The translations under genes and the position numbers were made by a program. Below the pieces are notes generated by a model, which had not been told where the DNA came from, did not search any database, and was given only the letters and a program-made list of their open reading frames with translations. A stretch of 64,000 nucleotides of DNA from Methylococcales bacterium (lineage in GTDB: Bacteria; Pseudomonadota; Gammaproteobacteria; Methylococcales; Methylomonadaceae). The first letter of the stretch is position 1; the number at the start of each line of letters is the position of its first letter. Where the stretch lies: assembly GCA_037133675.1 (NCBI GenBank), contig JBAXNR010000011.1, positions 1,197 through 65,196 of the forward strand, in the 5' to 3' direction. Of this stretch, positions 1-64,000 are shown piece by piece.

Positions 1-915
1 ACTGTTAAGTAACTTGGTCACTTGCGCTAAGCGGGCAGCGGCTTCGGCTTTTTGCGCTTTAGCAATAATTAGTTGGCTGTTAATTTCCGAGAGCTGCTCG
101 GCTGCAAGTCCTACATCCTTATTACTACCTCGCGCTAAGCCATGTTCTGTCCGATAAATTTCCACGGCTTTTTCAGAGCCTGCCACCTTAGTTCGTAAGT
201 CAGTTAATTGTGTGTTCAACCATGAACTGGCTTTTTCAGTGGCTTCAAATTTAGCTTCTAACTGCCCGATGATATAGCTATCAGCGTGAGCATTGGCAAT
301 TTTAGCAGCAAGTTTAGGGTCTAAGGATTCAAAGGTAACAGTAATAACTTGTGAACCTCTAATGGGAGCTACTTTTAATTTGCTACTGTAGATGTCAGTC
401 GCTAGTGATAGTAGGCGTTCCTGTTTTTCTTCATTACTTAACACATCTGGTTTTTCGATTAATCCTAATGTGTTTTTAATACTGTCAGAAAGCCAGTTTT
501 TCGGATTTAATACGGCAAAAAAACTTTCTTCCTTGGGTTTAAGTGCAAGATTGAATTCAACTAAGTTCAATAAATCCAATTTAATAATGACTTTTCTGAT
601 CAATCCACGAGACAGCATTACTTCCGCCTCGCTTTTAATCGCTGACTCTGTCGTCATATCTCCGCTTAATACCGCTTTGACATCAACCACTTGTGATTTA
701 GGTGTTCCTACTAATACCTTGGTTTCTGAGGTATAACGGGGAATAAGCTTAAACACCAAGCTTGCTCCTACGATGCTTACAAATACAACAACCAGAAAAA
801 ATACCCAGCGATGCAACCAGAAAGCATGAAAAATATTACCTAGAGAGATGGACTCTTCGTTTTGAACAGATGGCTCATTGTTGCTAAGCAGGGTTGGGTT
901 ATTGCCTGATAACAT
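1..915 (-). CDS. Polysaccharide chain-length determinant / EPS transport protein (Wzz/GumC/Wzc-like). The N-terminal 305 codons are in the window; the gene continues past the left edge.
   Basis: Manual translation of the minus strand from the ATG (complement of 913..915) stays open to position 1. It reads MLSGNNPTLL...HAFWLHRWVFFLVVVFVSIVGASLVF (TM helix)...VITVTFESLDPKLAAKIANAHADSYI...SWLNTQLTDLRTKVAGSEKAVEIYR, which is typical of a Wzz/GumC N-terminal domain. It is absent from the ORF track because it runs off the edge. Confidence 0.7.
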   Translation of the reverse strand, partial: MLSGNNPTLLSNNEPSVQNEESISLGNIFHAFWLHRWVFFLVVVFVSIVGASLVFKLIPRYTSETKVLVGTPKSQVVDVKAVLSGDMTTESAIKSEAEVMLSRGLIRKVIIKLDLLNLVEFNLALKPKEESFFAVLNPKNWLSDSIKNTLGLIEKPDVLSNEEKQERLLSLATDIYSSKLKVAPIRGSQVITVTFESLDPKLAAKIANAHADSYIIGQLEAKFEATEKASSWLNTQLTDLRTKVAGSEKAVEIYRTEHGLARGSNKDVGLAAEQLSEINSQLIIAKAQKAEAAARLAQVTKLLNS

Positions 916-950
916 GACGCTCCTTGTGATGGGGATTTTTAGTACAAAAA

Positions 951-1523
951 TTAAAAAAAACGTTCTTCAACGTGAATAATATCACCTGGCATGACCAATG
1001 CCTCTAAGTTAGTTTCCACTTCTTTTTGTTCAGGATCATTACTATGAATGACATAAACAAAACTTTCTTTGGCGCGGTAAGTAAAACCACCCGCGATAGC
1101 TATAGCGGTGAGATAGCTCATACCGCTGACATAAGGGTAGGAATTAGGAGATTTAACTTCGCCCAGAATGTAGAAGGGACGGTAGTTTAATACTTCAATA
1201 GATATTTTAGGATTTAATAAATAATCAGGAATTAATTTTTCTTTTAGTTTTTTTTCAAGTTCAGCCAATGTCAGATTTTTGGCTACAATCGTGCCAATTA
1301 ATGGCAAAGACACATTACCCGTGCCATCAACAGCATATTCACCATTCATGTCTTCCTGATTAAAAATGGTTATTTTTAATTTGTCCCCGCTACCAAGGCG
1401 ATAGGAATAGTCATTACTGCTCGCTGTTATTTTAGAGTTTTCAGCGAATAACAGCGTGGAAAACAGACTGCAAAATAACAAACATAAAGTTCCTAGAAGA
1501 AGATGACGATTGACTATTTTCAT
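951..1523 (-). CDS. Periplasmic polysaccharide export protein (Wza/EpsE-like)
   Basis: 190 aa with a signal peptide (LLLGTLCLLFCSLFSTLLFA), a YRLGSGDKLKITIF export-family motif and a C-terminal PGDIIHV beta-grasp-like motif. It lies directly upstream of the chain-length determinant gene on the same strand. Confidence 0.8.
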   Translation of the reverse strand: MKIVNRHLLLGTLCLLFCSLFSTLLFAENSKITASSNDYSYRLGSGDKLKITIFNQEDMNGEYAVDGTGNVSLPLIGTIVAKNLTLAELEKKLKEKLIPDYLLNPKISIEVLNYRPFYILGEVKSPNSYPYVSGMSYLTAIAIAGGFTYRAKESFVYVIHSNDPEQKEVETNLEALVMPGDIIHVEERFF

Positions 1524-1656
1524 GTGATTTACCGATAGTTTTAAAGTTAAAGCAACTTTGTTTTTCTGTTAGTATGTAATAAGAGAGTAAGCTGAGTCAA
1601 TAAAGTGCCAATAGCTTAAGAGACTGTGAAAATATTCACTAGTGAGCTAAAAAACA

Positions 1657-1786
1657 CCGTCATTCCAGCATGGATGCTGGAATCCAGTCACAAGGATGTG
1701 AAACTGGGTACTGCACAATAATTATTTATAATCATGCGGTTACCATCCGTGGCACTGGATTCTGGCATCCATGCCAGAATGACGGG
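1657..1786. repeat. Two inverted copies of a ~34-bp hairpin REP element (CCGTCATTCYRGCATGGATGCYRGAATCCAGT), at 1657..1690 and 1753..1786
   Basis: Each copy is itself a stem-loop (ATTCCAGCAT GG ATGCTGGAAT and ATTCTGGCAT CC ATGCCAGAAT). The two copies are reverse complements of each other and flank about 62 bp, giving a MITE-like layout. Confidence 0.8.
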
Positions 1787-1966
1787 TTTGAAGATTGTTG
1801 CATCTAACAACGTAGTTTGCTTGAAATGATTAATACTTTCACAGTCTCTTACCTTATATACGATACAATTACGCACTCCAGAAAATAAAATTATCCTATT
1901 GATTAATAATAATTTTTTACATATAAAATCGTTGTGAACACAAGAATTTTATTAGTAACTGCGGTT

Positions 1967-3331
1967 ATGAGAAAAAAACTAACTTTCAAGCTTATTTTAT
2001 TATTTGCGCTGAGTCTCTGTGACTTTACTTTGCCAGCCGTCGCCGCCTCTAAACTAGAAACGAAAGCCAATTACTCTACTAAAGCTATCAAAGCTACTAC
2101 TCCAAAAGTAGAAACTAAACCCGATTACTACGCTAGAAATGTCAGAACCGCCATGGCTGGAATGGAAGCTAAACCTGATTATTCCGCTAAAGGGTTCAGA
2201 GCGGGGTCTTTTGAGATAAGACCAACGTTGATATTAGGGAGTGACTGGAATGACAATATTTATAACACTCAAACAAATGCCATCGGTGCTTTGGTCACTC
2301 ATATTAAATCCTCGATTAAGATTGCTAGTAATTGGAATAACCACTTAGTCGATTTAAGTGTCGCCAGCGATATTCAAAAATATATGGGACATCCTCTTGA
2401 AGATAGACAGAATATTAATGTCAATCTGAATGGCAGATTGGATGTGCTACGCAATAGTTTTGCCTACGCCCGCTTTGGCTATCTGAACAGTACCGATCCA
2501 AGAGGTGATCCAACCTCACCCACCAACGCACTGACACCAACAGGCAGTCAAACCTTAACAGGTGAAGCGGGTTACGATCATAATATGTATCGTATTCGAT
2601 TTCATGCGGACAATATTATCGCTCATCAACAGTACACCGATGGTATAACGCAACAGGGCAATATTATTCCAAATAATCAAAACCGTAGCCGTTTAAGTAA
2701 TATTTCAACCCTTAGAGTCGGTTATGAAATCAGACCTAACTACGAGGCGTTCATTAAAGGTAGCTATAACTTCATAAACTATGATTTTCAATTCGATGCT
2801 AATGGCTATCAACGTTCATCTAAGGGTTACAAAATGGTCGCGGGGCTTGCATTGGAGTTGTCGGGTAAATTGACAGGCGATGTGCGTATTGGCTATCAGG
2901 AACAAATCTATGATGATCCCAGACTGGCAAATATAGCGGGGTTGGCAGGTGGAATAACGCTCAAATGGAAACCTACAGGTCTTACCACGATCTCAAATGA
3001 TCTTACTCGAACCATTAACGAAACTACCCTGATAGGCGCGTCGGGATACCTCGCTACCTCATTCACTACCAAAATTGAGCATGAGCTATTAAGAACTCTT
3101 ATTTTGTCAGCCGATGCAGGTTATACCTTCAACCAATATCGTGGTGGTAACGCTCCCAATCCACCGCGTGCAGAAAATGTTTATTCCGCAAGCTTCAACA
3201 CAAAATATATGCCTAATCGTAATTTTTATGTCGATGCAGGTTATCGCTACAATAGTCGTAAAGTTCAAAATGTTTCAGACAGTAATTACAATAGCAATGT
3301 TTTTTATTTAAGCATTGGTTTGCAGTTTTAG
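1967..3331 (+). CDS. Outer-membrane beta-barrel protein of the EPS locus
   Basis: The ORF track starts at GTG 1934. ATG 1967 gives a better signal peptide (MRKKLTFKLILLFALSLCDFTLPAVAAS). The protein has alternating amphipathic strands rich in Y/G/N and a C-terminal ...YLSIGLQF ending in an aromatic residue, as in OMP barrels. Confidence 0.6.
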   Translation: MRKKLTFKLILLFALSLCDFTLPAVAASKLETKANYSTKAIKATTPKVETKPDYYARNVRTAMAGMEAKPDYSAKGFRAGSFEIRPTLILGSDWNDNIYNTQTNAIGALVTHIKSSIKIASNWNNHLVDLSVASDIQKYMGHPLEDRQNINVNLNGRLDVLRNSFAYARFGYLNSTDPRGDPTSPTNALTPTGSQTLTGEAGYDHNMYRIRFHADNIIAHQQYTDGITQQGNIIPNNQNRSRLSNISTLRVGYEIRPNYEAFIKGSYNFINYDFQFDANGYQRSSKGYKMVAGLALELSGKLTGDVRIGYQEQIYDDPRLANIAGLAGGITLKWKPTGLTTISNDLTRTINETTLIGASGYLATSFTTKIEHELLRTLILSADAGYTFNQYRGGNAPNPPRAENVYSASFNTKYMPNRNFYVDAGYRYNSRKVQNVSDSNYNSNVFYLSIGLQF

Positions 3332-3349
3332 TTATAGATTGAACAAAAT

Positions 3350-4897
3350 CTAAGGCACTAAACTTTCCATAGGCATTTCTGGCACAGGTTGCTCCATTAA
3401 TCGACTCAACCATACTTCGGCAGATTTTTGGTTTATTTTAAGCACTTTATTGGGCATAAAACCCAGTAGTAAAACTAGCAGTGCAGGAATACATAACAAT
3501 GCCAATTCGCGTGGTCGTAGATCTTGCACTTGCTCGACACTTGCTTGAGTGATTGCGCCAAAAAATGCACGTCGGGTAAATGACAGCATATAGGAGGCAC
3601 ACAATACCGCACCTGCTAAGGCGGTTATTCCTAACGTGGGATGTGCGATCAATGCCCCGATGATGATTAATAATTCGGCAGGAAAGCCGCTGGTGAGAGG
3701 AATCCCCATACTGGCTAACATGAATAGAAAATAAAAACTGGTCAGACGCGGCATGACTTTAGCTAACCCACCTAACTGCAAGGCTTCTGTACTGCCTAGC
3801 CGATGTTGAATAAAGCCCGCGATGAGCATTAAGGAACTGGCAATCAGAGTGAAATTCAGCAGGCAAAAAATCGCGCCTTGTAAGCCTTGCATATTCAAAG
3901 ACGATAAGCCGATAATCACTAAGCCAACATGACTGACACTAGCGTAGGCTAATAAGCGACGTAAATTGGTTTGCTGTATGGCTATTAACGCGCCATAAAT
4001 CAGAGTAATTGCGCCAAAAATACCCAATGCCCAGCTATATTCAACTGCTGCTAAGGGTGCAAGTGGCAACGCGAAACGTAATAAGCCATAAACGCCTAGT
4101 TTTAAGCCAATTAACAGCGCGGTGGTATGAGTCGCGCCTTCCATTGCTACCGTTGGTAGCCAAGTATGCAATGGTACTAACGGTGCTTTAACGGCAAAAC
4201 CTAATAGCAATAAGAAAAATACCACGCTTTGCAACGAGTTAGGCAACGGAGTTATCAATAATATCGGTAAGCTAAACGATAAATCTTGCGGAATCGTACC
4301 GCTAACGCTGGTGGCGTGATTAATCGCTAAAATGACGATGGCAAATAATAACGGTACACCGCCAAACAGCATAAACAGAGTGTATTTCATTGCCGCGCCG
4401 CGCCGTTGAGGGCCGATACCCCATAAGCCAATTAAAAAGAAAATTGGAGGTAAGGTCAGTTCCCAAAACAAAAAGAACAATACCAAGTCCAGAGCGGACA
4501 ACACCCCCATGGTTATGCCTTCCAATGCCAATAATAGGGCGAAATGCAAACGCGACAAATGTTGTATCGAATTCCATGAGGCTACCATTGCCATCAAAGT
4601 TAATAACGCTGACAAGGGCAAAAACAATACCGAAATACCGTCTATGCCTAACAAAAATTCAATATTTAAACTGGGTATCCACGCTGAACGTTCCAATAGT
4701 TGAAAATCGCCATTATTATGTTGAAATAACAGCATAACCCACACCGCTAAAATAAGTTCAATACCCGCAAAGGCGAAAGCAATTTTTTTGCTTAATTGGC
4801 TATTGCCGCATAGCCCTGTGATTATCGCACCCAATAAAGGCAGAAAAATAAGCAGACTAAGCATCGGAAATTCATTCATTATGGCTATCCTTGTCAT
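3350..4897 (-). CDS. NuoM/NuoN/MrpD-like proton-antiporter-type membrane subunit (paralogue 3 of 3)
   Basis: 515-aa polytopic protein. The core LHTWLPTVAMEGATHTTALLIGLKLGVYGLLRF resembles complex-I antiporter-like subunits. Its start overlaps the upstream paralogue by 26 nt. Confidence 0.8.
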   Translation of the reverse strand: MTRIAIMNEFPMLSLLIFLPLLGAIITGLCGNSQLSKKIAFAFAGIELILAVWVMLLFQHNNGDFQLLERSAWIPSLNIEFLLGIDGISVLFLPLSALLTLMAMVASWNSIQHLSRLHFALLLALEGITMGVLSALDLVLFFLFWELTLPPIFFLIGLWGIGPQRRGAAMKYTLFMLFGGVPLLFAIVILAINHATSVSGTIPQDLSFSLPILLITPLPNSLQSVVFFLLLLGFAVKAPLVPLHTWLPTVAMEGATHTTALLIGLKLGVYGLLRFALPLAPLAAVEYSWALGIFGAITLIYGALIAIQQTNLRRLLAYASVSHVGLVIIGLSSLNMQGLQGAIFCLLNFTLIASSLMLIAGFIQHRLGSTEALQLGGLAKVMPRLTSFYFLFMLASMGIPLTSGFPAELLIIIGALIAHPTLGITALAGAVLCASYMLSFTRRAFFGAITQASVEQVQDLRPRELALLCIPALLVLLLGFMPNKVLKINQKSAEVWLSRLMEQPVPEMPMESLVP

Positions 4898-6461
4898 TGA
4901 GAGGCGCGGTGATAATCTCTGGTGTGTTGGTCTTGTTGTGTTGCGAGCTGTGCATTGGATACATAAGACTAATCGCTACCGCATCTTGGTCAATAAATTT
5001 TAGCCACGGGGTAGACCAAAAGCCTGAGATAATCAGCAGTCCCCCAATAATGACCGCGATAATTCTCTCTTTCATCGCAGAATGATGGTCGCAGTGATAA
5101 GGTTGTTTTGCGCGTTTAGGTGCAACGATAAATATTTGCTGAAATGCACGCAATAAAAACGCCGCCGCTAATACGTTGCCAATCAAAATAGCGATGGCAA
5201 TCAACCAACCCTCTTCTTCAATCGTTCCTTCAATCAGAAAATGCGCTGCATCATAGCCAGGTGTACCTGGCATAACCATCGTGCTTAATGCGCAGATTAA
5301 AAACAATAACGCAGTTGCTGCATTACTATCAAATAAACCACCTAAGCGAGGAATGAATGCAGTACGCACGCGCTCATAAATAAGCCCCGAAGAAAATAAC
5401 ATTCCCGCTGTGGCTAAACCGTACACGCTGGACAGTAATAAACTGCCTTCCAAGCCAACAGCGTTAAAATTAAACACCCCGATAACTAGCATTCCTGTAT
5501 GACTGACCACAGCAAACGCTAATAGACGGCGAATATTAATCTGCACCAAAGCCAGAAACGCGCCATAAAAAATGCTGATTAAGCCTAGAGTTAGCACAAA
5601 AGTTTCCCATTGCTCGGCAACTCCTGGCACCATTGGCAAAATAAAGCGAATCAGCGCGTACACGCCCAGCTTTAGACCCACCAGAAAAATTGCCGCACTA
5701 GCAACCGTGCCATGTTCTGCCAATAAAGGTAGCCAACCATGAAAAGGAAATAATGGCATACGAATGGCAAAACCAAAAAATAGCAGTACAAAAATCAACA
5801 CTTCGTCGTGCAAATAAGCGTTGTTTTGTTTTAGCGTCAGCCAATCAAACGATAGCGCGTGTTCTGAATCGATTAAACCAAACGCCAAAAACATAAAACC
5901 CGCAAAGGTCATTAACAAACCGCTAATCCAATACTGCAATAAGCGCGTGACTACCCAACGTCGATACTGTCCAGTACCCGAATGCACAGTGAGCAAAATC
6001 ACAGGTACAAGCTCTAAGGCACTCCATAGCCAAAACTGTAATACATTGAGTGCGGCAAATGCGCCAATCAGTACGGTTTCATAACCCAGTAAACACGCAA
6101 TAAATAATTTGTCGGTGGCGTGGCGAGTGATAGAGGTATAAATCAATGCCAGCAAAGTCAACAAAGCAGTTAAGGGAATAAATAAAATATTAGTGCTATC
6201 TACGCCGACTGCGTAACTCATGCCCAAAAAATGCAGATGTTCCGCTAAATGAATACCTGAGTTGACTGAATCAAAAATCAGCAATAAATACACGCTCAGC
6301 AATACATTCAACAGTGTGCCTGCATAGCCAAATCGTAAAGCAATGCAAGTAGACTGCGATCGCCACACGCCAACTATGGTTAGCAACGGCAGCAAAGTCA
6401 TCACCGATAGCAATGGAAAGCTGGTTACGGTAGACCAATGGTTAATATTGATGTCCATCAA
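4872..6461 (-). CDS. NuoM/NuoN/MrpD-like proton-antiporter-type membrane subunit (paralogue 2 of 3)
   Basis: 529-aa polytopic protein with FHGWLPLLAEHGTVASAAIFLVGLKLGVYALIRF. A 4-nt gap separates it from the upstream NuoL-like gene. Confidence 0.75.
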   Translation of the reverse strand: MMDININHWSTVTSFPLLSVMTLLPLLTIVGVWRSQSTCIALRFGYAGTLLNVLLSVYLLLIFDSVNSGIHLAEHLHFLGMSYAVGVDSTNILFIPLTALLTLLALIYTSITRHATDKLFIACLLGYETVLIGAFAALNVLQFWLWSALELVPVILLTVHSGTGQYRRWVVTRLLQYWISGLLMTFAGFMFLAFGLIDSEHALSFDWLTLKQNNAYLHDEVLIFVLLFFGFAIRMPLFPFHGWLPLLAEHGTVASAAIFLVGLKLGVYALIRFILPMVPGVAEQWETFVLTLGLISIFYGAFLALVQINIRRLLAFAVVSHTGMLVIGVFNFNAVGLEGSLLLSSVYGLATAGMLFSSGLIYERVRTAFIPRLGGLFDSNAATALLFLICALSTMVMPGTPGYDAAHFLIEGTIEEEGWLIAIAILIGNVLAAAFLLRAFQQIFIVAPKRAKQPYHCDHHSAMKERIIAVIIGGLLIISGFWSTPWLKFIDQDAVAISLMYPMHSSQHNKTNTPEIITAPLNDKDSHNE

Positions 6462-6465
6462 TGCC

Positions 6466-8028
6466 TCAAAATGCCACGAGCAGGGTAATAAAAACGAATA
6501 AAACCAAATAACGCGGTTTTAAAATGAGGTATTCGATTTTGTTAGCAAAATGTCCAAGTTCACGACCATAACGAACTCCGCCTGTGCCGACTCCTTGCAA
6601 GACAAAATGATCTTCAAACCAATGCAAAAGTCCCGCAGTCCATTCAGTTAATGCCCCTGCAAAACCACTGCCTTGGGCGAATTCATCAGCACTATTATCC
6701 AACCGCGCACCTAGTTTGGCTTCTTCCAATTGTGCTAAGGATGAGACACTGTGTAACGCGGGATTAGGCATACCCATCAAACGGTCAACAACCTGATCAT
6801 CAATATAGCAAAGATCGTGTCCTAAACGGCGTATAGGTTTGACCAATGCCCAATCGGTGATTTGATCCAACCAAAAGCGTTGTAAAGAAGCAGTATAAAG
6901 CCAGTGTAATGATGCCAGTTTAGGAGACACAGGTTTAATTGGATTACCATGTACTGCGTGCATTAAGTTAGGTGCGGCTAATAATTGATAAGTGCGTATT
7001 ACCGCATGAGCGGCAATGTGCCACTTTGCTAACTGCCAAAAGCCCAAGCCACATTCTAAAAACATCAAACCCAATTGTGCTGTTATCGCATACACCAACG
7101 AGCTTTTGACATCGGTTTGCGTCAGTCCCACGATAAAGCTATAAAGAGCTGTCAGAAAGCCGACTGCTACCAATAAGCACATCACAAAAAAACTTAGTTC
7201 AATCAATGGACGCAATAAACACACGAGATAAATACCCGCATGAATCATCACCGCGCCATAAAATACCGCGCTGGATGGCGTAGGGCCTTCCATTGCACGC
7301 GCTAACCAAGGGGTAAAAGGCAGTTGTGCAGATTTAGCAAAGGCGGCAAGCGTGAAACACAGGGCAATACCTGTAATTTGACTAGGTGGTAATTCAGTGA
7401 GGGCAATATTGAGCGCGTTCCAATTGACGGTTTCAGTCCACGCAAAACTTAAGCCAATGCCAAGAATAAAACAGCCATCGCCAATATGATTAGTCACTAA
7501 AACACGAGTGGCATTAGTGACCGCAATCGGACGCTGATACGAGTAGGCAATCAGTAAATAAGAACACAGCCCCGCAATTTCCCAACCAATCAATGTACCG
7601 ACCGCATTACCCGATAACACCAACAGCAACATCGCAAATGAAAATAAACTCAGTATAAAAAAGAAGCGGTGAAAGCCCGCTTCTCTGTGCATATAATTAG
7701 TGGAAAAATGAATAACAATCGCCAATAACACAGAAAATAACGCGGCTAAACGCACACTAAAACCTGTGGTAATAAAATTGATGCGAATCATCAGTGTGTC
7801 GCTATTTAACCAGCGACCTAAATCGAACGAACCTGCATTTTTGCCCAGCATATCGGCAACTAATAACACCAAGGACAGCAAGCAAGACAGCGTTATTGCC
7901 CACACAATACAGCCGCTAGTGATAGACTCGCTTTCTTCGCCTTCCAAGTGACCGAATAAATGTCCGCTACCCACCAAGATAGCCGCACACAAAGGTGATA
8001 GTAAAATTAACAGCACTAAAGCATCCAT
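6466..8028 (-). CDS. NuoL/ND5/MrpA/DabB-like membrane subunit
   Basis: 520 aa with GWEIAGLCSYLLIAYS and FTPWLARAMEGPTPSSAVFYGAVMIHAGIYL motifs. A long non-TM C-terminal segment is followed by one terminal TM (LVLFVFITLLVAF), reminiscent of the NuoL lateral helix. Confidence 0.8.
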   Translation of the reverse strand: MDALVLLILLSPLCAAILVGSGHLFGHLEGEESESITSGCIVWAITLSCLLSLVLLVADMLGKNAGSFDLGRWLNSDTLMIRINFITTGFSVRLAALFSVLLAIVIHFSTNYMHREAGFHRFFFILSLFSFAMLLLVLSGNAVGTLIGWEIAGLCSYLLIAYSYQRPIAVTNATRVLVTNHIGDGCFILGIGLSFAWTETVNWNALNIALTELPPSQITGIALCFTLAAFAKSAQLPFTPWLARAMEGPTPSSAVFYGAVMIHAGIYLVCLLRPLIELSFFVMCLLVAVGFLTALYSFIVGLTQTDVKSSLVYAITAQLGLMFLECGLGFWQLAKWHIAAHAVIRTYQLLAAPNLMHAVHGNPIKPVSPKLASLHWLYTASLQRFWLDQITDWALVKPIRRLGHDLCYIDDQVVDRLMGMPNPALHSVSSLAQLEEAKLGARLDNSADEFAQGSGFAGALTEWTAGLLHWFEDHFVLQGVGTGGVRYGRELGHFANKIEYLILKPRYLVLFVFITLLVAF

Positions 8029-8030
8029 GA

Positions 8031-8726
8031 CTAAGCCTTGATTTTCCTACGAGCCACGATAACACCATCACGGGTAGGATTAATAAAACTGTCAAAATCT
8101 GGATCATTAAAAATAAGCGTATTATGTTCTCGAATCGCCTCAGTCCAACCTGCAAACACATCGGTAAACTGTTCGACTGCAACACGTCCACGCCATAACA
8201 CATTGTCAGCAATATATAGTCCGCCTTCGCGGATGCGGTCTTTAGCCAGCAACCAAATTTCGGGATAATCGCCTTTATCGACATCGTTATAACACAAGTC
8301 AAACAGCCCATCGGTTTGGGCAAAAATATCGTGCGCCATACCTGCTTTAAAATCCACTCTATCCCATAAACCTGCGGCACTCAGATACTGCTCAGCTTTT
8401 TCTTTATTTAATAAATCGGCTTCACTGCATATTACCTGTCCTGTTTCGCCAACCGCTTTAGCAAACCAATAGGCTGAATAACCGTAACCGCTACCAAATT
8501 CAAACACGCGTTTGGCATCAATGGATTTTGCCATCGTTTCCAAAAACACACCGACTAAACGCCCGACAATCGGGAAATTATTTTTTGCCGCTAGGGCTTC
8601 CATCTCAGTCAATATCTCATGATCAGTCGCACTTAACAGACCACGCATATAATCTTCAATGGCAGGATGTACAGGCGATAACACGCTAGGGTTTACTACA
8701 TTAGGTGATTGCAAAGTGTCGGTCAT
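8031..8726 (-). CDS. Class I SAM-dependent O-methyltransferase (caffeoyl-CoA OMT-like, family 3)
   Basis: Contains EFGSGYGYSAYWFA (SAM motif I), DLCYNDVDKGDYPE and GGLYIADNVLWRGRV. Its stop lies 2 nt from the NuoL-like start. Confidence 0.85.
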   Translation of the reverse strand: MTDTLQSPNVVNPSVLSPVHPAIEDYMRGLLSATDHEILTEMEALAAKNNFPIVGRLVGVFLETMAKSIDAKRVFEFGSGYGYSAYWFAKAVGETGQVICSEADLLNKEKAEQYLSAAGLWDRVDFKAGMAHDIFAQTDGLFDLCYNDVDKGDYPEIWLLAKDRIREGGLYIADNVLWRGRVAVEQFTDVFAGWTEAIREHNTLIFNDPDFDSFINPTRDGVIVARRKIKA

Positions 8727-8759
8727 GATAGCTGGCTCATTGTGGAGGTTAAAAACGGA

Positions 8760-9242
8760 TTAATCCCTAAAATTATCAAACTGCACAGGCATTTCCAGCT
8801 TTTCTTCCCTAAGCATCTGAATAACCTCCTGTAAATCGTCACGTTTTTTACCTGTAACGCGCACTTTATCACCTTGTATTGCCGCCTGTACTTTCAGCTT
8901 TTTATCTTTAATCAGCTTGACGATTTTCTTAGCGGTTGCGGAATCCAGCCCCTGTTTTAAGGTGATTTCCTGACGCATTAATTTACCGCTACCTTTTGCG
9001 TCACTCAATTCCATACAGGCAATATCAATACCACGGCGGCTGAGTTTTGCACACACAATACTGAAAATTTGTTGTAGTTGAAAGGTCGATTCAGAAATCA
9101 TAATCAACTTGTCATCAGTCATTTCAATACTGGAGTTCGTGCCTTTAAAATCGAAGCGCGTAGTCACTTCTTTACTGGCTTGATCCACCGCATTGGTGGC
9201 TTCGTGCATATCAAATTCAGAAATAATATCAAATGAGGGCAT
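8760..9242 (-). CDS. yajQ: YajQ family nucleotide (c-di-GMP)-binding protein
   Basis: 160 aa. MPSFDIISEFDMHEATNAVDQASKEVTTRFDFKG is the canonical YajQ/UPF0234 N-terminus. Confidence 0.9.
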   Translation of the reverse strand: MPSFDIISEFDMHEATNAVDQASKEVTTRFDFKGTNSSIEMTDDKLIMISESTFQLQQIFSIVCAKLSRRGIDIACMELSDAKGSGKLMRQEITLKQGLDSATAKKIVKLIKDKKLKVQAAIQGDKVRVTGKKRDDLQEVIQMLREEKLEMPVQFDNFRD

Positions 9243-9277
9243 AGCAATACAGGAGAGTTAAGTTAAAAAAGTTCATT

Positions 9278-10510
9278 TTACAATGCTTGGTCATCATTGA
9301 TAACACCCGCGACCGCTTTAATGCGTAATTGCCGAATGGCTTCACCAATTAACGCACCTTGTAATTCGCCATTCAATACAGGCGATATATCCACGGCGGC
9401 AATGGCTTTAGCGGCAGCATGAAACCTGTCCGCTTGCGGGTAGAGTCTATTTTCAAACCCTGTTCTACCTTTAGCATCGGCTTCACACGCCAACAAAAAT
9501 TCTGCTAATTTATGCTGCGGTTTATGAACACCTAAAGTAGTCAATACATCGGTGAGCGTACCTGCGCGTAAATCCATCGCCTTATGGCAATGGCTATGAT
9601 ATTCCATTACTTGCACAGCTAATGCTTTATACGAATTAGGCACACGCAACCTCGCACATAATTGTACTAATACAGGTAAGCCGCCTTGTTCATGCCCATA
9701 ATGATGGGGTAAATTTTCTTTAGGCGATAACGCCTTACCCAAATCATGCACCAACGCCGCAAACCGCACTTCTGTATTAGTCGATAACAGTGCGGCTTGT
9801 TCCAATACCATCAAAGTATGCACACCCGTATCAATTTCAGGATGATGTTGCGCAGGTTGCGGTACACCAAACAGCGCGTCGATTTCAGGAAAAATTTTCG
9901 CCAACGCACCACAGTCTTTTAACGCATAAAAAAATGCGCTAGGGGTTTGTTCTTTCAACGCTTTCAATAATTCAGCCCACACTCGTTCAGGGACAAGATA
10001 ATCCACCTCACCACCTGACACCATGCTAATCAACAAGGCTTTAGTTTCCTCAGCAATCGTAAAACCAAGAGAGCCATAACGCGCAGCAAAACGTGCAAGC
10101 CGCAACAAACGCACAGGGTCTTCAGTAAACGCAGGCGAGACATGACGAAAAACTCGCTGCCCCAAATCCCGTTGCCCATGATACGGGTCAATCACATCAC
10201 CTTCTGGAGTCATCGCCATTGCATTAATGGTCAAATCACGGCGAATTAAATCCTGTTCCAACGTAACATCAGGGTCAGCATGAATCGCAAACCCCGTATA
10301 ACCATGACTGGTTTTTCGTTCCGTTCTAGCCAATGCGTATTCTTCTTGAGTGTCGGGATGCAAAAACACAGGAAAATCCTTGCCCACAGGTCTAAATCCT
10401 TGTTTTAACATGGATTCTGGTGTTTCACCGATAACTACCCAGTCCCGTTCTAATACAGGTCTGTTCAATAAGGTATCGCGTACCGCACCACCGACTAGGT
10501 ATATTTTCAT
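9278..10510 (-). CDS. cca: Multifunctional CCA-adding enzyme with HD domain
   Basis: Contains MKIYLVGGAVRDTLL, RRDLTINAMA and VHDLGK (HD phosphohydrolase); 410 aa. Confidence 0.9.
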   Translation of the reverse strand: MKIYLVGGAVRDTLLNRPVLERDWVVIGETPESMLKQGFRPVGKDFPVFLHPDTQEEYALARTERKTSHGYTGFAIHADPDVTLEQDLIRRDLTINAMAMTPEGDVIDPYHGQRDLGQRVFRHVSPAFTEDPVRLLRLARFAARYGSLGFTIAEETKALLISMVSGGEVDYLVPERVWAELLKALKEQTPSAFFYALKDCGALAKIFPEIDALFGVPQPAQHHPEIDTGVHTLMVLEQAALLSTNTEVRFAALVHDLGKALSPKENLPHHYGHEQGGLPVLVQLCARLRVPNSYKALAVQVMEYHSHCHKAMDLRAGTLTDVLTTLGVHKPQHKLAEFLLACEADAKGRTGFENRLYPQADRFHAAAKAIAAVDISPVLNGELQGALIGEAIRQLRIKAVAGVINDDQAL

Positions 10511-10784
10511 TGCCTATTACTCATTATCCAACTATTGAGGTAAGAATATCATAATCACCTGTAAAAAAGCGGCATAATGTGTTTATATCGAACCAGCACA
10601 AGACCTAGCCCACATAAATTGGCGTTATTAACGTCCCTGCCCTATTAGGTTTTATGCCCAATAAGATACTGAAAATAAATCAAAAAACGGCGAAAGTGTG
10701 GCTGAATCGGTTGATGGTGAATCAAGCTACATTAGAAACAGGTGAGGAAATTCCTGCACCGTAACGCGATAAGATGGGCGAATC

Positions 10785-10817
10785 ATAGAATGTGCTGAGG
10801 TACGAAGCACATCGTTC
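10785..10817. repeat. Hairpin REP element (ATAGRATGTGCTGA...AGCRCATCGTTC family)
   Basis: Stem GATGTGCT / AGCACATC. A second copy lies at 30842..30874. Confidence 0.7.
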
Positions 10818-10871
10818 AAGCTGATGCGAATTATTGCACTGACACCAATTATAACGAGATGTTATCGTCTT

Positions 10872-11984
10872 CTAATGTAGCAAAAACAACAAACTCACCA
10901 TACTCCATGATACCGCTGCGGCGGCTGGAATGGTAAAAACCCATGCCCAAACAATTCGCTCGATGACGGTCAGTTTTAGCGCGTGCGGATTTTTGGCAAA
11001 ACCAACGCCCATAATCGCGGTTGAAATGCTATGGGTGGTGGACACTGGCATACCAAAATGGGCAGCGATTAATAAGATGGTCGCTGAACTGGTTTCTGCG
11101 GCAAAACCGTTTATCGGGTGTAACTTGACCATTTTGTGACCTAGAGTTCTGATAATACGCCATCCGCCTACGGATGTGCCAAGTGCCATGACAAAGGCGC
11201 AACTGAAGATAATCCACGCATCGATGTCTTTTTCGCCGCCATCGGGGCGTAAAAATTCAGCCCATTGCGGCAACTGATCGAGTGTACCCGCGCTGTTAGC
11301 GGTAAAAATAGCTAAGGCAATGATGCCCATGGTTTTTTGCGCATCGTTGCTACCATGTGCAAAACCCATATAAGCCGCTGATAAAAGTTGGGCTTTTCCG
11401 AACACGGCATTAACCCATTTTGGACGCGATAATCGCGCCATGACACCGCCAGCGGAATTCATACTACTTATGATAGCCATTAAGCTCCCCATGATAAAGA
11501 TACCCAAGACAAAACCCGCAATCGGCGAGCTAATCATAGGAATAACTACTTTCCACAATATGCCTTTGTTTTCCGTCCAGACGACTGCTGTTTTTGACCA
11601 GATTAAAACATCAAAATTGTTATTGCCTGCGGCGAGTGCTGCACCGCATAAACCACCGATTAACGCATGACTGGAAGAGGAGGGTAGACCCAATACCCAA
11701 GTGATGAGATTCCAAATAATTGCGCCCGTTAATGCACAGATTAATACTTCGGAAGAGATGGTCACTAAGCCCGTATCAACTAAGCCAGAGGAAATGGTTT
11801 TGGCAACGGCTGTACCCGAAAATGCACCCACTAAATTGGTGACGGCGGCGAGCATAATGGCTTGTGTTGGTGTTAATACTTTGGTGGCAACCACGGTGGC
11901 AATAGAGTTAGCTGTGTCGTGGAATCCGTTGATAAACTCGAATATTAGTGCTACCAGAATGACAAGCAAGAGTAAGATCAGCAT
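10872..11984 (-). CDS. pit: Inorganic phosphate transporter, PiT family
   Basis: Duplicated PHO4 motifs GFHDTANSIAT and HGSNDAQKTMG in a polytopic 370-aa protein. Confidence 0.9.
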   Translation of the reverse strand: MLILLLLVILVALIFEFINGFHDTANSIATVVATKVLTPTQAIMLAAVTNLVGAFSGTAVAKTISSGLVDTGLVTISSEVLICALTGAIIWNLITWVLGLPSSSSHALIGGLCGAALAAGNNNFDVLIWSKTAVVWTENKGILWKVVIPMISSPIAGFVLGIFIMGSLMAIISSMNSAGGVMARLSRPKWVNAVFGKAQLLSAAYMGFAHGSNDAQKTMGIIALAIFTANSAGTLDQLPQWAEFLRPDGGEKDIDAWIIFSCAFVMALGTSVGGWRIIRTLGHKMVKLHPINGFAAETSSATILLIAAHFGMPVSTTHSISTAIMGVGFAKNPHALKLTVIERIVWAWVFTIPAAAAVSWSMVSLLFLLH

Positions 11985-11994
11985 AAAAATCCTT

Positions 11995-12624
11995 TTATGA
12001 ATTTTTTAAGGCGATGTGGTAGACGACATTACCCGCATTACGGCAGCGTTCAATGGCTTTTTCGAGGATTTCAAACAAGTCCATTTTTACCAGATAACGA
12101 ATCGGATCAGTTTCATTGGTATAGGCATCTCGATAAAGCTCAAGTACATGAATATCCGCTTTCGCTTCAATGGCTTTCAATTGATCGTTTAATTTTTTGA
12201 TTTTATCCAAATCCATGCCTTTGCGTAATAGTCCGACCATTTGCTCCAAAACTATACAGGCTTGTTCTAGCATTTCAGCGCGACTGACAAAATTCACATC
12301 ACCAATACGCCCCAAGGCGAGGGTATAGCGTTCGGCAAATTTTTCGATGATTTTTGGGATTTTGTACAGCGCACCGTTAAGAGCTTCAATATCTTCACGG
12401 TCGAGTACGGTAACAAAAGTGTTGACTAATTCTTCGCTGATTTGTGCGAATAACTCCTTTTCTTGGCGACGCGCCTGTTTCAGTTTTTCTAAGAATTGTT
12501 GTGTCGCTGGCGTACTAAGAATCTCGATTAATACACTAGCCGACAAACGAGCTGATTCGGCACTGGCTTCCAATAAGCCGTAGAATTTATCGCCTTTGCC
12601 GAAGATGGTTTGCAATGAGAACAT
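11995..12624 (-). CDS. DUF47 / PhoU-like accessory protein of PiT transporters
   Basis: 209-aa helical protein. It lies immediately upstream of pit on the same strand (10-nt gap), which is the usual pairing. Confidence 0.8.
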   Translation of the reverse strand: MFSLQTIFGKGDKFYGLLEASAESARLSASVLIEILSTPATQQFLEKLKQARRQEKELFAQISEELVNTFVTVLDREDIEALNGALYKIPKIIEKFAERYTLALGRIGDVNFVSRAEMLEQACIVLEQMVGLLRKGMDLDKIKKLNDQLKAIEAKADIHVLELYRDAYTNETDPIRYLVKMDLFEILEKAIERCRNAGNVVYHIALKNS

Positions 12625-12965
12625 GGTATTTCCTTTTTATGAGCTATAAGGCGTTTGTTACGCAGTGAAAAAACTTTTATTTAAGGAGCTAAAGGCGTGG
12701 TGCAAAGTAGCAAAAGCGAAAGTTATTTTTAAGAAATGTGCCGAAACAGAGCGAAACGGTATCATCAAAGTTTATTTTCGTGGTGAGCTTGTCGAAGCAC
12801 ATTCACACATCGACAGGCTCAATATTTATTTAAAGCGGGTAATCACTCCTTTATTCCTAGACTGATTTCTTCCGCTAATTTTTTGATGATACTCATGGCA
12901 GACTCTTCAAAACTTTAAATAGTTTTTATGATATGCAAAAAATGGTAGGTGGCAAAATATCAAAC

Positions 12966-14159
12966 TCAGGCTGCACAATAATCTGGATGAAGAGACGTGT
13001 GTCTAAGCAGGTAGCGGTTGACGTGGACAACCTTGGCTGGCGGAAAACCATTGAAATGGGTAGATGTTGCTCCGCTATAGGCACCGATGTTTCTACTGTA
13101 GAGGATGTCGTCACGCTCCAGATTAGAGGCAAGTTCTTCCGTCTTCGAAATAACGTCCAGCCCGTCACAGGTAGGACCAAACACGGTACATATCTGGGTT
13201 GACCCTTTTTTGAAGGAGTCAAAATGATATTCGCAGTGGTCAAAGATGACACCAGAAAAAGTGTGATAGACCCCGTCATCAATGTAATAGCATAGTTTCC
13301 CGTGCCGAACCGCCTTGCCGATGATCTTCGACACCGCTGTGCCTGCGGTCGCAACTATGAATCTACCTGGCTCGGCAATAATTTTTATTTCTGGTGGAAA
13401 GAGCCTGTCTAGCTCAGTATTTATCACCGCTGCCAATTCACTGAAAGGCTTTACTGACGCATCGTAAGGAGCTGGAAAACCACCACCTATATCCAGTAAA
13501 TTCATCTTGTCGTAACCGCGCTCTTGAGCTTCTTTGAATATAAGTGCCGAAAGATTGATTGCCTGCACATAGTTTTCAAAATTGGTGGCTTGGCTTCCGA
13601 CGTGGAAGCTCAGCCCCTCGACGGTTAACCCCTGCTTTTCGGCTTCCAAAATAAGATCGACTGCCTCGCTAGGTTCTGCCCCAAATTTTGAGGAGAGCTC
13701 CACCATAGCACCAGCGTTTGAAACCAGAAGGCGAAGCACAAGTCTGGCGTTAGGCGCGAACTGCCTGATCTTGATGATCTCCTCGCGATTATCAAAGGTG
13801 AGCAATGGCTTGTACTTGTCAAGCTCCGCTAGTGTCTCGTTTGCCTTGATAGGATTCGCATAAATGATCTTGTCCCTGATCCACTCATGCCGCTTCTGCT
13901 CAGGCATAGTCTTTATATTTTCGTAGACTGCATTGAATTCCTGCATAGACGATACATCAAAACGGGCTTCGGCATCGAACAGCGTTTTTACTATGACTGG
14001 ATCTGGATTCGCCTTGATCGCGCAATAGGCTTGGACACGGGGGAGATATTTTTTGAAAGTTGCATAATTGCTCCGCAGTTCGTCGTGATCTATCACGAAC
14101 AATGGTGTTCCGTGGGTTTCAGCAAGCTGTTGCAAATCTTTTGTACTGATCATGGACAT
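12966..14159 (-). CDS. PLP-dependent ornithine (or lysine/ornithine) decarboxylase, alanine-racemase fold (Orn/DAP/Arg decarboxylase family 2)
   Basis: Contains YCAIKANPD (PLP lysine), DIGGGFPAPY, IIAEPGRFIV, GPTCDGLDV and NIGAYSGATS. Confidence 0.8.
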   Translation of the reverse strand: MSMISTKDLQQLAETHGTPLFVIDHDELRSNYATFKKYLPRVQAYCAIKANPDPVIVKTLFDAEARFDVSSMQEFNAVYENIKTMPEQKRHEWIRDKIIYANPIKANETLAELDKYKPLLTFDNREEIIKIRQFAPNARLVLRLLVSNAGAMVELSSKFGAEPSEAVDLILEAEKQGLTVEGLSFHVGSQATNFENYVQAINLSALIFKEAQERGYDKMNLLDIGGGFPAPYDASVKPFSELAAVINTELDRLFPPEIKIIAEPGRFIVATAGTAVSKIIGKAVRHGKLCYYIDDGVYHTFSGVIFDHCEYHFDSFKKGSTQICTVFGPTCDGLDVISKTEELASNLERDDILYSRNIGAYSGATSTHFNGFPPAKVVHVNRYLLRHTSLHPDYCAA

Positions 14160-14400
14160 ATTTCCTTAGAATTTTTGATTTTAGTGCTACTTACTCAGCA
14201 TGAGAAGCGAAATGGTGTCGCCAGAAAATCCCTCTTTCGACACCATCGAAGTCTTCTGCAACTGACAACGACTCTGTTCCAGTAATGGATACTTGTCCGC
14301 TGTAGAATTTGAAATGCAGCATAAAGCTGCTTAACTTTGTGTCTTGAAAAGTGTTGACACATCAGCCAGCACTTTTAAGCAGTGAAATAGGACGAAGTTT

Positions 14401-15804
14401 CTACTCGTCTTTCTTCTTGTGAGATTTTTTCTCTTTTCCTGAATCCAGTTTATCTTTTGAATGCTTTGGCTTGCATGGCGAAACGGCAATCATAGGATTC
14501 GCCGCAGAAACCGTGACTGTAGCCGTTGACTCTAAAAGCTCTTTTTCAAGAGACCTGACCGTTCCGTCAAATGAATGCTTGCTGTCTGGCTTGATTTCCT
14601 TTACCTCGGTAGGCAGACCGATTCGGTCAAGAATTTCGATGAATGGCTCTGGATCAAGTTCCTCGACATTGACCATCTTCTTCACATCCCAAACTCCGTT
14701 GGCAATCAGCATAGCGGCAGCAATCGGTGGAACGCCAGCGGTGTAACTAATCCCCTGAGACTCAACTTCTTCGTAACATTGCTTGTGATCCGAGACCTGA
14801 TAAATTAACACTTCTCGTTTTTCCCCTTCCATCCAGCCCTTGACGAAGGTGCCGATGCAAGTATTGCCTGTATAACCAGGGGCAAGCGTCATTGGATCAG
14901 GTAGCAGTGCCTTGACTACCTTGAGCGGCACAACCTCCTGACCAGTAGTCAGTGTCACTGGTAGATGTGAGAGAAAGCCGAGCGTGCGAAGTACCGTGAA
15001 TACGTTTATGTAGTGGTCGCCAAAACCCATCCAGAAACGAATGCTGTTGGCATCAATATTCTTTGATAGGGAGTGAAGCTCGTCATGACCGTTCAGGTAG
15101 ACTGGCTGCTTTCCGACAACTGGGAAATCATACTCGCGTTTCACCGAGTGAGTGGGATACTCTTTCCACTCTTGGTCAATCCAAGTCCAAACCTTTACGA
15201 ACTCTCTGAAATTGATCTCTGGATCAAAGTTGGTCGAAAAATATCTGCCGTGACTTCCTGCATTCACATCCAGTATGTCTATCGTATCGATCTTGTCGAA
15301 GTAACGTTTGACAGCAAGAGCGCAGTAAGCATTGACTACTCCAGGATCAAAACCAGCACCAAGGATTGCAGTCACTCCTTTTTCATCGCAACGCTCCTTT
15401 CGCTTCCACTCGTAATTAGCATACCAAGGTGGCTCTTCACAGACTTTGTCTGGATCTTCATGGATAGCGGTATCGATATACGCCGCGCCAGTCTCGATGC
15501 ACGCTTCCAGTACCGACATATTGATGAAAGCTGAGCCAAGGTTGATTACGATCTCTGTTTTGGTTTCATTTATCAGTTTTACTATCGCTGGAATATCCAG
15601 TGCGTCGAGCTGAGCTGAATAAAGCCTGCCAGCCGAATCCTTGAGATGCCCTTTCCGCGTCACGCTTTCGATGATCGCATCACATTTAGCTTGCGTTCGC
15701 GATGCGATACAAATATCGCCCAAGACATCATTGTTCATCGCCGCCTTGTGGGTCGCAACGTGCGCCACTCCGCCTGCCCCGATAATCATTACGTTTTTTT
15801 TCAT
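14401..15804 (-). CDS. Carboxy(nor)spermidine synthase/dehydrogenase (saccharopine dehydrogenase family) with a Lys-rich C-terminal tail
   Basis: Rossmann N-terminus MIIGAGGVAHV and overall length and pattern of CANSDH. It sits next to nspC. The extra ~60-aa tail ends ...KDKLDSGKEKKSHKKKDE. Confidence 0.8.
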   Translation of the reverse strand: MKKNVMIIGAGGVAHVATHKAAMNNDVLGDICIASRTQAKCDAIIESVTRKGHLKDSAGRLYSAQLDALDIPAIVKLINETKTEIVINLGSAFINMSVLEACIETGAAYIDTAIHEDPDKVCEEPPWYANYEWKRKERCDEKGVTAILGAGFDPGVVNAYCALAVKRYFDKIDTIDILDVNAGSHGRYFSTNFDPEINFREFVKVWTWIDQEWKEYPTHSVKREYDFPVVGKQPVYLNGHDELHSLSKNIDANSIRFWMGFGDHYINVFTVLRTLGFLSHLPVTLTTGQEVVPLKVVKALLPDPMTLAPGYTGNTCIGTFVKGWMEGEKREVLIYQVSDHKQCYEEVESQGISYTAGVPPIAAAMLIANGVWDVKKMVNVEELDPEPFIEILDRIGLPTEVKEIKPDSKHSFDGTVRSLEKELLESTATVTVSAANPMIAVSPCKPKHSKDKLDSGKEKKSHKKKDE

Positions 15805-15819
15805 ATTATGAATTCCTCT

Positions 15820-16926
15820 TTATGATAAATTTCCAATGTAATCTTTATAGTCAAAACTGCGTACCAGTTCTACAGAACCGTCCAACCTCCGTACTGCAAT
15901 CGACGGCATCGCAAGACCATTGAACCAGTTTTTCTTCACCATCGTGTATCCCGCTGCATCGGCGATACGCACCTCGTCTCCAATTTTCAGTGCTGTCTCC
16001 AGTTCGTAGTTGCCGAACAGATCTCCAGCCAGACATGACCGACCAGCGATGATAATCTGGTTAGTGCCAGAGCTAGGGGATGAAATTCTCGGACTTGTTC
16101 TGTAGATCAGGTGATCCAGCATGTGCGCCTCGACAGAGGCATCAACGATAGCGATAGCGACTTCGTTATGGACTACATCGAGTACCGTGGTAACCAGTTC
16201 GGTACTACAGGTGATGGCTGCCTCACCTGGTTCAAGATAGACCTGCACACCGTATCTTTCGCTAAAATTCTTCAATACACGGCAGAATCTTTCCAGCGGA
16301 TAGCCGTCTTTGGTAAAATAAATGCCCCCGCCGAGGCTGACCCACTCCATTTTTTTCAGTAAAGAAGCGTACTTAATGCCAATCTGGTCTATAGCGGCGG
16401 CGATGTTTTCAATATCATCGTTTTCGCAATTGAAATGGAACATGACACCACTGATCAAATCCGCCACAGCATCGAGTTCCTGTTCGCTGCATACCCCAAG
16501 CCGCGAACAACTGCGTGCTGGGTCTGCCAGATCAAAATGGGAATAACTGATGCCTGGATTGACTCGAAGACCAACTTTCAAGCTGCTCACGCATTCATGG
16601 AATCTATTCAGTTGCGAGATAGAATTGAATATCACCTTATCGGCAAACCCAGCTACCGCTTCAACTTCTTCAGCAGAATAAGCAACGCTGTAAGCATGAA
16701 CCTCCTTGCCAAACTTTTCGCGACCGAGCCGCGCTTCGTAGAGCGAGCTGCTGGTTGTGCCGTCCATGTATTGGCGCATCAGATCGAATACGCACCAAGT
16801 TGAAAAGCATTTTAGTGCCAAGACTGATTTTGCGCCAGACTCCTCACGGATGAGTCGTATGATTTCGAGATTTTTTTTCAGTATAACTTCGTCGATTAGA
16901 TAATATGGGGTACGCAATTGCGGCAT
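15820..16926 (-). CDS. nspC: Carboxy(nor)spermidine decarboxylase
   Basis: Contains VLALKCFS (PLP lysine), SLGGGIYF, YLEPGEAAI, GRSCLAGDLFG and AGYTMVKKNWFNG. The likely start is the internal ATG (MPQLRTPYYLIDE) at 16926 rather than the track start at 17016. Confidence 0.85.
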   Translation of the reverse strand: MPQLRTPYYLIDEVILKKNLEIIRLIREESGAKSVLALKCFSTWCVFDLMRQYMDGTTSSSLYEARLGREKFGKEVHAYSVAYSAEEVEAVAGFADKVIFNSISQLNRFHECVSSLKVGLRVNPGISYSHFDLADPARSCSRLGVCSEQELDAVADLISGVMFHFNCENDDIENIAAAIDQIGIKYASLLKKMEWVSLGGGIYFTKDGYPLERFCRVLKNFSERYGVQVYLEPGEAAITCSTELVTTVLDVVHNEVAIAIVDASVEAHMLDHLIYRTSPRISSPSSGTNQIIIAGRSCLAGDLFGNYELETALKIGDEVRIADAAGYTMVKKNWFNGLAMPSIAVRRLDGSVELVRSFDYKDYIGNLS

Positions 16927-17277
16927 TTTTGAGAACTCGAAGAAAAGCGATAAATTGTTTCGATAGTAAAGTCGTTGGCACGAATTGTCAATGCACATAG
17001 AATTCATGTTCAGCAATTCTCTTCATCTGAATTTACTTCATTTTTAACGATTGTAGACATCTTTCACCTCAATATTTTTAAATCAATTGACTGGCGTTGG
17101 GCGTTTAACAACGTACTGAAAAAATCATCTTAACCATTGCATCATAGAAATGTTACAAAAATATTACAATCTGATGTTACGCAGTCCTTAAACTTTGCAA
17201 CTCAGCAAAAGCCTGTTAAGTTGCTTTGATGAATAGCTTTGTCCGCAAGGCGAAATGGTTGGTTTTGTGTTTTATCT

Positions 17278-17436
17278 TCAGACATTCCAACTTGAAAACG
17301 GCAGTGCGGACATAAAGACATGATTATTCTGTGTAGTGACGGTGCGAGTAGATGACTTTGCTAAACTGGCATTGGATTTTAAGGATTTGTGAAACTCTTC
17401 TACTTTCCAAAGTTTTTGGTAGCGTGTAGCGACTTG
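17278..17436 (-). pseudogene. C-terminal fragment of a DDE transposase (IS4/IS701-like) - IS remnant
   Basis: The minus-strand frame reads QVATRYQKLWKVEEFHKSLKSNASLAKSSTRTVTTQNNHVFMSALPFSSWNV*. It is preceded by an in-frame stop. The WKVEEFHKSLKSN...TQNNH pattern is recalled from IS4-type transposases. No N-terminal part is present. Confidence 0.5.
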
Positions 17437-17730
17437 TTATTGTCAAACGTGGACTAACTGTTTTCTGTTAGTCTATGCTGTTATCAAACTTGGACACAAG
17501 CCGCTGAACAAGGACTTGCACAAGCACAAAAGGCTTTAAAGCAATTGTCGCAATGAGGTGGAGGACTTAGCGTTACTCATGAACGGTGGTGTTAATGTTT
17601 AACTATTGCTATGATTCTATGCACAGTCCGCTCAGCTTGATTTATTGTCAATCGCGGCTTCACTTTAGGTAAGCAGGAAAATAATCTTAGCCTACCTTTC
17701 ATTTTAATAACAAAAACAGGGGAGAGAATC

Positions 17731-18513
17731 ATGGGTTTTATGCAGGGTAAACGAGTGTTAATTGTTGGATTAGCCAGTAATCGATCTATTGCATGGGGAA
17801 TTGCACAAGCGATGCACCGCGAAGGCGCGGAATTAGCCTTCACCTTTCAAAATGAAAAGCTACAAAGTCGTGTTGAAGACATGGCGGCACAATGTGGCTC
17901 TAACATTATCATTGAATGTGATGTCAGTATTGATGCACATATCGACAATGTATTTGCCAAACTTGGCGAGCAGTGGGATGGTTTGGATTGCATCGTGCAT
18001 TCAGTGGCGTTTGCACCGCGTGACGCATTGAATGGTGATTATGTCGATGTGACGACTCGCGAAAATTTCAATATTGCTCATGATGTCAGTTCTTACAGCT
18101 TTACTGCGTTGGCAAAAGCAGGACGCGCTATGATGAAAGGTCGTAACGGTTCATTATTAACTTTGACTTATTTAGGCGCAGAACGGGCGATTCCTAATTA
18201 CAATGTGATGGGGGTTGCGAAAGCCAGTTTAGAGGCTAATGTGCGTTATATGGCGGTAGCATTGGGCGCAGAAGGCACGCGGGTGAATGCGATTTCCGCA
18301 GGACCAATAAGAACCTTGGCGGCTTCGGGTATTAATGATTTTAAAGCGATGCTTAATAAAGCGGCTGATACTTCGCCATTAAAGAGAAATATCACTATTG
18401 AAGAAGTCGGTAATGCAGCGGCGTTTATGTGTTCTGATTTGGCTTCGGGTATTACGGGCGAGATTACTTATGTGGATTGCGGTTATAACATTGCGGGTTT
18501 AGCAGCTTCTTGA
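17731..18513 (+). CDS. fabI: Enoyl-[acyl-carrier-protein] reductase (NADH)
   Basis: Contains [20 protein letters not shown] and the catalytic [13 protein letters not shown]; 260 aa. Confidence 0.95.
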
Positions 18514-18552
18514 TGAAATTAAAAGTAGTCTGAGAACCGAATGATTTGTGTC

Positions 18553-18586
18553 ATCGTAGAGCGTTGCATTACAGCGTCTCTACGAT
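18553..18586. repeat. Hairpin REP (GTAGAGnCG...CGTCTCTAC family) between convergent fabI and the PilZ gene; probable terminator
   Basis: ATCGTAGAGCG ttgcattaca GCGTCTCTACGAT is an imperfect inverted repeat. Confidence 0.55.
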
Positions 18587-18635
18587 ACTCTTAAAATCTT
18601 AATCGCCTTCATCTCTATTCAAAAAACCTGATAAA

Positions 18636-18932
18636 TCAATCTGATTCTTCAGGCAATCGCATAATTGCTCCGATTTCAAAACCGCCATCGTCAAGAGCTT
18701 GACATCTGGCAACTGTAATAAGAAAATCCAGCATAGGCATAGCTGTTTCCAGAATAATACTGACCTCTACAACAGAATCAACCTCAAAAGGATACTGACA
18801 AACAAGAGAAACGCCTGTACTACTGAGAGTTAAGCAAAGAGCTTCATATAATTTATTAGAACCTTGTAATTTACAAAAAATTTCGCACTGTATATTAATT
18901 CGTGGTTCATTTCGTTTTTCGATGTTATTCAT
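18636..18932 (-). CDS. Stand-alone PilZ domain protein
   Basis: 98 aa. RNEPR (RxxxR) near the N-terminus and TLSSTG (D/N-x-S-x-x-G-like) follow the PilZ pattern. Confidence 0.65.
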   Translation of the reverse strand: MNNIEKRNEPRINIQCEIFCKLQGSNKLYEALCLTLSSTGVSLVCQYPFEVDSVVEVSIILETAMPMLDFLITVARCQALDDGGFEIGAIMRLPEESD

Positions 18933-19045
18933 TAGTTTACCTGTCTAAATCAACATGGATTGAATAGTATTACTGGTTGTTAAAGCGGAGTTTAAGATCA
19001 TTCTGGATTTCATTTAATCGCCCAATGATGTTTTTTATAAGGTGC

Positions 19046-19073
19046 AAAAAGGGAGCTTTACGCTCCCTTTTTT
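19046..19073 (-). terminator. Rho-independent terminator downstream of secA
   Basis: AAAAAGGGAGC tttac GCTCCCTTTTT lies immediately after the secA stop. The stem is flanked by A and T runs on both sides, so it could act bidirectionally. Confidence 0.75.
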
Positions 19074-19075
19074 GG

Positions 19076-21844
19076 TTACTCTTCGTGACTCAATGCACCG
19101 TGGCATTGCTTATACTTTTTGCCTGAACCACAAGGGCAAGGATCGTTACGCCCTATTTTATGTCCTTCACGAACAAACGGTTGCTCCGATTCATTTTCTT
19201 GTTCTTCATCATGCTCAGCCTCAAGTAATGACTGGTCATAAGCATCTAGCGTCGGTGCGGGTGCGTGATCGAAGTGCATTTCTCTGGGAGCTTGTTGTTG
19301 CTCATCCAGTGCCTGTACTTCTTCATCTTGACTCACTCTGACTTTAAATAGAATACTGATGACTTCGTATTTAATGTCTTCCAGCAAGGTGCTAAACATT
19401 TCAAAGGCTTCACGTTTGTATTCTTGCTTAGGGTCTTTTTGTGCATAGCCGCGTAAATGAATACCCTGACGCAAATAGTCCATTGCCAATAAATGCTCTT
19501 TCCAACTGTTATCCAACACTTGCATCATCACTGATTTTTCAAAATGTTGTAACACGGGTTTGCCACCATCAATGTGTTTTTCTTTTTCGTGGTGGTTTTG
19601 TTCAAGAAGTTCAATAATGCGAGCGCGTAATCTTTCTTCTGTTAAATTGTGATCGTCGTCCAGCATTTTCTGCACAGGAACTTCAACAGTAAATTCGTGC
19701 TGTAAATGCTCTTCTAAGCCTTTAATATCCCATTGTTCCACCATTGTTTTGGCTGGAATATATTGGGTAATGACATTGTTGACCACATCGGCACGGATTG
19801 CAGTGATGATGTCAGAAATTTCCTCTGCCGCCATCAGTTCATTACGCTGTGCGTAAATAACTTTACGTTGGTCGTTTGCCACATCGTCATACGCAAGAAT
19901 TTCTTTACGCACATCGAAGTTACGCGCTTCAACTTTGCGCTGCGCATTTTCAATGGAGCGAGTAACCCACGGATGTTCAATGGCTTCACCATTGCCCATG
20001 CCGAGTTTTTGCATTAAACCTGCAACACGTTCGGAGGCAAAAATGCGCATCAAATCATCTTGCAGAGACAAATAGAATCGGGTAGAACCAGGATCGCCTT
20101 GACGACCTGAACGCCCTCTTAATTGGTTGTCGATACGACGTGATTCATGACGCTCTGAACCGATAACGTGTAAACCACCACTGGCAATAACTTGATTGTG
20201 TCGGTCTAACCACGCACCGCGTACTCTGGCTTTGTCTTCTTCACTCGCTTCTTCACCTAAAGCTTTTAATTCAGCTTCCAGATTACCACCCAGCACAATG
20301 TCAGTACCACGACCTGCCATGTTGGTAGCGATAGTCACCGCACTGGGCATACCTGCTTGTTCAACGATGTGGGCTTCACGCTCATGTTGTTTGGCGTTGA
20401 GGACTTCATGTGTAACGCCTTGTTTGATTAATAAGGCAGACAGGCGTTCAGAATTTTCAATCGAGGTTGTACCGACTAATACAGGTTGCCCGCGTAAGCT
20501 ACATTCTTTAATGTCTTCGGCAACGGCTAAATATTTTTCATCGGTGGTCAGGAAAATCACATCACCCTTGTCTTTACGAATCATCGGGCGATGCGTCGGA
20601 ATAATGACTACTTCCAGCCCGTAAATTGAATTTAATTCAAAGGCTTCTGTATCAGCAGTCCCCGTCATGCCTGACAATTTTTCGTATAAACGAAAATAGT
20701 TTTGGAAGGTAATAGAGGCGAGGGTTTGATTTTCGTTGTTGATGGTCACGCCTTCTTTGGCTTCAATGGCTTGATGCAGCCCTTCTGACCAACGGCGACC
20801 TGGCATGATACGGCCAGTAAATTCATCAACAATAATAACTTCATTATTGGCAACGATATAATCTACGTCTTTTTTGAATAATACATGAGCGCGTAATGAG
20901 GCGTTCAAGTAGTGCATTAAGCGAATATTTGCCGCGCCATATAAGCTAGTGCCTTCAGCCATTAAGCCATGTTCAACCATTAAGCGTTCAACGTGTTCAT
21001 GACCAGATTCGGTGAGATGTACTTGACGGATTTTTTCATCCACTGTGTAATCGCCGATTTCGCCTACTGTATTACCTTCTTTATCGTTTTCTTTTTCTTG
21101 TTTGATTAAAAAGGGAATAATAGCGTTGGCTCTGATATAAACGTCGGTGCTTTCTTCGGTAGGGCCAGAAATAATCAGCGGGGTACGAGCTTCGTCAATC
21201 AAAATAGAATCGACTTCATCGACGATAGCAAAACTTAAATCACGTTGGACTTTTTGTTCCAGCGTATATTCCATATTGTCGCGTAAATAATCAAAACCAA
21301 ATTCGTTGTTAGTGCCGTAAGTAATATCGGCGGCGTACGCACTGCGGCGTTCGCTTTTATCCATTTGGCTAATAATGACCCCAGTGGTCATGCCCAGAAA
21401 ATTATAAAGCTTGCCCATCCATTCTGCATCACGCTTAGCGAGATAATCATTGACTGTGACAACGTGAACACCTCGTCCAGACAAGGCATTAAGATACGCA
21501 GCTAAGGTTGCCATCAAGGTTTTACCTTCGCCCGTTTTCATTTCAGAAATTTTGCCGTCATGTAAAATCATGCCGCCAATTAACTGAACATCAAAATGAC
21601 GCATACCAAAAACCCGTGTCGAGGCTTCTCGCACTGCTGCAAACGCATCGGGAATCAAGTCATCCAGAGTTTCGCCTTGTGCCAAGCGATCCCGAAACTC
21701 CTGCGTTTTTGCTGTTAACGCCGCATCAGATAGCTTTTCGTATTCGAAAGCCAAGGCATTGATCTGCTTGACCCGCTTCGTTTTCTTTTTGATAAGCCTA
21801 TCGTTACGGCTTCCTACAATAAACTTAACCAGTTTCCCCAACAT
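19076..21844 (-). CDS. secA: Preprotein translocase ATPase SecA
   Basis: 922 aa. Contains MKTGEGKTL and [19 protein letters not shown], plus a C-terminal zinc motif [14 protein letters not shown]. Confidence 0.98.
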
Positions 21845-22111
21845 GCTTTTTTTCCAGAGTGTATTTAGTAAATGATTGAAAAGTGGGGGATTATATACTG
21901 TCTACGTCGTTAGTGACAGATAAAACCCCGCATATTTGTGCTTTGCCCACTACTAATAGTGGTCTAATTTAAGATAAACAAGGCAGTGGCTTGAAATTTT
22001 GTAGACTTAAGACCTTATACATTGCACAATTCTAACGCTACTATTATAAGCGTCAGGTAGTTGAAATCAGCCAATAATGGCAACAACGTACTAGCCATTG
22101 AGTAATGACGC

Positions 22112-22726
22112 ATGAGTTCAATCGAGGAGAAAAAAATGCACCAAACTTCTAAAAAGTTATTAAATAATTTCCTAATCGGCGTTTTTGCCATTATTCCCAT
22201 CGTTATCGTATTGCAGATTATCATTTTTGTTAAAGGTTTAATCTCCGATCTATTTCGTGTTGTTTATATTTTTTCTGACAGCTCTCTTTATACCGCGCTT
22301 ATTTTTATTATCAGTTTTAGTCTGCTGGCGTGGATAGGTCACACCATCGCACAAAAAGGCGGCTCTTTCGTTATTAGAGCATTTGACTTTATCATTGACA
22401 GAATTCCGCTACTAAACACTGTTTACCGTGTGTTGAAGAAAGTCATCAATATGTTTTTGTCACATGATGAAGCCATTGCCAAAGAAGTGGTTTATGTTGA
22501 ATATCCAAAAGAGGGTATTTGGGTTCCCGCCTATGTTACAAATCGACAAAAGGATAAGTTCATCCTGTTTATTCCGACTTCACCCAATCCTACTTCTGGT
22601 TTTACTGTCATTGTTGATAAGTCAAAAATCATAACCTCCACTATGAATATTGAAGAAGCTACCAGTTTCATTGTCAGTGTCGGTGTTGATTACGACAAAG
22701 CGTTTGAAGCCTCACAATTACCTTAG
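22112..22726 (+). CDS. DUF502 family membrane protein
   Basis: 204 aa with two N-terminal TM helices and ...FIPTSPNPTSGFTVIV, characteristic of DUF502. Confidence 0.75.
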   Translation: MSSIEEKKMHQTSKKLLNNFLIGVFAIIPIVIVLQIIIFVKGLISDLFRVVYIFSDSSLYTALIFIISFSLLAWIGHTIAQKGGSFVIRAFDFIIDRIPLLNTVYRVLKKVINMFLSHDEAIAKEVVYVEYPKEGIWVPAYVTNRQKDKFILFIPTSPNPTSGFTVIVDKSKIITSTMNIEEATSFIVSVGVDYDKAFEASQLP

Positions 22727-22734
22727 GACAAAAA

Positions 22735-22971
22735 ATGAAATTAATTATCTCAGTAATAGCGGTACTGGTGCTAATCGCTAGTACTGCTTGCAGCAAAGAA
22801 AAAAACCAGCCCGAACCATCCGCGCAAAAAGCCGTTGCTGACATTATAAAAACGGAAGCTATTAGTATCAATAATGCCCAAAAAGCGTTAGAGGATTCTA
22901 AACAAGTCAATCAAATGATTCAGGATTCTGCGGCTGAGCAGCGTGAAACCATAGAAAAAACTCAGCAGTAG
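22735..22971 (+). CDS. Small putative lipoprotein
   Basis: 78 aa with a lipobox-like LIASTAC after a hydrophobic leader. It starts 8 nt after the DUF502 stop. Confidence 0.5.
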   Translation: MKLIISVIAVLVLIASTACSKEKNQPEPSAQKAVADIIKTEAISINNAQKALEDSKQVNQMIQDSAAEQRETIEKTQQ

Positions 22972-23286
22972 AATACAGGTTACATTCAGCATGAATTGAA
23001 ACTCAGCCACAGGGATGTGATTGAGCGTACGCTATTCTGGTCATCGTGATTATCTATAGATCATTAAATTTTTAAGCACCTTACCCGTGTTGAATCGAAT
23101 TCACGATTAACTACGCGGTAAGGGTTAGGGCTTATTCTGCCCTGTATCGTACACATTAAATTTTAGTGTAATTCCTTGTCACTCGCGGCTTTTTGTATGC
23201 TATAGTCTAGCTTAAATAGGAATGATTGTTGATAGCTCGATAATCGCTTGGCAATCAAGCACACTTTACCCTTGGGGGGCTTTATT

Positions 23287-23520
23287 ATGGCTATTAATTT
23301 TAAAAATCTTGCGGTAGGCGATTTGGGGAAAATAATTGGTTTTGAACCTTCGGGTAAAGCCTATCGTAAACGCTTATTGGCAATGGGTTTAACGCCTGGA
23401 ACAGAATTCAGCATTACGCGTTTCGCGCCTATGGGTGATCCTGTGGAAATAAAATTGCGTGGGTTCGCGCTGACTTTGCGTAAAGATGAAGCGGCTATTT
23501 TACAAATAGAGAAATTGTAA
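23287..23520 (+). CDS. feoA: Ferrous iron transport protein A
   Basis: The SH3-like FeoA pattern (LAVGDLGKIIGF...LLAMGLTPGTEFSITRFAPMGDPVEIKLRG) is present. ATG 23287 is preferred over the upstream TTG at 23248. It overlaps the feoB start. Confidence 0.85.
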   Translation: MAINFKNLAVGDLGKIIGFEPSGKAYRKRLLAMGLTPGTEFSITRFAPMGDPVEIKLRGFALTLRKDEAAILQIEKL

Positions 23521-25817
23521 TGGATTGTGATTTTATCGTCGGTGTTGTCGGTAATCCTAATTGCGGCAAAACTACGCTATTTAATGTTCTGACAGGCTCT
23601 AAGCAACATGTCGGCAATTGGCCAGGTGTCACCGTTGAAAAAAAAACGGGCGAGTATCGCTTTGCTGATAAACAAATTGAATTGGTCGATTTACCAGGAA
23701 CTTATTCCCTAGAGTCAGCCGATGACTCAGTATCGTTAGATGAAAAAGTTGCGCGTGATTATGTAGCAAGTAGAGCCGCTGATTTAATCGTTAATATCGT
23801 CGATGCCTCCAATATCGAGCGTAATCTTTATTTAACCTCACAGCTTATTGAAATGCGCGTACCTATGATTTTGGTACTCAATATGATTGATGTGGTGAAA
23901 CAACGCGGTATTAAAATCGACACCCATTTTTTGGCTGAGCAATTAGGCTGCCCTGTGATTGCGATTTCTGCCGCGAGTCGTTTCGGTATTCATCAGCTTC
24001 AAACTGCAATCAATAGCGCGGTTATCGCTAAACCTGTTCCCATTGCTTGTATCACTTATCATCCTGTCTTAGAAGCGGCAGTTGAAGAAATTTCTCCGCT
24101 GTTGCTTGAAACTGCACAGCACTATCCTTGCGATTGTCGCTGGTTAGCTTTGCGTTTATTGGAAGATGATACGCTGGCGAAGGAGATTGCAGGCAAGATA
24201 TTTTTACCCAAAGCGCGAAAATATCAGCAGCAAGTTGAGCAAGAAACCGACGATGAAATCGATATTTTAGCTGCTGATGCGCGGTATGGTTTTGTCAATC
24301 AAATTACTCAAAGTGCAGTCTGTAAACTGAATGAAATTAGTCGCCACGGCACGGAACGCATCGATAATATTGTGTTAAATCGCTTTTTAGGCATTCCGAT
24401 TTTTCTGCTAGTGATGTATGCCATGTTTATGTTTACCATCAACATCGGCAGTGCGTTTGTGGATTTTTTCGATCAAGTGGTCGGTGCGTTATTGGTCGAT
24501 GGTTTAGGCGTATTGTTGGCTCAAATAGCTACCCCAGAATGGTTGCAAGTATTAATCACCAAAGGCTTAGGTGGCGGTATTCAAGTAGTTGCCACTTTCA
24601 TTCCGATTGTGGGGTTTTTGTTTCTGTTTTTGTCCGCATTGGAAGATTCTGGCTATATGGCGCGTGCGGCGTTTGTCATGGATAGATTCATGCGTTTAAT
24701 TGGTCTCCCAGGAAAATCGTTTGTGCCGATGATTGTCGGTTTTGGCTGCAATGTCCCTGCGATTATGGCGACACGCACACTAGAAAATCAGCGCGACCGC
24801 ATACTAACTAATTTAATGAATCCATTTATGTCTTGTGGTGCAAGACTGCCTGTGTATGCGTTATTTGCGGCGGCGTTTTTTCCTGTCGGTGGGCAGAATT
24901 TAGTATTTAGTTTATACATACTGGGGATTACAGTCGCGGTATTGACGGGCTTAATCATGCGTCATACCCTATTTAAAGGCGAAACCACGCCATTTATTAT
25001 GGAATTACCTACTTACCATTTGCCGACTTTTCGAGGTGTGTTGTTACGCACTTGGGATAGACTACATTCTTTTTTAACCAATGCGGGTAAGGTAATTGTA
25101 CCGATGGTATTGGTGTTAAATTTTCTTAATGCACTAGGAACAGATGGCAGTTTTGGTCAGGAAAACAGTGATAAATCAGTATTAAGCGAAATTGGACGTA
25201 GTTTAACGCCCGCATTTAAACCAATGGGGATCAGCGACGACAATTGGCCCGCCACCGTTGGTATTTTTACGGGTGTGTTAGCGAAAGAGGCGGTGGTAGG
25301 CACATTGAATGCGTTGTATAGTCAAATGGCAACTGCTAACGCACCAACTGAGCCACTCGTATTTAATCTTAAAAACGCACTCATGGCGGCTTGTGCAACT
25401 ATTCCCGAAAATTTACACACCGTAGCAACTAATCTCCTAGACCCATTAGGACTGAATGCCGTGAATGAGGCGCAGGCGGTGAACACCTCGACTTTTGCCG
25501 CCATGCAGCACAGTTTTGATGGTAAAGCAGGCGCGTTTGCGTATTTATTATTTATTTTATTGTACGCACCTTGTGTGGCTGCGACTGCCGCTATTTACCG
25601 CGAAACTAACCGTAATTGGACGCTGTTTGTGGTGTTTTGGACGACAGGCATTGCTTATATGACTGCGACTATTTTTTATCAAGCCATGACTTATGACGAA
25701 CATCCAAGCTATTCTCTACTCTGGATAATAGGATTATTACTGACGTTTTCATCAATATTATTTGGCTTGTGGTTACTAGGAAAAAAACCAGAAAAAACCT
25801 TTCAGGAGCTTAGCTAA
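23520..25817 (+). CDS. feoB: Ferrous iron transporter FeoB
   Basis: G-domain motifs GNPNCGKTTLFN and DLPGTYSL, followed by a polytopic permease; 765 aa. Confidence 0.97.
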   Translation: MDCDFIVGVVGNPNCGKTTLFNVLTGSKQHVGNWPGVTVEKKTGEYRFADKQIELVDLPGTYSLESADDSVSLDEKVARDYVASRAADLIVNIVDASNIERNLYLTSQLIEMRVPMILVLNMIDVVKQRGIKIDTHFLAEQLGCPVIAISAASRFGIHQLQTAINSAVIAKPVPIACITYHPVLEAAVEEISPLLLETAQHYPCDCRWLALRLLEDDTLAKEIAGKIFLPKARKYQQQVEQETDDEIDILAADARYGFVNQITQSAVCKLNEISRHGTERIDNIVLNRFLGIPIFLLVMYAMFMFTINIGSAFVDFFDQVVGALLVDGLGVLLAQIATPEWLQVLITKGLGGGIQVVATFIPIVGFLFLFLSALEDSGYMARAAFVMDRFMRLIGLPGKSFVPMIVGFGCNVPAIMATRTLENQRDRILTNLMNPFMSCGARLPVYALFAAAFFPVGGQNLVFSLYILGITVAVLTGLIMRHTLFKGETTPFIMELPTYHLPTFRGVLLRTWDRLHSFLTNAGKVIVPMVLVLNFLNALGTDGSFGQENSDKSVLSEIGRSLTPAFKPMGISDDNWPATVGIFTGVLAKEAVVGTLNALYSQMATANAPTEPLVFNLKNALMAACATIPENLHTVATNLLDPLGLNAVNEAQAVNTSTFAAMQHSFDGKAGAFAYLLFILLYAPCVAATAAIYRETNRNWTLFVVFWTTGIAYMTATIFYQAMTYDEHPSYSLLWIIGLLLTFSSILFGLWLLGKKPEKTFQELS

Positions 25818-26041
25818 TGATTTTATCTGACTTAAGAAGTTATTTAAAACAACAGCATACAGTTGCTTTAGCTGATTTAGTAAATCATTTTAACATCGAT
25901 GCTAATGCACTACGCGGTATGTTGAGTAAATGGATTAGCAAAGGTTATGTGCGCGTTGTGCCGCTGAAATCTTCTTGTGGTACAGGTTGCTGTAAATGTG
26001 ATCCTGCATTGACAGAACTTTATGAGTGGATAAATAAATAG
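25817..26041 (+). CDS. feoC: FeoC-like winged-helix protein
   Basis: 74 aa with an LSDLRSYL... wHTH and a Cys cluster CGTGCCKCD. Its start overlaps the feoB stop. Confidence 0.75.
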   Translation: MILSDLRSYLKQQHTVALADLVNHFNIDANALRGMLSKWISKGYVRVVPLKSSCGTGCCKCDPALTELYEWINK

Positions 26042-26221
26042 CTACGATAAAGCGTATTCGTCTAAAATAGTGCTATCCAACTTAGTGTGGAATAGTTTAT
26101 TTCCAAGCATTTAAAATTCGCGTATTTCCGCTTGTCTTATAATATCTGTTCTTGAGTGAAGCATTTTAAGTTGAAGGTCTAAGCCTAAATTCACAGTATC
26201 TCAACAAACAGGAGTCTAACA

Positions 26222-27883
26222 TTGTCCACACAGTCATCCAGTATTCTCATTGGCTATTTATCTGAAGTTCGTAATAACGGTATGGATGCCAGAATCGCAG
26301 ATGAATATGTCAAAGATACCTCGCGTATCAAAGTAGACAATGAAGAAATTTTGGTCGGTCATATTGGTTCGTATGTCGCTATTCGGCAAGCTGATATTAG
26401 TATTTTAGCCATTACCATTCAAATGTGGGAAAAACACCGTTTTGATAATGCTGATATGCGTAAAACCGATCGCTTTATTGCCTTAGCTCCCGTCGGTGAA
26501 ATTCAAACAGACGGTACTTTTTTGCGTGGTATCACCAATTACCCTACCTCAGGTGCAAAGGTTTATGCGGTTGGCATCACTGAAGTCAGTGCTATTTTCT
26601 CGAAATATCGTAAATATAAATTTTTTATTGGTCAATTATCTTCCCATAGGGGTTATGACCTCAGTCTTGATCCGCAGATTTTCTTTAGTCGGCATTTTGC
26701 GATTGTCGGGCAGTCTGGCTCAGGTAAATCATGGACAGTGACTAATCTGGTTCAACGTGCAGTTAAAACCATGCCCAAAAGCCATATTATTTTGCTGGAT
26801 TTACATGGCGAATATTGCTGGAAAGACACCAAAGGCGTGAGATATTCGGCATTTGATGAGAACATTGTGAATTGTATCGATGCACAAGAAATGGAAATGC
26901 CTTATTGGATGATGAGTTATGCCGAATTGGTAGATTTATTCATTGATCGTGACGACAAAGGTGCGTCCACGCAAATGTCCTTCATGAGTGAAGTATTGAT
27001 GCAGCTTAAGCGCAAAGAATCTAAGCGTATCGGTTTGGTAACGTTTTCTATTGATACGCCTATCTATTTTTCCTTAGCAGAATTGTACATCGCGTTTAAA
27101 ACCGCCAATGAAGAAAAAAAAGCATTTGGCAAAGTGCTAGGTCCTTTATATGGACAGTTTGATAATTTTCTCATTAAAATGCAAAGTCGCTTAAACGACG
27201 TGCGTTATGACTTTTTACTCAGACCCAAAAAACGTAAAAACTCAGAAAGCATGGTAGATTTATTACGCACTTTTGTCGGCTTAGGTGACAAAAAAGCCAA
27301 TGTCACGGTGGTGGATTTAAGTGCAGTGCCGTCCGATATTCGCCCCGCGATTGCAGCGCAAGTGGGTCGTTTAGCTTACGAGTTTAATTATTGGAATCCT
27401 AACCGTCGGGAATTTCCAATCACCCTGATTTGTGAGGAAGCCCATATCTACATTCCTAAAGAAAAAGGCGGGCAATTTGAAGGCTCGAAAAAAATGATGG
27501 AGCGTATTGCCAAAGAAGGTCGAAAATACGGCGTATCTATTGGCGTGGTGAGTCAAAGACCCACCGAGTTATCCGAAACCATGCTGTCACAATGCAGCTC
27601 TTTTATCTGCTTACGCACCACCAGCTTAGAAGATCAAGTGTATATCAGAGGATTGATTCCAGAATCTGAAGGGAATTTAGCGGATGTGTTAAGCTCACTT
27701 GGCAGAGGCGAAGCCCTAGTATTAGGTGAAGCCGTGCCGTTACCAACGCGTGTACAGCTTTACAAACCGAATCCAGAGCCAAAAAGTAATGACGTGGATT
27801 ATGTGACTGGTTGGCGTAAAGGCGTGGCGGATTTGGATGTTGAAGAAATCGTGCAATTATGGCGCACACAAGATAGACGATAA
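26222..27883 (+). CDS. HerA-like (DUF87/FtsK-HerA superfamily) ATPase, with no recognisable nuclease or SIR2 partner
   Basis: 553 aa. An N-terminal HAS-barrel-like region is followed by Walker A IVGQSGSGKSW and Walker B HIILLDLHGEY, then ICEEAHIYIP and GVVSQRPTELS. It has a TTG start with an AGGAG RBS 8 nt upstream. Confidence 0.8.
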   Translation: MSTQSSSILIGYLSEVRNNGMDARIADEYVKDTSRIKVDNEEILVGHIGSYVAIRQADISILAITIQMWEKHRFDNADMRKTDRFIALAPVGEIQTDGTFLRGITNYPTSGAKVYAVGITEVSAIFSKYRKYKFFIGQLSSHRGYDLSLDPQIFFSRHFAIVGQSGSGKSWTVTNLVQRAVKTMPKSHIILLDLHGEYCWKDTKGVRYSAFDENIVNCIDAQEMEMPYWMMSYAELVDLFIDRDDKGASTQMSFMSEVLMQLKRKESKRIGLVTFSIDTPIYFSLAELYIAFKTANEEKKAFGKVLGPLYGQFDNFLIKMQSRLNDVRYDFLLRPKKRKNSESMVDLLRTFVGLGDKKANVTVVDLSAVPSDIRPAIAAQVGRLAYEFNYWNPNRREFPITLICEEAHIYIPKEKGGQFEGSKKMMERIAKEGRKYGVSIGVVSQRPTELSETMLSQCSSFICLRTTSLEDQVYIRGLIPESEGNLADVLSSLGRGEALVLGEAVPLPTRVQLYKPNPEPKSNDVDYVTGWRKGVADLDVEEIVQLWRTQDRR

Positions 27884-27899
27884 GAAAAGGAGAAATCTG

Positions 27900-28220
27900 T
27901 TGGCGTGGTTAGTTTTATTTTCCGCAGGGTGCGTAGAAATCGTCTTTGCTCTAAGCCTTAAATACAACCAAGGTTTTACCAAACTATTACCAAGCATCAT
28001 CACTTGTCTGTCAGGTGCAGGTAGTTTTGGCTTATTAATGTGGGCAATTAAAAGCCTACCATTAGGAACAGCTTATGCCGTATGGACAGGCATGGGTGCG
28101 GTGGGCGTTGCTATTATGGGCATTATTCTATTCAAAGAATCGATGGACTGGATTCGCTTGCTCTCCATTACCTTAGTCATCCTCGGTATCATCGGACTTA
28201 AATTAACCGATAATAATTAA
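27900..28220 (+). CDS. sugE: SMR-family small multidrug/guanidinium exporter (SugE/Gdx-like)
   Basis: In-frame TTG at 27900 preceded by AAGGAG gives a 106-aa, 4-TM protein with the TM1 glutamate (AGCVEIVFA). The track ORF starting at 27837 would overlap herA. Confidence 0.85.
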   Translation: MAWLVLFSAGCVEIVFALSLKYNQGFTKLLPSIITCLSGAGSFGLLMWAIKSLPLGTAYAVWTGMGAVGVAIMGIILFKESMDWIRLLSITLVILGIIGLKLTDNN

Positions 28221-28221
28221 C

Positions 28222-28512
28222 GTGTTACATCTTATTTCACAATCACCGATTGAAACCGCCGTATTCGAGCGCGTCGCGGATGGCGATGAACTGGTGTTTC
28301 TTGATAATGCTGTGTTGCGATTATTACAATACGGCGAATTAAATCAAACCTTAAACGCATTACTCAAAAATCATCGACTTTATGTATTAGCCGACACCTT
28401 AACAGTGCTCGGTATCAGCACAGAAGAGTTGGTGCAAGGCATTAGCGTCATCGATTATCCGCAGTTAGTCGCCTTAACCGTCAAACATTCTGTCATTCAA
28501 TCATGGTCGTAA
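28222..28512 (+). CDS. dsrH: DsrH/TusB family sulfur-relay protein
   Basis: 96 aa. MLHLISQSP...DELVFLDNAV...LYVLADTL matches the DsrH/TusB pattern. The GTG start is 1 nt after the sugE stop. Confidence 0.8.
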   Translation: MLHLISQSPIETAVFERVADGDELVFLDNAVLRLLQYGELNQTLNALLKNHRLYVLADTLTVLGISTEELVQGISVIDYPQLVALTVKHSVIQSWS

Positions 28513-28820
28513 TGCCAGAAACCACATCACAAGGCTTTTTAATCAATGCAGCGGATTGGAATGAAAGCGTAGCAACCACACACGCACAATTAAATAACAT
28601 CGTTTTAACCCCCGCCCATTGGGAAATCATTCACTTCATCCGCGATTATTATCAGCACTATAAACACCTACCCAACATGCGTGTTTTTACCAAAGCCATT
28701 GCCAAAACCTTAGGCGAAGACAAAGGCAATAGCCGCTATTTACACAGCTTATTCCCCGACGCTCCACTACGCGATGCTTGTAAATTAGCAGGATTACCCA
28801 AACCACCCACTTGTCTGTAG
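28503..28820 (+). CDS. dsrC: DsrC/TusE family protein with both C-terminal cysteines
   Basis: 105 aa with the C-terminal arm ...DACKLAGLPKPPTCL. The two Cys are 11 residues apart, as in DsrC proper. It overlaps dsrH by 10 nt. Confidence 0.85.
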   Translation: MVVMPETTSQGFLINAADWNESVATTHAQLNNIVLTPAHWEIIHFIRDYYQHYKHLPNMRVFTKAIAKTLGEDKGNSRYLHSLFPDAPLRDACKLAGLPKPPTCL

Positions 28821-29039
28821 GGCAGAAAGTATTTGAACGTGAACTTATATATTTCTGATACTACTTCAACTTAGACGCACTACCCGTCGCTTAGTGAATT
28901 GGATCATCAACCCGTAGAATGATTGTTGTCATCATGCTGCACACTACGGCAAGCCTATTGCGGTGCCCTACGCGCTATTGCACTACATTGACACCTGAGC
29001 CGATTAAAAAACCAAATAACACCACAATACCCCGCTGGT

Positions 29040-29434
29040 TTGCGATTACCAACCGCCCAAGAACTGGCAAAAGAACCCGCTCGAAAAGAATCACCCACAC
29101 AAAACGCAAGCGTAGAAGCGGATTTTAACGGCGATGGAAAACCAGATTACGCTTTTTTATTAGCCAGTATTAACACCAGCAAAGGCGCGTTAGCGGTTAA
29201 ACTATCGAACCATGATAATTATGAATGGATTGTATCGATAATGACCTTGATTGGAATGCTGAACCAATGGCGATTGATTTAGCAGAACCCAACACCTACC
29301 AAACGGCTTGTGGCAAAGGCTATTGGGAATGTGCAGCAAATGAACCAAGTAGCATTACATTGGCAAATGCTGGATTTTTTTATTCCCCTTTTGAGCAAGG
29401 CGGGGGCAGTAATGATATTTTGGAACAGAGCTAA
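29040..29434 (+). pseudogene. Frameshifted remnant of a small FG-GAP/VCBS-like (DFNGDGKPDY) protein
   Basis: Two overlapping ORFs in different frames (29040..29282 and 29225..29434) read as one product if a frameshift near 29225-29240 is corrected. There is no signal peptide or credible start, and an in-frame stop lies at 28989. Confidence 0.35.
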
Positions 29435-29519
29435 AAATGATTTTACCCAGATTGTAATGAGTGATTAAAAACGTATCAGCCTGACTACTGAAAAATTCTT
29501 TTTATCAATAAGGATAGCT

Positions 29520-29837
29520 ATGGAAATTGTGTGCAAAAACTGTAATACCAGTCATTATCTCAGTGACGAGCGAATCCCTTTAGAAACCAAAACAGGTAAA
29601 TGCAAACAATGCAGTGCGCCGATAACGGTATTAGGAAAAAATGCCCTCGGTTCAATCGAGCTATCACTCACACAATCAACACCGCCAGAACCAGAAGCCA
29701 CAAAAAACTGTGATTTTTGTGGTGAAAAAATCTTAGCGATTGCCAAGAAATGCCGACATTGCGGCAGTATGTTGGATGGTAGTCATACCGCTAACTCTCA
29801 AACCACCCAAAGACGTTACGCCACCGCACACGGATAA
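29520..29837 (+). CDS. Double zinc-ribbon protein
   Basis: CKNC...CKQC and CDFC...CRHC pairs; 105 aa. It may be the 5' part of a frameshifted longer gene (see 29740..30189). Confidence 0.55.
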   Translation: MEIVCKNCNTSHYLSDERIPLETKTGKCKQCSAPITVLGKNALGSIELSLTQSTPPEPEATKNCDFCGEKILAIAKKCRHCGSMLDGSHTANSQTTQRRYATAHG

Positions 29838-30189
29838 TTTTGTCGATAATACACTTGCTCATAAAATAGGTAACAACATAGCTACACAGCTATGGAGTAA
29901 AAAAACTAAAATTATCGTTGTCGTGTTTTTGCTCACTTTATCGCTGGTTTTAACTTGGTATGTTAAGGTTTATGAGGTCGTAACAACGACTATAGAATAT
30001 CGAAATGATATTGCTTATATCCCTAATAGTAACGAACCGTTCACGGGTAAATATGTACCGTTACCTTATGACAATGGACAGAAGAAAGCAGAAGAGAACT
30101 ACAAAGATGGAAACCCAGTTATAAATGAACAGAACGCTCCACTTCAGACTAATGCGTTGAAAGAACTATTTGGCAATGACAGACCCTAG
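29740..30189 (+). CDS. TM + MORN/YwqK-like repeat ORF, possibly the 3' part of a frameshifted zinc-ribbon membrane protein
   Basis: It overlaps the zinc-ribbon ORF by 98 nt in another frame. It contains a TM helix (KIIVVVFLLTLSLVLTWYV) and FTGKYVPLPYDNGQKKAEENYKDG. There is no good independent start. Confidence 0.35.
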   Translation: MPRNADIAAVCWMVVIPLTLKPPKDVTPPHTDNFVDNTLAHKIGNNIATQLWSKKTKIIVVVFLLTLSLVLTWYVKVYEVVTTTIEYRNDIAYIPNSNEPFTGKYVPLPYDNGQKKAEENYKDGNPVINEQNAPLQTNALKELFGNDRP

Positions 30190-30226
30190 CGGAAAAATAA
30201 AAACAGCAAAAAATAAAGTAAGCCGT

Positions 30227-30290
30227 GTAGGGTACGCTGTGCGTACCTTTTCATAATCAACGATTTAACGGTACGCACAGCGTACCCTAC
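30227..30290. repeat. REP element: perfect 21-bp inverted repeat GTAGGGTACGCTGTGCGTACC / GGTACGCACAGCGTACCCTAC with a 22-nt loop
   Basis: Arms at 30227..30247 and 30270..30290 are exact reverse complements. Confidence 0.9.
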
Positions 30291-30431
30291 CTGACTATTT
30301 ATGTTTTTAATGGTAAAAGCATCCAGCAAGTAGCACAGCACGATAAGATTAGTTTCTTCTCATTAGTCTTTTAAAGTAGGCAAACAGTTTGCCCACTTAC
30401 ACAACTGAAAATAATTACTAAGGAAAACAAA

Positions 30432-30752
30432 GTGACTGCTCTAAAAATCGAAAATAAAAAAATATCCTCCTACACAATGTACCTTAAAGAATCTTCAAGA
30501 CCGCCCAGTAAGGGTGGAAATAAAAACGCACTTCATGCACACGTTCTCGAAATTGAAGGCGAGGAATATAGTTTTTTAGCACTAGGTTCTCAGCAATGGG
30601 TCTTCAAAACTGATACCGTGACTTTTGAATATGAATTGAAGGATGGTTATAAGAACATCTTAAAAAATACTATTGAGACGATAGACCGACACAATAAACT
30701 AATCGAACGCGGCAATCGTGGATTCAAGGAAAAACTTCGGACAGCCGTGTAG
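30432..30752 (+). CDS. Hypothetical protein (106 aa, GTG start)
   Basis: Open frame with no recognisable motif. Its stop codon TAG lies inside a REP half-copy (gtgTAGggtacgc). Confidence 0.35.
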   Translation: MTALKIENKKISSYTMYLKESSRPPSKGGNKNALHAHVLEIEGEEYSFLALGSQQWVFKTDTVTFEYELKDGYKNILKNTIETIDRHNKLIERGNRGFKEKLRTAV

Positions 30753-30874
30753 GGTACGCTGTGCGTACCTTTTTAATCGTTCCAACGCTCTGCGTTGGAA
30801 TGCAGCAGTTGACGCTCCAGCGTCTTCATTGCAAAAGAGCTATAGGATGTGCTGACGAAAGAAGCGCATCGTTC
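30749..30874. repeat. Cluster of three different REP-type hairpins
   Basis: A half copy of GTAGGGTACGCTGTGCGTACC lies at 30749..30769. TTCCAACGC tct GCGTTGGAA lies at 30780..30800, followed by GACGCT cc AGCGTC. ATAGGATGTGCTGACGAAAGAAGCGCATCGTTC lies at 30842..30874. Confidence 0.8.
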
Positions 30875-30915
30875 CTCCGCATATTGCTGTAGGACAAATC
30901 TCATGGAGGAATGCT

Positions 30916-31173
30916 ATGGTAAACCGCCATGCTGACCGCACCCGCCGCCGTGTTCAGCCACGCCCCTTACATTGGGATTATCCAAACGATAAATTCGGCG
31001 AGTCCTTGAAAGCGGTTTATAGCAAACTCATCAAATTACGTCATGAATATGACGTATTGCGCGGTGATGGTTTTTATCCCGATTATTGGGAGGAATGGCA
31101 AACCCGTTTCAATTCAGTCTATGTCAAATTACCGATTTTGACTGGTTATTTGTTGTGCAACAGCCGCGCTTAA
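30916..31173 (+). pseudogene. C-terminal fragment of a GH13 alpha-amylase-family protein (remnant)
   Basis: ...PLHWDYPNDKFGESLKAVYSKLIKLRHEYDVLRGDGFYPDYWEEWQTRFNS resembles the C-terminal region of cyanobacterial-type alpha-amylase-domain proteins (from memory). No catalytic domain lies upstream. Its tail runs into the convergent AIM24 gene. Confidence 0.4.
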
Positions 31174-31866
31174 ACTGTTCAATTCATTGCGACCCAATGC
31201 GGGTAATTGTGATAACAAATGCCCTAGTGTCGGGCTTCCTAACGACAGTTCAGAGGACTGAATCAATACCGTTCCCTCACCACTAAAATCAATTTGTTTT
31301 TCTTCGCCTGATAAAGTGATGCCCGTCATGACACCTACCAATGAAAGTAAGTCATTGACGTGCGCATAATCATAGCGATAGGACGGACTTGGACAATCTG
31401 CCCAGCCCAGTATTGCTTGTTCATCAACACGACAGGGTAAATCAAGAAAATGCACAGGACCATTACTAGAGGCAAGTATTTTGCCAGTCCCCATTAAGGT
31501 TAAAAAACCAATCATGGTGGATTCTTGGCAAACAATATCTTTGGTGAAGCCCAGCAAATGCTTGGCTTTAATGGTCATATTAGCATTGTCTAAATCATAA
31601 CTGGCAATGTCGTTGCCGTTATCACCCAGAATTAACTGCCCATGTCCTTTGGCAATAATAAAGTGCTGAATGTAAGCGGGGGCATTGAAGGATTGCTTAA
31701 TCAAAATATCGACAACACTAGAGCCAAGGGATTCAAATTGCAATTGTCCGTAAAAGGCGACCATTTTTCCTTTACGGATGAAAATTTCTTCTTCTACATC
31801 CACGACAAAGGCGAAGCGGCTCAGATTGTCGTTTTTAGGTAAAGTATTAGGATTATAGCTAGTCAT
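31129..31866 (-). CDS. AIM24 (DUF124) family protein, paralogue C (longer, 245 aa)
   Basis: It shares the family layout with the two upstream paralogues (GKMVAFYG...QLILGDNG...GEGTVLIQS). A 2-nt gap separates it from paralogue B. Confidence 0.75.
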   Translation of the reverse strand: MTSYNPNTLPKNDNLSRFAFVVDVEEEIFIRKGKMVAFYGQLQFESLGSSVVDILIKQSFNAPAYIQHFIIAKGHGQLILGDNGNDIASYDLDNANMTIKAKHLLGFTKDIVCQESTMIGFLTLMGTGKILASSNGPVHFLDLPCRVDEQAILGWADCPSPSYRYDYAHVNDLLSLVGVMTGITLSGEEKQIDFSGEGTVLIQSSELSLGSPTLGHLLSQLPALGRNELNSLSAAVAQQITSQNR

Positions 31867-31868
31867 GA

Positions 31869-32510
31869 TTAACGCTCGCTCGCTTGAATGTACACAGTCC
31901 CCTGCCCTGTGAACTTAACTTGATAGGATTCACCCGAAGCTTGCCCGATGAGATTTTTCCAATTAAGATCAGTGACAATGCTAGAACTTAAATCGCCTTT
32001 ATGGGCAATATAGGCATCTGGATCAACAAACACGGGTTGTTGCGGGGTAACAGGCAGACCAATGGCATTACCATCCGATAAAATGGCAATCTCGCCTGTG
32101 CCTTGTAGTGTGGTAGTAAATAAACCCTGACCACTGACTGCACCGCGCAAAATCCCTTGCACTCCGCCTTGATTACCCAAAAACATTGTGCCAGTGCGCA
32201 AGCGTGCATCAAACGCCAATAAGGTGTCACTTTCAACAAACACAGTTTCATTCACCACCTGAATAATACTGACAAAAAAACCGTTGTAACCGTAATACAC
32301 TTTTCCTGTGCCTTCTGCCACCATCAACGCATAACCTTCATGGGTAATAGCTCGCATGGCAAAATCTTGTACACCACCACCTGCAAGAAACGTACGCCTA
32401 AAGACAACATTGCCCTGATAAGAAATCATCGCGCCTTTTTTGGCGAATACTGCTTCGCCATTTAGGGTAACTTCCATCAATTTTTCATTAATTTGCTGAT
32501 AAGTCGGCAT
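31869..32510 (-). CDS. AIM24 (DUF124) family protein, paralogue B
   Basis: 213 aa with GAMISYQGNV..., SGQGLFTTTLQGTGEIAI, VFVDPDAYIAH and SGESYQVKFTGQGTVYIQ. Confidence 0.85.
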   Translation of the reverse strand: MPTYQQINEKLMEVTLNGEAVFAKKGAMISYQGNVVFRRTFLAGGGVQDFAMRAITHEGYALMVAEGTGKVYYGYNGFFVSIIQVVNETVFVESDTLLAFDARLRTGTMFLGNQGGVQGILRGAVSGQGLFTTTLQGTGEIAILSDGNAIGLPVTPQQPVFVDPDAYIAHKGDLSSSIVTDLNWKNLIGQASGESYQVKFTGQGTVYIQASER

Positions 32511-32520
32511 TGCAAACTCC

Positions 32521-33138
32521 TTAGCGTTCGGCAGGTTGAATGTAAACTACACCCTGCCCTGTGAACTTGAATTGATAGGATTCTCCCGATGCCTCACCAA
32601 TCATATTGCGCCAGTTGACATCAAAGACAAATTCTTGACTGATATTACCCTTGTAACCAATGAACGCATCAGGATCAACAAACAACGGATATTTTGGCTC
32701 AACTTCGAGGGTAATCAAATTACCGTGCGAAAAAACAGCGAGATTGCCACGCCCTTCTATGGTAGTAGTAAATAGCCCCTGTCCCGATGTTGCACCACGT
32801 AAACCAGCAAAGCTAGTATTAGTTTTAAGGCTGTCATCGTAAGCCAGCAAACGGCTACTTTCGATAAATAATTTCTCATTAACCAACGGTATAACGGTAA
32901 TTTCTGCGGCATTGTGGGCAAAAAACACCGTACCATTCCCCGTTGTTTGCATTAATGACATGCCTTCGTTAGTCACTTTACGCTTTAGCGCACCGAATAA
33001 ACCTTCACCGCCTAACAGAGATTTTTCAAATTTCATTGTCCCCATGTAGCCAACCATCGCACCTGAAATAGCCATGACTTTTTCGTTATGCAAATCGACT
33101 TCTAATAAGCGATCTGTATTTATTCTGAAATTACTCAT
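32521..33138 (-). CDS. AIM24 (DUF124) family protein, paralogue A
   Basis: 205 aa with SGQGLFTTTIEGRGNLAV, LFVDPDAFIGY and SGESYQFKFTGQGVVYIQ. By eye it is roughly 45-50% identical to paralogue B. It shares the 17-mer CCCTGCCCTGTGAACTT with paralogue B at the 3' end of both genes. Confidence 0.85.
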   Translation of the reverse strand: MSNFRINTDRLLEVDLHNEKVMAISGAMVGYMGTMKFEKSLLGGEGLFGALKRKVTNEGMSLMQTTGNGTVFFAHNAAEITVIPLVNEKLFIESSRLLAYDDSLKTNTSFAGLRGATSGQGLFTTTIEGRGNLAVFSHGNLITLEVEPKYPLFVDPDAFIGYKGNISQEFVFDVNWRNMIGEASGESYQFKFTGQGVVYIQPAER

Positions 33139-33169
33139 TAAAATATTCCTTTGACCAATAGTTAGATGG

Positions 33170-34015
33170 TTAAGCGCGTGTAGGTAAACGTGAAATTAAC
33201 ACCCGCAGTAGTGATATGCCAAAGGCAGGGAGTGCTTGTGTCAGTTCAAGAAGTGTTTGCCGATTAATAGCAAGTAACGAACAGCGTGTTTCGGCTACCA
33301 CGCGTGCCGTCCGCGAATGTTGAGCTACCAGTGCAATTTCACCCACTATATCGCCCGCGCCACTTCGTCCGACAACGTTATCGCCAACACTTATTGTCAT
33401 AGTGCCATCAAGAATTACATACATCAATGATGCAGCCGCACCTTTTTGAAAAATTACGCGATTTTCAGGCACAACTGTAAGCGCACTTCCTCCAAGTATT
33501 TGCCTCAAATCATTGAGCATTTTGGTGCTCAATACAGCATCTTTTTTAGTGTCTCTATGTTTAGTAGGCAAGGAAGCCCCTTTTTTTTCAATATTTTTCT
33601 CAGCACCTGTTTTCTGTAAATATTTGACTAAGACATCCATAAGCATAAACAAAAACTCTGGCTTTTTCTTAAGACTAGCCACAAGTTGCTTTTCACTAAG
33701 TGATAGTAACTTACAGGAAGTATTAGCGATAGCAGTGGCATTATTCCTTGTGTAAGGAGTGAATTCGCCAAATATTTCGCCTGACTCAATATTGATAATA
33801 TCTCCATAGTCTGTTTGAATAGCTACGCTGCCATCCACTAATAAATACATTTTATCGACTTGCAGGAAGGATAAAAAACCAGCCTGTCCCTGCACAAAAA
33901 ATTTTTCCCCTTTGTTAACTGACTCTAATTTGCCAATAAGTTTAAAAAACTCAAGTGCCGCATTAGGGTCGTAAGTCGTGTTACATTCAGATTTTTCTTG
34001 ATTCGACATATTCAT
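33170..34015 (-). CDS. Protein made of two cyclic-nucleotide-binding (CAP_ED) domains, with no output domain
   Basis: Two repeats of the cNMP-binding pattern (GEIFGEF...ATAIA and GDIVGEIALV...RTARVVA). The start is most likely ATG 34015 (MNMSNQEK) rather than the track start at 34066. Confidence 0.8.
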   Translation of the reverse strand: MNMSNQEKSECNTTYDPNAALEFFKLIGKLESVNKGEKFFVQGQAGFLSFLQVDKMYLLVDGSVAIQTDYGDIINIESGEIFGEFTPYTRNNATAIANTSCKLLSLSEKQLVASLKKKPEFLFMLMDVLVKYLQKTGAEKNIEKKGASLPTKHRDTKKDAVLSTKMLNDLRQILGGSALTVVPENRVIFQKGAAASLMYVILDGTMTISVGDNVVGRSGAGDIVGEIALVAQHSRTARVVAETRCSLLAINRQTLLELTQALPAFGISLLRVLISRLPTRA

Positions 34016-34130
34016 TATGACCTTTATATCTTGATGTAGTCGCCACGCCGTGCGGCACAGTTCCACTAGGGGATTGTTTTAGTTTAATGATTTCATTTTA
34101 ATTTACTAATCTTTTTTACAAATGCCGTTA

Positions 34131-35933
34131 TTAGTTACGACCATATTGATACTTAAATTTACGTCTTAACAAGCCAGCAGGATCATCGGGAATACGGTTT
34201 AGCCATTGCTCATTGGCTTGTTGTTTTTCATTTTTCGCTGACGAGTCGGTGGGTTTGGCTTGTTGTGCGGCTTGTTTTTTGGTGTCGTCTTTTTTCTGTT
34301 CCGCAGGCTGCTCGGTTTTTGATTGCTCTTTCGGCTTAGAGTCTTCTTGTTGCTTTAGTTGTTCTTGCCCCTTTTCTTGCTTTTGGTTTTTTTGTTGTTC
34401 ATTCGATTGCTGTTCTTGCTGCTCAGATTGTTGGTCTTTTTGTGAGTTTTGCTGTTGCTGCGATTGTGAGTCTTTATTTTCAGATGATTGTTGTTTGTCC
34501 GATTGTTGTTGTTCTTTATTTTGATCGGATTCTTGCTGTTTGTCTTGCTCTTGTTTGGGCGGTTGTTTTTCCAGCTCTTTTTCGACTAGCTCTTTGTTAT
34601 ATTTAGCATCGTCATGGTTTGGATTCAGCTTCAAGGCTTGTTGATAAGCGGCGATAGCTTCTTCTAATTTCCCAGCTTGCGCGAGTGCGTTACCTTGATT
34701 GTAAATATTATCAGCGTTTTGCTCTGTTTGCGTTTGGTAGGTTTTTAAGGCTTTTTCATAGTCGCCCGCCTTATAATGCGCGGCGGCTTGCCAGTTTGGA
34801 TTTTCAAATTTCTCTGCGGCTTTGGCATAATCGCCTTGTTGATAGGCTTTCAATGCTTGTTGATCTGGGCGTTGCCATAAATCTTGCCATTCAAACGCAT
34901 AGCTGTTTTTGGGTAGCGGTAATAACACCAACAAAGCTACGCATAACAAACCTTTTCTAAAAAATAACGCACCCAACGGTAACACCAATAACAATAACCA
35001 CGCGCCCTGGTCGTTCCACTGTTCCAACATCATGTCGTTATCGGCTTTGCCTTGTTGTATGGGCTTATCAAAAGCGTTTAATAGTGCCTTTACGTCTTCA
35101 TCATCAGAAGTCAGAGTTTGATAAAGCCCTTGTCCTGCTTGGGCTAAGCTGCTTAAGTTAGTCACATTTAATTTGGTCACCACAATAGAGCCTTGATCGT
35201 CTTTTAAAAATCCACCTTCGGGTAGTGCGATAGGTGCGCCGTCTTCTGTACCTACCCCTAAAACGGATAATTGAAAGTTAGCCAGTTTTTTTACCGTGGG
35301 CAAGGTGGCATTCATTTCAACGGTATCGGTAATTAATAAAATCTGCCCAGTTTGTAAGCCCGCTTGTTTAAACAAGGCAACGGCTTTTTCTAATGCAACG
35401 GCAGTATTATTACCCTGACTGGGCATAATATCGGTGGTCAACGCCGCTAATTGGCTATCGATGGTATTGGTATCATCGGTGAGCGGAGTCACAGTAAAGG
35501 CATCACCTGAGTAAACGATTAGAGCAGTTTGTCCGTCTTTACGTTGTTTTAAAATATCGGCAATTTTGTAGCGGGCAATGGTTAAACGACTGGGTTTAAT
35601 ATCAGCGGCATCCATTGAAGTGGATAAATTTAACGCAATCACTAAGGCGGCATCATTTCTAAACGCAGGAGAGGGTAAACGCTGCCAAGTGGGTCCTGCT
35701 AAAGCAATAATCATCAATAAGGTACTGATAACACCTAGCGTCAACCATAGCCGACTTTGATTAACGGTTTTATCTTGCAATAAAAAAGGCAGTAGTTCGG
35801 CATCACAACACGCAGTCCAATTTCCACGACTGAGTTTATTGCGTAACATTAATACCGAGATAACGACGGCGGGTAATATCGCCAGCAACCAGTACGGTCT
35901 AATAAAATGAAAGTCCGCTAGATTCATGACCAC
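34131..35933 (-). CDS. VWA + TPR membrane protein (BatB/BatC-like fusion) with a Q/E/K-rich tail
   Basis: It has N-terminal TMs and a VWA domain with an altered MIDAS (ALNLSTSM). TPR repeats follow (AAHYKAGDYEKALKTY..., GNALAQAGKLEEAIAAYQQALKLNP), then about 125 aa of Q/E/K/S low complexity and a conserved end WLNRIPDDPAGLLRRKF. Confidence 0.8.
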   Translation of the reverse strand: MVMNLADFHFIRPYWLLAILPAVVISVLMLRNKLSRGNWTACCDAELLPFLLQDKTVNQSRLWLTLGVISTLLMIIALAGPTWQRLPSPAFRNDAALVIALNLSTSMDAADIKPSRLTIARYKIADILKQRKDGQTALIVYSGDAFTVTPLTDDTNTIDSQLAALTTDIMPSQGNNTAVALEKAVALFKQAGLQTGQILLITDTVEMNATLPTVKKLANFQLSVLGVGTEDGAPIALPEGGFLKDDQGSIVVTKLNVTNLSSLAQAGQGLYQTLTSDDEDVKALLNAFDKPIQQGKADNDMMLEQWNDQGAWLLLLVLPLGALFFRKGLLCVALLVLLPLPKNSYAFEWQDLWQRPDQQALKAYQQGDYAKAAEKFENPNWQAAAHYKAGDYEKALKTYQTQTEQNADNIYNQGNALAQAGKLEEAIAAYQQALKLNPNHDDAKYNKELVEKELEKQPPKQEQDKQQESDQNKEQQQSDKQQSSENKDSQSQQQQNSQKDQQSEQQEQQSNEQQKNQKQEKGQEQLKQQEDSKPKEQSKTEQPAEQKKDDTKKQAAQQAKPTDSSAKNEKQQANEQWLNRIPDDPAGLLRRKFKYQYGRN

Positions 35934-36904
35934 CTCAGTTTTGAACCACTCAAAAATGCCACTAACCCTAATGCAAACGCTAGAGGGTACATATACAATT
36001 CGGTGCGTGGTCGAAAATATTGTTTATCTTTTTCTACAGGCTCCAACTCATCTAAGCGCATATAAATGTTATTGAGTTCATTGGTATTTTTGGCGCGATA
36101 ATAATAACCGCCTGTACTTTCGGCAATTTTAATAAGGGTTTTTTCATCTAAATCCAGCGACGGATTGACTTTACGATTACCAAATAAACTGGGTACTAAC
36201 ATTTCATCCGCACCAATACCGATGGTATAAATCTTTAGTTTATTCGCTGCGGCTAATTCAGCGGCTTTTAAGGGCGTGACTTCACCCGCAGTATTCGCAC
36301 CATCGGTCAATAAAATTAACACATGGCTATTATCGGGTTGATTTTTAAGCCGCTTAACAGCCAAACCGATAGCATCACCTATCGCGGTATTATCACCTGC
36401 CAAACCAATCACCGCTTCATCCAATAAGGTCTGCACAGTTTTACGGTCAAAGGTTAACGGGGTTTGTAAATAAGCTTGTGTGCCAAATAGAATCAAACCG
36501 ATACGATCACTAACACGGCGATTAATAAAATCGCTGGCAATCGCTTTAATGGCGGTAAGTCGATCCACTGGGCGTTTATTGAGCATAAAATCCTGTGCTT
36601 CCATACTGCGTGATAAATCCACCGCCATCATTAAATCGCGTCCGCTAATCGCCTGTTCAATAGGTTCACCTAACCATTGCGGTCTAGCGCAAGCAAGCAC
36701 TAACAATATCCACGCAACAGCCGCTAACCACAATCCCCATGAATTAACTTTTAATGTTACTTGGGTTTGTAACTCCGCAATGTCGTTTAAAAACGGCACT
36801 TTCAACGCCGCCTGTTCGACAGGATTACACACTGGCAACAACCAGCGTACTAATAACGGTAACGGTAAGGCAAGCAATGCCCAGAGCCATGCAAAATGAA
36901 TCAT
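35924..36904 (-). CDS. VWA domain membrane protein (BatA-like)
   Basis: Two N-terminal TMs, an intact MIDAS (MAVDLSRSM), LLTDGANTAG and a C-terminal TM. It overlaps both neighbours. Confidence 0.85.
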   Translation of the reverse strand: MIHFAWLWALLALPLPLLVRWLLPVCNPVEQAALKVPFLNDIAELQTQVTLKVNSWGLWLAAVAWILLVLACARPQWLGEPIEQAISGRDLMMAVDLSRSMEAQDFMLNKRPVDRLTAIKAIASDFINRRVSDRIGLILFGTQAYLQTPLTFDRKTVQTLLDEAVIGLAGDNTAIGDAIGLAVKRLKNQPDNSHVLILLTDGANTAGEVTPLKAAELAAANKLKIYTIGIGADEMLVPSLFGNRKVNPSLDLDEKTLIKIAESTGGYYYRAKNTNELNNIYMRLDELEPVEKDKQYFRPRTELYMYPLAFALGLVAFLSGSKLRWS

Positions 36905-37383
36905 GATTTTTTTTGTGCTTTCAGCCAGTCTTCACACAGACTGATGAGTTGAAAAATTTCTTGTTCAGAGGGCGGCGATTTTCGATAAGGCGCGTCTGCT
37001 AAACATCGCCCTGCCCCTTTGGTAAACGGTGCATCGTTTAATGAACTATCAAGAAAGGCTAACCACGCTTGCCCCGTTAAACTTGCCGTTTGTGCGCGTG
37101 GTGCAACACTAATCGCTACCCGCCGTAGCAATGCCGACAGTTCAGCGGTTTTTTCGCTATTGTTCGCTGTGCTGTTTTTAATGGTATTCAACAGTTTTTT
37201 TGCCGCTTTAAGCGAAGTATTGCGAGTGAAATATTTGTAACACTTGTATAAAAATACGATAAACAAAGGAATCAATAATACCAGCAACCACCAACCAATA
37301 GCAGGAGGAAACCAGCCAATTGCGTCTGGGCTAATTGGTACGGGTAAACGTAATTCTTTAAGCGGGAGTTGAGTTGGCTGCAT
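36901..37383 (-). CDS. DUF4381-like single-TM protein
   Basis: 160 aa. The PPAIGWWLLVLLIPLFIVFLY TM and its position between DUF58 and BatA are typical of Bat/MoxR operons. Confidence 0.65.
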   Translation of the reverse strand: MQPTQLPLKELRLPVPISPDAIGWFPPAIGWWLLVLLIPLFIVFLYKCYKYFTRNTSLKAAKKLLNTIKNSTANNSEKTAELSALLRRVAISVAPRAQTASLTGQAWLAFLDSSLNDAPFTKGAGRCLADAPYRKSPPSEQEIFQLISLCEDWLKAQKKS

Positions 37384-37396
37384 AGTTATTGTTGGG

Positions 37397-38317
37397 TCAT
37401 CGTAAGCACTGAATAGGATCGTCTGCGGTACTGCATTGCATAAAGGTTAAGCCGCGCTTTTTTGCAAATTGCTGTAATCGTTCTAGTCGTTGTTCAAAAT
37501 GTTGGTGATAGGTTAATAAACGTTGCTGATCGCTGGCATCAATCAGCACATCACGCTCACCATCGGTAAATCGATAGCGACCTTGGCTGGGTAAATTATT
37601 TTCCAGTGGGTCATAGATAAAAATTAATACCACTTCACAATGTTGTGACAATTTAGCCAGATGCACTTCTGACGCATCATTTATGCCGCGAAAATCACTA
37701 ATGATAGTGACTAAACTACCAGGATGAGCGTGTTGTGTCAGTCGGGCGAGTACATGATCTAAGGCAATGACGGGGGCATTTTCGGCTGGTCTTTCAGAGT
37801 CATTACCACTGACTAACGCACTTAAAAAACGCAATACTGCGTGTCTACCATTTTGGGGTTTTAATTCACGGCAATTTGAATCAGAAAAAAATTGTCCACC
37901 AATACGATCGCCTTGGTGTTGCGCTGCCCACGCTAATAATCCTGCTAGTTTAGCCGCTAATACCGATTTAAAAACCCCGCGAGTGGCAAAGTGCATTGTG
38001 AGTCGGTTATCGACAGAAATAAACACAGGGCGTTCGCGTTCTTCTCGAAACACTTTGGTTTGAACTTTACCCGTCCGTGCGGTAACGTGCCAATCGATAT
38101 TGCGTATATCATCCCCTGCTTGATACGCACGCACTTCTTGAAATTCCATACCGCGACTTTTAAAGTGCGATAAATAACCGCCGCTGGTTTGCGCACGAAT
38201 AGAGCGGCGTTTTAGATTTAAGCTTGCCGCAGGTTTTGCGAGATTAATCAGAGTTTTTAGCGAGATAAAAACCCGTTCACTGGCATCAATATTTGTTTTT
38301 TTTAACATGGTACTCAA
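37397..38317 (-). CDS. DUF58 family protein (VWA-like, MoxR-associated)
   Basis: GMEFQEVRAYQAGDDIRNIDWHVTARTGKVQTKVFREERE is the classic DUF58 signature. Confidence 0.85.
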   Translation of the reverse strand: MSTMLKKTNIDASERVFISLKTLINLAKPAASLNLKRRSIRAQTSGGYLSHFKSRGMEFQEVRAYQAGDDIRNIDWHVTARTGKVQTKVFREERERPVFISVDNRLTMHFATRGVFKSVLAAKLAGLLAWAAQHQGDRIGGQFFSDSNCRELKPQNGRHAVLRFLSALVSGNDSERPAENAPVIALDHVLARLTQHAHPGSLVTIISDFRGINDASEVHLAKLSQHCEVVLIFIYDPLENNLPSQGRYRFTDGERDVLIDASDQQRLLTYHQHFEQRLERLQQFAKKRGLTFMQCSTADDPIQCLR

Positions 38318-39321
38318 GGGACGGCAATGCGGGCAATCAGTTCTTTGATGACATGATCGGCAGTAATACCCTCGGCTTCGGCTTCATAAGATAGGATTAT
38401 GCGATGCCGTAACACATCAAAAGCGATGTCTTGTATATCTTCAGGCGCGACAAAATCGCGTTGTGCTAGCCACGCTTTGGCTTTAGCACAGCGGTCAATA
38501 GCAATACTGGCGCGTGGACTTGCGCCATATTGCAACCACGAGGCTAAGTCTGCACCGTAAGCCGCTGGGTTGCGGGTTGCTAACACGATTTGTAATAAAT
38601 AATTTTCTAAGCTATCTGCCATGAATACATCGAGTATTTCATTACGCGCTTCAAATAGGGTCGCTTGGCTTAGTGGTACAAAGGGTGATGAGCTTTTTTC
38701 CTGTTTTGAATCTGGGTGAATTTGCCGTGCTTCGGCTCTAACTAAATGCAGGATATTTTTTTCGTGTTCAGCACTGGGATAATCCACTTTAACGTGCAGT
38801 AAAAACCGATCCAATTGCGCTTCGGGTAAGGGATAAGTGCCTTCGTGTTCAATGGGATTTTGAGTTGCCATCACCATGAACAATTGCGGTAATGGGTAAG
38901 TCATTTTTCCGACCGTGACTTGCCGTTCTCCCATTGCTTCTAACAACGCGGCTTGCACTTTAGCTGGTGAACGATTGATTTCATCCGCTAAAATCAAATT
39001 ATGAAACACTGGCCCCGCTTGAAATTCAAATGCGTCTTTTTGAGGACGATAAATTTCCGTGCCTGTTAAATCCGCAGGTAACAAGTCGGGGGTAAACTGC
39101 ACTCGATGAAAATCGGCTTCTATCCCTTTGCTCAGCACTTTAATGGCGCGTGTTTTAGCAAGACCAGGTGCGCCTTCCACCAAAATATGCCCATCGGCTA
39201 ATAAGCCAATTAACATACGCTCGACCAGTACATCTTGTCCGATGATTTGTTGGTTAATAAAGTCTTGCAAGCGTTTTACTGCCGATTGCGTTGAATCTGT
39301 CGTGTTGTTTTGTTCTGACAT
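38314..39321 (-). CDS. moxR: MoxR-family AAA+ ATPase
   Basis: Walker A GAPGLAKT and Walker B LILADEINRSPAKVQAALLEAM; 335 aa. Confidence 0.95.
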   Translation of the reverse strand: MSEQNNTTDSTQSAVKRLQDFINQQIIGQDVLVERMLIGLLADGHILVEGAPGLAKTRAIKVLSKGIEADFHRVQFTPDLLPADLTGTEIYRPQKDAFEFQAGPVFHNLILADEINRSPAKVQAALLEAMGERQVTVGKMTYPLPQLFMVMATQNPIEHEGTYPLPEAQLDRFLLHVKVDYPSAEHEKNILHLVRAEARQIHPDSKQEKSSSPFVPLSQATLFEARNEILDVFMADSLENYLLQIVLATRNPAAYGADLASWLQYGASPRASIAIDRCAKAKAWLAQRDFVAPEDIQDIAFDVLRHRIILSYEAEAEGITADHVIKELIARIAVP

Positions 39322-39654
39322 GATGAAATTATCTAGTTTAAAATCATAAAAATGAAGGTTTAAGCAGTCAATTAGAGGTATTTTTTTAACTCAATTGACG
39401 GCAAAAATGGGTTAAAACGTTTGTTTAAAGTAGCAGCTTAATAAAGATGCTAACTATTTTATACTGAATAGGGTTAGATCAATGCTTAATTACAGTAATA
39501 ATTAGTAATTTTGTATGCTGATTTTTACGTTTCTAGTTATTTAACCAGAAACTATGCGTGTAGAATGTCTTGCTGGTGTTACACATTATTCACGAAAAAT
39601 CGTATGTAACAGCATTCTTGGTAACCCTCAACATTACTCAATGGTTTCAACAGT

Positions 39655-42474
39655 ATGTCAGACTACAACGATTTCTTGGATGATTATGCGTTTATCATAA
39701 TAGCTGTGTTACTAGCTGCAATGATACTAGTCGTTATCTTGTGGATGCTTTCAAAATGGTTACATCCTGTTGAAAAAAACAACACAGCACCCACTCCCAT
39801 TCAGCACGATTGGCATACCTTGTCAGTTGCGCAAGCACTGCATAGACTATCAACTCAGTTAAGCAGTGGCTTAACTCAGGCAGATGTCAAAGAACGGCAG
39901 AACTATTACGGTTTTAATCGACTCATTGAAAAACCACCCGAACCAGCTTGGCATTTATTATTGTCACAATTTAAAAGTGTCTTGATTGTAGTGCTGATTG
40001 TCGCGGCAATTCTGGCGACGGCTATTGGTGATTTAACAGACGGTATCGTCATTTTGATTGTAGTGATGATTAACGCTTGCCTAGGTTTTTATCAAGAATT
40101 TCAGGCAGAAAAATCCTTAGCTGTGCTAAAAAAAATGTTGGCGTTACAAGCGACAGTGCGCCGTGATAAAAGCATACAAGAACTATCTGCCGATCAATTA
40201 GTGCCAGGTGATATTGTCATTTTAGAAGCGGGCAATAAAATACCTGCCGATGGACGCATTATTAAGGCTAATAGTTTAGAAGTCGATGAATCGTCTTTCA
40301 CGGGTGAATCTGTTCCTGTTGCCAAGCACAAACACGAACTTAAAAATGCCGATACGCCGTTAGCCGAACGGATTAATATGCTTTATATGAATAATGCGAT
40401 AGTGCGTGGACGGGCAGAAATGCTGGTAACCGCAACAGGCATGAATACTGAAATAGGCAAATTAGCCAATATGTTGGCGCAAACAGAAGACGAAGCGACT
40501 CCCTTACAAATCCAACTCGATAGTTTAGGCAAACGTTTGGCGTTGTTCGCGTTGTTCATCGTACTGGTATTATTTGCTAGTACCCTTTTACGCGGCGGAC
40601 CGCTACCACAATTGTTTTGGCAATCGCCGCAATTCATCGAAACGGTTTTTACCGCGATTGCCTTGGCAGTTGCAGCAATTCCTGAAGGTTTACCCGCCGT
40701 TGTTACCGTCACGCTCGCGTTAGGAATGCACCGCATGGCAAAGCAACGCGCCATTGTTAAACGTCTATCTGCGGTAGAAACCTTGGGCTGTACCACGGTT
40801 ATTTGTACTGATAAAACAGGAACATTAACAGTGAACCAAATGACCGCACGAGCTTTGTATTATAAAGGGCAACGCTATAGCGTCAGCGGTGAGGGGTATG
40901 AAATAGCAGGTGAAATTTTACCTAGTAGTAATTCAACAACGGATTTAACCGAGCTATTGTTAGCACTGGCGTTATGTAATGACAGCTGTGTTCAGGACAA
41001 TCAGGTACTAGGTGATCCAATGGAAGGTGCGTTATTGGTGCTTGCTGCCAAAGGCGGTTTAAGCAAAGAACAAGCCAATGAACAACTGCCACGCGTTGCT
41101 GAAATTCCGTTTGATGCGGAACATAAATTCATGGCAACTTTTCATCGACAAGACAGAGAAGTTATCGTATTTATTAAGGGTGCGCCCGAAGTATTGCTGG
41201 CGTTATGTCAATCAGAACTTGATGAACAAGGCAATGTTGTTGCCATTCAACGCCACACCCTGTTACAGCAAAATGAGCAAATGGCAAGTACAGGTTTGCG
41301 CGTATTAGGGTTGGTCAAGCGGACATTTCCAACAGCAGATTTTTCATGGGAAGATGATTTATTTAGCTACATTGAAGGGCTAACATTTATCGGGTTAGTC
41401 GGTCTCATGGATCCTCCAAGAGCGGAAGTATGTGAGGCAATCAAACTTTGTCACAAAGCAGGTATCGCCGTCAAAATGATAACAGGGGATCAAAAACTCA
41501 CCGCAGCGGCAATCGCTGAAGAAATCGGTTTAGTGGGTGATGTGGTTGACGGCACTGAATTAAGCACGATGGATGATGCAGCATTGACTGAACGCATTAA
41601 CAGCATTGGTGTTTTTGCGCGTACCGCACCTGAGCAAAAAGTCAGAATAGTGAATGCGTTAAAAGCGTATGGTCATATTGTTGCGATGACAGGTGACGGC
41701 GTGAATGACGCGCCGGCTCTCAAATGTGCTGATATTGGTATCGCAATGGGCATCACAGGAACCGATGTCGCCCAAGAAGCCGCCACCATGATACTCACCG
41801 ATGATAATTTTGCCACTATCGTCAAAGCAGTGAAAGAGGGACGCGGGATTTACGAAAATATGGTTAAATTCATTCGCTTTCAATTGTCCACCAATATTGG
41901 AGCGATCTTATGCGTAGCTGTTGCACCCTTGCTAGGCTTACCATTGCCGTTTACTGCGATACAATTATTGTGGATTAACATCATTATGGACGGACCTCCC
42001 GCTATGTCGCTAGGTGTTGATCCTGCTCGCATCGACAGTATGAATGAAGCACCGCGCAAACCCGATGACCGTATTTTGTCATTACGCCGTTTTGGTAATT
42101 TATTTAGTTATGGCTTAATAATGGCTATCGGCACGCTAGGTGTTTTGTATGTCGATTTGCAAGTTGGAGATAAGCTTCATGCTACTAGCTTAGCGTTTAC
42201 TACCTTTGTGCTGTTTCAAGTATTCAATGCCTTTAATGCGCGTACTGAAAAAGGCACTGCCTTCAATCGACATTTTTTTGCCAACAAAATTTTATGGGCA
42301 TCCATTCTTAGTGTGATTGTATTGCAAATCATCATTGTGCAATGGTCATCGGCTGAAACTATTTTTCATACCGCGCCGTTAAGTGCGGAAGATTGGTTGT
42401 TAGCTACGAGCATTGCTGTATCAGTGCTGGTTTTTGAAGAGTTACGCAAGCTAGTTGTAAAACTCACTCGGTAG
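39655..42474 (+). CDS. P-type cation-transporting ATPase, P2 (Ca2+-ATPase-like)
   Basis: Contains TGESVPV, AIPEGLPAV, ICTDKTGTLT and MTGDGVNDAPALK, with 10-TM topology; 939 aa. Confidence 0.95.
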   Translation: MSDYNDFLDDYAFIIIAVLLAAMILVVILWMLSKWLHPVEKNNTAPTPIQHDWHTLSVAQALHRLSTQLSSGLTQADVKERQNYYGFNRLIEKPPEPAWHLLLSQFKSVLIVVLIVAAILATAIGDLTDGIVILIVVMINACLGFYQEFQAEKSLAVLKKMLALQATVRRDKSIQELSADQLVPGDIVILEAGNKIPADGRIIKANSLEVDESSFTGESVPVAKHKHELKNADTPLAERINMLYMNNAIVRGRAEMLVTATGMNTEIGKLANMLAQTEDEATPLQIQLDSLGKRLALFALFIVLVLFASTLLRGGPLPQLFWQSPQFIETVFTAIALAVAAIPEGLPAVVTVTLALGMHRMAKQRAIVKRLSAVETLGCTTVICTDKTGTLTVNQMTARALYYKGQRYSVSGEGYEIAGEILPSSNSTTDLTELLLALALCNDSCVQDNQVLGDPMEGALLVLAAKGGLSKEQANEQLPRVAEIPFDAEHKFMATFHRQDREVIVFIKGAPEVLLALCQSELDEQGNVVAIQRHTLLQQNEQMASTGLRVLGLVKRTFPTADFSWEDDLFSYIEGLTFIGLVGLMDPPRAEVCEAIKLCHKAGIAVKMITGDQKLTAAAIAEEIGLVGDVVDGTELSTMDDAALTERINSIGVFARTAPEQKVRIVNALKAYGHIVAMTGDGVNDAPALKCADIGIAMGITGTDVAQEAATMILTDDNFATIVKAVKEGRGIYENMVKFIRFQLSTNIGAILCVAVAPLLGLPLPFTAIQLLWINIIMDGPPAMSLGVDPARIDSMNEAPRKPDDRILSLRRFGNLFSYGLIMAIGTLGVLYVDLQVGDKLHATSLAFTTFVLFQVFNAFNARTEKGTAFNRHFFANKILWASILSVIVLQIIIVQWSSAETIFHTAPLSAEDWLLATSIAVSVLVFEELRKLVVKLTR

Positions 42475-42544
42475 CCTAACTTGAATGCTAAGCCTTTAAT
42501 CGCTTGATTTGATAACAAATTTAGAGGTTTTTTCAGCCGTATAA

Positions 42545-42573
42545 GTGGGCAAACAGCTTTATCGTTTGCCCAC
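42545..42573. repeat. REP hairpin GTGGGCAAAC-9 nt-GTTTGCCCAC between convergent genes; probable bidirectional terminator
   Basis: Perfect 10-bp stem. Related copies lie at 30376..30396 and within 59238..59323. Confidence 0.75.
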
Positions 42574-42588
42574 CTCACAGAATTATTA

Positions 42589-43779
42589 TTACTTCGCTGC
42601 CTTCTGATCTTTCTTCATCATTAAGCGAATACCGCGCACCGCTTGACGGGTACGATGTTCGTTTTCAATCAAACCAAAACGGACATGATCGTCGCCGTAT
42701 TGCCCAAAGCCAATCCCTGGTGCAACAGCGACTTTCGCTTCTAACAATAATTTTTTAGAAAATTCTAGCGATCCCATTGCCTGATACTGCTCAGGAATTT
42801 TTGCCCATACAAACATGGTGGCTTTGGGTTTCTCAACTGCCCAGCCTATTGCATTTAAGCCATCACATAACACATCCCGACGTTTGCAATACATTTCAGC
42901 AATTTCCACTATGCAGTCTTGCGAGCCTTCTAAGGCGGCAATGGCTGCGATTTGAATCGGTGCAAAGGTGCCGTAATCCAAATAGGATTTAATGCGTGCT
43001 AAAGCAGAGACTAACTCTTTATTGCCACACATAAAACCAACGCGCCAACCAGGCATATTGTAGCTTTTAGACAGCGAGAAAAATTCTACCGCAATGTCTT
43101 TCGCGCCTTCGACTTGTAGAATTGACGGAGCTTTGTAGCCATCAAAGACAATATCTGCATAAGCAATATCCTGAACCACCCAGATATTATGCTCTTTTGC
43201 CACCGCAATAATTTTTTCAAAAAACTCCAGTTCCACGCATTCGCTGGTGGGATTACCTGGAAAATTAAGAATCAACATTTTTGGTTTCGGCCAACAATCA
43301 ACAATGGCTTTTTGCAACTCTTCAAAAAAATTGACACCGTCAATCATCGGCACATGGCGCACATCCGCACCCGCAATTACCACACCATAAGGATGAATAG
43401 GATAGGCAGGATTTGGCACCAGTACCACATCACCAGGACCTAATGTAGCGAGGGCTAAATGCGCCAAGCCTTCTTTAGAACCAATAGTAACAATGGCTTC
43501 GGTTTCAGGATCGAGATCAACATCAAAACGAATTTTATACCAGTCACAAATTGCTTTGCGTAACCGTGGTATGCCTTTAGAAACCGAATAACGATGGGTA
43601 TCAGGGCGTTGTACCGCTTCAATTAGCTTATCAACGATATGTTGCGGCGTGGGTTGATCTGGATTACCCATGCCAAAATCGATAATATCTTCACCAGCAG
43701 CTCGCGCTTTGGCTTTTAATTCATTAACAATGTTAAAAACGTAAGGGGGTAAACGACTTATTCTATGAAATTGTTCCAT
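42589..43779 (-). CDS. PLP-dependent aminotransferase, class I (AlaC/AspC-like)
   Basis: Contains [14 protein letters not shown]..., GMGNPD and [15 protein letters not shown] (PLP lysine); 396 aa. Confidence 0.9.
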
Positions 43780-44193
43780 TTAATGGCTTATGAGGGTAGG
43801 TTTAAAAATGTTGTCTAAGTTACTGTCGTTACTATCATAAGTCAAATGGCAAACTATTAGATAATCTAGTCTAACGCAGTTCACCACCCTACAACAAAGT
43901 GTCAATTTGCATAATGAGATAATAAAAAACTTAAAATTTGCCTTGTAACATCATCTTAACCTATTGTTTTTAATAACTATCATCAATACTAAATATTGGC
44001 TAGCAGTAAAAGTTAAAGCGATTGAGGTTCAAAATAGTCAAAAAATAAGCTTTTTAATTTCATAACAACATTACTATTTTTACCGCTATCAATAGTTAAA
44101 AATTCCTTGTCATCAATACTTCTTTTGCCTTGTTTCAGATAATGTGTTAATTATTACGCATTCACATTACAATGATATAAAGGAAAAAGCTCG

Positions 44194-44475
44194 GTGCAGT
44201 ATGTTTTAATCATTCATGAAGTCGTTGATTACGCCGCGTGGAAAAAAATTTTCGACCAAGCCGCTGAAATCCGAAAACAAGCAGGTGAAGTAAGTTATCA
44301 GCTTTTAAATGTTCAACACGATACTAACAACATTGTTCACTTTTCAAAATGGACATCGTTGGATAATGCTAGGCATTTTTTTGAATCACCTGCATTGATA
44401 GAGATCAGAAAAAAAGCAGGTGTTAAGTCTCCAGAATTTATCTATTTAAACGAACTGGAAAATAAAGTTTTATAA
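44194..44475 (+). CDS. Small Dabb-fold (ABM-like) protein, function unknown
   Basis: 93 aa, GTG start. The pattern ...VVDYAAWKKIFD...HFSKWTSLDNARHFFESP... resembles ferredoxin-like ABM/Dabb proteins. This is a weak call. Confidence 0.4.
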   Translation: MQYVLIIHEVVDYAAWKKIFDQAAEIRKQAGEVSYQLLNVQHDTNNIVHFSKWTSLDNARHFFESPALIEIRKKAGVKSPEFIYLNELENKVL

Positions 44476-44535
44476 CTAATCCACTACCTACTGTTTGTCA
44501 TCTCACTTTACCAATTAACATTAGAGGAAAATAAA

Positions 44536-44901
44536 ATGGAAGAAGACAAAGATTTAACCGCTCCATCCGACTCCGATGTAGAGGGCGCGTTTTTTAGCTC
44601 TCTAAAACGTAATAACCGACAAATACGCGATGACAGAGCGACCGCCATTGCCGAAGATACCGAGCTAGTTTACAAACGTAAAATCGAAGACCTAGAACTC
44701 AATATTAAAAAAATGAAACGCGAACAGGACAATATGTTAGACCTGTCTCCGACTAACGCACAAAGCCTCATTCTCGCCAGTGATTTTATTTCTGTCGATT
44801 ATGTAGAAAAAGATATTGAACTAGGTATTAAAATCCGCAATACCGAAATCACCCTAGAAATAGCCAGAAAAAGATACCAATACTTATTTGGAGGATTATA
44901 A
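44536..44901 (+). CDS. Acidic coiled-coil protein, no recognisable family (gene 1 of trio)
   Basis: 121 aa with a good RBS (AGAGGAAAATAAAATG) and heptad-like KRKIEDLELNIKKMKREQDNML. Its stop lies 1 nt before the VWA gene start. Confidence 0.55.
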   Translation: MEEDKDLTAPSDSDVEGAFFSSLKRNNRQIRDDRATAIAEDTELVYKRKIEDLELNIKKMKREQDNMLDLSPTNAQSLILASDFISVDYVEKDIELGIKIRNTEITLEIARKRYQYLFGGL

Positions 44902-44902
44902 A

Positions 44903-45751
44903 ATGGGCATGGGCGATTACTCTCTCGATGATAGAACAACAAGAGCAACAACACTGGGTTATACCACCAAACCTGCCAGCGAAATATTCTCACCAAGTGC
45001 CAGCAATGCGATGAATCCGCATGGCATAATGCTTCGAGAATCCAGAGATTCTGATGAACATCCTAATACCGTGTCGATTATCTTAGCACTGGATGTCACT
45101 GGTTCTATGGGGTCTATCCCACACTTTCTTGTGAAAGAAGGTTTGCCTAAAATTATGGGTAATATTATTCAACGTAATATTAAAGACCCACAATTATTAT
45201 TTCTAGCCATTGGCGATCATGAATGCGATAACAGTCCCTTACAAGTCGGGCAGTTTGAATCCAGCGATGAATTATTGGATAAATGGCTAACCGAAGTCTA
45301 TCTCGAAGGCGGTGGCGGTGGTAATGGTGGCGAAAGTTATTTATTAGCGTGGTATTTTGCAGGTTTCCATACTGTATTAGACAGCGTTGAAAAAAGACAA
45401 CAAAAAGGCTTTCTTTTTACCATTGGTGATGAACCCACGTTACGCGAATTACCTGCGACAGCTCTTAAAAAGATAATGGGTAATGGGCAGTATCAAAATT
45501 ACTCTGCCAGTGTATTACTGGATAAAGCGCGTGAACATTATCATGTTTACCATCTGCATATTAAAGAAACCTCCTCAGGTAGCCAACAAACTGTAATGGA
45601 TGGTTGGAAAGAATTAATGGGTGACAAGCTCATTCTGGTGGAAAAACACGCGGAGATTGCCAAAATAATCCCTGATATAGTGTCTAAAGTAACCGCTTCA
45701 GCAGCGCGACCAGACGATATTATCAAAGAAAAAACTCCGATTATTTTATAA
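44903..45751 (+). CDS. Cytoplasmic VWA domain protein with an intact MIDAS (gene 2 of trio)
   Basis: ATG 44903 is preceded by GGAGGA. It contains ILALDVTGSMG (DxTGS MIDAS), LAIGDHECD, a glycine loop EGGGGGNGGESY and FTIGDEP. There is no signal peptide or TM. Confidence 0.8.
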   Translation: MGMGDYSLDDRTTRATTLGYTTKPASEIFSPSASNAMNPHGIMLRESRDSDEHPNTVSIILALDVTGSMGSIPHFLVKEGLPKIMGNIIQRNIKDPQLLFLAIGDHECDNSPLQVGQFESSDELLDKWLTEVYLEGGGGGNGGESYLLAWYFAGFHTVLDSVEKRQQKGFLFTIGDEPTLRELPATALKKIMGNGQYQNYSASVLLDKAREHYHVYHLHIKETSSGSQQTVMDGWKELMGDKLILVEKHAEIAKIIPDIVSKVTASAARPDDIIKEKTPIIL

Positions 45752-45753
45752 CA

Positions 45754-46857
45754 ATGGCAAACAAGGCAGTAATAGGTTTAGGTTATGGGGATGAAGGTAA
45801 AGGTTTGTTTATCGATTATCTTTGTTCCCAATCAACTAATCCATTAGTTATTCGTTTTTCAGGTGGACAACAAGCAGGACATACCGTTGTCAGCAATGGA
45901 ATTCGTCACGTTTTTTCTAATTTTTGTGCAGGAACATTAAAAGGCGCACCCAGTTATTTTTCCAAGTTCTGTACCATTGACCCCATTGGTATCGTTAATG
46001 AATTATCAGTATTATTGGATAAAGGGTTTAAACCATTATTATTTATCGATGCGCATTGTCCAGTGACCACGCCTTACGATATAGCGTATAACCAAAAAAA
46101 TAATAAACATGGCAGTTGTGGTGTGGGTGTTGGCGATACGATAAACCGCGAAGAACATCATTATTCCTTAACCTTTGCCGATTTATTTTATCCTTGGGTA
46201 TTAGAAACCAAACTAGCGTTAATAAAAGCCTTTTATTCGGGTTATGACGAGGTGAATTTAAGTAATTTTTTAGAATGCTGCGAACTTATTACTCATTCTA
46301 TTTATATTGAAAAAAGCCACGATGTACCAAAAAATAATTACAGTTATTTATTTGAAGGATCGCAAGGTTTACTGCTCGATAAAAATATTGGTTTTTTCCC
46401 CCACGTTACCCGCTCAAATACCGACACGAAAAATATATTAACTTTATTAGGGCATGAAACTCTGTCGATTTATTTAATAACTCGCGCCTATCAAACCAGA
46501 CATGGTGATGGTCCTTTATCCAATGAATCCATACCGCATAATATTAGTAAAAATCCTAATGAAACTAATATCACTAATAAATATCAAGGCGCGTTAAGAA
46601 TCGCGCTGCTCGATGTATCATTATTGGAATATGCGATAAATAAAGATGATTATCTACGCTGTACAAAAAATAAATCCCTAGTCATCACTTGCCTAGATCA
46701 TATTCACAATGAATACCGCTTTACCTATCAAAATGCCATTATCTACTGTAAAAATGAAACGGAATTTGTTAGTAAAATCGCCAGCATTTTAAATATTAGT
46801 AATATTTATATTAGTGCGTCAGAAGATTCAAAAAACATTCACTCATTTTCTGGGTGA
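45754..46857 (+). CDS. Adenylosuccinate synthetase-like enzyme, shortened and divergent (gene 3 of trio)
   Basis: 367 aa with GLGYGDEGKG (P-loop), GGQQAGHT, FEGSQGLLLD, FPHVTRSNT, AYQTRHGDGP and ITCLDHI. These align with the PurA motifs GDEGKGK, GGHNAGHT, FEGAQG, YPYVTSSNT, STRVGxGPFP and TKLD. The GATTGRRRR loop is not conserved. Confidence 0.8.
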   Translation: MANKAVIGLGYGDEGKGLFIDYLCSQSTNPLVIRFSGGQQAGHTVVSNGIRHVFSNFCAGTLKGAPSYFSKFCTIDPIGIVNELSVLLDKGFKPLLFIDAHCPVTTPYDIAYNQKNNKHGSCGVGVGDTINREEHHYSLTFADLFYPWVLETKLALIKAFYSGYDEVNLSNFLECCELITHSIYIEKSHDVPKNNYSYLFEGSQGLLLDKNIGFFPHVTRSNTDTKNILTLLGHETLSIYLITRAYQTRHGDGPLSNESIPHNISKNPNETNITNKYQGALRIALLDVSLLEYAINKDDYLRCTKNKSLVITCLDHIHNEYRFTYQNAIIYCKNETEFVSKIASILNISNIYISASEDSKNIHSFSG

Positions 46858-46963
46858 TGGGTTAAATCTGTTATAGCGATATTAATGACTGCTAGTCTTT
46901 ATAAAGGACTGGCAATCATGCTCAAAAGTAAAAATAACAGATAATACACTACCCCAATAATCT

Positions 46964-48103
46964 ATGACAAATACGCCAATAAATCCAGATTTACTGCCTG
47001 TATTAGAAGTCTTCAAGCAAGATGCTGGTCAAGTGTGCGTTAAATTATCAGGCTGTTGGAATATTCGTAGCTTATCGATGAATGTGGATATACAGCAAAA
47101 ACTCAAAAACATCAGCGCAAATAAAACCCAACAATGGGATATGCGTTGTGTGAATGTCTTGGACAGCGGTGCGGCTTTGATACTTTGGCAAGCATGGGGT
47201 GAAAAAATGCCGAGTGCGTTGCAAATAAAGCCTGAACATCAAGGCTTACTCGCCCGTTGGCAAGCACAAACTGTTGGCACTATTGAAGTCACGCCGTTTC
47301 GTTTTCGTTCGCTGTTAGAGAATTGCGGTCAAACTGCCGTAAACTTTTGGATACAGGTATTGAGTTTTTTAAGCTTATTAGGGCAGTTGGTATTAGATAG
47401 TATTTATTTATTCGTCCATCCACAAGATATTCCTTGGGCAGAAATCTCTATCACGATTTACGATGCAGGAGTCAGAGCCTTAGGTATCACGGCATTGGTG
47501 GGGTTTTTAATTGGTATTGTGTTAAGTTATTTATCAGCTCTGCAATTAAAAATGTTCGGCGCGGAAATTTATATTATTAATATTTTGGGCTTGAGCATTA
47601 TTCGTGAATTAGGTCCTTTATTGGCTGCTATTTTGGTTGCTGGGCGTTCAGGTTCTGCGATGAGTGCGCAAATTGGTATTATGCGCGTGACTGAGGAGTT
47701 GGACGCGCTGTCGGCAATGGGTATTTCGCATTCTGTGCGTTTGGTTTTTCCTAAGGTGATGGCGTTGACACTTGTGTTACCGCTGTTAAGTATTTGGACG
47801 AGCATCACCGCCTTATTGGGTGGTATGTTTGCCGCGCAAACGACATTGGATATAAGTGTGATGCAGTTTTTTATGAAACTGCCCGATGTTGTGCCGTTGC
47901 TCAATGTGTTTATTGGTTTGATTAAAAGTGCGACTTTTGGTTTATTTATCGCGCTGATTGCCTGCCATTTTGGTTTTCGTATTGAACCGAATACCGAAAG
48001 TTTGGGTAATGAAACCACTAATTCTGTGGTTGCCGCTATTACCATTGTGATTATGGTCGATGCAGTGTTTGCGATATTGTTTATGAGTGTGGGAATGCCA
48101 TGA
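46964..48103 (+). CDS. MlaE-family ABC transporter permease with an N-terminal STAS-like extension
   Basis: 379 aa. The C-terminal ~260 aa form a polytopic MlaE/YrbE-type region (ELGPLLAAILVAGRSGSAMSAQIGIMRVTEELDAL). Confidence 0.85.
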   Translation: MTNTPINPDLLPVLEVFKQDAGQVCVKLSGCWNIRSLSMNVDIQQKLKNISANKTQQWDMRCVNVLDSGAALILWQAWGEKMPSALQIKPEHQGLLARWQAQTVGTIEVTPFRFRSLLENCGQTAVNFWIQVLSFLSLLGQLVLDSIYLFVHPQDIPWAEISITIYDAGVRALGITALVGFLIGIVLSYLSALQLKMFGAEIYIINILGLSIIRELGPLLAAILVAGRSGSAMSAQIGIMRVTEELDALSAMGISHSVRLVFPKVMALTLVLPLLSIWTSITALLGGMFAAQTTLDISVMQFFMKLPDVVPLLNVFIGLIKSATFGLFIALIACHFGFRIEPNTESLGNETTNSVVAAITIVIMVDAVFAILFMSVGMP

Positions 48104-48861
48104 GTGTAAGCTGTGCTATCGAATTGAAACACCTGTGGACGCATTTTGGTGATAAAGTCATTCATCAAGACCTTAATTTGTGTTTGCCCGCAGGGGAAAT
48201 ACTAGGCTTGGTGGGCGCGTCTGGCTGTGGTAAAACCACGTTGTTGCGCGAAATTATCGGTTTGCATTCACCTAGTCAAGGTGAGATTTTCGTCTTGGGA
48301 CAATCTATCAGTGAAGCGAATCAGGGGCAAACGTTACTCAGTAGTTTCGGAGTATTATTTCAAAAAGGCGCGTTATTTAGTGCGTTGAATGTATTTGATA
48401 ATATCGCTTTTCCGCTACGCGAATTGGGCTTTCATGATGAAAACATCGTGCATCGATTAGTATTTATGAAGCTTATTATGGTGGGATTAACTGAAAGTGA
48501 TGCACGCTTAATGCCAGCGGATTTATCTGGCGGTATGATTAAACGCGTGGCATTGGCACGGGCATTGATTTTAGAACCGAGTATATTGTTGTTAGATGAG
48601 CCTACTGCGGGCTTAGACCCGATTGCCAGTCAAGATTTTGTTGATTTACTCGCTGAACTGCATAAAGAACTTAATTTCACCGCAGTGATGGTCACGCATG
48701 ATTTAGATATTCTGCGTGATTTATGTACTAAAGTGGCGGTATTAGCGGAGCATCAGCTCGTGGCTTTTGGAACGCTAGATGGTGTGTTGGCGTGTCAACA
48801 TACCTTTGTTAAGCAATTTTTTCACAATAAACGCGCTGAACGAGTATTTCGTTATGGGTAG
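48100..48861 (+). CDS. ABC transporter ATP-binding protein (MlaF-like)
   Basis: Contains GASGCGKTT, LSGGMIKRVALARAL and LLLDEPTAGLD. It overlaps the permease stop. Confidence 0.9.
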   Translation: MSVSCAIELKHLWTHFGDKVIHQDLNLCLPAGEILGLVGASGCGKTTLLREIIGLHSPSQGEIFVLGQSISEANQGQTLLSSFGVLFQKGALFSALNVFDNIAFPLRELGFHDENIVHRLVFMKLIMVGLTESDARLMPADLSGGMIKRVALARALILEPSILLLDEPTAGLDPIASQDFVDLLAELHKELNFTAVMVTHDLDILRDLCTKVAVLAEHQLVAFGTLDGVLACQHTFVKQFFHNKRAERVFRYG

Positions 48862-49792
48862 AAATAATCACGCATTAATGACAGGTTTATTTTTGTTGGT
48901 GCTAGCCATTATCACCGCTGTCATTATTTTTTGGATGGGGCATTTCGATAGAAAGCGGGATATTTACACTATTGCTACACGTGCGTCAGTGTCAGGGCTT
49001 AATCCGCAATCAACAGTATTCTTTCGTGGCATTGAGGTTGGTAAAGTCATCAGTGTGCAGTTTGATCCCAATGACTCAGGTATTATTTTGGTGCCGATTG
49101 AAGTTGATACCAAAATTGTACTCACCAAAGGCGTTTATGCAACCCTGCGCTTAAAAGGCGTGACGGGGTTAACTCAAATTGAATTAGCCGATGAAGGTAA
49201 AATTACCGAACGCTTACCCGCTAATAACAGTGATACCGCTAATCGTATTCCTTTACGCCCTTCAATCACCGACAAATTATTAGACTCAGGTGAACGCTTG
49301 TTGGCAAAAGCCGATATTATAATGACGCGCTTGGATGGCTTATTAACTGATGAAAACACCGAAAATATCGGCGATATTTTGGGAAATCTAAAAACGCTCA
49401 GCCAAAAATTGAACGATTTGAATAAAAGTATCAATACCGCACTGGCAGGTGTTCCCGCCTTAACCCACGATGCCCAAGATACCTTAAAACACATCAATCA
49501 TTTAACCAATGAATTACAAACCTTAAGCAAAGAACTGCGCGTATTGAGCTTTAAAACAGGCAACTTTACCGATAAAGCAGGGCAGTTTGCGGATACGGGC
49601 AAAAACATAGGCGATATGATGATGCAATCCACCTTACCCAAAATGAACACACTGCTAACAGAATTACAATCGACTTCACAACAGGTGAAAAGTACGGCTA
49701 CCTTACTAGAAAATAACCCCCAGTCACTGTTACTAGGGCCTAAGTCCTCAGAACCAGGACCAGGTGAAGCGGGTTATGAGGAGAGCAAATGA
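48854..49792 (+). CDS. MCE/MlaD-family substrate-binding protein with a long helical C-terminus
   Basis: ATG 48854 overlaps the ATPase stop (ATGGGTAG). It has an N-terminal TM and an MCE core (FFRGIEVGKVISVQFDP...). The coiled tail is as in PqiB/Mce-like proteins. Confidence 0.85.
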   Translation: MGRNNHALMTGLFLLVLAIITAVIIFWMGHFDRKRDIYTIATRASVSGLNPQSTVFFRGIEVGKVISVQFDPNDSGIILVPIEVDTKIVLTKGVYATLRLKGVTGLTQIELADEGKITERLPANNSDTANRIPLRPSITDKLLDSGERLLAKADIIMTRLDGLLTDENTENIGDILGNLKTLSQKLNDLNKSINTALAGVPALTHDAQDTLKHINHLTNELQTLSKELRVLSFKTGNFTDKAGQFADTGKNIGDMMMQSTLPKMNTLLTELQSTSQQVKSTATLLENNPQSLLLGPKSSEPGPGEAGYEESK

Positions 49793-50331
49793 AACACTTA
49801 GTTATTGGGTTAATAATCCTGCTTAGCGCGGCGTGTAGTTTCACTAACAAGCAACCTGCACGGCATGATTTTGGTTTATATACTTTGCCAACAGGGACAC
49901 AATCACTGGAAAAATCAGAGGTTAGCATTGATTCACCCGCATGGCTTGCCAATGAATGTATTCAGTTTCGCTTACTTTATTCTGAACCCACACGGTTACG
50001 CTGTTACAGTTTAGATCAATGGATCGCGCCACCGTCCGAATTGTTTAAACAACAATTACAAACTAGCATGAACCCCACAAAACAGCGATTACAGATTCAA
50101 CTACTCAATTTTGAACAGCAATTCGATAGCCCGAAGCAAGCGCGAGTCGTGCTAGCTATGGTAGTTAATGCTTACCAGCCACAGAGCGATCGTCTTATTG
50201 CAACGCAAATTTTTAAATTAGAACAGGCTAGCGCAAGCCCAGACGCGGCAGGAGCTGTGCTAGGATTTACACAATTAACGCGCCTAGCAACCGATAAAAT
50301 TCAGCATTGGTTGATAAATTTAGCTAACTAA
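49789..50331 (+). CDS. ABC-transport auxiliary lipoprotein (PqiC/DUF330-like)
   Basis: 180 aa with the lipobox LLSAAC. It overlaps the MCE gene stop, which is the usual fourth gene of such operons. Confidence 0.7.
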   Translation: MKHLVIGLIILLSAACSFTNKQPARHDFGLYTLPTGTQSLEKSEVSIDSPAWLANECIQFRLLYSEPTRLRCYSLDQWIAPPSELFKQQLQTSMNPTKQRLQIQLLNFEQQFDSPKQARVVLAMVVNAYQPQSDRLIATQIFKLEQASASPDAAGAVLGFTQLTRLATDKIQHWLINLAN

Positions 50332-50353
50332 ATTATTAACTATCGACAACAAC

Positions 50354-50384
50354 TTGATTTTTGAAATACTACATTGGGTATAAT
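50354..50384 (+). promoter_or_regulatory. Possible sigma70 promoter for kup (TTGATT-19 nt-TATAAT)
   Basis: A hexamer at 50354..50359 and a perfect -10 at 50379..50384 are present. The 19-nt spacer is longer than optimal. Confidence 0.3.
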
Positions 50385-50423
50385 TCCCAGTTAACACCTA
50401 CAAACCCTTATTAATGCACAGAT

Positions 50424-52310
50424 ATGTCCACATCCAGCACATCTCATTCTAAAAATCATCTAATACAAATGTCCCTAGGCGCGATAGGCGTAGTCTTTGG
50501 TGATATTGGTACTAGCCCGTTATATGCAGTTAAAGAAGTTTTTGGCGATCATTTACAGATTGATAGAATCCATGTATTAGGGGTGTTATCGCTGATTCTT
50601 TGGTCATTATCCTTAGTGGTTGCCATTAAATACGCCACCTTTATTATGCGAGCGAATAATAAAGGCGAAGGCGGAATCATGGCACTGATGTCCTTAGCGT
50701 TGAACAGCTCCAAAGATTCGCTCAAACTTAAAGGCTTTATTTTGACCATTGGTTTATTTGGTGCTGCCTTATTTTATGGCGACGGCATTATCACGCCTGC
50801 TATTTCGGTATTAAGTGCGGTTGAAGGTTTGCAAATTGTAGCCCCTAAATCCAGTCATTATGTGCTACCCATTACTATTGCGGTACTGGGTGGCTTATTT
50901 GTTTTGCAAGCCAAGGGAACAGGAAAAGTCGGCATTTTATTTATGCCGATTATGTGTATTTGGTTTACGGTTCTTGCTGTTTTGGGAGTTATCAATATCC
51001 TTAAAGTACCCGATGTACTCATGGCAGTTAACCCCTATTATGCGGTACATTTATTAATTGAACTCGGATGGAAAGGTTTGTTAATTATGGGTTCGGTGGT
51101 GTTGGCAATCACAGGCGCGGAAGCATTATATGCAGATATGGGACATTTTGGTTTAAAGCCGATTCGTTATGCGTGGTTTGGTTTTGTGTTTCCCGCCCTG
51201 TTACTGAATTATTTTGGACAAGGCGCGTTATTACTAGAGCATCCTGAAGCAGTAAAAAATCCATTTTATTTATTAGCTCCCCATTGGGCAATGTATCCGC
51301 TATTAGTATTGGCAACATTTGCCTCAGTAATTGCCTCGCAAGCCGTTATTTCAGGTGCGTTTTCGGTGACTAGGCAAGCGATACAATTAGGCTATTGTCC
51401 GCGCATGAAAATCTTGCACACCTCAGGGCGAGAAATTGGACAAGTGTATTTGCCGACCGTTAACTGGTTATTGATGGTCTGCGTATTTGTTGTGGTATTG
51501 AGCTTTCAATCCTCATCCGCACTGGCTTCCGCTTACGGTATCGCGGTGACAGGGACGATGATTATCGATACCGTATTAGCGTTTATAGTCATCCAGAGAC
51601 TATGGCAATGGAAAAAATCAACCAGTATTTTATTTTTAGCCACCTTTTTAACGGTCGATTTTTTATTTCTGTTTGCCAACAGTTTAAAAATTCCCACAGG
51701 CGGCTGGTTGCCGTTAGTAATAGGCGGGGTGTTATTTTTAATTATGACGACATGGATTAAAGGTCGTGCTTTACTTGCCAAGTATGCAGATGAAAATCGG
51801 GTATTGTTTGAGGATTTAGAAGAAAAAGTTCTGCATCATCCAGCGGTTATCACCCAAGGTACGGCGGTTTATTTAGCCAAAACCCTGCATGGTGTGCCGC
51901 AAGTGTTTTTGCATAATTTTGAACATAACCATGTGCTGCATGAACAAATCATCGTGTTGACCATCGTCACCAAAGATGAACCTTATATCGATTATGAACA
52001 CCGTATCAAAATTCGTAATTTCGGTAAAAATCATAATTTTCACCGTATAAAATTTTATTACGGGTTTCAACAAGACCCTGATGTAAGACAAGATTTGGCT
52101 CTTTGTGCGAAAGCAGGTATCGATTTGGATTTTAATAACACCTCATTTTTTATTGGTAGTGAACAACTTACTTTCAAAAAAAGAACCCCGTTACCCGAAT
52201 GGCGCAAATCCTTGTTTTTATTTTTATTTAACAATGCCGCCAGTGCGATAGACTTTTTTAGAATCCCTGTTGAGCGGGTGATCGAACTTGGTATTCGTAT
52301 TGATCTTTAA
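50424..52310 (+). CDS. kup: Potassium uptake protein Kup
   Basis: Contains GVVFGDIGTSPLY; 12-TM core plus a cytoplasmic C-terminal domain; 628 aa. Confidence 0.95.
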   Translation: MSTSSTSHSKNHLIQMSLGAIGVVFGDIGTSPLYAVKEVFGDHLQIDRIHVLGVLSLILWSLSLVVAIKYATFIMRANNKGEGGIMALMSLALNSSKDSLKLKGFILTIGLFGAALFYGDGIITPAISVLSAVEGLQIVAPKSSHYVLPITIAVLGGLFVLQAKGTGKVGILFMPIMCIWFTVLAVLGVINILKVPDVLMAVNPYYAVHLLIELGWKGLLIMGSVVLAITGAEALYADMGHFGLKPIRYAWFGFVFPALLLNYFGQGALLLEHPEAVKNPFYLLAPHWAMYPLLVLATFASVIASQAVISGAFSVTRQAIQLGYCPRMKILHTSGREIGQVYLPTVNWLLMVCVFVVVLSFQSSSALASAYGIAVTGTMIIDTVLAFIVIQRLWQWKKSTSILFLATFLTVDFLFLFANSLKIPTGGWLPLVIGGVLFLIMTTWIKGRALLAKYADENRVLFEDLEEKVLHHPAVITQGTAVYLAKTLHGVPQVFLHNFEHNHVLHEQIIVLTIVTKDEPYIDYEHRIKIRNFGKNHNFHRIKFYYGFQQDPDVRQDLALCAKAGIDLDFNNTSFFIGSEQLTFKKRTPLPEWRKSLFLFLFNNAASAIDFFRIPVERVIELGIRIDL

Positions 52311-52331
52311 TTTAGACACAGACAACTCTCT

Positions 52332-55300
52332 ATGAATGTAATACATGGTGCGTGGGTTCCAAAAGACTCACAAGACTTTATTCAATCGGGCGATTTTTAC
52401 CTGTGGGTGGAAAGTGATGACGTTAAACAGCGGGGTAAAATCCCACTACATCCACAGCACCTATCTGAAAAACACTGCTTAGAATTCTTAAAAACTGAGT
52501 TAATGCTCAGCCCCATTAGTGCAGGGCAAGGCAGATTGCTGTCACTGCTTTTACCGACTGTTACAGATAAACCACTGCCATCACCTGAATTACAATCTGT
52601 TGAAGTAGACGAGACCATCATTTTACAAGATTGGCAGGTGTACGCTTATCCGTTATCCAAACCACTAAAAGCCATTAACAATATTCATTTTTTGTGTTGC
52701 TATCAGGTTATTAATAGCCATATCGGCAGTGATTTCTTATTCTGGTATTACTTTAGCCAATCGTTAAAACAACAAATACTTAAAGATCAGTATATTCCGC
52801 TACTATTAAGCCGAAAATCGGGCAAAAATAATGAGTTGTATCGACGGTGGCAAGCGGTGTCCAGCAACTATGAGGGTTTGATACAAACAGCGATTACCCA
52901 AATGCCGCTGGCTTGTAGTCAACACTATCAACCTGAATCCTTGCTACGCCATTTTGCCGAAGTCGTCATTAATGAATTGCTTAGCACCGCTGCACTTGAT
53001 ATGCCGCAAGTGTTTACTAATAAAATTCGGCACGCTTTTTTGGATACCATGCTGTTGCAAAAACAAACAGCAAAGCCGCTTCAAACCTGTCAAAATCTGC
53101 CTGATGACTATAAATACTGGCATCAATGGCAACAAAAACTATTGGGTACTGAGGCAAAAAGCAGCTTACAACTAGGCTTGCAATTGCTTGAAGCTGATCC
53201 AGACAATGTTGATCAATGGCGTTTAGTGTTCTTTTTATCCTCACACCAAGACCCCTCGCTTAAATTAGATTTGGCTGATTTTTGGGCGCACAAAAAACAC
53301 TTTTATAAAATGCTACAGTCGCAGTTCGGCGACACGATTGAACAGCAGATATTAGTTAATTTAGCCCAGGCTGCTAGTATTTATGCAAAATTATGGCAAG
53401 GCATGGAAGATAGCGAACCCAGTCACGTTCTGCTTGATTTGAATGAAGCCTTTGAATTTTTGAAAGAAAGCGCGTGGATATTGGAAGATGCTGGTTTTAA
53501 AATTATTATTCCCGCATGGCTAACGCCTAAAGGTCGTCGCCGTGCAAAAATTCGTTTGCGTAGTTCTGGAAAAAGTAAATCGGTGACCGCCAGTGCAGGT
53601 GGCTATTTTTCGATGAGTACACTGACCGATTACCAATACCAGCTTGCCATCGGTGATGAAGCCTTAAGCCCTGAAGAATGGCAACAGCTAGTCGATAGTA
53701 AAGCCCCATTGATTCATTTTCGTGGTCAATGGATGGAGCTAGACCGCGATAAAATGCAGGAAATGCTGATATTGTTGCAGCAACAAAATGACAATCCACC
53801 AGAGCTGTCAGTTGCTGACTTATTGAAAAAGATCGCCGAACAAGCCGATGAATTTGAACTGGACAGCCAAGACAGTCTGGCACTTATGTTGGCAAAATTA
53901 TCCGATGATAGCCAATTAGAGCCGATAGCCAATCCTGAACAACTCAAGGCAGAACTGCGAGAATATCAAAAACGCGGTGTGGCATGGTTGTGTTATTTGG
54001 AAAGCTTGGGCTTAAACGGTTGTTTAGCCGATGACATGGGGTTAGGGAAAACCATGCAGGTTATTAGCCTGTTAATTTTAGAACGCGAACAAAATCAGCC
54101 CGCGCCAACTTTATTGATTGCTCCTACTTCTGTCATCGGCAACTGGCAAAAAGAAATTGAAAAATTTGCCCCGCATTTAACGACGTTGATTCATCACGGC
54201 AGTGATCGTGAACAGAATGTCGAAGCTTTTAAGCAACTATGTACACAACATGATTTATTGATTACTTCTTACACACTGGCGCGTAAAGACAGCAAATTAC
54301 TGGGCGCGTTACACTGGCGGCGAATTGTTCTCGATGAAGCGCAAAACATCAAAAATCCTAAAGCCGCGCAAACCACCGCTATTTTAAAGCTCAGTGCCGA
54401 TTCCCGTTTAGCGTTGACAGGTACGCCCGTAGAAAACCGTTTAATGGATTTATGGTCGATTTTTAACTTTCTGAATCCAAACTATTTAGGCAAACAAGCG
54501 CAATTTCGCAAAATTTACGAGTTACCCATACAGCGTGATAATGATCCAATTCAATCAACAATCTTGAAAAAACTTATCCAGCCGTTTATTTTACGGCGAT
54601 TAAAAACCGATAAAAATATCATCAAAGACCTACCCGACAAAATCGATAACAAGGTTTATTGTAATCTCAGCAAAGAACAAGCTTCCTTGTATGAAGTCGT
54701 AGTTAAAGACGTGGTCGCGCAATTGGAAGATTCTGAGGGTATTCAACGACAAGGCTTAATGCTTTCCACCTTGATGAAACTCAAACAAATCTGCAATCAT
54801 CCGATGCAGTTTTTACAAGATGGTAGTGCTTTTACACCTGAGCGTTCGCACAAACTGGAACGGTTTAGCGAAATGCTTGAAGAAGCCATGCAGGAAGGCG
54901 ATAGCGTCTTAGTCTTTACCCAATTTACCGAAATAGCCGAACAACTGGAACGCTATCTGGCAAAAGAAAAACGCTACAAAACCCATTATTTACATGGCGG
55001 TACACCGCGAGCAAAACGCGAATTGATGATTGCTGATTTTCAAAACCCAGACTCAGGTGCGGCGGCGTTTATTTTATCGCTCAAAGCGGGCGGTGTCGGT
55101 ATCACCTTAACCCAAGCCAATCATGTGTTTCATTTTGACCGTTGGTGGAATCCAGCCGTTGAAAACCAAGCTACAGACCGCGCTTTTCGTATTGGTCAGA
55201 AAAAAAATGTTTTCGTGCATAAATTCATCACCTTAGGCACCTTAGAAGAACGCATCGACCTTATGATTAGTGACAAGCAAAAAATGGCGGATAGCATCGT

Positions 55301-55391
55301 TGGCAATGATGAAAGTTGGCTAACCAAGCTCGATAATCAAGCATTTAAAGAACTAATCGCCCTCAATAAACGCAGCATTATGGAAAACTGA
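52332..55391 (+). CDS. SNF2-family helicase/translocase with a ~540-aa N-terminal SNF2-associated region (YwqA-like)
   Basis: Contains LADDMGLGKT (I), VLDEAQNIKN (II), LTGTPVENRL (III) and QATDRAFRIGQ (VI). Confidence 0.9.
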   Translation: MNVIHGAWVPKDSQDFIQSGDFYLWVESDDVKQRGKIPLHPQHLSEKHCLEFLKTELMLSPISAGQGRLLSLLLPTVTDKPLPSPELQSVEVDETIILQDWQVYAYPLSKPLKAINNIHFLCCYQVINSHIGSDFLFWYYFSQSLKQQILKDQYIPLLLSRKSGKNNELYRRWQAVSSNYEGLIQTAITQMPLACSQHYQPESLLRHFAEVVINELLSTAALDMPQVFTNKIRHAFLDTMLLQKQTAKPLQTCQNLPDDYKYWHQWQQKLLGTEAKSSLQLGLQLLEADPDNVDQWRLVFFLSSHQDPSLKLDLADFWAHKKHFYKMLQSQFGDTIEQQILVNLAQAASIYAKLWQGMEDSEPSHVLLDLNEAFEFLKESAWILEDAGFKIIIPAWLTPKGRRRAKIRLRSSGKSKSVTASAGGYFSMSTLTDYQYQLAIGDEALSPEEWQQLVDSKAPLIHFRGQWMELDRDKMQEMLILLQQQNDNPPELSVADLLKKIAEQADEFELDSQDSLALMLAKLSDDSQLEPIANPEQLKAELREYQKRGVAWLCYLESLGLNGCLADDMGLGKTMQVISLLILEREQNQPAPTLLIAPTSVIGNWQKEIEKFAPHLTTLIHHGSDREQNVEAFKQLCTQHDLLITSYTLARKDSKLLGALHWRRIVLDEAQNIKNPKAAQTTAILKLSADSRLALTGTPVENRLMDLWSIFNFLNPNYLGKQAQFRKIYELPIQRDNDPIQSTILKKLIQPFILRRLKTDKNIIKDLPDKIDNKVYCNLSKEQASLYEVVVKDVVAQLEDSEGIQRQGLMLSTLMKLKQICNHPMQFLQDGSAFTPERSHKLERFSEMLEEAMQEGDSVLVFTQFTEIAEQLERYLAKEKRYKTHYLHGGTPRAKRELMIADFQNPDSGAAAFILSLKAGGVGITLTQANHVFHFDRWWNPAVENQATDRAFRIGQKKNVFVHKFITLGTLEERIDLMISDKQKMADSIVGNDESWLTKLDNQAFKELIALNKRSIMEN

Positions 55392-55392
55392 C

Positions 55393-56235
55393 ATGAGCAA
55401 ATATGCAAAAACGTGGTGGGGACAACGATTTATTGAAGCTCTGGAAGACTTTACCGACAGAGGACGTTTGCAACGCGGTCGTTCTTATTCCTCCGATAAC
55501 CGTATCAAACAATGGCTACTAAAAGACGGTAAAGTGAACGCCCAAATACGCGGTAACGTCAATCCCTATTTTGGTGTTTATAAGGAACCGACCTATAAAG
55601 TCAGTGTGCAAATGAGCCATTTATCCGAAGCACAATGGAAAAAAATTATTCAAAAACTCAGTCAAAAAGCCAGTTTTATCTCTCGACTATTATTGAATGA
55701 AATTCCAGAAAACATTGAAACTGTGTTTGAAAGTGTCGGCACGCACCTACTGCCCAATGATTACAAAGATTTTAAAGTAAGCTGTGATTGCCCTGATTAT
55801 GCCGTTCCCTGTAAACATATCGCGGGCATTTGCTATCGTCTAGCAGAAATCATGGACAATGATCCTTTTCTATTATTTGAAATGCGCGGCTTAGCTCCTG
55901 AAAAACTATTGCAACAATTAGCCAACACACCATTAGGAAAAATATTAAGTGATGCGAAAAGCAACGCCACCGTTGAATTAACGCCAGTGAATAGTTTTTA
56001 CACGCGCCCGCTACTCGTTACCAATCCCCCACAACACATCAACCTAAATAACTTTTGGCATGGACAACAACCCTTACCCAAAAGCATAGAACCCAGCACA
56101 CCTGCAATAGTCCCCGCTATGCTCATTAAAAAAGGCGGCGATTTCCCCGCATTTTGGCAAAAACAAAGCTCATTTATTGAAGTCATGGAAGATTTTTATT
56201 CCAGAATGCGTAAGAATGCGTTAAAAGAACTGTGA
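55393..56235 (+). CDS. SWIM zinc-finger protein (YwqB-like)
   Basis: CDCPDYAVPCKHIAGI matches the CxCxnCxH SWIM motif. The start is 1 nt after the SNF2 stop. Confidence 0.85.
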   Translation: MSKYAKTWWGQRFIEALEDFTDRGRLQRGRSYSSDNRIKQWLLKDGKVNAQIRGNVNPYFGVYKEPTYKVSVQMSHLSEAQWKKIIQKLSQKASFISRLLLNEIPENIETVFESVGTHLLPNDYKDFKVSCDCPDYAVPCKHIAGICYRLAEIMDNDPFLLFEMRGLAPEKLLQQLANTPLGKILSDAKSNATVELTPVNSFYTRPLLVTNPPQHINLNNFWHGQQPLPKSIEPSTPAIVPAMLIKKGGDFPAFWQKQSSFIEVMEDFYSRMRKNALKEL

Positions 56236-56539
56236 TTTGAAGTAGCAAGTAGCCCAAGTAAACACTATGAATTTTTAGCGTCCAATTACCAGATAAAATT
56301 TAACATTGTATTCAAACTGGTTTAGCGATACGTTATCGACGGTTTAAGAACACACCGAATAATTAATGAAGCAGCGAGTATTGGCAAAAACCTGGACAAC
56401 GTAGAAATGGAGAATAATCACATCATAATACTCTGAGCTTTAATTCCTTTGCCTCCTAATTTTAAGGTCAGGAGTAAAACTAAAGTTTGACGGGGGATTC
56501 TTATGCCAACTCGATAATAACTTTAGTAGAGGATGTGTT

Positions 56540-57832
56540 ATGCAACAGAACCCTATGACGGTGATAACGGCAATCAAGCCCGATTCACTGCAAGCGTTAA
56601 CAGATTATCTGAAGCCAATTGGCAAAGATATAAAGAAAAATGACGTTATTCAATTTTCCAATTATCAGCAACTACATTACTGTAGTTTTTTTATTATTCC
56701 CAGCAATCATCCGTCAGGCAACCTATCTGCTACGCCTGCTTTATTGGTTTTTGAAGCCAATATTGACGGTGAGGTCAGTACTTTTATCAACGACTTAATT
56801 AACGACAATTCGGTATTTATGAATACCGTTTATGGTTATTGTCAGGATTATCAAGATAATGCCCACCTAGGCTCTTATTTGCTTAGTCATGATTACGGCG
56901 CGAATGCCTTTTATGTCGCCCATCCTGGACAAGCTCGCAATGTCATTTATGAGCAACAACAATTGCGCAAAGACATTGAACAGTATGTTGATGCTAACCG
57001 TTCTACGCTGGTGGAACAGCCCGAAAAAATACGCGAGACTATCGCTAATCATTTTTCTTCTACCAGCAAACCCAAACCACAACCCTTTTTAAACAGCAAT
57101 GGCGACATGATTTTCAAAGCCATATTAGCCGTGTTGGTATTAACCTTATTGGGTGGGCTATTTGGTTTCTTGGGGTCAATAGCGCAAACAATAGCAATCG
57201 CTGTGTTAGTGTTGGCTGCTGTCTATGCGATAGTGCTACGTTCACATGAATCTAGCGATAAGCAAGACAGTAGACCGTGGGAATCGCCCAATGTCAGTGC
57301 CGTTCAAGATGTCGAAGATCGTCAGTTACAAAATCATTTGACCAGTGTAATTGAAATTAAATCAGGCTTTTTTCGGTTACTGACTCTAAAAATTGTGCTG
57401 TTTGGTATCAATCTAGTTGCCAAATTGGTGGCGACTAAAGGTGATCTTAGCGGTATCGTCACCATTCATTTTGCCCGTTGGGTCATTCTACCCGATAAAA
57501 AACGTCTATTGTTTATGAGCAATTATGACGGCAGTTGGGAAAATTATCTGGGTGAGTTTATCGATCATGCTAGCCAAGGGCTAACAGCCGTATGGACTAA
57601 CACCCAATTGGGTGAAAATCGCGGCTTTCCAGATACCAAGTGGCTATTTTTACAAGGAGGTTCACGCGATGAACAACGCTTTAAAGCCTTTGCCCGCAAC
57701 AGTCAGCTAGCCGAATTGATTTGGTACAGTGCCTATCCCGATTTATCGGTTAAAAATATTGGCAATAACCGTAGTAGTCACGAAGGGCTATTCTCTTCTT
57801 CCAATCTGGCTGCTTGGCTTAAATGCTTATAA
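56540..57832 (+). CDS. Membrane-anchored protein with DyP-like ferredoxin-fold halves but no heme motifs
   Basis: 430 aa. Two central TM helices (IFKAILAVLVLTLLGGLFGFLG and IAIAVLVLAAVYAIVL) separate two soluble halves. The C-terminal half contains TIHFARWVILPDKKRLLFMSNYDGSWENYLGEFID. It lacks GxxDG and the proximal His motif. Confidence 0.5.
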   Translation: MQQNPMTVITAIKPDSLQALTDYLKPIGKDIKKNDVIQFSNYQQLHYCSFFIIPSNHPSGNLSATPALLVFEANIDGEVSTFINDLINDNSVFMNTVYGYCQDYQDNAHLGSYLLSHDYGANAFYVAHPGQARNVIYEQQQLRKDIEQYVDANRSTLVEQPEKIRETIANHFSSTSKPKPQPFLNSNGDMIFKAILAVLVLTLLGGLFGFLGSIAQTIAIAVLVLAAVYAIVLRSHESSDKQDSRPWESPNVSAVQDVEDRQLQNHLTSVIEIKSGFFRLLTLKIVLFGINLVAKLVATKGDLSGIVTIHFARWVILPDKKRLLFMSNYDGSWENYLGEFIDHASQGLTAVWTNTQLGENRGFPDTKWLFLQGGSRDEQRFKAFARNSQLAELIWYSAYPDLSVKNIGNNRSSHEGLFSSSNLAAWLKCL

Positions 57833-57844
57833 AGGACATTGACA

Positions 57845-59173
57845 ATGACAACCCTCAATTTACAAGACGTACAAGGCATCGTGTTTAGTGGTTATAACAA
57901 ATACATGAGCTGTTCCAGTTATTATTTGCTGCAAATCAATGATGCAAAAAAAACCAAAGCATGGTTAAAAAACCTGCTTGCTCAAGGTCAAATCACTCAC
58001 GGCGAAGATAAAGCCACCGACAGCACAGAAAATCGCTTGAACTTAGCGATTAGCTATTCAGGGCTGGAAAAACTACAACTCGATGAAGCCAGCTTGAACA
58101 GTTTTGAACGCTCTTATCGTGAAGGAATGTACTCGGCACACCGCTCAACGCTATTAGGCGATCAAGATGATGATGCCCCTGAACAATGGCTATGGGGCAA
58201 TAAGACCAATAGCGTGGACGTGTTAGTGCTATTATTTTCTAAGGATGCCAGCATTCATGCTGCCAGTCAGAAACAACACCAAGCCGCTTTTAAAAAGGCA
58301 GGGCTTAGCATCGTTTGGCATTTGGACGCTGGTGAAAAAAGACAAGATGCTGACGGTTTTGCCGTAGAACATTTTGGTTTTGCCGATGGTATTTCTGATC
58401 CGATCGTAGAAGGTTTTCCAACTGCTAGTGGCGCAGCAGCAATAGCAACGGGGGAATTTTTATTAGGTTATCCCAATCAATATGACGGTAAATTAACCCA
58501 AATCCCAATCAGTGAACAGTTTGGTACTAACGGGACTTACCTAGTATTGCGCCAGTTAAAACAAGATGTTGCCGCGTTTTGGACATTCATGGATGAAGAA
58601 GCGGCACGACAAGGTATTACTGCCGATTATCTCGCTGCTAAAATGGTTGGACGTTGGCAAAGTGGCACGTTAGTAGAACCTAATCAAGACACCGATCCTA
58701 AAACTGTCAGTAACGACTTTGATTTCAGCAAAGACCCTGACGGTAAAGGTTGCCCGTTCGGCGCACATATTCGTAGAGCCAATCCAAGAGCAGTTGGACT
58801 AGGCACTAGCGATGCGGAATCACTGACCGTAGCCAATCGTCATCGTCTGTTGCGCCGTGGTCGTAGTTACGGCAAGGCACTGGAAAATCCCAGAAGCGAT
58901 GACGGTCAAGAACGCGGCTTAGTATTCATCTGCCTAAACGCCAACATCGAACGACAATTTGAATTTGTGCAACACACTTGGATAAACAACGTCAAATTTG
59001 CAGGTTTATATGATGAAGACGATCCATTAATTGGTCGTGTCGGCAATTTCACCATCCCAGATGAACCGCTACGGCGACGAGTATGCGGTTTTCAACAATT
59101 CGTTTCTACACGAGGCGGTGGTTATTTCTTTTTACCTAGTCTTAGCGCGTTGGGGATATTGAGCAATTCTTAA
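57845..59173 (+). CDS. Dye-decolorizing (DyP-type) peroxidase
   Basis: Contains LQDVQGIV, HFGFADGISDP (GxxDG), GAHIRRANPR (proximal His region), RRGRSYG and ERQFEFVQHTW. ATG 57845 has better RBS spacing than TTG 57839. Confidence 0.85.
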   Translation: MTTLNLQDVQGIVFSGYNKYMSCSSYYLLQINDAKKTKAWLKNLLAQGQITHGEDKATDSTENRLNLAISYSGLEKLQLDEASLNSFERSYREGMYSAHRSTLLGDQDDDAPEQWLWGNKTNSVDVLVLLFSKDASIHAASQKQHQAAFKKAGLSIVWHLDAGEKRQDADGFAVEHFGFADGISDPIVEGFPTASGAAAIATGEFLLGYPNQYDGKLTQIPISEQFGTNGTYLVLRQLKQDVAAFWTFMDEEAARQGITADYLAAKMVGRWQSGTLVEPNQDTDPKTVSNDFDFSKDPDGKGCPFGAHIRRANPRAVGLGTSDAESLTVANRHRLLRRGRSYGKALENPRSDDGQERGLVFICLNANIERQFEFVQHTWINNVKFAGLYDEDDPLIGRVGNFTIPDEPLRRRVCGFQQFVSTRGGGYFFLPSLSALGILSNS

Positions 59174-59237
59174 GCGTGATCCCAAGTTCTTGAGACAGTT
59201 CAAAAATTGATTATTGGAGTCCAAACTATTTCGCTAT

Positions 59238-59323
59238 GTAGGGTGGGCAAACAGCTCTATCGTTCGCCCACGCTGAATTGACATAAACTGGTGGGCAAGT
59301 AAAAAGACACTTGCCCACCCTAC
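59238..59323. repeat. Composite REP/MITE-like element with nested inverted repeats
   Basis: Outer arms GTAGGGTGGG (59238..59247) and CCCACCCTAC (59314..59323). Inner hairpins are GTGGGCAAAC...CGTTCGCCCAC and GTGGGCAAGT-8 nt-ACTTGCCCAC. Confidence 0.8.
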
Positions 59324-59332
59324 CTAACTTCC

Positions 59333-59491
59333 TTGGCTGTTGTCTTGTCCGCACTCACTACTTTATTAGCCTTTGGCTTGTTGGCGATTAGTTCAACTGA
59401 AATCGTCCACGCATTTGGTTTTACGGTAGCGGTAGGTATACTAACCGCATTGTTAGGTGCGCCGTTGTTGGGTTTAACACGCAAAAGCTAA
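59333..59491 (+). pseudogene. 3'-terminal fragment of an RND/MMPL-type exporter gene
   Basis: The frame reads LAVVLSALTTLLAFGLLAISSTEIVHAFGFTVAVGILTALLGAPLLGLTRKS*. This resembles the last TM helices of MMPL/RND exporters. The upstream body is replaced by the REP element. Confidence 0.45.
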
Positions 59492-59523
59492 TGCTAAATA
59501 CTGGGCGTGATGGGGGGGGATGA

Positions 59524-62160
59524 ATGTTTGATAGCGATCAGTTTAGATACGAAATTGAAGCACTGTTAAAAGATGTGCCGCATGATAAATGTGTAGTGTT
59601 TGCAGTGCGCTCAGCAATGCGGGTGTTGCCACTATTATTAGCGGTTAGGCAAAACAAGGAGGCGTTTTGGTTTTGGAAAGCAGCAGATAGAAATAAGCAT
59701 TTACTGGCAGTATTAAGAGCTTATAGTTGTAGCATTGGATTTGTTTTAACTGGAAAATACGCCTCCGCCAAAGACACTAATGATGCTGCCGCAGCCAAGG
59801 CTAACACTAGCAACAGTGCCTACGCCTATTCCGCCAACTCCGCTGCCAACTCCGCTGCCTACGCCGTCGCCTACGCAGCCGCTTCCGCCTCCGTCTCTGC
59901 CAACACTTACACCTACACCTCCGATGCTGATGTTATACAAATAATGCAGATGGACTTAGCAACACTGAAAAAGATAACATCAAAAGATTTATTACAACAA
60001 CCGTTGTGGTCAAAAAATATGCCTGAAAAATGGCAGCAATGGCTAACTGATTTTAAAGCCGATGCCTTAAGCCTAAATGCGGGCTTTGAGGTATGGTTAG
60101 ATTGGTATGATGACAGATTACAAGGCAAGCCCATAGATGTTGAATTACTTAGACAATGGAATAACATTCCTAAAGAAATTCAAAATCAAGGCGCGGCGGA
60201 AGTTAATGCTTATCTCAAAAATCTGGTACAAAAAACTGCCGTACAACCGCTAAACCGTGTCCGCGCTATTTTCATCGGTTATGGTGAGTCTGGAAAAACC
60301 TCGTTAATCCGTGCCTTACACGATGAACCCGTCACGGAAGGTAAAGAAGCCATGACAGTTGGCATTGATATTCGTGATTGGTCTGTCCCTGATACCAATA
60401 TTAAAGCCCATTTTTGGGATTTTGGCGGTCAGGTGATGGCTCATGCTACCCATCAATTCTTTTTACGCTCTTCCTGTTTGTATGTGCTGGTGCTGAATGC
60501 GCGTAGTGAAATCGGTGGCACAGAACAATCCGAATATTGGCTGGAACACGTTAAAGGTTTCGGTAAAAACGCGCCTGTGATGATCGTCGGTAATAAAGCT
60601 GATCTAGCCAGCATTAATTTGGATATGAGTTATCTTAAAAGCAAATATGCCAATATCGTTGATTTTTATCCGATCTCTTGTACACAAGCAACGACACAAT
60701 TTAAAGCGAAGTTCGACAGTTTCAAACAGGACTTTTGCCAGCAATTACGCACCGTTGGCACTAATCAGATGCAATTCACCAAAGAACAATTTGGTGTATT
60801 AGAAGCATTGCGTCATTACTCGCCAAAAGCCGCTTTTTTATCGCACCAAAAATTTATCGATATTTGCGCTGAACATGGCATTGGCACGGAAGGCGTACAA
60901 AACAGAGACTGGCTACTGGATATTTTGGATAAATTAGGCGTGGTGATTTATTTCCCCCAACTAGCCTGTTTGGACGACTATGTATTAAATCCGCGTTGGT
61001 TGACTCATGGCGTTTATACCCTAATGTACAAACAACAGCCACGCTTAACCCTGCGTGATGCGGTTGCCATTTTGCGTGATAAACCAATTAGTGACGAACA
61101 AGGTAACAAACTGGATTATCCAATGGATAAATGCCGCTTTATCATGGATGCGATGCAGGAGTTCAAATTATGTTATTCGTTGCCGCATGACCGTAACACG
61201 TTAATTATTCCAGAATTATTACCCACCGATCAACCGCGTGATATTCCCTTTGAACAATTCAAACGTGGGGCGTTAGCGTTTGAATTTGTGTTTCGTGGCT
61301 TTTTACCACGTCATATCATGCCTGAACTAATCGTCAATCATCATGAAGAAATTGTGAAAGACGTTGTTTGGCAACGTGGCGTATTGTTAAGAAATAAAAG
61401 CTATCAATCGCTGGCTTTATTAAAAGTGGATTATCATGAGCGGGTATTATCGATTTGGGTAAAAAGCGGCGATGCTAGAGATTATCTCAGCCTGTTAAAT
61501 AATGAAGTATTGCAAATATTGGGGCGGTTGGAGCTGGATTATAAAGAGTGGATTGCGTTGCCATTATCAGCCTGTATCAGTGATAAAACGCTAATCAGAA
61601 GCGAAGAAAAAGCCTCTTATCGGCAGATTTTGGCTTTCGCTAGAAAAGGAGAGCAAGTATATATTTCTGAATCGGGTTTAGAATATGATTTAGGAAAAGT
61701 TTTAGGTGTTATTTTATCCAAGGATGAGCAAGTAAAAGCAGGGATTATTAATGTTTATGGTGATTATGTAGGGGATAAAAAAGTGAGTGATATAAAAATA
61801 GAAATTGGTGATAACGCCAGAATCAATGGCTCAGTCGTTGCCGCTGAAAAAATCGAAAATAGTTTTAATAATTTAAAAGAATCCAAAGCGGATGATGCGG
61901 TGAAAGCGTTGTTAGAACAGTTATTAACTGAAATCAAAACCTTAAATACCAAAGTACCCGCCGCACAAGCGCAAGCAGTAGAAAATATGGCAAAACGTGC
62001 TGATACCTTGGTGACTGAAAGCAAAAGCGCGACACCCGATAAAGAATGGTATCAACTCAGTTTTAAAGGGATTAAAGAAGCGGCTTTAGCCATAGGCGAT
62101 GCAGCTAAACCCGTGCTGGATATTGCTGAAAAACTCAGTCCGTTATTATTAGGCTTGTAA
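59524..62160 (+). CDS. Roc-COR (ROCO-type) small GTPase with uncharacterised N- and C-terminal domains
   Basis: 878 aa with G1 GYGESGKTS, G3 WDFGGQ and G4 GNKAD. A COR-like region follows (LDILDKLGVVIYFP...LNPRWLTHGVYTLM...IIPELLP). The N-terminal 240 aa include an A/S/N/Y low-complexity block. The C-terminal ~170 aa form a beta-rich then helical tail. No LRR, WD40 or TPR is present. Confidence 0.75.
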   Translation: MFDSDQFRYEIEALLKDVPHDKCVVFAVRSAMRVLPLLLAVRQNKEAFWFWKAADRNKHLLAVLRAYSCSIGFVLTGKYASAKDTNDAAAAKANTSNSAYAYSANSAANSAAYAVAYAAASASVSANTYTYTSDADVIQIMQMDLATLKKITSKDLLQQPLWSKNMPEKWQQWLTDFKADALSLNAGFEVWLDWYDDRLQGKPIDVELLRQWNNIPKEIQNQGAAEVNAYLKNLVQKTAVQPLNRVRAIFIGYGESGKTSLIRALHDEPVTEGKEAMTVGIDIRDWSVPDTNIKAHFWDFGGQVMAHATHQFFLRSSCLYVLVLNARSEIGGTEQSEYWLEHVKGFGKNAPVMIVGNKADLASINLDMSYLKSKYANIVDFYPISCTQATTQFKAKFDSFKQDFCQQLRTVGTNQMQFTKEQFGVLEALRHYSPKAAFLSHQKFIDICAEHGIGTEGVQNRDWLLDILDKLGVVIYFPQLACLDDYVLNPRWLTHGVYTLMYKQQPRLTLRDAVAILRDKPISDEQGNKLDYPMDKCRFIMDAMQEFKLCYSLPHDRNTLIIPELLPTDQPRDIPFEQFKRGALAFEFVFRGFLPRHIMPELIVNHHEEIVKDVVWQRGVLLRNKSYQSLALLKVDYHERVLSIWVKSGDARDYLSLLNNEVLQILGRLELDYKEWIALPLSACISDKTLIRSEEKASYRQILAFARKGEQVYISESGLEYDLGKVLGVILSKDEQVKAGIINVYGDYVGDKKVSDIKIEIGDNARINGSVVAAEKIENSFNNLKESKADDAVKALLEQLLTEIKTLNTKVPAAQAQAVENMAKRADTLVTESKSATPDKEWYQLSFKGIKEAALAIGDAAKPVLDIAEKLSPLLLGL

Positions 62161-62192
62161 ACTTGCTGTCTGTATTTAATTGAGGAGTGACT

Positions 62193-62327
62193 ATGGATAT
62201 TGAAACTGTATTTAAATTACTGGCTATTATACTTTGGCCATTCTTACTGGTATTTTTATACTATCTACTTGACAGAAAAGGTTTTAAAAAACAACTGGAA
62301 AAGTTTAAAAAAGAGGGTTGGTCTTAA
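62193..62327 (+). CDS. 44-aa single-TM peptide downstream of the Roc-COR gene (not in the ORF track)
   Basis: A GAGGAG RBS lies 6 nt before ATG 62193. The product is MDIETVFKLLAIILWPFLLVFLYYLLDRKGFKKQLEKFKKEGWS*, a hydrophobic helix followed by a Lys-rich tail. It starts 32 nt after the GTPase stop. Confidence 0.45.
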   Translation: MDIETVFKLLAIILWPFLLVFLYYLLDRKGFKKQLEKFKKEGWS

Positions 62328-62596
62328 ATGAACCTTTAAACGCATCAAGCGGATTTGTCAGATGCCAAAGCCGCTTGGTGGGTTTGTAAGCACATCACTT
62401 TTTCATATCGAGCTGCAACACATTTTGACAAGCACTATTTGTCGGAAACACCTATTTTTTCTCACGCCTAAACAGGCTTATTCCGACCTACATGGCTAGC
62501 AAAATAATCGACGTATTATCCCGAATAAACACGGCTACATTTTTCATACAGTAAATGGGTTAAAATGCTCCTCATTTTTTCAGCCATTATTTCCTT

Positions 62597-62827
62597 ATGA
62601 TTAAAGAAACTCTCAATGCACGGCGATTATTATGCCCGCTGCCCGTCATTCGCACTCAAGATAAAGTTAAACAACTGCAAGTTGGCGATCAGTTGGAAGT
62701 GATTTGCACCGACCCTGGTGTCATGCAGGATATTCCAACATGGTGTCGTATTAATGGACATAAAGTGTTGGAAACCATGACTGGCGATCATGAATATATT
62801 ATTCTCCTTGAAGTAGGCGCGGGTTAA
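62597..62827 (+). CDS. tusA: TusA/SirA-family sulfurtransferase-like protein
   Basis: 76 aa with the active-site motif RRLLCPLPVIRT (CPxP). Confidence 0.85.
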   Translation: MIKETLNARRLLCPLPVIRTQDKVKQLQVGDQLEVICTDPGVMQDIPTWCRINGHKVLETMTGDHEYIILLEVGAG

Positions 62828-63972
62828 TGGCTGAAATTTCTGAGATTGAACGCGACCGAAAATTAAAAGCTAAAGCAAGTTATGTCGGTGCGGCGATTAA
62901 TATATCGCAAACTTTGCTTAAAATTGGCTTCGGGATGTTATGGCAATCATCGGCATTAATTGCTGACGGTATCCATTCCTTATCAGATTTACTGAGTGAT
63001 TTTCTGGTGATTGTTGCAGTACGCATGGGCAGTCGAGAAGCCGATCACGAGCATCCTTATGGACATCGACGTTTTGAAACCATCGCCACCATTATTTTAG
63101 GACTGAGCTTAATCATCATCGGCGGCGGTATTGCGTGGTCGGTGATGAAACGCATGGAACAACCTGAACATCTATCGACCCCCGATGTGATGAGTTTAGG
63201 CATCGTGGCTATTTCGATTTTAGTCAATGAATGGCTATACCATTACACTAAGCGTATTGCTAAAACCACCCGTTCTAAATTACTGTTAGCCAATGCGTGG
63301 CATCAACGCAGTGATGCGATTTCTTCGGTGGTGGTGTTATTCGGTATCGGTGCCGTGCTGTTAGGTTATCCACTTGCCGATGCAATTGCCGCGATTGTCG
63401 TTGCCTTGATGGTGGTTAAAATTGGTTTAAGCCAACTGATTGCCAGTATTAAAGAGTTGGTCGATACCTCATTACCGCCGCACTTACTCGCTGAAATTCG
63501 TGCCGCTATTTTGGCTATTGAAGGCGTAGAAGGCATACATTTACTGCGCTCACGACAAATGGGTGAAGATGCGTTATTGGATGCTCATGTCATTGTTGAC
63601 CCACGCATTACCGTTTCCGAAGGTCATAATATTGCTGAGGCAATACGCGATGAATTAGTCAGTCGCTTTGATGATGTTATGGATGTACTGGTTCATATTG
63701 ATGCTGAAAATGATGAAGGCAAGTTTGAGAAAACTACACCGCTTTATCGCCGTGACGTAAAAGCATTATTGGATAACTATCTTGCGGCGTTTAAATCTGA
63801 CATCATCGATTTTAAAATTCATTACTTAGAGGGACAAGTCGAAATCGAAGTGATTTTGCCGTTTTTCATGAGTGAACAAGCTGAACAAATCACCCAGCTA
63901 AAAGCACAATGTGAACAAATGAAATTAGACGTTGAAAAAATAGCTAAGGTATTGCTATTTTTTAAAATTTAA
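62827..63972 (+). CDS. Cation diffusion facilitator (CDF) family transporter with an extra C-terminal domain
   Basis: Contains HSLSDLLSD (TM2) and AWHQRSDAISS (TM5) metal-site motifs. The cytoplasmic domain is followed by an extra ~80 aa. The start overlaps the tusA stop (TAATG). Confidence 0.9.
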   Translation: MAEISEIERDRKLKAKASYVGAAINISQTLLKIGFGMLWQSSALIADGIHSLSDLLSDFLVIVAVRMGSREADHEHPYGHRRFETIATIILGLSLIIIGGGIAWSVMKRMEQPEHLSTPDVMSLGIVAISILVNEWLYHYTKRIAKTTRSKLLLANAWHQRSDAISSVVVLFGIGAVLLGYPLADAIAAIVVALMVVKIGLSQLIASIKELVDTSLPPHLLAEIRAAILAIEGVEGIHLLRSRQMGEDALLDAHVIVDPRITVSEGHNIAEAIRDELVSRFDDVMDVLVHIDAENDEGKFEKTTPLYRRDVKALLDNYLAAFKSDIIDFKIHYLEGQVEIEVILPFFMSEQAEQITQLKAQCEQMKLDVEKIAKVLLFFKI

Positions 63973-63985
63973 CAAAATACAAATT

Positions 63986-64000
63986 GTAGGATGGGTAGAG
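63986..64000. repeat. Start of another REP element (GTAGGATGGGTAGAG...), cut by the window edge
   Basis: It resembles the 5' arm of the GTAGGrTGGG-type elements seen at 59238. It is incomplete. Confidence 0.3.

Follow-up and report, generated by a model that had tools for sequence, protein, structure and literature searches.

Positions 44,536 to 46,857 of the window (the whole 64,000-nucleotide stretch of Methylococcales DNA that was analysed) carry a three-gene operon that appears to be the local copy of a mobile, conserved module, in which a VWA protein with a predicted MIDAS (g2) and a remodelled PurA-family protein (g3) would be completed by a helical-hairpin protein (g1). As a tentative explanation, which we prefer to those weighed against it below, the module may encode a complex of phage origin that converts nucleotides, draws on an amine other than aspartate, is linked to the NAD/adenylate economy, and has been domesticated by some bacteria. 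The features of the locus are as follows:

44521..44539, forward strand: ribosome-binding-site context of g1 (AGAGGA, spacer, ATG), from direct repeat D7 and the sequence
44536..44901, forward strand: g1, 121 aa, pI 4.77 (ORF call)
44888-44906, forward strand: ribosome-binding-site context of g2 (GGAGGA, spacer, ATG), second D7 copy
44903..45751, forward strand: g2, 282 aa counted from the ATG (ORF call)
45754..46857, forward strand: g3, 367 aa (ORF call)

The three genes form a real operon. All lie on the same strand, with a 1 nt spacer at the g1/g2 junction (TAA-A-ATG, 44899-44905) and a 2 nt spacer at the g2/g3 junction (TAA-CA-ATG, 45749-45756), exactly as a preliminary description of this DNA had claimed. 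The mechanically called g2 ORF opens at a TTG at 44888, not at an ATG, but the start at ATG 44903 is supported by the direct repeat D7, which places the Shine-Dalgarno-like AGAGGA 5' of g1 and GGAGGA 5' of g2. The G+C contents of g1, g2, and g3 are 39%, 41%, and 34% against 42% for the window. The AT-rich DNA noted earlier upstream of the operon is indeed present as a 414-bp spacer (43780-44193, 29% G+C), but it is followed directly by a previously overlooked ORF of 93 aa (44194-44475), ABM-like, that lies before g1; we considered this ORF as a fourth member of the module and rejected it because it is present in the nearest relatives only. Upstream of the operon, no riboswitch or other RNA element was found, and at the locus itself promoter and terminator scans and a search for flanking repeats gave nothing above chance, nor were there integration scars. 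The neighbours of the trio within the window are an aminotransferase and Mla genes; canonical purA is absent among the eight large downstream ORFs tested (49789-63972), of which the 430-aa ORF at 56540 matches no NCBIfam model. The insertion site is common to the nearest relatives only, which, together with the low G+C content, suggests that the Methylococcales copy is an orphan cassette gained horizontally.

Elsewhere the three genes travel together. Among 80 reference bacterial loci, which span several phyla, ~78 keep the trio in synteny: g1 directly precedes g2 in 78/80 bacterial loci and in 64/80 viral ones, and g2 adjoins g3 in 78/80 bacterial loci and 79/80 viral contigs. Pairwise dN/dS values for the trio are 0.01-0.12 (0.01-0.10 for g1 alone) and mirror-tree correlations among the three genes are 0.88-0.95, so the arrangement is far beyond chance, and g1, g2, and g3 constitute a single co-evolving unit under strong purifying selection. 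Homologues of g3 are almost never solitary, and neither purB nor any other purine gene was found linked to them. The earlier view of the trio as one unit thus stands with respect to co-conservation, but it overlooked that the invariant core is g2+g3 and that the third partner is interchangeable. In other lineages, the place of g1 is taken by a J-domain-like and kinase-like protein, the kinase-like partner being confined to the plasmid and mycobacteriophage variant of the module; kinship between g1 and this partner was ruled out (hhalign probability 0.1%). There are no further universally conserved neighbours, the commonest viral neighbour family occurring in 11/80 loci.

The protein encoded by g3 matches PF00709 over residues 5-328 at 151 bits and phrog_1211 at E=4e-54, yet its scores against the NCBIfam PurA models fall far short of their cutoffs (NF002223, 120.6 bits against 402; TIGR00184, 103.7 bits against 395.6). 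Its profile scores thus mark g3 as a PurA-family protein that is neither a PurA equivalog nor PurZ, in agreement with its earlier assignment as a divergent PurA homologue outside a purine context. Aligned to E. coli PurA (PDB 1ADE), with which it shares the fold family, g3 keeps the P-loop GDEGKG, the catalytic histidine (GHT), EGSQG, and TRHG. Across 160 sequences, the invariant positions are D13, K16, H43, Q204, R244, T248-R249-H250-G251, and D315, with the catalytic residues Asp13, His, and Gln found in 158, 160, and 160 sequences, respectively. The alignment therefore shows retention of the residues that in PurA serve GTP/Mg2+ binding and phosphorylation of the 6-oxo group (Asp13, Lys16, His41, Gln224, and TRxG), as well as Asp333 of the guanine-specificity motif, and a similar capacity is predicted for g3.

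What the assignment as a PurA homologue overlooked is the apparent loss of the L-aspartate-binding loop. The arginine contributed by the second PurA subunit is lacking as well. The PurA aspartate-loop residues T300, T301, R303, and R305 are not conserved in the g3 family; at this position, g3 reads N-I-T-N-K-Y-Q-G-A-L-R, with a family-invariant Q278, although the region is divergent and the alignment uncertain. Where PurA has GxTTGRxRR, the family has N-x-x-N-x-[YFW]-Q-G. At the position of the PurA dimer residue Arg143 the family has His, Phe, or some other residue, a Cys stands in place of Lys331, and ~60 residues of the C-terminal region of PurA are missing, while Q40, H250, Q278, and C313 are invariants specific to the family. 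These differences bear on the simplest alternative, in which g3 is simply an additional adenylosuccinate synthetase of the ordinary kind that raises AMP synthesis, with g1 and g2 in accessory or regulatory roles. The extent of the PF00709 match and the kept catalytic Asp, His, and Gln are what such an enzyme would show, database records label g3 homologues adenylosuccinate synthetase, and nucleotide-synthesis genes are common in phages. We nevertheless regard it as quite unlikely, given the shortfall against the equivalog cutoff, the exchange of PurA's aspartate-loop and dimer residues for a different set of invariants, the essentially constant coupling of g3 to g2, and the lack of linked purine genes.

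A second PurA-family enzyme with which g3 invites comparison is PurZ/PurZ0 of the 2-aminoadenine pathway. Both are phage-borne, both fall within phrog_1211, and in PurZ, too, PurA chemistry has been turned to a non-canonical end. However, PurZ is defined by a serine in place of the catalytic Asp13 (PMC12884076), and we rejected the identification of g3 as PurZ on the basis of its retained Asp13 and its score against the PurZ model NF038379 (42 bits against a cutoff of 300). Furthermore, aspartate remains a substrate of PurZ, whose partners are DatZ, MazZ, and DpoZ rather than a VWA protein; linkage to these three is absent at the locus, where the neighbours are g1, g2, the aminotransferase, and the Mla genes.

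The evidence that g2 is a VWA-fold protein comes largely from its predicted structure. It contains the motifs DVTGSMG and EGGGGGNGGES and has a Gly-rich loop, but no VWA domain was detected in it by the Pfam VWA HMMs, and the PADLOC TerY models likewise gave no match. A sequence-based search for remote homology to solved structures found nothing for either g1 or g2. In contrast, a Foldseek search of the PDB with the AlphaFold model of g2 (pLDDT 74, pTM 0.79) returned VWA/integrin-I domains exclusively (20 matches at E<=1e-3), among them the solved NorQ-NorD VWA complex. The g2 family, which matches phrog_2971 (E=7e-42), comprises 1406 clusters at 50% identity (E<=1e-10). Among 166 homologues, the MIDAS-like residues D64-x-T66-G67-S68, E144-S145-Y146, and G175-D176-E177 are invariant or nearly so; relative to the MIDAS consensus DxSxS...T...D, the g2 variant is D64-x-T66-x-S68, S145, D176. 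At least 20 invariant residues, many of them acidic, surround this site. The model and the conserved residues together support the earlier recognition of g2 as a MIDAS VWA protein, with a MIDAS-like site predicted to bind metal.

VWA/MIDAS proteins typically partner NTPases, and PurA itself has the fold of a P-loop NTPase. By analogy with MoxR-VWA systems and chelatases, g3 might then be a non-synthetic GTPase switch that together with g2 forms an assembly or metal-insertion chaperone, as would fit the NorQ-NorD complex among the fold matches and the many invariant acidic residues around the MIDAS. We consider this highly improbable: g3 retains the residues of 6-oxo activation (the Asp13 base, the His41 acid, and Gln224) beyond the P-loop, and there is no client metalloprotein gene conserved nearby. 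In MoxR-VWA (NorQ-NorD) and TerY-P systems, as here, the gene for a cytoplasmic MIDAS VWA protein adjoins that of a nucleotide-using enzyme. However, the module lacks the AAA+ ATPase of MoxR-VWA, and in comparison with TerY-P (VWA, kinase, and phosphatase) it has a kinase-like protein in the plasmid/mycobacteriophage variant only and no PP2C. For the pairing of a VWA protein with a PurA-family enzyme, instead of the NTPases or kinases of such systems, we found no precedent.

The predicted structure of g1 (AlphaFold pLDDT 80) has helices at residues 32-65 and 86-118, so modelled an acidic helical-hairpin protein that we take to be a lineage-specific third subunit of the module; a Foldseek search yielded generic coiled coils only and no informative fold match. 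There are 932 g1 homologues, and the identity across phyla is 72-94% (24 aligned). The first 25 homologues all end in LFGG followed by 1-2 residues, and we considered a ubiquitin-like or Pup-like modifier. This candidate was rejected: the GG is found in only 44/134 homologues, the remainder ending in ...LFGKTF, ...LFGEE, or ...LFES, the predicted fold is a helical hairpin, and linkage of the module to an E1, PafA, or peptidase gene was not found in the bacterial and viral loci.

The N-terminus of g2 has features that raise a different kind of ligation. A conserved extension of ~55 residues begins Met-Gly and is modelled with low confidence, as would be expected if it folds on a partner, and every one of 166 homologues, some only ~35% identical, keeps Gly2, with all four GGN codons used. 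It is conceivable that g3 attaches the activated purine nucleotide to an amine on a protein, with g2 Gly2 as the most plausible target, generating a covalent protein-N6-purine-nucleotide adduct. The apparent loss of the free-aspartate site from g3, the translational coupling of the genes, and the alternative J-domain/kinase-like third partners, which act on proteins, are all compatible with such an activity. The conservation of Gly2 could, however, stem from Met excision, stability, or metal ligation, and we know of no PurA-family enzyme that uses a protein amine; we therefore judge this reading very unlikely. There is only a slight chance that g3 is a protein-purinylating ligase that activates IMP or a different 6-oxopurine nucleotide at the expense of GTP, links its C6 to the alpha-amine of the g2 N-terminal Gly or to another protein amine presented by g1/g2, and serves large phages, as well as bacteria that took up the module, in conflicts about NAD/ADP-ribose and adenine nucleotides.

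The distribution of the module extends well beyond bacterial chromosomes. The g2+g3 pair is found in ~200 Mycobacterium cluster-C phages, in Rhizobium phages, Vibrio phages, and huge phages, on Agrobacterium and Rhodococcus megaplasmids, and in dozens of Chryseobacterium and Flavobacterium species that can be cultured. Viral homologues number more than 576 contigs overall, with viral and bacterial copies up to 85-88% identical; part of the 'viral' contigs of IMG/VR may be misassigned bacterial DNA. The module is thus common to large lytic phages, huge phages, megaplasmids, and scattered chromosomes. The region across the QBert genome junction contains small hypothetical genes only. As the preliminary description had supposed, no system pairing a VWA protein with an adenylosuccinate-synthetase-like enzyme has been described in the searchable literature, with a mention by de Souza and Aravind 2012 in their work on NAD-utilizing pathways being possible.

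This distribution does not favour the role in phage defence that had been proposed initially, in which infection is perceived through the VWA protein and answered by the PurA-like enzyme, either with a modified nucleotide that acts as signal or toxin or by depletion of GTP/IMP. Several observations would accord with it, including the patchy, horizontally transferred distribution and the low G+C content of the Methylococcales locus. The Desulfamplus copy adjoins BrxC-like genes and toxin-antitoxin pairs, and matches to a Type III restriction enzyme, NsnAB, OLD/AbiL-type ATPases, or PIN occur among the neighbours in a few loci. In addition, NUDIX genes adjoin the module on plasmids, as in nucleotide-signal systems, and in other settings AdSS domains are found together with DarT-like ART genes (PMC12522546). 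On the other hand, comparison of g1, g2, and g3 with PADLOC-DB v2 gave no significant match (best E=0.011), the bacterial neighbours are mostly housekeeping genes in a raw tally, and the Flavobacteriia site is a stable metabolic/regulatory island rather than a variable defence island. The module does not appear to lie systematically within defence islands, and its abundance in lytic and huge phage genomes suggests a phage-side function; a defensive role is, in our estimation, unlikely. We envisage a phage-side countermeasure or auxiliary pathway that would have been domesticated by some bacteria.

A recurrent NAD/ADP-ribose context, which the first description did not notice, hints at what such a pathway could serve. 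In Flavobacteriia, the trio lies, in two gene orders, amid genes for NrtR, NADAR, PARG, DUF4291, ARH, SIR2, Tpt1, NAMPT, and a PrsA-like protein. In Allorhizobium, the module and an NrtR-family regulator gene are divergently oriented, and in Rhodococcus a NUDIX gene lies downstream of the module. In several phage loci (L141, L152, L106, L139, L089/L102, RHph_Y65, and Va1), NAMPT, PrsA-like, NADAR, or NMNAT genes adjoin the pair. In a raw tally, this association concerns <10% of phage loci; for comparison, the genome-wide frequency of NARP in phages is 5.4% (bioRxiv 10.1101/2024.02.11.579819). The Flavobacteriia association may represent one or two independent events only, and some Bacteroidetes NrtR-family regulators govern pentose use, not NAD (PMC2330246). 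NAD/ADP-ribose genes are absent near the module in the window and in all 30 non-Flavobacteriia chromosomal loci. We infer a role in NAD metabolism from gene neighbourhood only, and it is this neighbourhood that would link the module to the NAD/adenylate economy.

The module has carriers similar to those of the phage pathways NARP1, NARP2, and NARP3, which are also found in large lytic phages, and NAMPT/Namat-like, PrsA/Adps-like, and NMNAT genes adjoin it in several loci. However, g1, g2, and g3 are not homologous to Adps, Namat, Nampt, Nmnat, PnuC, or NadR, and the module is not mentioned in the papers describing the NARP pathways.

In the nucleotide-converting complex that we favour, g3 would activate a 6-oxopurine nucleotide with GTP and join it to an amine other than aspartate. 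Together with g1, g2 would form a complex that makes up for the lost PurA dimer contacts and delivers the co-substrate to g3 or holds it in position. The product, or the conversion itself, might serve the adenine-nucleotide/NAD economy in phage-host conflict, as suggested by the NAD-salvage and ADP-ribose neighbours, the NrtR-family regulator encountered twice, and carriage by lytic phages.

As far as sequence comparison indicates, the catalytic subunit comes from a well-known enzyme family, while the VWA + PurA-like system itself is apparently undescribed, even though the pair is present in ~200 intensively studied mycobacteriophages and in culturable bacteria. The work on PurZ reportedly showed that a new DNA base can arise from a slight alteration of a phage PurA homologue. 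The remodelled aspartate site of g3 makes a new nucleotide product or a new ligation plausible, and a protein-N6-nucleotide adduct, if true, would be a previously unknown post-translational modification. Since the module occurs in hosts and phages that are amenable to genetics, its function is directly testable, and its neighbourhood would tie it to phage-bacteria warfare over NAD+ and ADP-ribose, an active field.

The g1-g2-g3 operon, which encodes a helical protein, a VWA protein and a PurA-like protein, has exactly the ORFs, coordinates, sizes and junctions given in the preliminary description, and g1 is indeed acidic (pI 4.77). The junctions are TAA-A-ATG (g1/g2) and TAA-CA-ATG (g2/g3); g1 and g2 are preceded by similar Shine-Dalgarno contexts (repeat D7) and none was found ahead of g3, consistent with translational coupling. 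G+C content is 39% for g1, 41% for g2 and 34% for g3, compared with 42% for the window. The AT-rich spacer described upstream is present (414 bp), but a 93-aa ORF between it and g1 had been overlooked.

44194-44475, plus strand: 93-aa ORF, borderline match to Pfam ABM (antibiotic biosynthesis monooxygenase)
44536-44901, plus strand: g1, 121-aa ORF
44903-45751, plus strand: g2, 282-aa ORF
45754-46857, plus strand: g3, 367-aa ORF

The ABM match scores 23.0 bits against the Pfam cutoff of 23.1. Conservation of this ORF, at 89-100%, is restricted to L004, L009 and L010, the closest relatives within Methylococcales, and all remaining cassette loci lack it; because it is confined to these relatives, we rejected it as part of the conserved unit. 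The aminotransferase/Mla insertion site is common to the window and its nearest relatives only.

Elsewhere in the window, comparison with L004 identified an operon of MoxR (AAA_3) and DUF58 genes (about 34100-39321, minus strand), 5-10 kb upstream of the trio on the opposite strand; besides these two identified genes there are several further ORFs. The operon has nothing to do with the trio and could represent a VWA-containing system of the Bat-like type. A 1019-aa Snf2-family helicase, followed by a 280-aa ORF (52332-56235, plus strand), falls under the cutoffs of the SCO1167, ZorD and DrmD models. In the near-identical L004 the gene after kup instead encodes a 233-aa weak-SWIM protein, so the region downstream of kup seems variable. 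A CDF cation transporter (62827-63972, plus strand) is matched best in NCBIfam by the models for the magnetosome proteins MamB and MamM; its 215 bits fall short of the cutoff of 350, too low to call it an equivalog with confidence.

The window is Methylococcales DNA, and the closest match to its g2 is 99% identical (L009). The synteny across phyla that had been proposed as a check is borne out: Electrothrix and Desulfamplus share the gene order, as do about 78 of the 80 reference genomes at species level, the misses being contig ends, in a set that includes Methylococcales/Crenothrix, cable bacteria, Desulfamplus, Bacteroidales and about 50 Chryseobacterium/Flavobacterium species. g2 and g3 are also adjacent in Rhizobium RHph_Y65-like, Vibrio Va1-like and about 200 Mycobacterium cluster-C phages. 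Megaplasmids with the pair come from Allorhizobium/Agrobacterium vitis, Acetobacter, Rhodococcus, Rhizobium, Variovorax, Tsukamurella and Methylorubrum. In IMG/VR, g2 is found on more than 576 contigs; of the best 80, 79 have g2 and g3 side by side and 64 have a detectable g1. The full trio occurs on 318-640 kb contigs resembling huge phages, with g1 73-76% identical to that of the window; these contigs (L089, L090 and L092; 640, 422 and 318 kb; JGI sample 3300037067) also carry a gp25 baseplate gene, GIY-YIG endonucleases, an NAD-dependent ligase and mostly hypothetical genes. This carriage shows the module to be mobile among phages, plasmids and chromosomes. Across 128 loci the three genes have correlated pairwise distances (r = 0.88-0.95), and dN/dS against Methylococcales relatives is 0.01-0.12. 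The trio is thus a co-evolving module under selection, carried by phages.

In the megaplasmids, the cluster-C phages and some of the viral contigs, the place of g1 is taken by a roughly 345-aa protein with a J-domain-like N-terminus (conserved H-P/T-D; Pfam DnaJ sub-threshold) and a protein-kinase-like domain, which on comparison proved unrelated to g1. Since the third gene varies while g2 and g3 stay adjacent, these two form the conserved core. The model of g1 itself shows a helical hairpin (pLDDT 80), and no informative relatives were found by sequence or by fold. In phages RHph_Y65 and Va1, a Met-rich protein of about 240-260 aa (L006 3690-4481 and L007 4117-4830; 39% identical) lies just upstream of g2 and was not found in other collected loci.

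g3 is a divergent PurA-like protein, as had been proposed: it matches Pfam Adenylsucc_synt at 151 bits and falls under all curated PurA equivalog cutoffs (120 against 402 bits), and it scores just 42 bits on the PurZ model, whose cutoff is 300. What defines PurZ enzymes is a Ser where PurA has Asp13, and viruses hold roughly 330 uncharacterised 'other PurA homologues' (PMC12884076); as g3 keeps Asp13, it belongs with the latter. Alignment to E. coli PurA, checked across 160 homologues, showed retention of the P-loop GDEGKG (Asp13, Lys16), catalytic His41, Gln224, the TRxG motif and Asp333. Arg143, which in the canonical PurA dimer is supplied to the IMP site by the partner subunit, is lost; the aspartate loop GATTGRRRR appears to have become N-x-T-N-x-[YFW]-Q-G, Lys331 has become an almost invariant Cys, Gln40, His250 and Gln278 are family-specific invariants, and the C-terminal region is shorter by about 60 residues. 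Judged from these residues, g3 is predicted to keep an intact phosphoryl-transfer/6-oxo-activation site, with its amine site remodelled and its dimer contact lost. That an enzyme with this mixture of kept and altered positions is an ordinary auxiliary PurA is rather improbable.

No Pfam domain was found in g2, and its AlphaFold model (pLDDT 74, pTM 0.79) matches only VWA/integrin-I domains. Clustering at 50% identity divides the family into about 1,400 groups, nearly all of them stand-alone proteins 280-330 aa long. Among 166 homologues, the MIDAS-like D64-x-T66-G67-S68, S145 and D176 are invariant or near-invariant, as are R45, E46, D105, Q117, E119, G138, G139, E144 and Y146, among others. 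This invariance is enzyme-like in degree, and the VWA/MIDAS protein is an obligate partner of g3. Every homologue starts Met-Gly and then has an aromatic residue at position 6-7; all four GGN codons are used for Gly2, which points to selection on protein rather than DNA. A protein-directed ligase using this invariant Gly is improbable, and a non-synthetic GTPase-VWA chaperone is very doubtful given the conserved activation site.

No further gene is universally linked in bacterial or viral loci, and no Rfam elements are associated with the module; c-di-GMP-I riboswitches in Desulfamplus (L003 1181-1255) and Electrothrix (L001 14928-15004) lie several kb away, unlinked to the cassette. NAD/ADP-ribose genes are, however, a recurrent theme of the neighbourhoods. 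In Chryseobacterium/Flavobacterium, the trio sits in a co-directional array, in two different gene orders, with Pfam-confirmed NrtR-family regulator, NADAR, 2OG-Fe oxygenase, microbial PARG, DUF4291 (a proposed ART family; PMC12522546), ADP-ribosylglycohydrolase, SIR2, Tpt1/KptA and NAMPT genes, and PrsA-like, macro and metallophosphoesterase genes judged by eye. The Allorhizobium plasmid copy has a divergent NrtR-family gene (NrtR_WHD, E=2e-15), and a NUDIX gene follows the Rhodococcus copy; of the NrtR homologues in Bacteroidetes, some control the use of pentoses and not NAD (PMC2330246). In phage loci L141, L152, L106, L139, L089/L102, RHph_Y65 and Va1, the pair adjoins NAMPT, PrsA-like, NADAR, NMNAT or MazG-NMNAT-like genes; in L089, a MazG + NMNAT-like fusion gene is directly upstream of the trio. 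For phage genomes overall, the combined frequency of NARP1 and NARP2 is 5.4%, a genome-wide figure (bioRxiv 10.1101/2024.02.11.579819). The association is limited: no NAD/ADP-ribose neighbours were found in the window or in the other 30 chromosomal loci, which are outside Flavobacteriia.

In some viral contigs, RtcB RNA ligase, HAD-type phosphatases and Ro60/TROVE-like VWA proteins were repeatedly seen by eye near the pair (for example IMG/VR L108/L109, cluster v6; L121 16003-17178, cluster v18); taken with the Tpt1/KptA of Flavobacteriia, they hint at a theme of RNA repair. Directly downstream of the module in Allorhizobium ampelinum pAtS4e (L174 10464-19050), AAA ATPase, DUF5682, DUF4132, VWA and SWIM genes form a five-gene cluster that resembles a MoxR/VWA-type conflict system in its own right. 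An adenylosuccinate-synthetase-domain gene reportedly accompanies the DarT-like ART family Lmac_3114 in 60% of the family's neighbourhoods, in Rhizobium and Mesorhizobium, and in P. aeruginosa along with AAA and NUDIX genes (PMC12522546).

We tentatively favor, as a possible reading, that g3, using GTP, would phosphorylate a 6-oxopurine nucleotide and couple it to a non-aspartate amine, that g2, with g1 or the J-kinase partner, would complete the active complex, and that the module may serve the adenine-nucleotide/NAD economy during infection. The observation in the preliminary description holds and its interpretation is upheld in part, the module being real, conserved, undescribed and nucleotide-related; its defence reading is not favored, since PADLOC matched none of the three proteins and bacterial neighbours outside Flavobacteriia are mostly housekeeping. 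A minority there are defence-like, and a defence or signal-generating system is unlikely.

The module belongs to the PurA superfamily and has a VWA fold with MIDAS, the sole memberships found; it does not qualify as a PurA equivalog, PurZ, a PADLOC system, TerY-P, a NARP pathway or a ubiquitin-like modifier. No description of it was found in the full-text literature, whose coverage excluded one relevant 2012 paper. What is new is the multi-protein architecture, so far undescribed, in which a phage-type PurA-family enzyme is set; the chance that the chemistry is categorically new is small. The biology of this module reaches well beyond this window.

Follow-up and report, generated by a model that had tools for sequence, protein, structure and literature searches.

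A PurA-like protein with a replaced aspartate pocket, encoded beside a vWA protein in a gene cassette of bacteria and phages, is a putative nucleotide:amine ligase

Genes of the locus

The window, a stretch of 64,000 nucleotides from a Methylococcales contig, contains a tight three-gene cassette on the + strand, in which the genes follow one another in the order SMALL, vWA and PurA-like (last) with gaps of 1-2 nt. SMALL (44536..44901) adjoins the vWA gene upstream and encodes an apparently helical protein of 121 aa; the Shine-Dalgarno sequence of the vWA gene, GGAGGA, sits within its final codons. The second gene (44903..45751) encodes a vWA-like MIDAS protein of 282 aa, identified by PHROG 2971 and Foldseek; its translation begins from the ATG at 44903 rather than from the TTG at 44888. 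The PurA-like gene (45754..46857) begins with an ATG, the stop codon of the vWA gene lying 2 nt before it, and encodes a protein of 367 aa. The vWA and PurA-like genes are in different reading frames.

The cassette is a low-GC insertion amid unrelated genes, with a GC content of 0.376 against 0.419 in the window and a GC3 of 0.274 in the PurA-like gene. The outcome of a scan of the locus for promoters and terminators could not be told from that for shuffled sequence. PADLOC, whose models cover known anti-phage defence systems, matched none of the proteins of the cassette, and no description of a SMALL-vWA-PurA-like module was found in the literature.

Homology and fold of the PurA-like protein

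Homology searches place the product of ORF 45754-46857 with PurA, adenylosuccinate synthetase (EC 6.3.4.4; PF00709; E. coli structures 1ADE and 1CG0), far above chance level. The Pfam model PF00709 matched with E=3.8e-44, the match covering positions 1-346 of its 416, PurA chains in the PDB were matched with E-values as low as 5e-25, and a 28-member family profile aligned to E. coli PurA with E=6e-49. The AlphaFold model, with a pLDDT of 90.6, superposed in Foldseek on canonical PurA structures with TM scores of 0.77-0.80 and on PurZ with 0.61-0.65; the structure matches include the PurA mutants K16Q, R143L and R303L. The predicted structures in this study are monomer models, built from alignments of lower diversity without the phage and locus sequences. 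The dN/dS of the gene is 0.065, indicating purifying selection, and the ORF thus encodes a selected, well-folded member of the PurA superfamily. The preliminary description of this DNA had considered that it might be a dead paralogue, which is contradicted by the dN/dS value.

As had been noted, the protein is about 65 aa shorter than PurA (367 against 432 aa in E. coli), and the shortfall is mainly the missing C-terminal insertion of the E. coli enzyme (approximately residues 345-395). Homologues are labelled adenylosuccinate synthase in the databases. The curated PurA models NF002223 and TIGR00184 scored 120.6 bits (cut-off 402) and 103.7 bits (cut-off 395.6), both below threshold. Domain fusions were sought as functional clues and none was found, the top 150 representatives all being single-domain proteins of 281-444 aa.

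Retained catalytic, GTP and purine residues

Residue conservation was counted in 99 cassette-linked homologues and in 148 diverse representatives, which were clustered at 50% identity and are 38-53% identical to the window protein. The P-loop GDEGKG (45787..45804; residues 12-17), with the catalytic Asp13 and with Lys16, is invariant in both sets. In GGQQAGHT (45862..45885; residues 37-44) the equivalent of E. coli His41 is kept (147/148) and Asn38 is replaced by Gln (142/148). The stretch from FEGSQG (residues 200-205) to VTRSNT (218-223), at 46351..46422, holds the equivalents of Gln224 (148/148) and Thr239 (146/148). TCLD (46687..46698), the counterpart of PurA TKLD, aligns to E. coli T330-D333, CLD lying within residues 312-315 of the window protein; the Lys has become Cys (139 of 148), and the guanine-specifying Asp is kept (142 of 148). 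Taken over both sets, G12, D13, K16, G17, H41, Q224 and T239 vary little or not at all, and the P-loop and the equivalents of Asp13, Lys16, His41, Gln224 and Asp333 are either invariant or conserved in at least 96%. The catalytic and ligand roles of these residues are established for E. coli AdSS (Honzatko/Fromm).

All the motifs that the preliminary description listed as kept were therefore found at the residues given, and they are conserved in the homologues. Judged from the sequence, the elements that contact the purine and IMP, FEGSQG through VTRSNT, are retained. Given the shared fold and the catalytic, purine and guanine residues, GTP-driven activation of a 6-oxopurine is therefore expected, in agreement with the phosphoryl activation that had been proposed.

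Replaced aspartate pocket and altered 5'-phosphate pocket

The loop that binds aspartate in PurA had been described as having lost both Thr and most Arg residues, and profile alignment to E. coli PurA together with residue counts bears this out. The remodelled loop, ETNITNKYQGALRIALLD (46561..46614), contains TNKYQGALRIALLD, located inside residues 270-287 of the protein. In the 28-member profile alignment, Thr300 of E. coli PurA corresponds to Tyr in the window protein, Thr301 to Gln, Arg303 to Ala, Arg304 to Leu and Arg305 to a gap; Arg306 is kept. Since the register of the profile is the one read by eye, the Asp-binding residues are not merely shifted, a possibility that had been raised. 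The replacements extend to the whole clade, in which Gln occupies the Thr301 position in 145/148 sequences, the Thr300 position is aromatic and Arg303 and Arg305 are gone, and the loop follows the family motif E-x-N-x(2,3)-N-x-[YFWH]-Q-G-x-[FL]-R. In TRHG (46495..46506), His stands in place of PurA Val273 in 99/99 and 148/148 homologues. Thus, by MAFFT and profile alignments, the L-aspartate residues Val273, Thr300, Thr301, Arg303 and Arg305 have become His, an aromatic residue, Gln, a variable residue and a gap. To judge by these alignments, a strictly conserved set of His, Gln, Asn and aromatic residues has taken the place of the L-aspartate pocket, which shows no decay. A replacement of this kind, clade-wide and free of degradation, suggests that selection has favoured a new acceptor specificity.

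The loop that is GTTGRGIGP in PurA is GSCGVGVGD here, as previously noted, and occupies residues 120-128 within GSCGVGVGD-TINRE (46111..46152), as placed by homologue alignments. Thr129, a ligand of the IMP 5'-phosphate, is Cys in the window protein and Cys or Val in the clade, and Arg131 is Val; a new Arg132 is invariant (148/148), and the equivalent of Arg143 is not conserved. Among the IMP 5'-phosphate ligands Asn38, Thr129, Thr239 and Arg143', only Thr239 is kept and three of the four are altered. The new Arg132 and a frequent Arg220 may compensate for the altered ligands. The changes of Thr129 to Cys or Val and of Asn38 to Gln and the loss of Arg143 may leave room for a modified nucleotide, and the substrate could perhaps not be IMP at all. 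The suggestion that the enzyme would use a different nucleophile and/or nucleotide substrate is thus supported, at the level of sequence and structure, by both pockets.

The preliminary description had not seen the invariant change of Val273 to His, the changes in the 5'-phosphate pocket or the whole gene-cassette context.

The vWA partner and the small protein

The vWA protein was matched by PHROG 2971 with E=7e-42, and its model resembles integrin I and VWF A domains (Foldseek, E approximately 1e-5). Since no Pfam model reached threshold and no PDB sequence match was obtained, its vWA domain must be very divergent. Conserved stretches were located at MGMGDYS (44903-44923; the N-terminal tail), RESRDSDEHPN (45035-45067), the MIDAS-like DVTGSMG (45092-45112), PLQVGQFES (45236-45262), GGGGGNGGES (45308-45337) and TIGDEP (45419-45436), all on the + strand. 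The DVTGS, GGGGGN..ES and GDE motifs are invariant among the homologues and answer to the DxSxS...T...D metal site of the Rossmann-like vWA fold. The protein starts, or has a conserved start, with M-G-x-[GSTA]-x-[YWF] in 116/120 database homologues and in 83/83 ORFs from the loci. Residues 1-41 are conserved, yet are of low confidence or disordered in the model, the overall pLDDT of which is a mediocre 69.9. The dN/dS of the gene is 0.09, and the protein is better conserved than the PurA-like enzyme. No covariation between its N-terminal positions and the enzyme pocket was detected beyond phylogeny.

SMALL lies directly 5' of the vWA gene in 67/84 bacterial and phage loci and in 63/80 viral contigs, and has no relatives in Pfam, PHROG, the PDB or phage isolates. 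In Saprospiraceae, Niastella, Hymenobacter and Mucilaginibacter its place is taken by a protein of 290 aa, which was rejected as a SMALL homologue (unrelated by BLASTP; hhalign probability 0.7%).

Distribution and gene neighbourhood

The cassette was found in more than 500 bacterial species and approximately 300 viral contigs, and the vWA and PurA-like pair also in three lineages of isolated phages. The two genes are adjacent and on the same strand in 81/84 loci and in 76/80 IMG/VR viral contigs, and their counts in isolate phages are about one-to-one (Mycobacterium 201/200, Rhizobium 10/10, Vibrio 6/6). Different flanks surround the cassette in two Methylococcales MAGs, those in other phyla being unrelated, and in the loci examined the PurA-like gene was never linked to purine-synthesis genes. 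The best reading is that of a self-contained, horizontally mobile cassette common to large phages and many bacteria.

Bacteroidota carry the cassette inside NrtR-Prs-NadV or ADP-ribose-processing operons, for example in the order NrtR-PrsL-SMALL-VWA-PURAL-NadV, and the neighbours confirmed by Pfam are NrtR, NADAR, ADP-ribosylglycohydrolase, Tpt1, Prs-like and NAMPT. Flavobacteriia, Mucilaginibacter and a few viral contigs show it together with an NrtR regulator (Nudix+wHTH) and NAD-salvage or ADPr-processing genes. One viral contig (L136) has the order PrsL-NadV-VWA-PURAL-Macro and two others (L148 and L150) Macro-SMALL-VWA-PURAL-NADAR...NadV; in phage Va1, NADAR adjoins the vWA and PurA-like pair. 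The link to NAD rests mainly on Bacteroidota and a few phages, since the window locus has no NAD or ADP-ribose genes and, in proteobacterial and viral loci, the flanks mostly have nothing to do with NAD. The sequence immediately 5' of the cassette showed no shared NrtR-type palindrome or operator motif. NadV is common among phages (2046 records), and the idea that phage copies of the pair always accompany it was rejected, there being 104 Mycobacterium records with NadV against 201 with the pair, so that no NadV hit is present in at least half of the pair-carrying mycobacteriophages.

Relation to known systems

PurA and the PurA-like clade share the fold, GDEGKG, Asp13, Lys16 and His41, Gln224, Thr239 and the guanine-specifying Asp. 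They differ in that the clade has a replaced Asp pocket, altered 5'-phosphate ligands and no C-terminal insertion, scores far under the curated cut-offs and is vWA-linked, outside purine biosynthesis. A precedent for altered substrate specificity is PurZ/PurZ0, N6-succino-2-amino-2'-deoxyadenylate synthase (6FM1, 7ODX, 7VF6), a phage-carried and similarly short offshoot of the PurA superfamily. Most PurZ enzymes use ATP or dATP and have lost the guanine-specifying Asp (Ser or Asn), which the PurA-like clade keeps. PurZ still uses aspartate and has changed its nucleotide to dGMP, with Asp13 replaced by Ser (bioRxiv 10.1101/2025.10.22.683976), whereas the PurA-like clade keeps Asp13 and has changed the amino-acid pocket. 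The PurZ model NF038379 gave 42 bits against a cut-off of 300, and no Z-cluster genes (DatZ, MazZ, DpoZ) were among the recurrent neighbours in approximately 160 loci.

A MIDAS-type vWA protein encoded beside a P-loop NTPase and inherited together with it is also found in MoxR-vWA, CobS-CobT and BchI-BchD; the NTPase of the cassette is not an AAA+ ATPase but a homologue of PurA, of the SIMIBI class, whose ligase active site is intact. Genes of NAD+ reconstitution pathways (NARP1, Adps and Namat; NARP2, Nampt and Nmnat) are, like the cassette, common to phages and bacteria, and in Flavobacteriia, Mucilaginibacter and some viral contigs the cassette adjoins or splits Prs-like and NadV-like genes. 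In contrast, its proteins have no homology to any NARP enzyme and most copies are not beside NAD genes, and we know of no role for a GTP-dependent purine ligase in these pathways. NARP3 is unrelated. The vWA protein of the Bacteroidota cassettes shares NrtR-regulated clusters and genes for ARH, Macro, NADAR and a calcineurin-like phosphoesterase with the NrtR/ADP-ribosylglycohydrolase islands, which include a vWA protein read as a peptide-binding chaperone (Iyer et al. 2022, PMC9503650). The PurA-like enzyme is unmentioned in that description, and copies of the cassette are also found by themselves and in phages.

Proposed function

The product of the PurA-like enzyme is very probably other than adenylosuccinate. 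Our preferred reading, adopted with modest confidence, is a ligase that depends on GTP and joins a 6-oxopurine nucleotide to an amine acceptor other than aspartate, partnered by the vWA protein, in phage-host conflict over nucleotides and NAD. GTP would be used to turn IMP, or a 6-oxopurine closely related to it, into a 6-phosphoryl-purine-nucleotide intermediate, and C6 would then be coupled to an amine other than aspartate, one that is neutral or cationic and not a dicarboxylate; coupling of such an amine would make the enzyme a nucleotide:amine ligase and not an adenylosuccinate synthetase. It would act in complex with the vWA protein, whose role in supplying, recruiting or gating the acceptor we infer solely from linkage. 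The gene context suggests a part in the competition of phage and host for adenylate and NAD+/ADP-ribose pools. For the acceptor, a small-molecule amine has close to an even chance, and ammonia, as one such amine, would yield AMP directly; that the vWA protein presents the amine of a protein or peptide is a lesser, still substantial possibility.

Narrower versions of both acceptors were weighed. With ammonia or another small neutral amine as acceptor, the enzyme might convert IMP to AMP or N6-substituted AMP in a single step that bypasses PurB; the vWA and SMALL proteins would do no more than regulate or scaffold, and the adenylate supply would be raised for NAD+ rebuilding or phage replication. 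Known specificity shifts in the superfamily are between small molecules (PurZ), metabolic enzymes (Prs-like, NadV) flank the cassette in Bacteroidota operons, and an ammonium ion could lose its proton to the His that invariably stands at the Val273 position. This version is nevertheless doubtful, as it leaves unexplained the constant presence of a vWA protein that is more conserved than the enzyme; a pocket of Asn, aromatic, Gln and His residues is more elaborate than ammonia requires, and no cassette-linked glutaminase or other amine supplier was found. The second version is 'purinylation', in which the alpha-amino group of the invariant N-terminal Gly of the vWA protein, or a client Lys at the MIDAS face, would attack 6-phosphoryl-IMP to give an N6-linked AMP-protein. 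Adducts that join a nucleotide to a protein through N6 have no precedent known to us, the conserved N-terminal tail does not covary with the pocket, and Gly2 is perhaps conserved for Met removal, stability or MIDAS self-interaction, so that we regard it as unlikely. It would accommodate the obligate coupling of the two genes (81/84 loci; 76/80 viral contigs), the near-universal M-G-x-[GSTA]-x-[YWF] start, phages included, the conservation of residues 1-41 although modelled as disordered, and a pocket that by losing two Arg and gaining Gln, Asn, His and aromatic residues is suited to a peptide backbone. vWA domains are, in addition, protein-binding modules (PMC9503650).

The remaining alternatives dispense with a new ligation. 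The PurA scaffold might have been recruited to partner a vWA 'co-chaperone' as its NTPase, as in MoxR-vWA, and be a pseudo-enzyme or regulatory GTPase that ligates no nucleotides, since vWA proteins are typically paired with NTPases and the vWA protein of the NrtR/ADP-ribosylglycohydrolase islands is read as a peptide-binding chaperone (PMC9503650). This is improbable, because the equivalents of Gln224, Thr239 and Asp13 are invariant though needed only for 6-oxopurine chemistry, and the new substrate-pocket motif is invariant too. Least probable by far is an ordinary but divergent, short adenylosuccinate synthetase comparable to the archaeal PurA of 340 aa. The fold and catalytic residues are the same, short PurA enzymes are known (e.g. 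Pyrococcus, 2d7u/5k7x) and the database name agrees, but Thr300, Thr301, Arg303, Arg305 and Val273 are all replaced clade-wide, the score of 120 bits is far from the 402-bit PurA equivalog cut-off, and the gene is vWA-linked, never purine-synthesis-linked, and bears a low-GC, horizontally-acquired signature. The labels 'adenylosuccinate synthase' and '2-aminooxy adenylosuccinate synthetase' are probably wrong for the PurA-like genes.

To our knowledge PurA chemistry employs one acceptor only, aspartate, and the only characterised offshoot of PurA that we know of is PurZ, in which the nucleotide has changed and the acceptor has not. A strongly selected clade with a rebuilt acceptor pocket would therefore imply an undiscovered nucleotide product or protein modification. 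If the acceptor were a protein, the product would be a previously unknown covalent N6-purine-nucleotide-protein linkage, employed by bacteria and large phages in NAD+/ADP-ribose-centred conflicts. The vWA partner and the NrtR, NadV and ADP-ribose operons place the cassette in the field of NAD+- and nucleotide-centred phage-host conflict. Carriers in culture include Flavobacterium johnsoniae, Chryseobacterium, Mycobacterium phages of the I3/Bxz1 type, Vibrio phage Va1 and Rhizobium phages; since hosts and phages carrying the cassette or the pair are cultivable, the module is directly testable.

Identity of the PurA-like protein

The PurA-like ORF (45754-46857, + strand, ATG start, 367 aa) was confirmed to be real. 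Its product matched Pfam family PF00709 (E=3.8e-44, profile positions 1-346 of 416) and PurA chains in the PDB with E values down to 5e-25. An AlphaFold2 monomer model (pLDDT 90.6) superposed on canonical PurA structures with TM scores of 0.77-0.80 and fitted less well to PurZ0 (0.65) and PurZ (0.61-0.64); the K16Q, R143L and R303L mutants of PurA were among the structural comparison entries. The protein can be confidently assigned to the adenylosuccinate synthetase superfamily. It scored 120.6 bits against a curated naming threshold of 402 for PurA, and 42 bits against 300 for PurZ. The shortfall of approximately 65 aa noted in the preliminary description was traced chiefly to the absence of the C-terminal insertion of bacterial PurA (approximately residues 345-395), an insertion likewise missing from PurZ and archaeal PurA.

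The protein is one of a large clade, not an isolated oddity. The 120 homologues listed were 57-95% identical to it, and an exhaustive profile search (E<1e-100) returned at least 150 clusters at 50% identity, all of single-domain proteins of approximately 350-440 aa.

Active site residues

In E. coli PurA, based on the structural and mutational work of Honzatko and Fromm, Asp13 acts as base and His41 as acid, Lys16 contacts the gamma-phosphate and Gln224 the purine. The IMP 5'-phosphate is bound by Asn38, Thr129, Thr239 and Arg143', L-aspartate by Val273, Thr300, Thr301, Arg303 and Arg305, and guanine by Lys331 and Asp333.

A profile built from 28 homologues was aligned to E. coli PurA (E=6e-49). 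All the motifs quoted in the preliminary description were found in place and in the same register; the catalytic residues were not misaligned, and the aspartate-binding residues reported there as missing were not present in a shifted position. In the loop GATTGRRRRTGWLD, Thr300 is replaced by Tyr, Thr301 by Gln, Arg303 by Ala and Arg304 by Leu; Arg305 aligns with a gap, whereas the LD and Arg306 are retained.

Residues at the E. coli reference positions were counted in 99 homologues from cassette loci and in 148 representatives only 38-53% identical to the window protein. The P-loop residues G12, D13, K16 and G17, together with His41, Glu221, Gln224, Gly225, Thr239, Arg272 and Gly274, were kept essentially without exception in both sets. 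The guanine-specifying TKLD reads TCLD (Thr in 138, Cys in 139 and Asp in 142 of the 148). Among the aspartate-binding positions, Val273 is His in every sequence (99/99 and 148/148), Thr301 is Gln (99/99 and 145/148), Thr300 is an aromatic residue or His (Tyr/Phe/Trp/His), and Arg303 and Arg305 are lost; Gly298 is mostly Asn. Around the 5'-phosphate, Asn38 is replaced by Gln (142/148) and Thr129 by Cys or Val, Arg143 is not conserved, and a new arginine (Arg132, window numbering) is present in 148/148. The dN/dS of the window gene, measured against an 82% amino acid-identical homologue of a second Methylococcales MAG, was 0.065. Such strong purifying selection, together with the pattern of kept and replaced residues, shows that the catalytic core is maintained and that the acceptor pocket was remodelled rather than lost.

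Identity with PurZ or PurZ0 was rejected: the clade keeps Asp13 and the guanine-specifying Asp, a position at which the ATP-using PurZ has no Asp, it has lost the Asp pocket, and no Z-cluster genes are among the recurrent neighbours of the PurA-like gene in about 160 loci. Copies in isolate phages are labelled "PurA-like adenylosuccinate synthetase" or, via PHROG 1211 and RefSeq, "2-aminooxy adenylosuccinate synthetase" (e.g. NC_070967.1, NC_067270.1, PP083314.1). Neither label is supported for this clade, and the latter, derived from PurZ, appears to have been wrongly propagated, since the clade carries the substrate signatures of neither PurZ nor PurA. On its residues the protein is best described as a superfamily member that is neither PurA nor PurZ/PurZ0.

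Cassette organization and co-occurrence

Three closely spaced genes on one strand make up the cassette, and the PurA-like gene comes last. The first (SMALL, 44536-44901, +) encodes an apparently helical protein of 121 aa with no recognisable relatives outside the cassette context; the second (44903-45751, +) encodes a vWA protein of 282 aa. Based on family conservation, ATG 44903 (MGMGDYS...) was taken as the true vWA start; it lies one base past the preceding stop codon, and its Shine-Dalgarno sequence, GGAGGA, is within the gene upstream. A mechanical ORF call had placed the start at TTG 44888, overlapping that gene. Two bases separate the vWA stop codon from the PurA-like start.

The vWA partner matched no Pfam model and no PDB sequence; its structural model, of mediocre quality, matched von Willebrand A and integrin I domains (Foldseek E ~1e-5). 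A MIDAS-like motif set (DVTGS, GGGGGN..ES, GDE) is invariant. The partner is no less conserved than the enzyme (43-57% identity between the window copy and Bacteroidota copies; gene dN/dS 0.09). Its N-terminus reads Met-Gly-x-[Gly/Ser/Thr/Ala]-x-[Tyr/Trp/Phe] in 116 of 120 database homologues, and 83/83 locus-encoded copies, those of phages included, have this motif at their conserved start; the conserved first 40 or so residues were modelled with low confidence, as expected of a flexible tail. The best viral structural match (BFVD A0A3G3M5V4, Mycobacterium phage Sauce, TM 0.72 over the query) is, at 595 aa, approximately twice the query length, which suggests that some mycobacteriophages carry a fused or extended form.

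An alignment of the vWA partner was used to probe one-genome-per-species bacterial contigs, IMG/VR and isolate phages. Relatives were found in 546 bacterial stretches; in the best 80 the PurA-like gene is the next one downstream in practically all loci whose contig permits it, and SMALL lies upstream in 67. Among the best 80 of 305 IMG/VR relatives, the PurA-like gene adjoins in 76 and SMALL lies upstream in 63; the contigs are up to 364 kb long, with a gene density like that of phages. Records of the two genes in isolate phages match one-to-one (201 and 200 in Mycobacterium, 10 and 10 in Rhizobium, 6 and 6 in Vibrio phages). Rhizobium phage RHph_Y65 and Vibrio phage Va1 have them side by side; Mycobacterium phage I3 has just a 112-aa ORF (gp272) between them. 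In genomic terms, the PurA-like gene is obligately coupled to a MIDAS-vWA gene. NTPase-vWA pairs resemble this pair in gene architecture only.

Several viral contigs (L096:2312-3133, L097, L154, L120) carry a GIY-YIG/NUMOD homing endonuclease gene that splits the pair, and in phage I3 the vWA gene is immediately preceded by a Ser/Thr kinase gene (gp270). SMALL is swapped in Saprospiraceae, Niastella, Hymenobacter and Mucilaginibacter for an unrelated protein of approximately 290 aa (c26; L066:5109-5981, L068:5120-5989, L074:4876-5754, L081:5004-5882), also found in viral contigs L156, L158, L160 and L163. By eye, c26 has a J-domain-like "LHPD" close to where it begins and a segment "H-x-G-[LI]-N-P-E-S" reminiscent of kinases; in Pfam it gave only a sub-threshold DnaJ match (E=0.08).

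Predicted reaction

The analysis establishes the PurA fold, intact GTP-binding and phosphoryl-transfer machinery with the residues that activate a 6-oxopurine, a remodelled and conserved acceptor pocket without the two arginines, and an altered 5'-phosphate pocket. The enzyme would use GTP and IMP, or a close relative, to form a 6-phosphoryl-purine-nucleotide intermediate, whose C6 would then be passed to an amine other than a dicarboxylic amino acid. In general terms, a GTP-dependent nucleotide:amine ligase with a non-aspartate acceptor, acting with its vWA partner, is the description we somewhat favour. That the protein is a regulatory GTPase only seems improbable, since the 6-oxopurine-activating residues are kept. 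Still less credible is an ordinary adenylosuccinate synthetase: the fold and catalytic residues are those of PurA, but the defining aspartate recognition and the curated thresholds are failed, and the protein should not be filed as PurA.

As to the acceptor, the His/Gln/Asn/aromatic pocket would suit an amide-, peptide-like or ring-containing molecule and is more elaborate than ammonia needs. A small-molecule amine, with the vWA protein as regulator, is a distinct possibility, on prior grounds at least as likely as an acceptor delivered by the vWA protein. A protein acceptor presented through the vWA N-terminus is rather unlikely; the partner, which is always present and bears an invariant glycine at the N-terminus of a conserved, flexible tail, is nonetheless a natural candidate to deliver or be the acceptor, and a protein amine would represent categorically new chemistry.

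Genomic context

A Methylococcales MAG from Lac Pavin matches the window at approximately 99% identity. In the window the cassette is a low-GC insert (0.376 against 0.419 overall; GC3 of the PurA-like gene 0.274 against approximately 0.39-0.41 for its neighbours), bordered on one side by an aminotransferase gene and a small ABM-domain ORF, on the other by MlaE/F/D genes. The window contains neither canonical purA nor NAD-related genes. The small ORF (44194-44475, +, 93 aa) has a borderline antibiotic biosynthesis monooxygenase match (E=9e-5, just short of the Pfam cut-off); since it occurs only in nearly identical contigs (L004, L005) and is absent from other cassette loci, it probably does not belong to the module. 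In the MlaE-MlaF-MlaD-type operon (46964-49792, +) the MlaE homologue has an N-terminal extension of approximately 160 aa, its Pfam match covering residues 164-371 only.

The flanks are unrelated housekeeping genes in the second Methylococcales MAG and in Electronema, gammaproteobacterial and Bacteroidales genomes, and viral contigs share no surroundings apart from scattered genes for replication and RNA repair (TROVE/Ro60-like, RNA ligase, HAD_SAK_2, RecA-like, clamp loader). It follows that the cassette is an autonomous, mobile unit.

In Bacteroidota the cassette is embedded in operons of NAD+/ADP-ribose metabolism. Neighbours confirmed by Pfam were NrtR (Nudix plus winged helix), NADAR, ADP-ribosylglycohydrolase (ARH), Tpt1/KptA, DUF4291, 2OG-Fe(II) oxygenase, Prs-like (PrsL) and NAMPT/NadV; macro, Sir2 and metallophosphoesterase (MPE) neighbours were assigned by sequence inspection only. 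With PURAL for the PurA-like gene, the order is NrtR-PrsL-SMALL-VWA-PURAL-NadV in Cellulophaga and Pricia, NrtR-PrsL-SMALL-VWA-PURAL-NADAR-Tpt1-MPE-ARH-NadV in F. johnsoniae, NrtR-PrsL-NadV-ARH-c26-VWA-PURAL in Mucilaginibacter, PrsL-NadV-VWA-PURAL-Macro in viral contig L136 and Macro-SMALL-VWA-PURAL-NADAR...NadV in L148/L150. In Vibrio phage Va1, NADAR lies three genes upstream of the pair; in Rhizobium phages, a phosphoribosyltransferase-like gene and an NMN-adenylyltransferase/Nudix gene precede the pair by a few genes. Most viral and proteobacterial loci carry no NAD/ADP-ribose genes, and no more than roughly half of the pair-carrying mycobacteriophages have a NadV match; the NAD link is not universal and is phylogenetically concentrated in Bacteroidota. 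Judging from this context, the cassette seems to aid phages and bacteria alike in competing for adenylate and NAD+/ADP-ribose pools.

Iyer et al. 2022 (PMC9503650) described islands under NrtR or WYL control, built around ADP-ribosylglycohydrolase and also encoding phosphatases, Macro, NADAR and a vWA "peptide-binding chaperone", for which they proposed a role in countering viral ADP-ribosylation. A PurA-like enzyme is not named in that paper, and literature searches returned no other description of the module.

DUF4291 and a 138-aa family (c9) recur in the cassette islands of Flavobacteriia. In loci of this class (L012, L053, L038 etc.) the flanking Prs-like protein is 278 aa long with only weak Prs matches in Pfam; it and the NadV-like protein resemble the phage NARP1 pair (Adps and Namat) and could be bacterial counterparts of it rather than classical Prs/NadV.

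A link to RNA repair besides NAD is hinted at. Genes for TROVE/Ro60-like proteins, HAD_SAK_2 and an RNA ligase that has a PHA02142 OB domain recur a few genes from the cassette in uncultured large phages (e.g. L091:5247-6836, L093:1755-2789, L129:14945-15481), Tpt1/KptA shares the F. johnsoniae cassette operon, and a polynucleotide kinase gene lies near the pair in phage I3.

Follow-up and report, generated by a model that had tools for sequence, protein, structure and literature searches.

The gene at positions 59524..62160 of the window (the whole stretch of 64,000 nucleotides that was analyzed, from a Methylococcales bacterium) encodes an 878-aa protein that probably acts, on the balance of the comparisons made here, as a stand-alone, single-polypeptide switch of the ROCO type and as an NLR-like conflict sensor; we infer the immune role, and the family to which the protein belongs has been catalogued before as a predicted immune sensor. 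Its first 245 residues form an undescribed, widespread and fast-evolving domain (the N-module), which is a new finding. The conflict-sensor reading was preferred because of the published class of related proteins, the swaps of modules among homologues, the partners of the N-module, the divergence between alleles and the accessory status of the gene.

The Roc-COR gene and its switch core

The protein consists of the N-module, a Roc GTPase domain, COR-A, COR-B, a linker predicted to be disordered and a C-terminal helical bundle, in that order. The corresponding features are as follows.

59524..62160, + strand: Roc-COR (ROCO, or "AP-GTPase+COR") gene, 878 aa, supported by the ORF, Pfam domains and 393 retrieved homologues
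59524..60258, + strand: N-module, aa 1-245, an all-helical domain (AF2 pLDDT 80.7, pTM 0.79)
59758..60049, + strand: hypervariable Ala/Ser/Asn/Tyr-rich insert with flanking helices, about aa 79-176, defined by the BLASTN break against the sister locus L001
60268..60603, + strand: Roc GTPase domain (Pfam envelope aa 249-360, E 1.5e-21)
60796..61665, + strand: COR-A (aa 425-566) and COR-B (aa 584-714) (Pfam E 1.1e-21 and 1.4e-13)
61753..61818, + strand: Gly/Asn/Asp-rich variable linker, aa 744-765, predicted disordered (AF2 pLDDT <50)
61834..62151, + strand: C-terminal five-helix bundle, aa 771-876 (AF2 pLDDT >90)

The Roc core and COR region of the original prediction were both recovered by Pfam, and the GTPase motifs are intact (G1 GYGESGKTS at aa 252-260, G3 WDFGGQ at 298-303 and G4 NKAD at 357-360). 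Among 32 homologues compared, most G1, G3 and G4 positions and R327 were invariant, and K358 was nearly so. From alignment and the literature, R327 would correspond to R543, the catalytic arginine of CtRoco (Chlorobium tepidum). COR-A and COR-B are the putative dimerization and relay domains, and a GTP cycle is predicted from the conservation of the motifs and of R327. By sequence, the protein is a bacterial relative of the Parkinson's-linked GTPase switch LRRK2.

The Pfam scan also agreed with the claim that the usual sensors are lacking; neither LRR nor WD40 nor TPR matched the 878-aa protein, and LRR was absent even at E<=10. The stretches of about 240 aa before the GTPase and about 170 aa after COR that had been pointed out were found as about 245 aa before Roc and about 165 aa after COR-B, without a match in Pfam, NCBIfam, PHROG or PADLOC. 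With permissive settings, searches of the N- and C-terminal pieces against Pfam and PHROG gave nothing but noise. Both regions were kept in homologues down to about 40% identity.

Location within a strain-variable hotspot

When the sister contigs L089 and L090 were compared with the window by BLASTN, homology stopped at 59253 and returned at 62182, with other cargo in between. In this Methylococcales bacterium, the Roc-COR gene is carried as accessory cargo at a chromosomal hotspot that varies between strains, in line with the earlier view that the segment had been inserted. Two haplotypes of the hotspot were seen in metagenomes, the alternative one carrying DUF6232, an XRE regulator and DUF4160/DUF2442 (TA-like genes).

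59254..62181, no strand: strain-variable cargo of the DyP-to-peptide hotspot, containing a REP fragment, an MMPL remnant and Roc-COR (BLASTN, L089/L090)
59235..59326, no strand: REP-like nested palindrome at the left cargo junction (inverted repeats I1 and I2)
59333..59491, + strand: 52-codon remnant from the 3' end of an MMPL/RND-HAE3 exporter gene, situated within the cargo (Pfam, NCBIfam)

The elements proposed to bound the segment were found, with changed roles. The nested palindromes of the supposed composite REP/MITE are present upstream (arms 59235-59250/59311-59326 and 59290-59300/59309-59319), but their MITE nature is unproven, the palindrome being single-copy in the 64-kb window; elsewhere it recurred only in sister strains, at the corresponding position, apart from one match in L062, and L089 carries two copies of a simple hairpin version at that locus. 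The decapitated exporter gene is likewise real, but its remnant lies inside the cargo and does not bound it. It covers the last TM helices of MMPL/HAE3, with in-frame stop codons upstream, and its matches are weak (Pfam MMPL, E 5.5e-4, 250-290 of 333; NCBIfam HAE3, E 1.5e-4, 682-722 of 733). It is shared with L001 only and does not travel with Roc-COR at other loci. No tRNA and no Rfam family were detected at the locus, and promoter and terminator scans stayed at background level.

The downstream 44-aa peptide

62193..62327, + strand: gene of a 44-aa single-TM small protein, a backbone gene outside the Roc-COR unit

It had been suggested that the Roc-COR protein and this peptide form a two-gene abortive-infection module, in which Roc-COR senses infection and releases or activates a membrane-disrupting peptide. 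The physical description of the unannotated ORF was accurate. A gap of 32 nt that contains no terminator-like site separates it from the Roc-COR stop, a strong GAGGAG Shine-Dalgarno sequence (62181-62186) precedes it, and it encodes one hydrophobic TM helix followed by a basic, Lys-rich tail. Seven of its nine differences from L001 were synonymous third-position changes (P about 0.008), indicating that the ORF is a real gene under purifying selection. All of this would suit such a module, but the comparison among loci does not. Downstream of 80 family loci, tblastn with the peptide sequence and a scan for hydrophobic small ORFs of any kind recovered only the near-identical L001, which belongs to the same species-level lineage. 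About 70 other family loci lack the peptide, and no comparable small TM ORF is conserved in its place. In L089, L090, L096 and L097 the peptide occupies the same site and Roc-COR is absent, the homology of sister strains resuming exactly at the peptide Shine-Dalgarno sequence (62182). The peptide homologues formed six clusters, and the more distant ones (64-81% identity) adjoin DUF805, LpxB/rhodanese or ADH genes, never Roc-COR. The two-gene module is already contradicted by these comparative data and is highly improbable; judged from sequence comparison, the peptide is an unrelated backbone gene that is independent of Roc-COR. The account of a GTPase paired with a membrane peptide was wrong and has to be corrected: adjacency and a good ribosome binding site in one genome failed the comparison with sister strains.

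The N-module family

The AF2 model of the N-module consisted of helices throughout and contained no solenoid. There was no match in Pfam or to PDB sequences, a PDB profile search returned noise or designed helical bundles, and Foldseek against PDB and BFVD retrieved no relative, the best E values being 4.7 and 2.2. With a cutoff of E<=1e-3, the family counted 4,065 representative clusters, formed at 50% identity. Its members occur as stand-alone proteins, as tandem arrays of two to three copies, or fused to TIR, caspase, NACHT or Roc-COR. Fusions with TIR were found in P0128, P0207, P0231 and P0253; P0169 combines a caspase, the N-module and Roc-COR, and in P0134 the module is fused to Metallophos, NACHT and pentapeptide repeats. 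One stand-alone gene lies in housekeeping surroundings (rpoZ-spoT-recG). The slot that the N-module fills here is the LRR slot in CtRoco, and P0101, the sole LRR-bearing variant, has an LRR in place of the N-module.

The N-module was also the region in which the alleles differed. The BLASTN alignment between the window and L001, which is about 95% identical, broke exactly at 59758..60049. Amino acid identity was 17-43% in about aa 79-176 and 17-70% for the N-module as a whole, compared with 97-100% for aa 300-878; within the variable part, aa 85-113 had an AF2 pLDDT <50. Between the window and L001, the N-module had a dN/dS ratio of 0.43, with 1.26 in codons 41-84, compared with 0.06 in Roc, and the Roc, COR and tail regions were under strong purifying selection. 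The dS values formed a mosaic: recombination has exchanged the 5' 1.2 kb. Because dS was also high in the N-terminal part, the high divergence there came largely from recombination with a divergent allele and is not demonstrably point-wise positive selection. Diversification of the DGR type was considered and rejected; the window contains no template-like repeat of the variable region, and no reverse transcriptase was found among the window proteins scanned.

We tentatively propose that the N-module may serve NLR-like immunity in bacteria as a sensor domain not described so far, carrying a hypervariable Ala/Tyr/Asn-rich surface that recombination reshuffles from strain to strain. Such a sensor would be common to at least two NTPase switches (Roc-COR and NACHT) and to TIR proteins without a switch, would also stand beside a caspase in a Roc-COR protein, and could be arrayed in tandem.

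The linker and the C-terminal tail

The stretch after COR that had been called beta-rich turned out to be mostly (aa 744-765) predicted disordered and not beta in the AF2 model, and its length and sequence were highly variable across the family. The helical tail described behind it was confirmed as a five-helix bundle. A local HMM built for this tail was found in 104 of the 132 family proteins. A TIR domain takes the place of the tail in P0077 and P0087, and the caspase-bearing P0169 retains a short helical tail without a match to the HMM. Foldseek retrieved generic helical bundles only (talin rod, THATCH), all at E >0.2, a PDB profile search gave noise or designed helical bundles, and no enzymatic or pore-forming signature was recognizable. 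The bundle was named "DUF4404" by Kaur et al. (2021). PF14357 (DUF4404) was not matched by any of 28 tails in an hmmscan at E<=1 and was also missing from the Pfam lists of 120 homologues; the published label presumably came from profile-profile methods. Since P0169 and CtRoco also carry tails, this part of the protein may have a constant role in regulation or oligomerization and not be the effector.

Neighbours, paralogues and defence context

When 3,783 ORFs of the family loci were clustered all against all, no recurrent partner gene emerged; the only recurrent ORF "clusters" were shadow ORFs inside the Roc-COR gene itself. No PADLOC model matched the Roc-COR protein, the peptide or the neighbours, and no Avs or NACHT model was matched; the only hit was an SNF2 protein matching helicase models of the ZorD/DpdE type. 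Among 148 neighbour ORFs of homologues, a few PIN, transposase and R-M matches were scattered between housekeeping genes. The expected association with defence islands was not seen as a consistent signal in this mixture of housekeeping and accessory genes, which was counted without a background control.

Several genomes carry the family repeatedly, with two to six loci each in Methylovulum psychrotolerans, Burkholderiaceae ant_bin.273, Anammoxibacter OFTM214 and Thiotrichales BB31, and four Roc-COR ORFs lie within 20 kb at L071. Carriers include cable bacteria, Beggiatoa, Thiomargarita and Thiothrix. Frameshifted or pseudogenized copies of the family genes also occur. A second N-module gene was not found in the window, and adjacent N-module matches at other loci were frameshifted fragments of the same gene.

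Comparison with known systems

A role of Roc-COR ("AP-GTPase") proteins as conflict-system switches has been predicted (PMC8195603), and the original suggestion of such a switch fits this prediction and is reasonable. Kaur et al. (2021; eLife 10:e70394, Fig. 6D and source data) described predicted prokaryotic counter-invader systems centred on AP-GTPase(Roc)-COR, with an N-terminal sensor, at least 24 alternative C-terminal effector domains and several paralogues per genome in filamentous bacteria. Three homologues are in their table as "AP-GTPase+COR+DUF4404", namely P0030 (ASF48224.1/CEK71_20365, 57% identity), P0051 (PPD50460.1/CTY16_01515) and P0053 (PPD50180.1/CTY13_02150). The architecture had thus been recorded before and is not, as once thought, an undescribed combination of domains; CtRoco, too, aligns through part of the tail. 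The family studied here shares with this class the Roc and COR core, the variable C-terminal slot (TIR in P0077 and P0087), the many paralogues per genome with enrichment in filamentous or multicellular-type bacteria, and a rapidly evolving N-terminal region, although the sensor here is not an LRR. The published focus was on N-terminal LRR sensors, whereas the helical module of about 240 aa found here is unannotated in their table. The class itself is a computational prediction.

CtRoco (PDB 3DPU, 6HLU, 8R4B) aligned over residues 420-1036 to aa 212-831 (E 4e-54), and Methanosarcina barkeri Roco2 (MbRoco2, 4WNR) matched at E 2e-63. The homology extends from the linker before Roc through COR-B into part of the tail, where the alignment is of low confidence, and the position of the catalytic arginine is conserved. 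CtRoco has an N-terminal LRR region of about 410 aa where the N-module stands here, and it ends in about 150 flexible, unresolved residues (PMC11052575). According to a review from 2019, all prokaryotic Rocos then identified were of the LRR-RocCOR type (PMC6337361); the 878-aa protein has no N-terminal LRR and falls outside this group 1.

The gasdermin-activating protease of Runella is a Roc-COR-CHAT protein, whose CHAT domain cleaves the Runella gasdermin that executes cell death (Johnson et al.); therefore, Roc-COR occurs in prokaryotic cell-death proteins. That system has a CHAT protease and a gasdermin gene, whereas the present locus has no protease, gasdermin or partner gene. STAND/NLR-like sensors (Avs, bNACHT), which are single-protein defence systems, are similar in their three-part logic (variable sensor, NTPase switch, output domain), and the N-module itself accompanies NACHT in P0134, but they use a STAND ATPase and not a Ras-like GTPase with COR.

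Proposed mechanism and alternative explanations

If the protein is a conflict sensor, the helical N-module of about 240 aa, in the position of the CtRoco LRR, would be the recognition domain, with the Ala/Tyr/Asn-rich insert and its neighbouring helices as the variable surface. Engagement of a ligand would shift the GTPase cycle of Roc-COR and, by analogy with CtRoco, turn a closed dimer (nucleotide-free or with GDP bound) into an open monomer loaded with GTP; such GTP-driven opening from dimer to monomer is established for CtRoco (PMC11052575). The shift would free or re-orient the five-helix bundle, tethered by the disordered Gly/Asn-rich linker, and the bundle as output might self-associate or engage a cellular target, leading to cell arrest. 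The assignment of sensing and output to the two ends, like the role of the tail, is inferred.

PIN toxins and transposases among the neighbours of homologues are consistent with a conflict sensor. Weighing against it are the lack of a PADLOC model match, of a conserved partner and of a consistent defence-island signal (again without a background control), the stand-alone N-module protein in housekeeping surroundings, a C-terminal tail that has no enzymatic or pore-forming signature and, being present in P0169 and CtRoco, is perhaps not an effector, and an N-terminal divergence that is largely due to recombination. The same PADLOC and neighbourhood results, the missing effector enzyme, the strong purifying selection on Roc, COR and tail, and the stand-alone N-module gene among rpoZ-spoT-recG would fit a non-immune signalling GTPase whose hotspot location is incidental. 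Candidate roles would be organization of envelope or cytoskeleton, development, or sensing of GTP levels in methanotrophs and filamentous bacteria, and no physiological role has been established for the Roco proteins of prokaryotes (PMC6337361). We regard this explanation, for the class of GTPase and for these roles alike, as rather unlikely. Presence and absence of the gene differ between near-identical strains, paralogues are multiple and some copies are pseudogenized, the N-module differs strongly between alleles, and TIR, caspase and NACHT in close homologues or N-module carriers are hallmarks of conflict systems, not of core signalling.

The N-module could instead be a homotypic adaptor that recruits N-module effectors encoded elsewhere, with sensing by the tail or by Roc-COR. 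Its distribution at the N-termini of NTPases, in TIR and caspase fusions and as stand-alone proteins mirrors that of the effector-associated domains (EADs) of Kaur et al. Partners of EADs are normally encoded side by side (Kaur et al., 2021), but only one N-module gene is present in the window, so that EAD-like pairing in cis was rejected, and the adjacent matches elsewhere are fragments. A size of about 240 aa and tandem arrays fit a repeat-type sensor better, the domain that replaces the N-module in P0101 is a sensor domain (LRR), and hypervariability at the strain level would break homotypic pairing. An adaptor of this kind is improbable, and a conflict sensor with the N-module at its recognition end remains the preferred reading.

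Significance

Bacterial Rocos serve as structural stand-ins for LRRK2, while their own physiological role is unknown (PMC6337361), and the locus described here bears on their function. The N-module family, with at least 4,000 clusters and members beside TIR, caspase and NACHT, merits entry in domain databases and defence-system catalogues. Natural presence/absence haplotypes of a compact, single-gene, LRR-less Roco are available, and the two natural N-module alleles on an otherwise identical Roc-COR-tail chassis come close to an allele-swap experiment on N-terminal specificity. If the sensor reading is true, the N-module would be the helical equivalent of LRRs in function, and the LRR-less Roco family would offer a tractable one-gene model of how Roc-COR couples recognition to output.

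Domain organization and class of the Roc-COR protein

The gene in question occupies the following position:
59524..62160, + strand, Roc-COR ORF, 878 aa

Pfam placed Roc at aa 249-360, COR-A at 425-566 and COR-B at 584-714, all well above threshold, and detected no LRR, WD40 or TPR in the 878-aa protein. The Roc motifs G1 (GYGESGKTS), G3 (DFGGQ) and G4 (NKAD) were intact; across 32 aligned full-length homologues, most positions were invariant and K358 nearly so. About 245 residues N-terminal to Roc and about 165 C-terminal to COR-B were unassigned, without any match in Pfam, NCBIfam, PHROGs or PADLOC, permissive thresholds included. The original prediction of a Roc GTPase core with COR, lacking LRR, WD40 and TPR and flanked by unmatched stretches, was thus accurate.

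The first search yielded 393 detectable homologues, many of them full-length with 40-82% identity. Most hosts were Methylococcales, and further members occurred in Gallionella, Massilia/Janthinobacterium, Nitrosomonas, anammox bacteria, cable bacteria (Electrothrix, Electronema), Beggiatoa, Thiomargarita and Thiothrix, with multiple paralogues in several genomes. The N- and C-terminal regions were both conserved family-wide, and variable linkers of low complexity lay between them and the core. Two Desulfobulbaceae/Electronema loci (L071:2078-19202 and L070) carried up to four Roc-COR paralogues in about 20 kb, some with a gene for an LRR protein immediately after them; these clusters represent local ROCO gene expansion in cable-bacteria genomes. 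At L014, L016, L030, L046, L048, L065-L067 and L075, frameshifts or stop codons split family members into pieces carrying either Roc-COR or the N-terminal module (aa 1-245, hereafter N-module). Either these genes are apparent pseudogenes or MAG assembly errors produced the splits; the pattern would fit rapid family turnover.

A sequence search of the PDB revealed strong homology to both model Rocos of prokaryotes, MbRoco2 (4WNR, E 2e-63) and CtRoco (8R4B, E 4e-54). The alignment with CtRoco started at query aa 212 in the pre-Roc linker, passed COR-B and ended at query aa 831, inside the post-COR tail; therefore, such a tail is not unique to the window protein, whose real divergence lies at the N-terminus.

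A class with a Roc and COR core, a rapidly evolving N-terminal LRR and a C-terminal slot that takes any of 24 or more alternative domains (TIR, DrHyd, caspase, trypsin, FGS, GT4 and EADs among them) has been described, with large numbers of paralogues in single genomes of filamentous bacteria (Kaur et al., 2021; PMC8195603). The Figure 6 source data of that study list CEK71_20365, CTY16_01515 and CTY13_02150 as 'AP-GTPase+COR+DUF4404', and these are homologues of the window protein (our P0030, P0051 and P0053, respectively). The family was therefore already catalogued with its C-terminal tail labelled, and the view that the domain combination was undescribed did not hold; the N-terminal 240 aa carry no annotation in that table. 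DUF4404 was not recovered by plain hmmscan in 28 tails, so the label is taken here as provisional. The window gene is a new member of this catalogued class of predicted Roc-COR 'counter-invader' proteins. The Runella gasdermin protease is a Roc-COR-CHAT protein, so Roc-COR also occurs in a bacterial cell-death system.

The 44-aa peptide gene

A small ORF with its own Shine-Dalgarno was found, as predicted, 32 nt past the Roc-COR stop codon:
62193..62327, + strand, 44-aa peptide ORF, GAGGAG Shine-Dalgarno 6 nt before the start codon

Between the window and L001, the locus of a strain about 95% identical, this ORF differed by nine substitutions, seven of them synonymous at third positions and two conservative (I to V, L to F), a pattern with a binomial probability of about 0.008. 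Six homologue clusters (64-98% identity, mostly exactly 44 aa) were found, and public gene callers called the ORF independently. It is a real gene. An imperfect hairpin (CAAGCGG...CCGCTTG) that might be the terminator of the peptide gene in the window strain loses its second arm through a 73-bp indel relative to L001 (window 62362-62434), directly 3' of the ORF.

The peptide and Roc-COR are not partners. Of 80 Roc-COR family loci, only L001 had the peptide, and no analogous small hydrophobic ORF recurred downstream of Roc-COR at the others. Four sister-strain contigs (L089, L090, L096 and L097) kept the backbone of a 430-aa protein gene and a DyP gene, then the peptide, TusA and CDF transporter genes, with the Roc-COR gene absent. 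More distant peptide homologues adjoined DUF805, LpxB/rhodanese or ADH genes. The proposed two-gene abortive-infection module of Roc-COR and peptide therefore fails by the refuting condition that the original prediction set for itself.

A strain-variable hotspot

The slot between the DyP and peptide genes is a hotspot whose cargo differs between strains:
59235-59326, nested palindromes (REP-like), upstream of Roc-COR
59254-62181, strain-variable cargo: part of the REP-like hairpin, the exporter remnant and Roc-COR

BLASTN put the left cargo junction at window 59253 and the right one at 62182, exactly at the Shine-Dalgarno of the peptide gene. The segment is thus strain-variable and inserted, as proposed, with borders corrected to 59254-62181 and the exporter remnant inside the cargo rather than bounding it. 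The boundary 'MITE' is unproven because the window holds just one copy of the palindrome. The alternative haplotype had two copies of a simple hairpin form, and the composite hairpin of the window looks like one broken at the recombination junction. The exporter remnant, a 52-codon ORF after the palindromes with a weak match to the extreme C-terminus of MMPL/HAE3 exporters, was common to the window and L001 only and was presumably brought along from the donor context.

In the four sister-strain contigs the slot held DUF6232, an XRE-type HTH and a DUF4160/DUF2442 pair. Both haplotypes were found in environmental assemblies. The alternative cargo (L089:3851-6125, also in L090, L096 and L097) was arranged as DUF6232, 59-aa ORF, XRE-type HTH, 73-aa ORF and the toxin-antitoxin-like DUF4160/DUF2442 pair, flanked and interrupted by REP-like hairpins. 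A short repeat (~40-50 bp) at window 10785-10834 and 30833-30874 matches, at 85-88% identity, a stretch that closely follows the CDF transporter gene in both L001 and L089. It is probably a dispersed element of REP type that differs from the palindrome at the hotspot.

The surrounding chromosome was ordinary (SecA, FeoB, Kup, P-type ATPase). The backbone pair at window 56540-59173, the 430-aa protein (central hydrophobic segment, no Pfam match) and, after 7 nt, a divergent DyP-type peroxidase (444 aa), showed synteny in every related contig (L001, L089, L095, L096). A second strain-variable cargo slot lies 3 kb upstream of the hotspot, where the near-identical relatives L001 and L089 have about 92 bp instead:
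52311-56262, second strain-specific insert, absent from L001 and L089
52332..55391, SNF2-family helicase with DUF3670 (PADLOC ZorD/DpdE-like helicase models, E 5e-132)
55393..56235, SWIM zinc-finger protein, second gene of the insert

An ORF for a HerA-like (DUF87) ATPase of 553 aa was located at window 26222-27883; HerA-type ATPases are found in several defence systems and also in DNA repair.

Allele divergence within the Roc-COR gene

The window and L001 Roc-COR proteins were 97-100% identical over residues 300-878 and 17-70% identical over residues 1-180.

Table. Nei-Gojobori divergence by segment, window versus L001
Codons 1-180: dS about 0.9 overall, saturated in 136-180; dN/dS 0.43 (1.26 for codons 41-84)
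Codons 181-420: dS about 0.55-0.6; dN/dS 0.06-0.07
Codons 421-714: dS 0.04; dN/dS 0.19
Codons 715-878: dS 0; dN/dS not defined

The gene is a mosaic in which the 5' ~1.2 kb was swapped with a divergent allele; in addition, constraint is by far the weakest in the N-module. The window contained no template repeat of the DGR type.

The N-module

AlphaFold2 with a 31-sequence alignment gave a confident all-helical domain (pLDDT 80.7, pTM 0.79) with a disordered insert at residues 85-113. Foldseek found no fold match in PDB (best E 4.7) or BFVD (best E 2.2). The conserved positions were nearly all hydrophobic or aromatic, which argues for a putative binding or scaffold domain, not an enzyme. In the close homologue P0101, an LRR replaces the N-module while Roc-COR and the bundle of the tail are kept; therefore, the N-module occupies a slot that a classical sensor can also fill. 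An exhaustive profile search recovered 4,065 representative clusters (E ≤ 1e-3).

Table. N-module architectures read from mapped top hits of the profile search
N-terminal to Roc-COR: commonest case
Stand-alone, complete 252-aa gene amid rpoZ-spoT-recG: P0130
Tandem arrays, two or three copies: 37 of 138 top hits mapped
Caspase + N-module + Roc-COR: P0169
Metallophos + two N-modules + NACHT + pentapeptide repeats: P0134
One to three N-modules + TIR, no NTPase: P0128, P0207, P0231, P0253

These partner domains and tandem arrays fit a recognition module of conflict systems. The rival explanation of an EAD-like adaptor was weakened, since no second N-module gene was found in cis and adjacent N-module matches at other loci were frameshifted pieces of the same gene. 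In P0201, P0240 and P0259, one to three N-modules preceded about 300-370 aa of unannotated, helical-looking sequence ending in Gly/Ala-rich, glycine-zipper-like hydrophobic stretches; these extensions may be membrane-active output domains on the same N-module.

The C-terminal tail

The AlphaFold2 model of aa 700-878 began with the last part of COR-B, followed by a disordered linker rich in Gly and Asn (744-765) and then a bundle of five helices (771-876, pLDDT above 90), for which Foldseek returned only generic bundles (talin rod, THATCH) without a significant E-value. The close homologues P0077 and P0087 kept the N-module and Roc-COR with a C-terminal TIR in place of the bundle; the tail therefore shares a slot with a classical effector. 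A tail HMM matched 104 of the 132 family proteins having at least 100 aa after COR-B, and the caspase-bearing P0169 retained a short helical tail that the HMM did not match. Therefore, instead of being a 'toxin', the tail may be a constant element for output or oligomerisation; its role is the weakest link of the proposed mechanism. At L045:4067-6145, a ~690-aa ORF with no detectable Roc-COR matched the tail HMM; a PIN/antitoxin pair and a Roc-COR gene of the family lie upstream of it. The helical tail may therefore also occur outside ROCO proteins.

Neighbourhood and proposed role

No gene was conserved beside the family. Among the two nearest ORFs per side at about 40 loci (148 ORFs), PIN (5) and transposases (4) were the commonest Pfam families, PADLOC gave isolated R-M, SoFic and PDC matches, and many neighbours were housekeeping genes. 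The setting has an accessory-region flavour; because the counts have no background control, they are not evidence of defence-island enrichment.

The sequence features noted in the original prediction are real, its peptide story is refuted and its insertion story is borne out, although the borders had to be corrected. The present analysis adds predicted structural models for both flanking modules and identifies the N-module as a large domain, so far unannotated, that is both promiscuous and hypervariable. The Roc-COR protein would act as a single-gene, NLR-like sensor-switch-output protein, a reading to which we give slightly better than even chances; its main rival, a non-immune signalling role, seems rather unlikely. 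Allele shuffling at the sensor end of a fixed switch-and-output chassis is as expected of an immune receptor, though not proof of one, and the two alleles and two haplotypes provide a natural system that allows the N-module to be tested.
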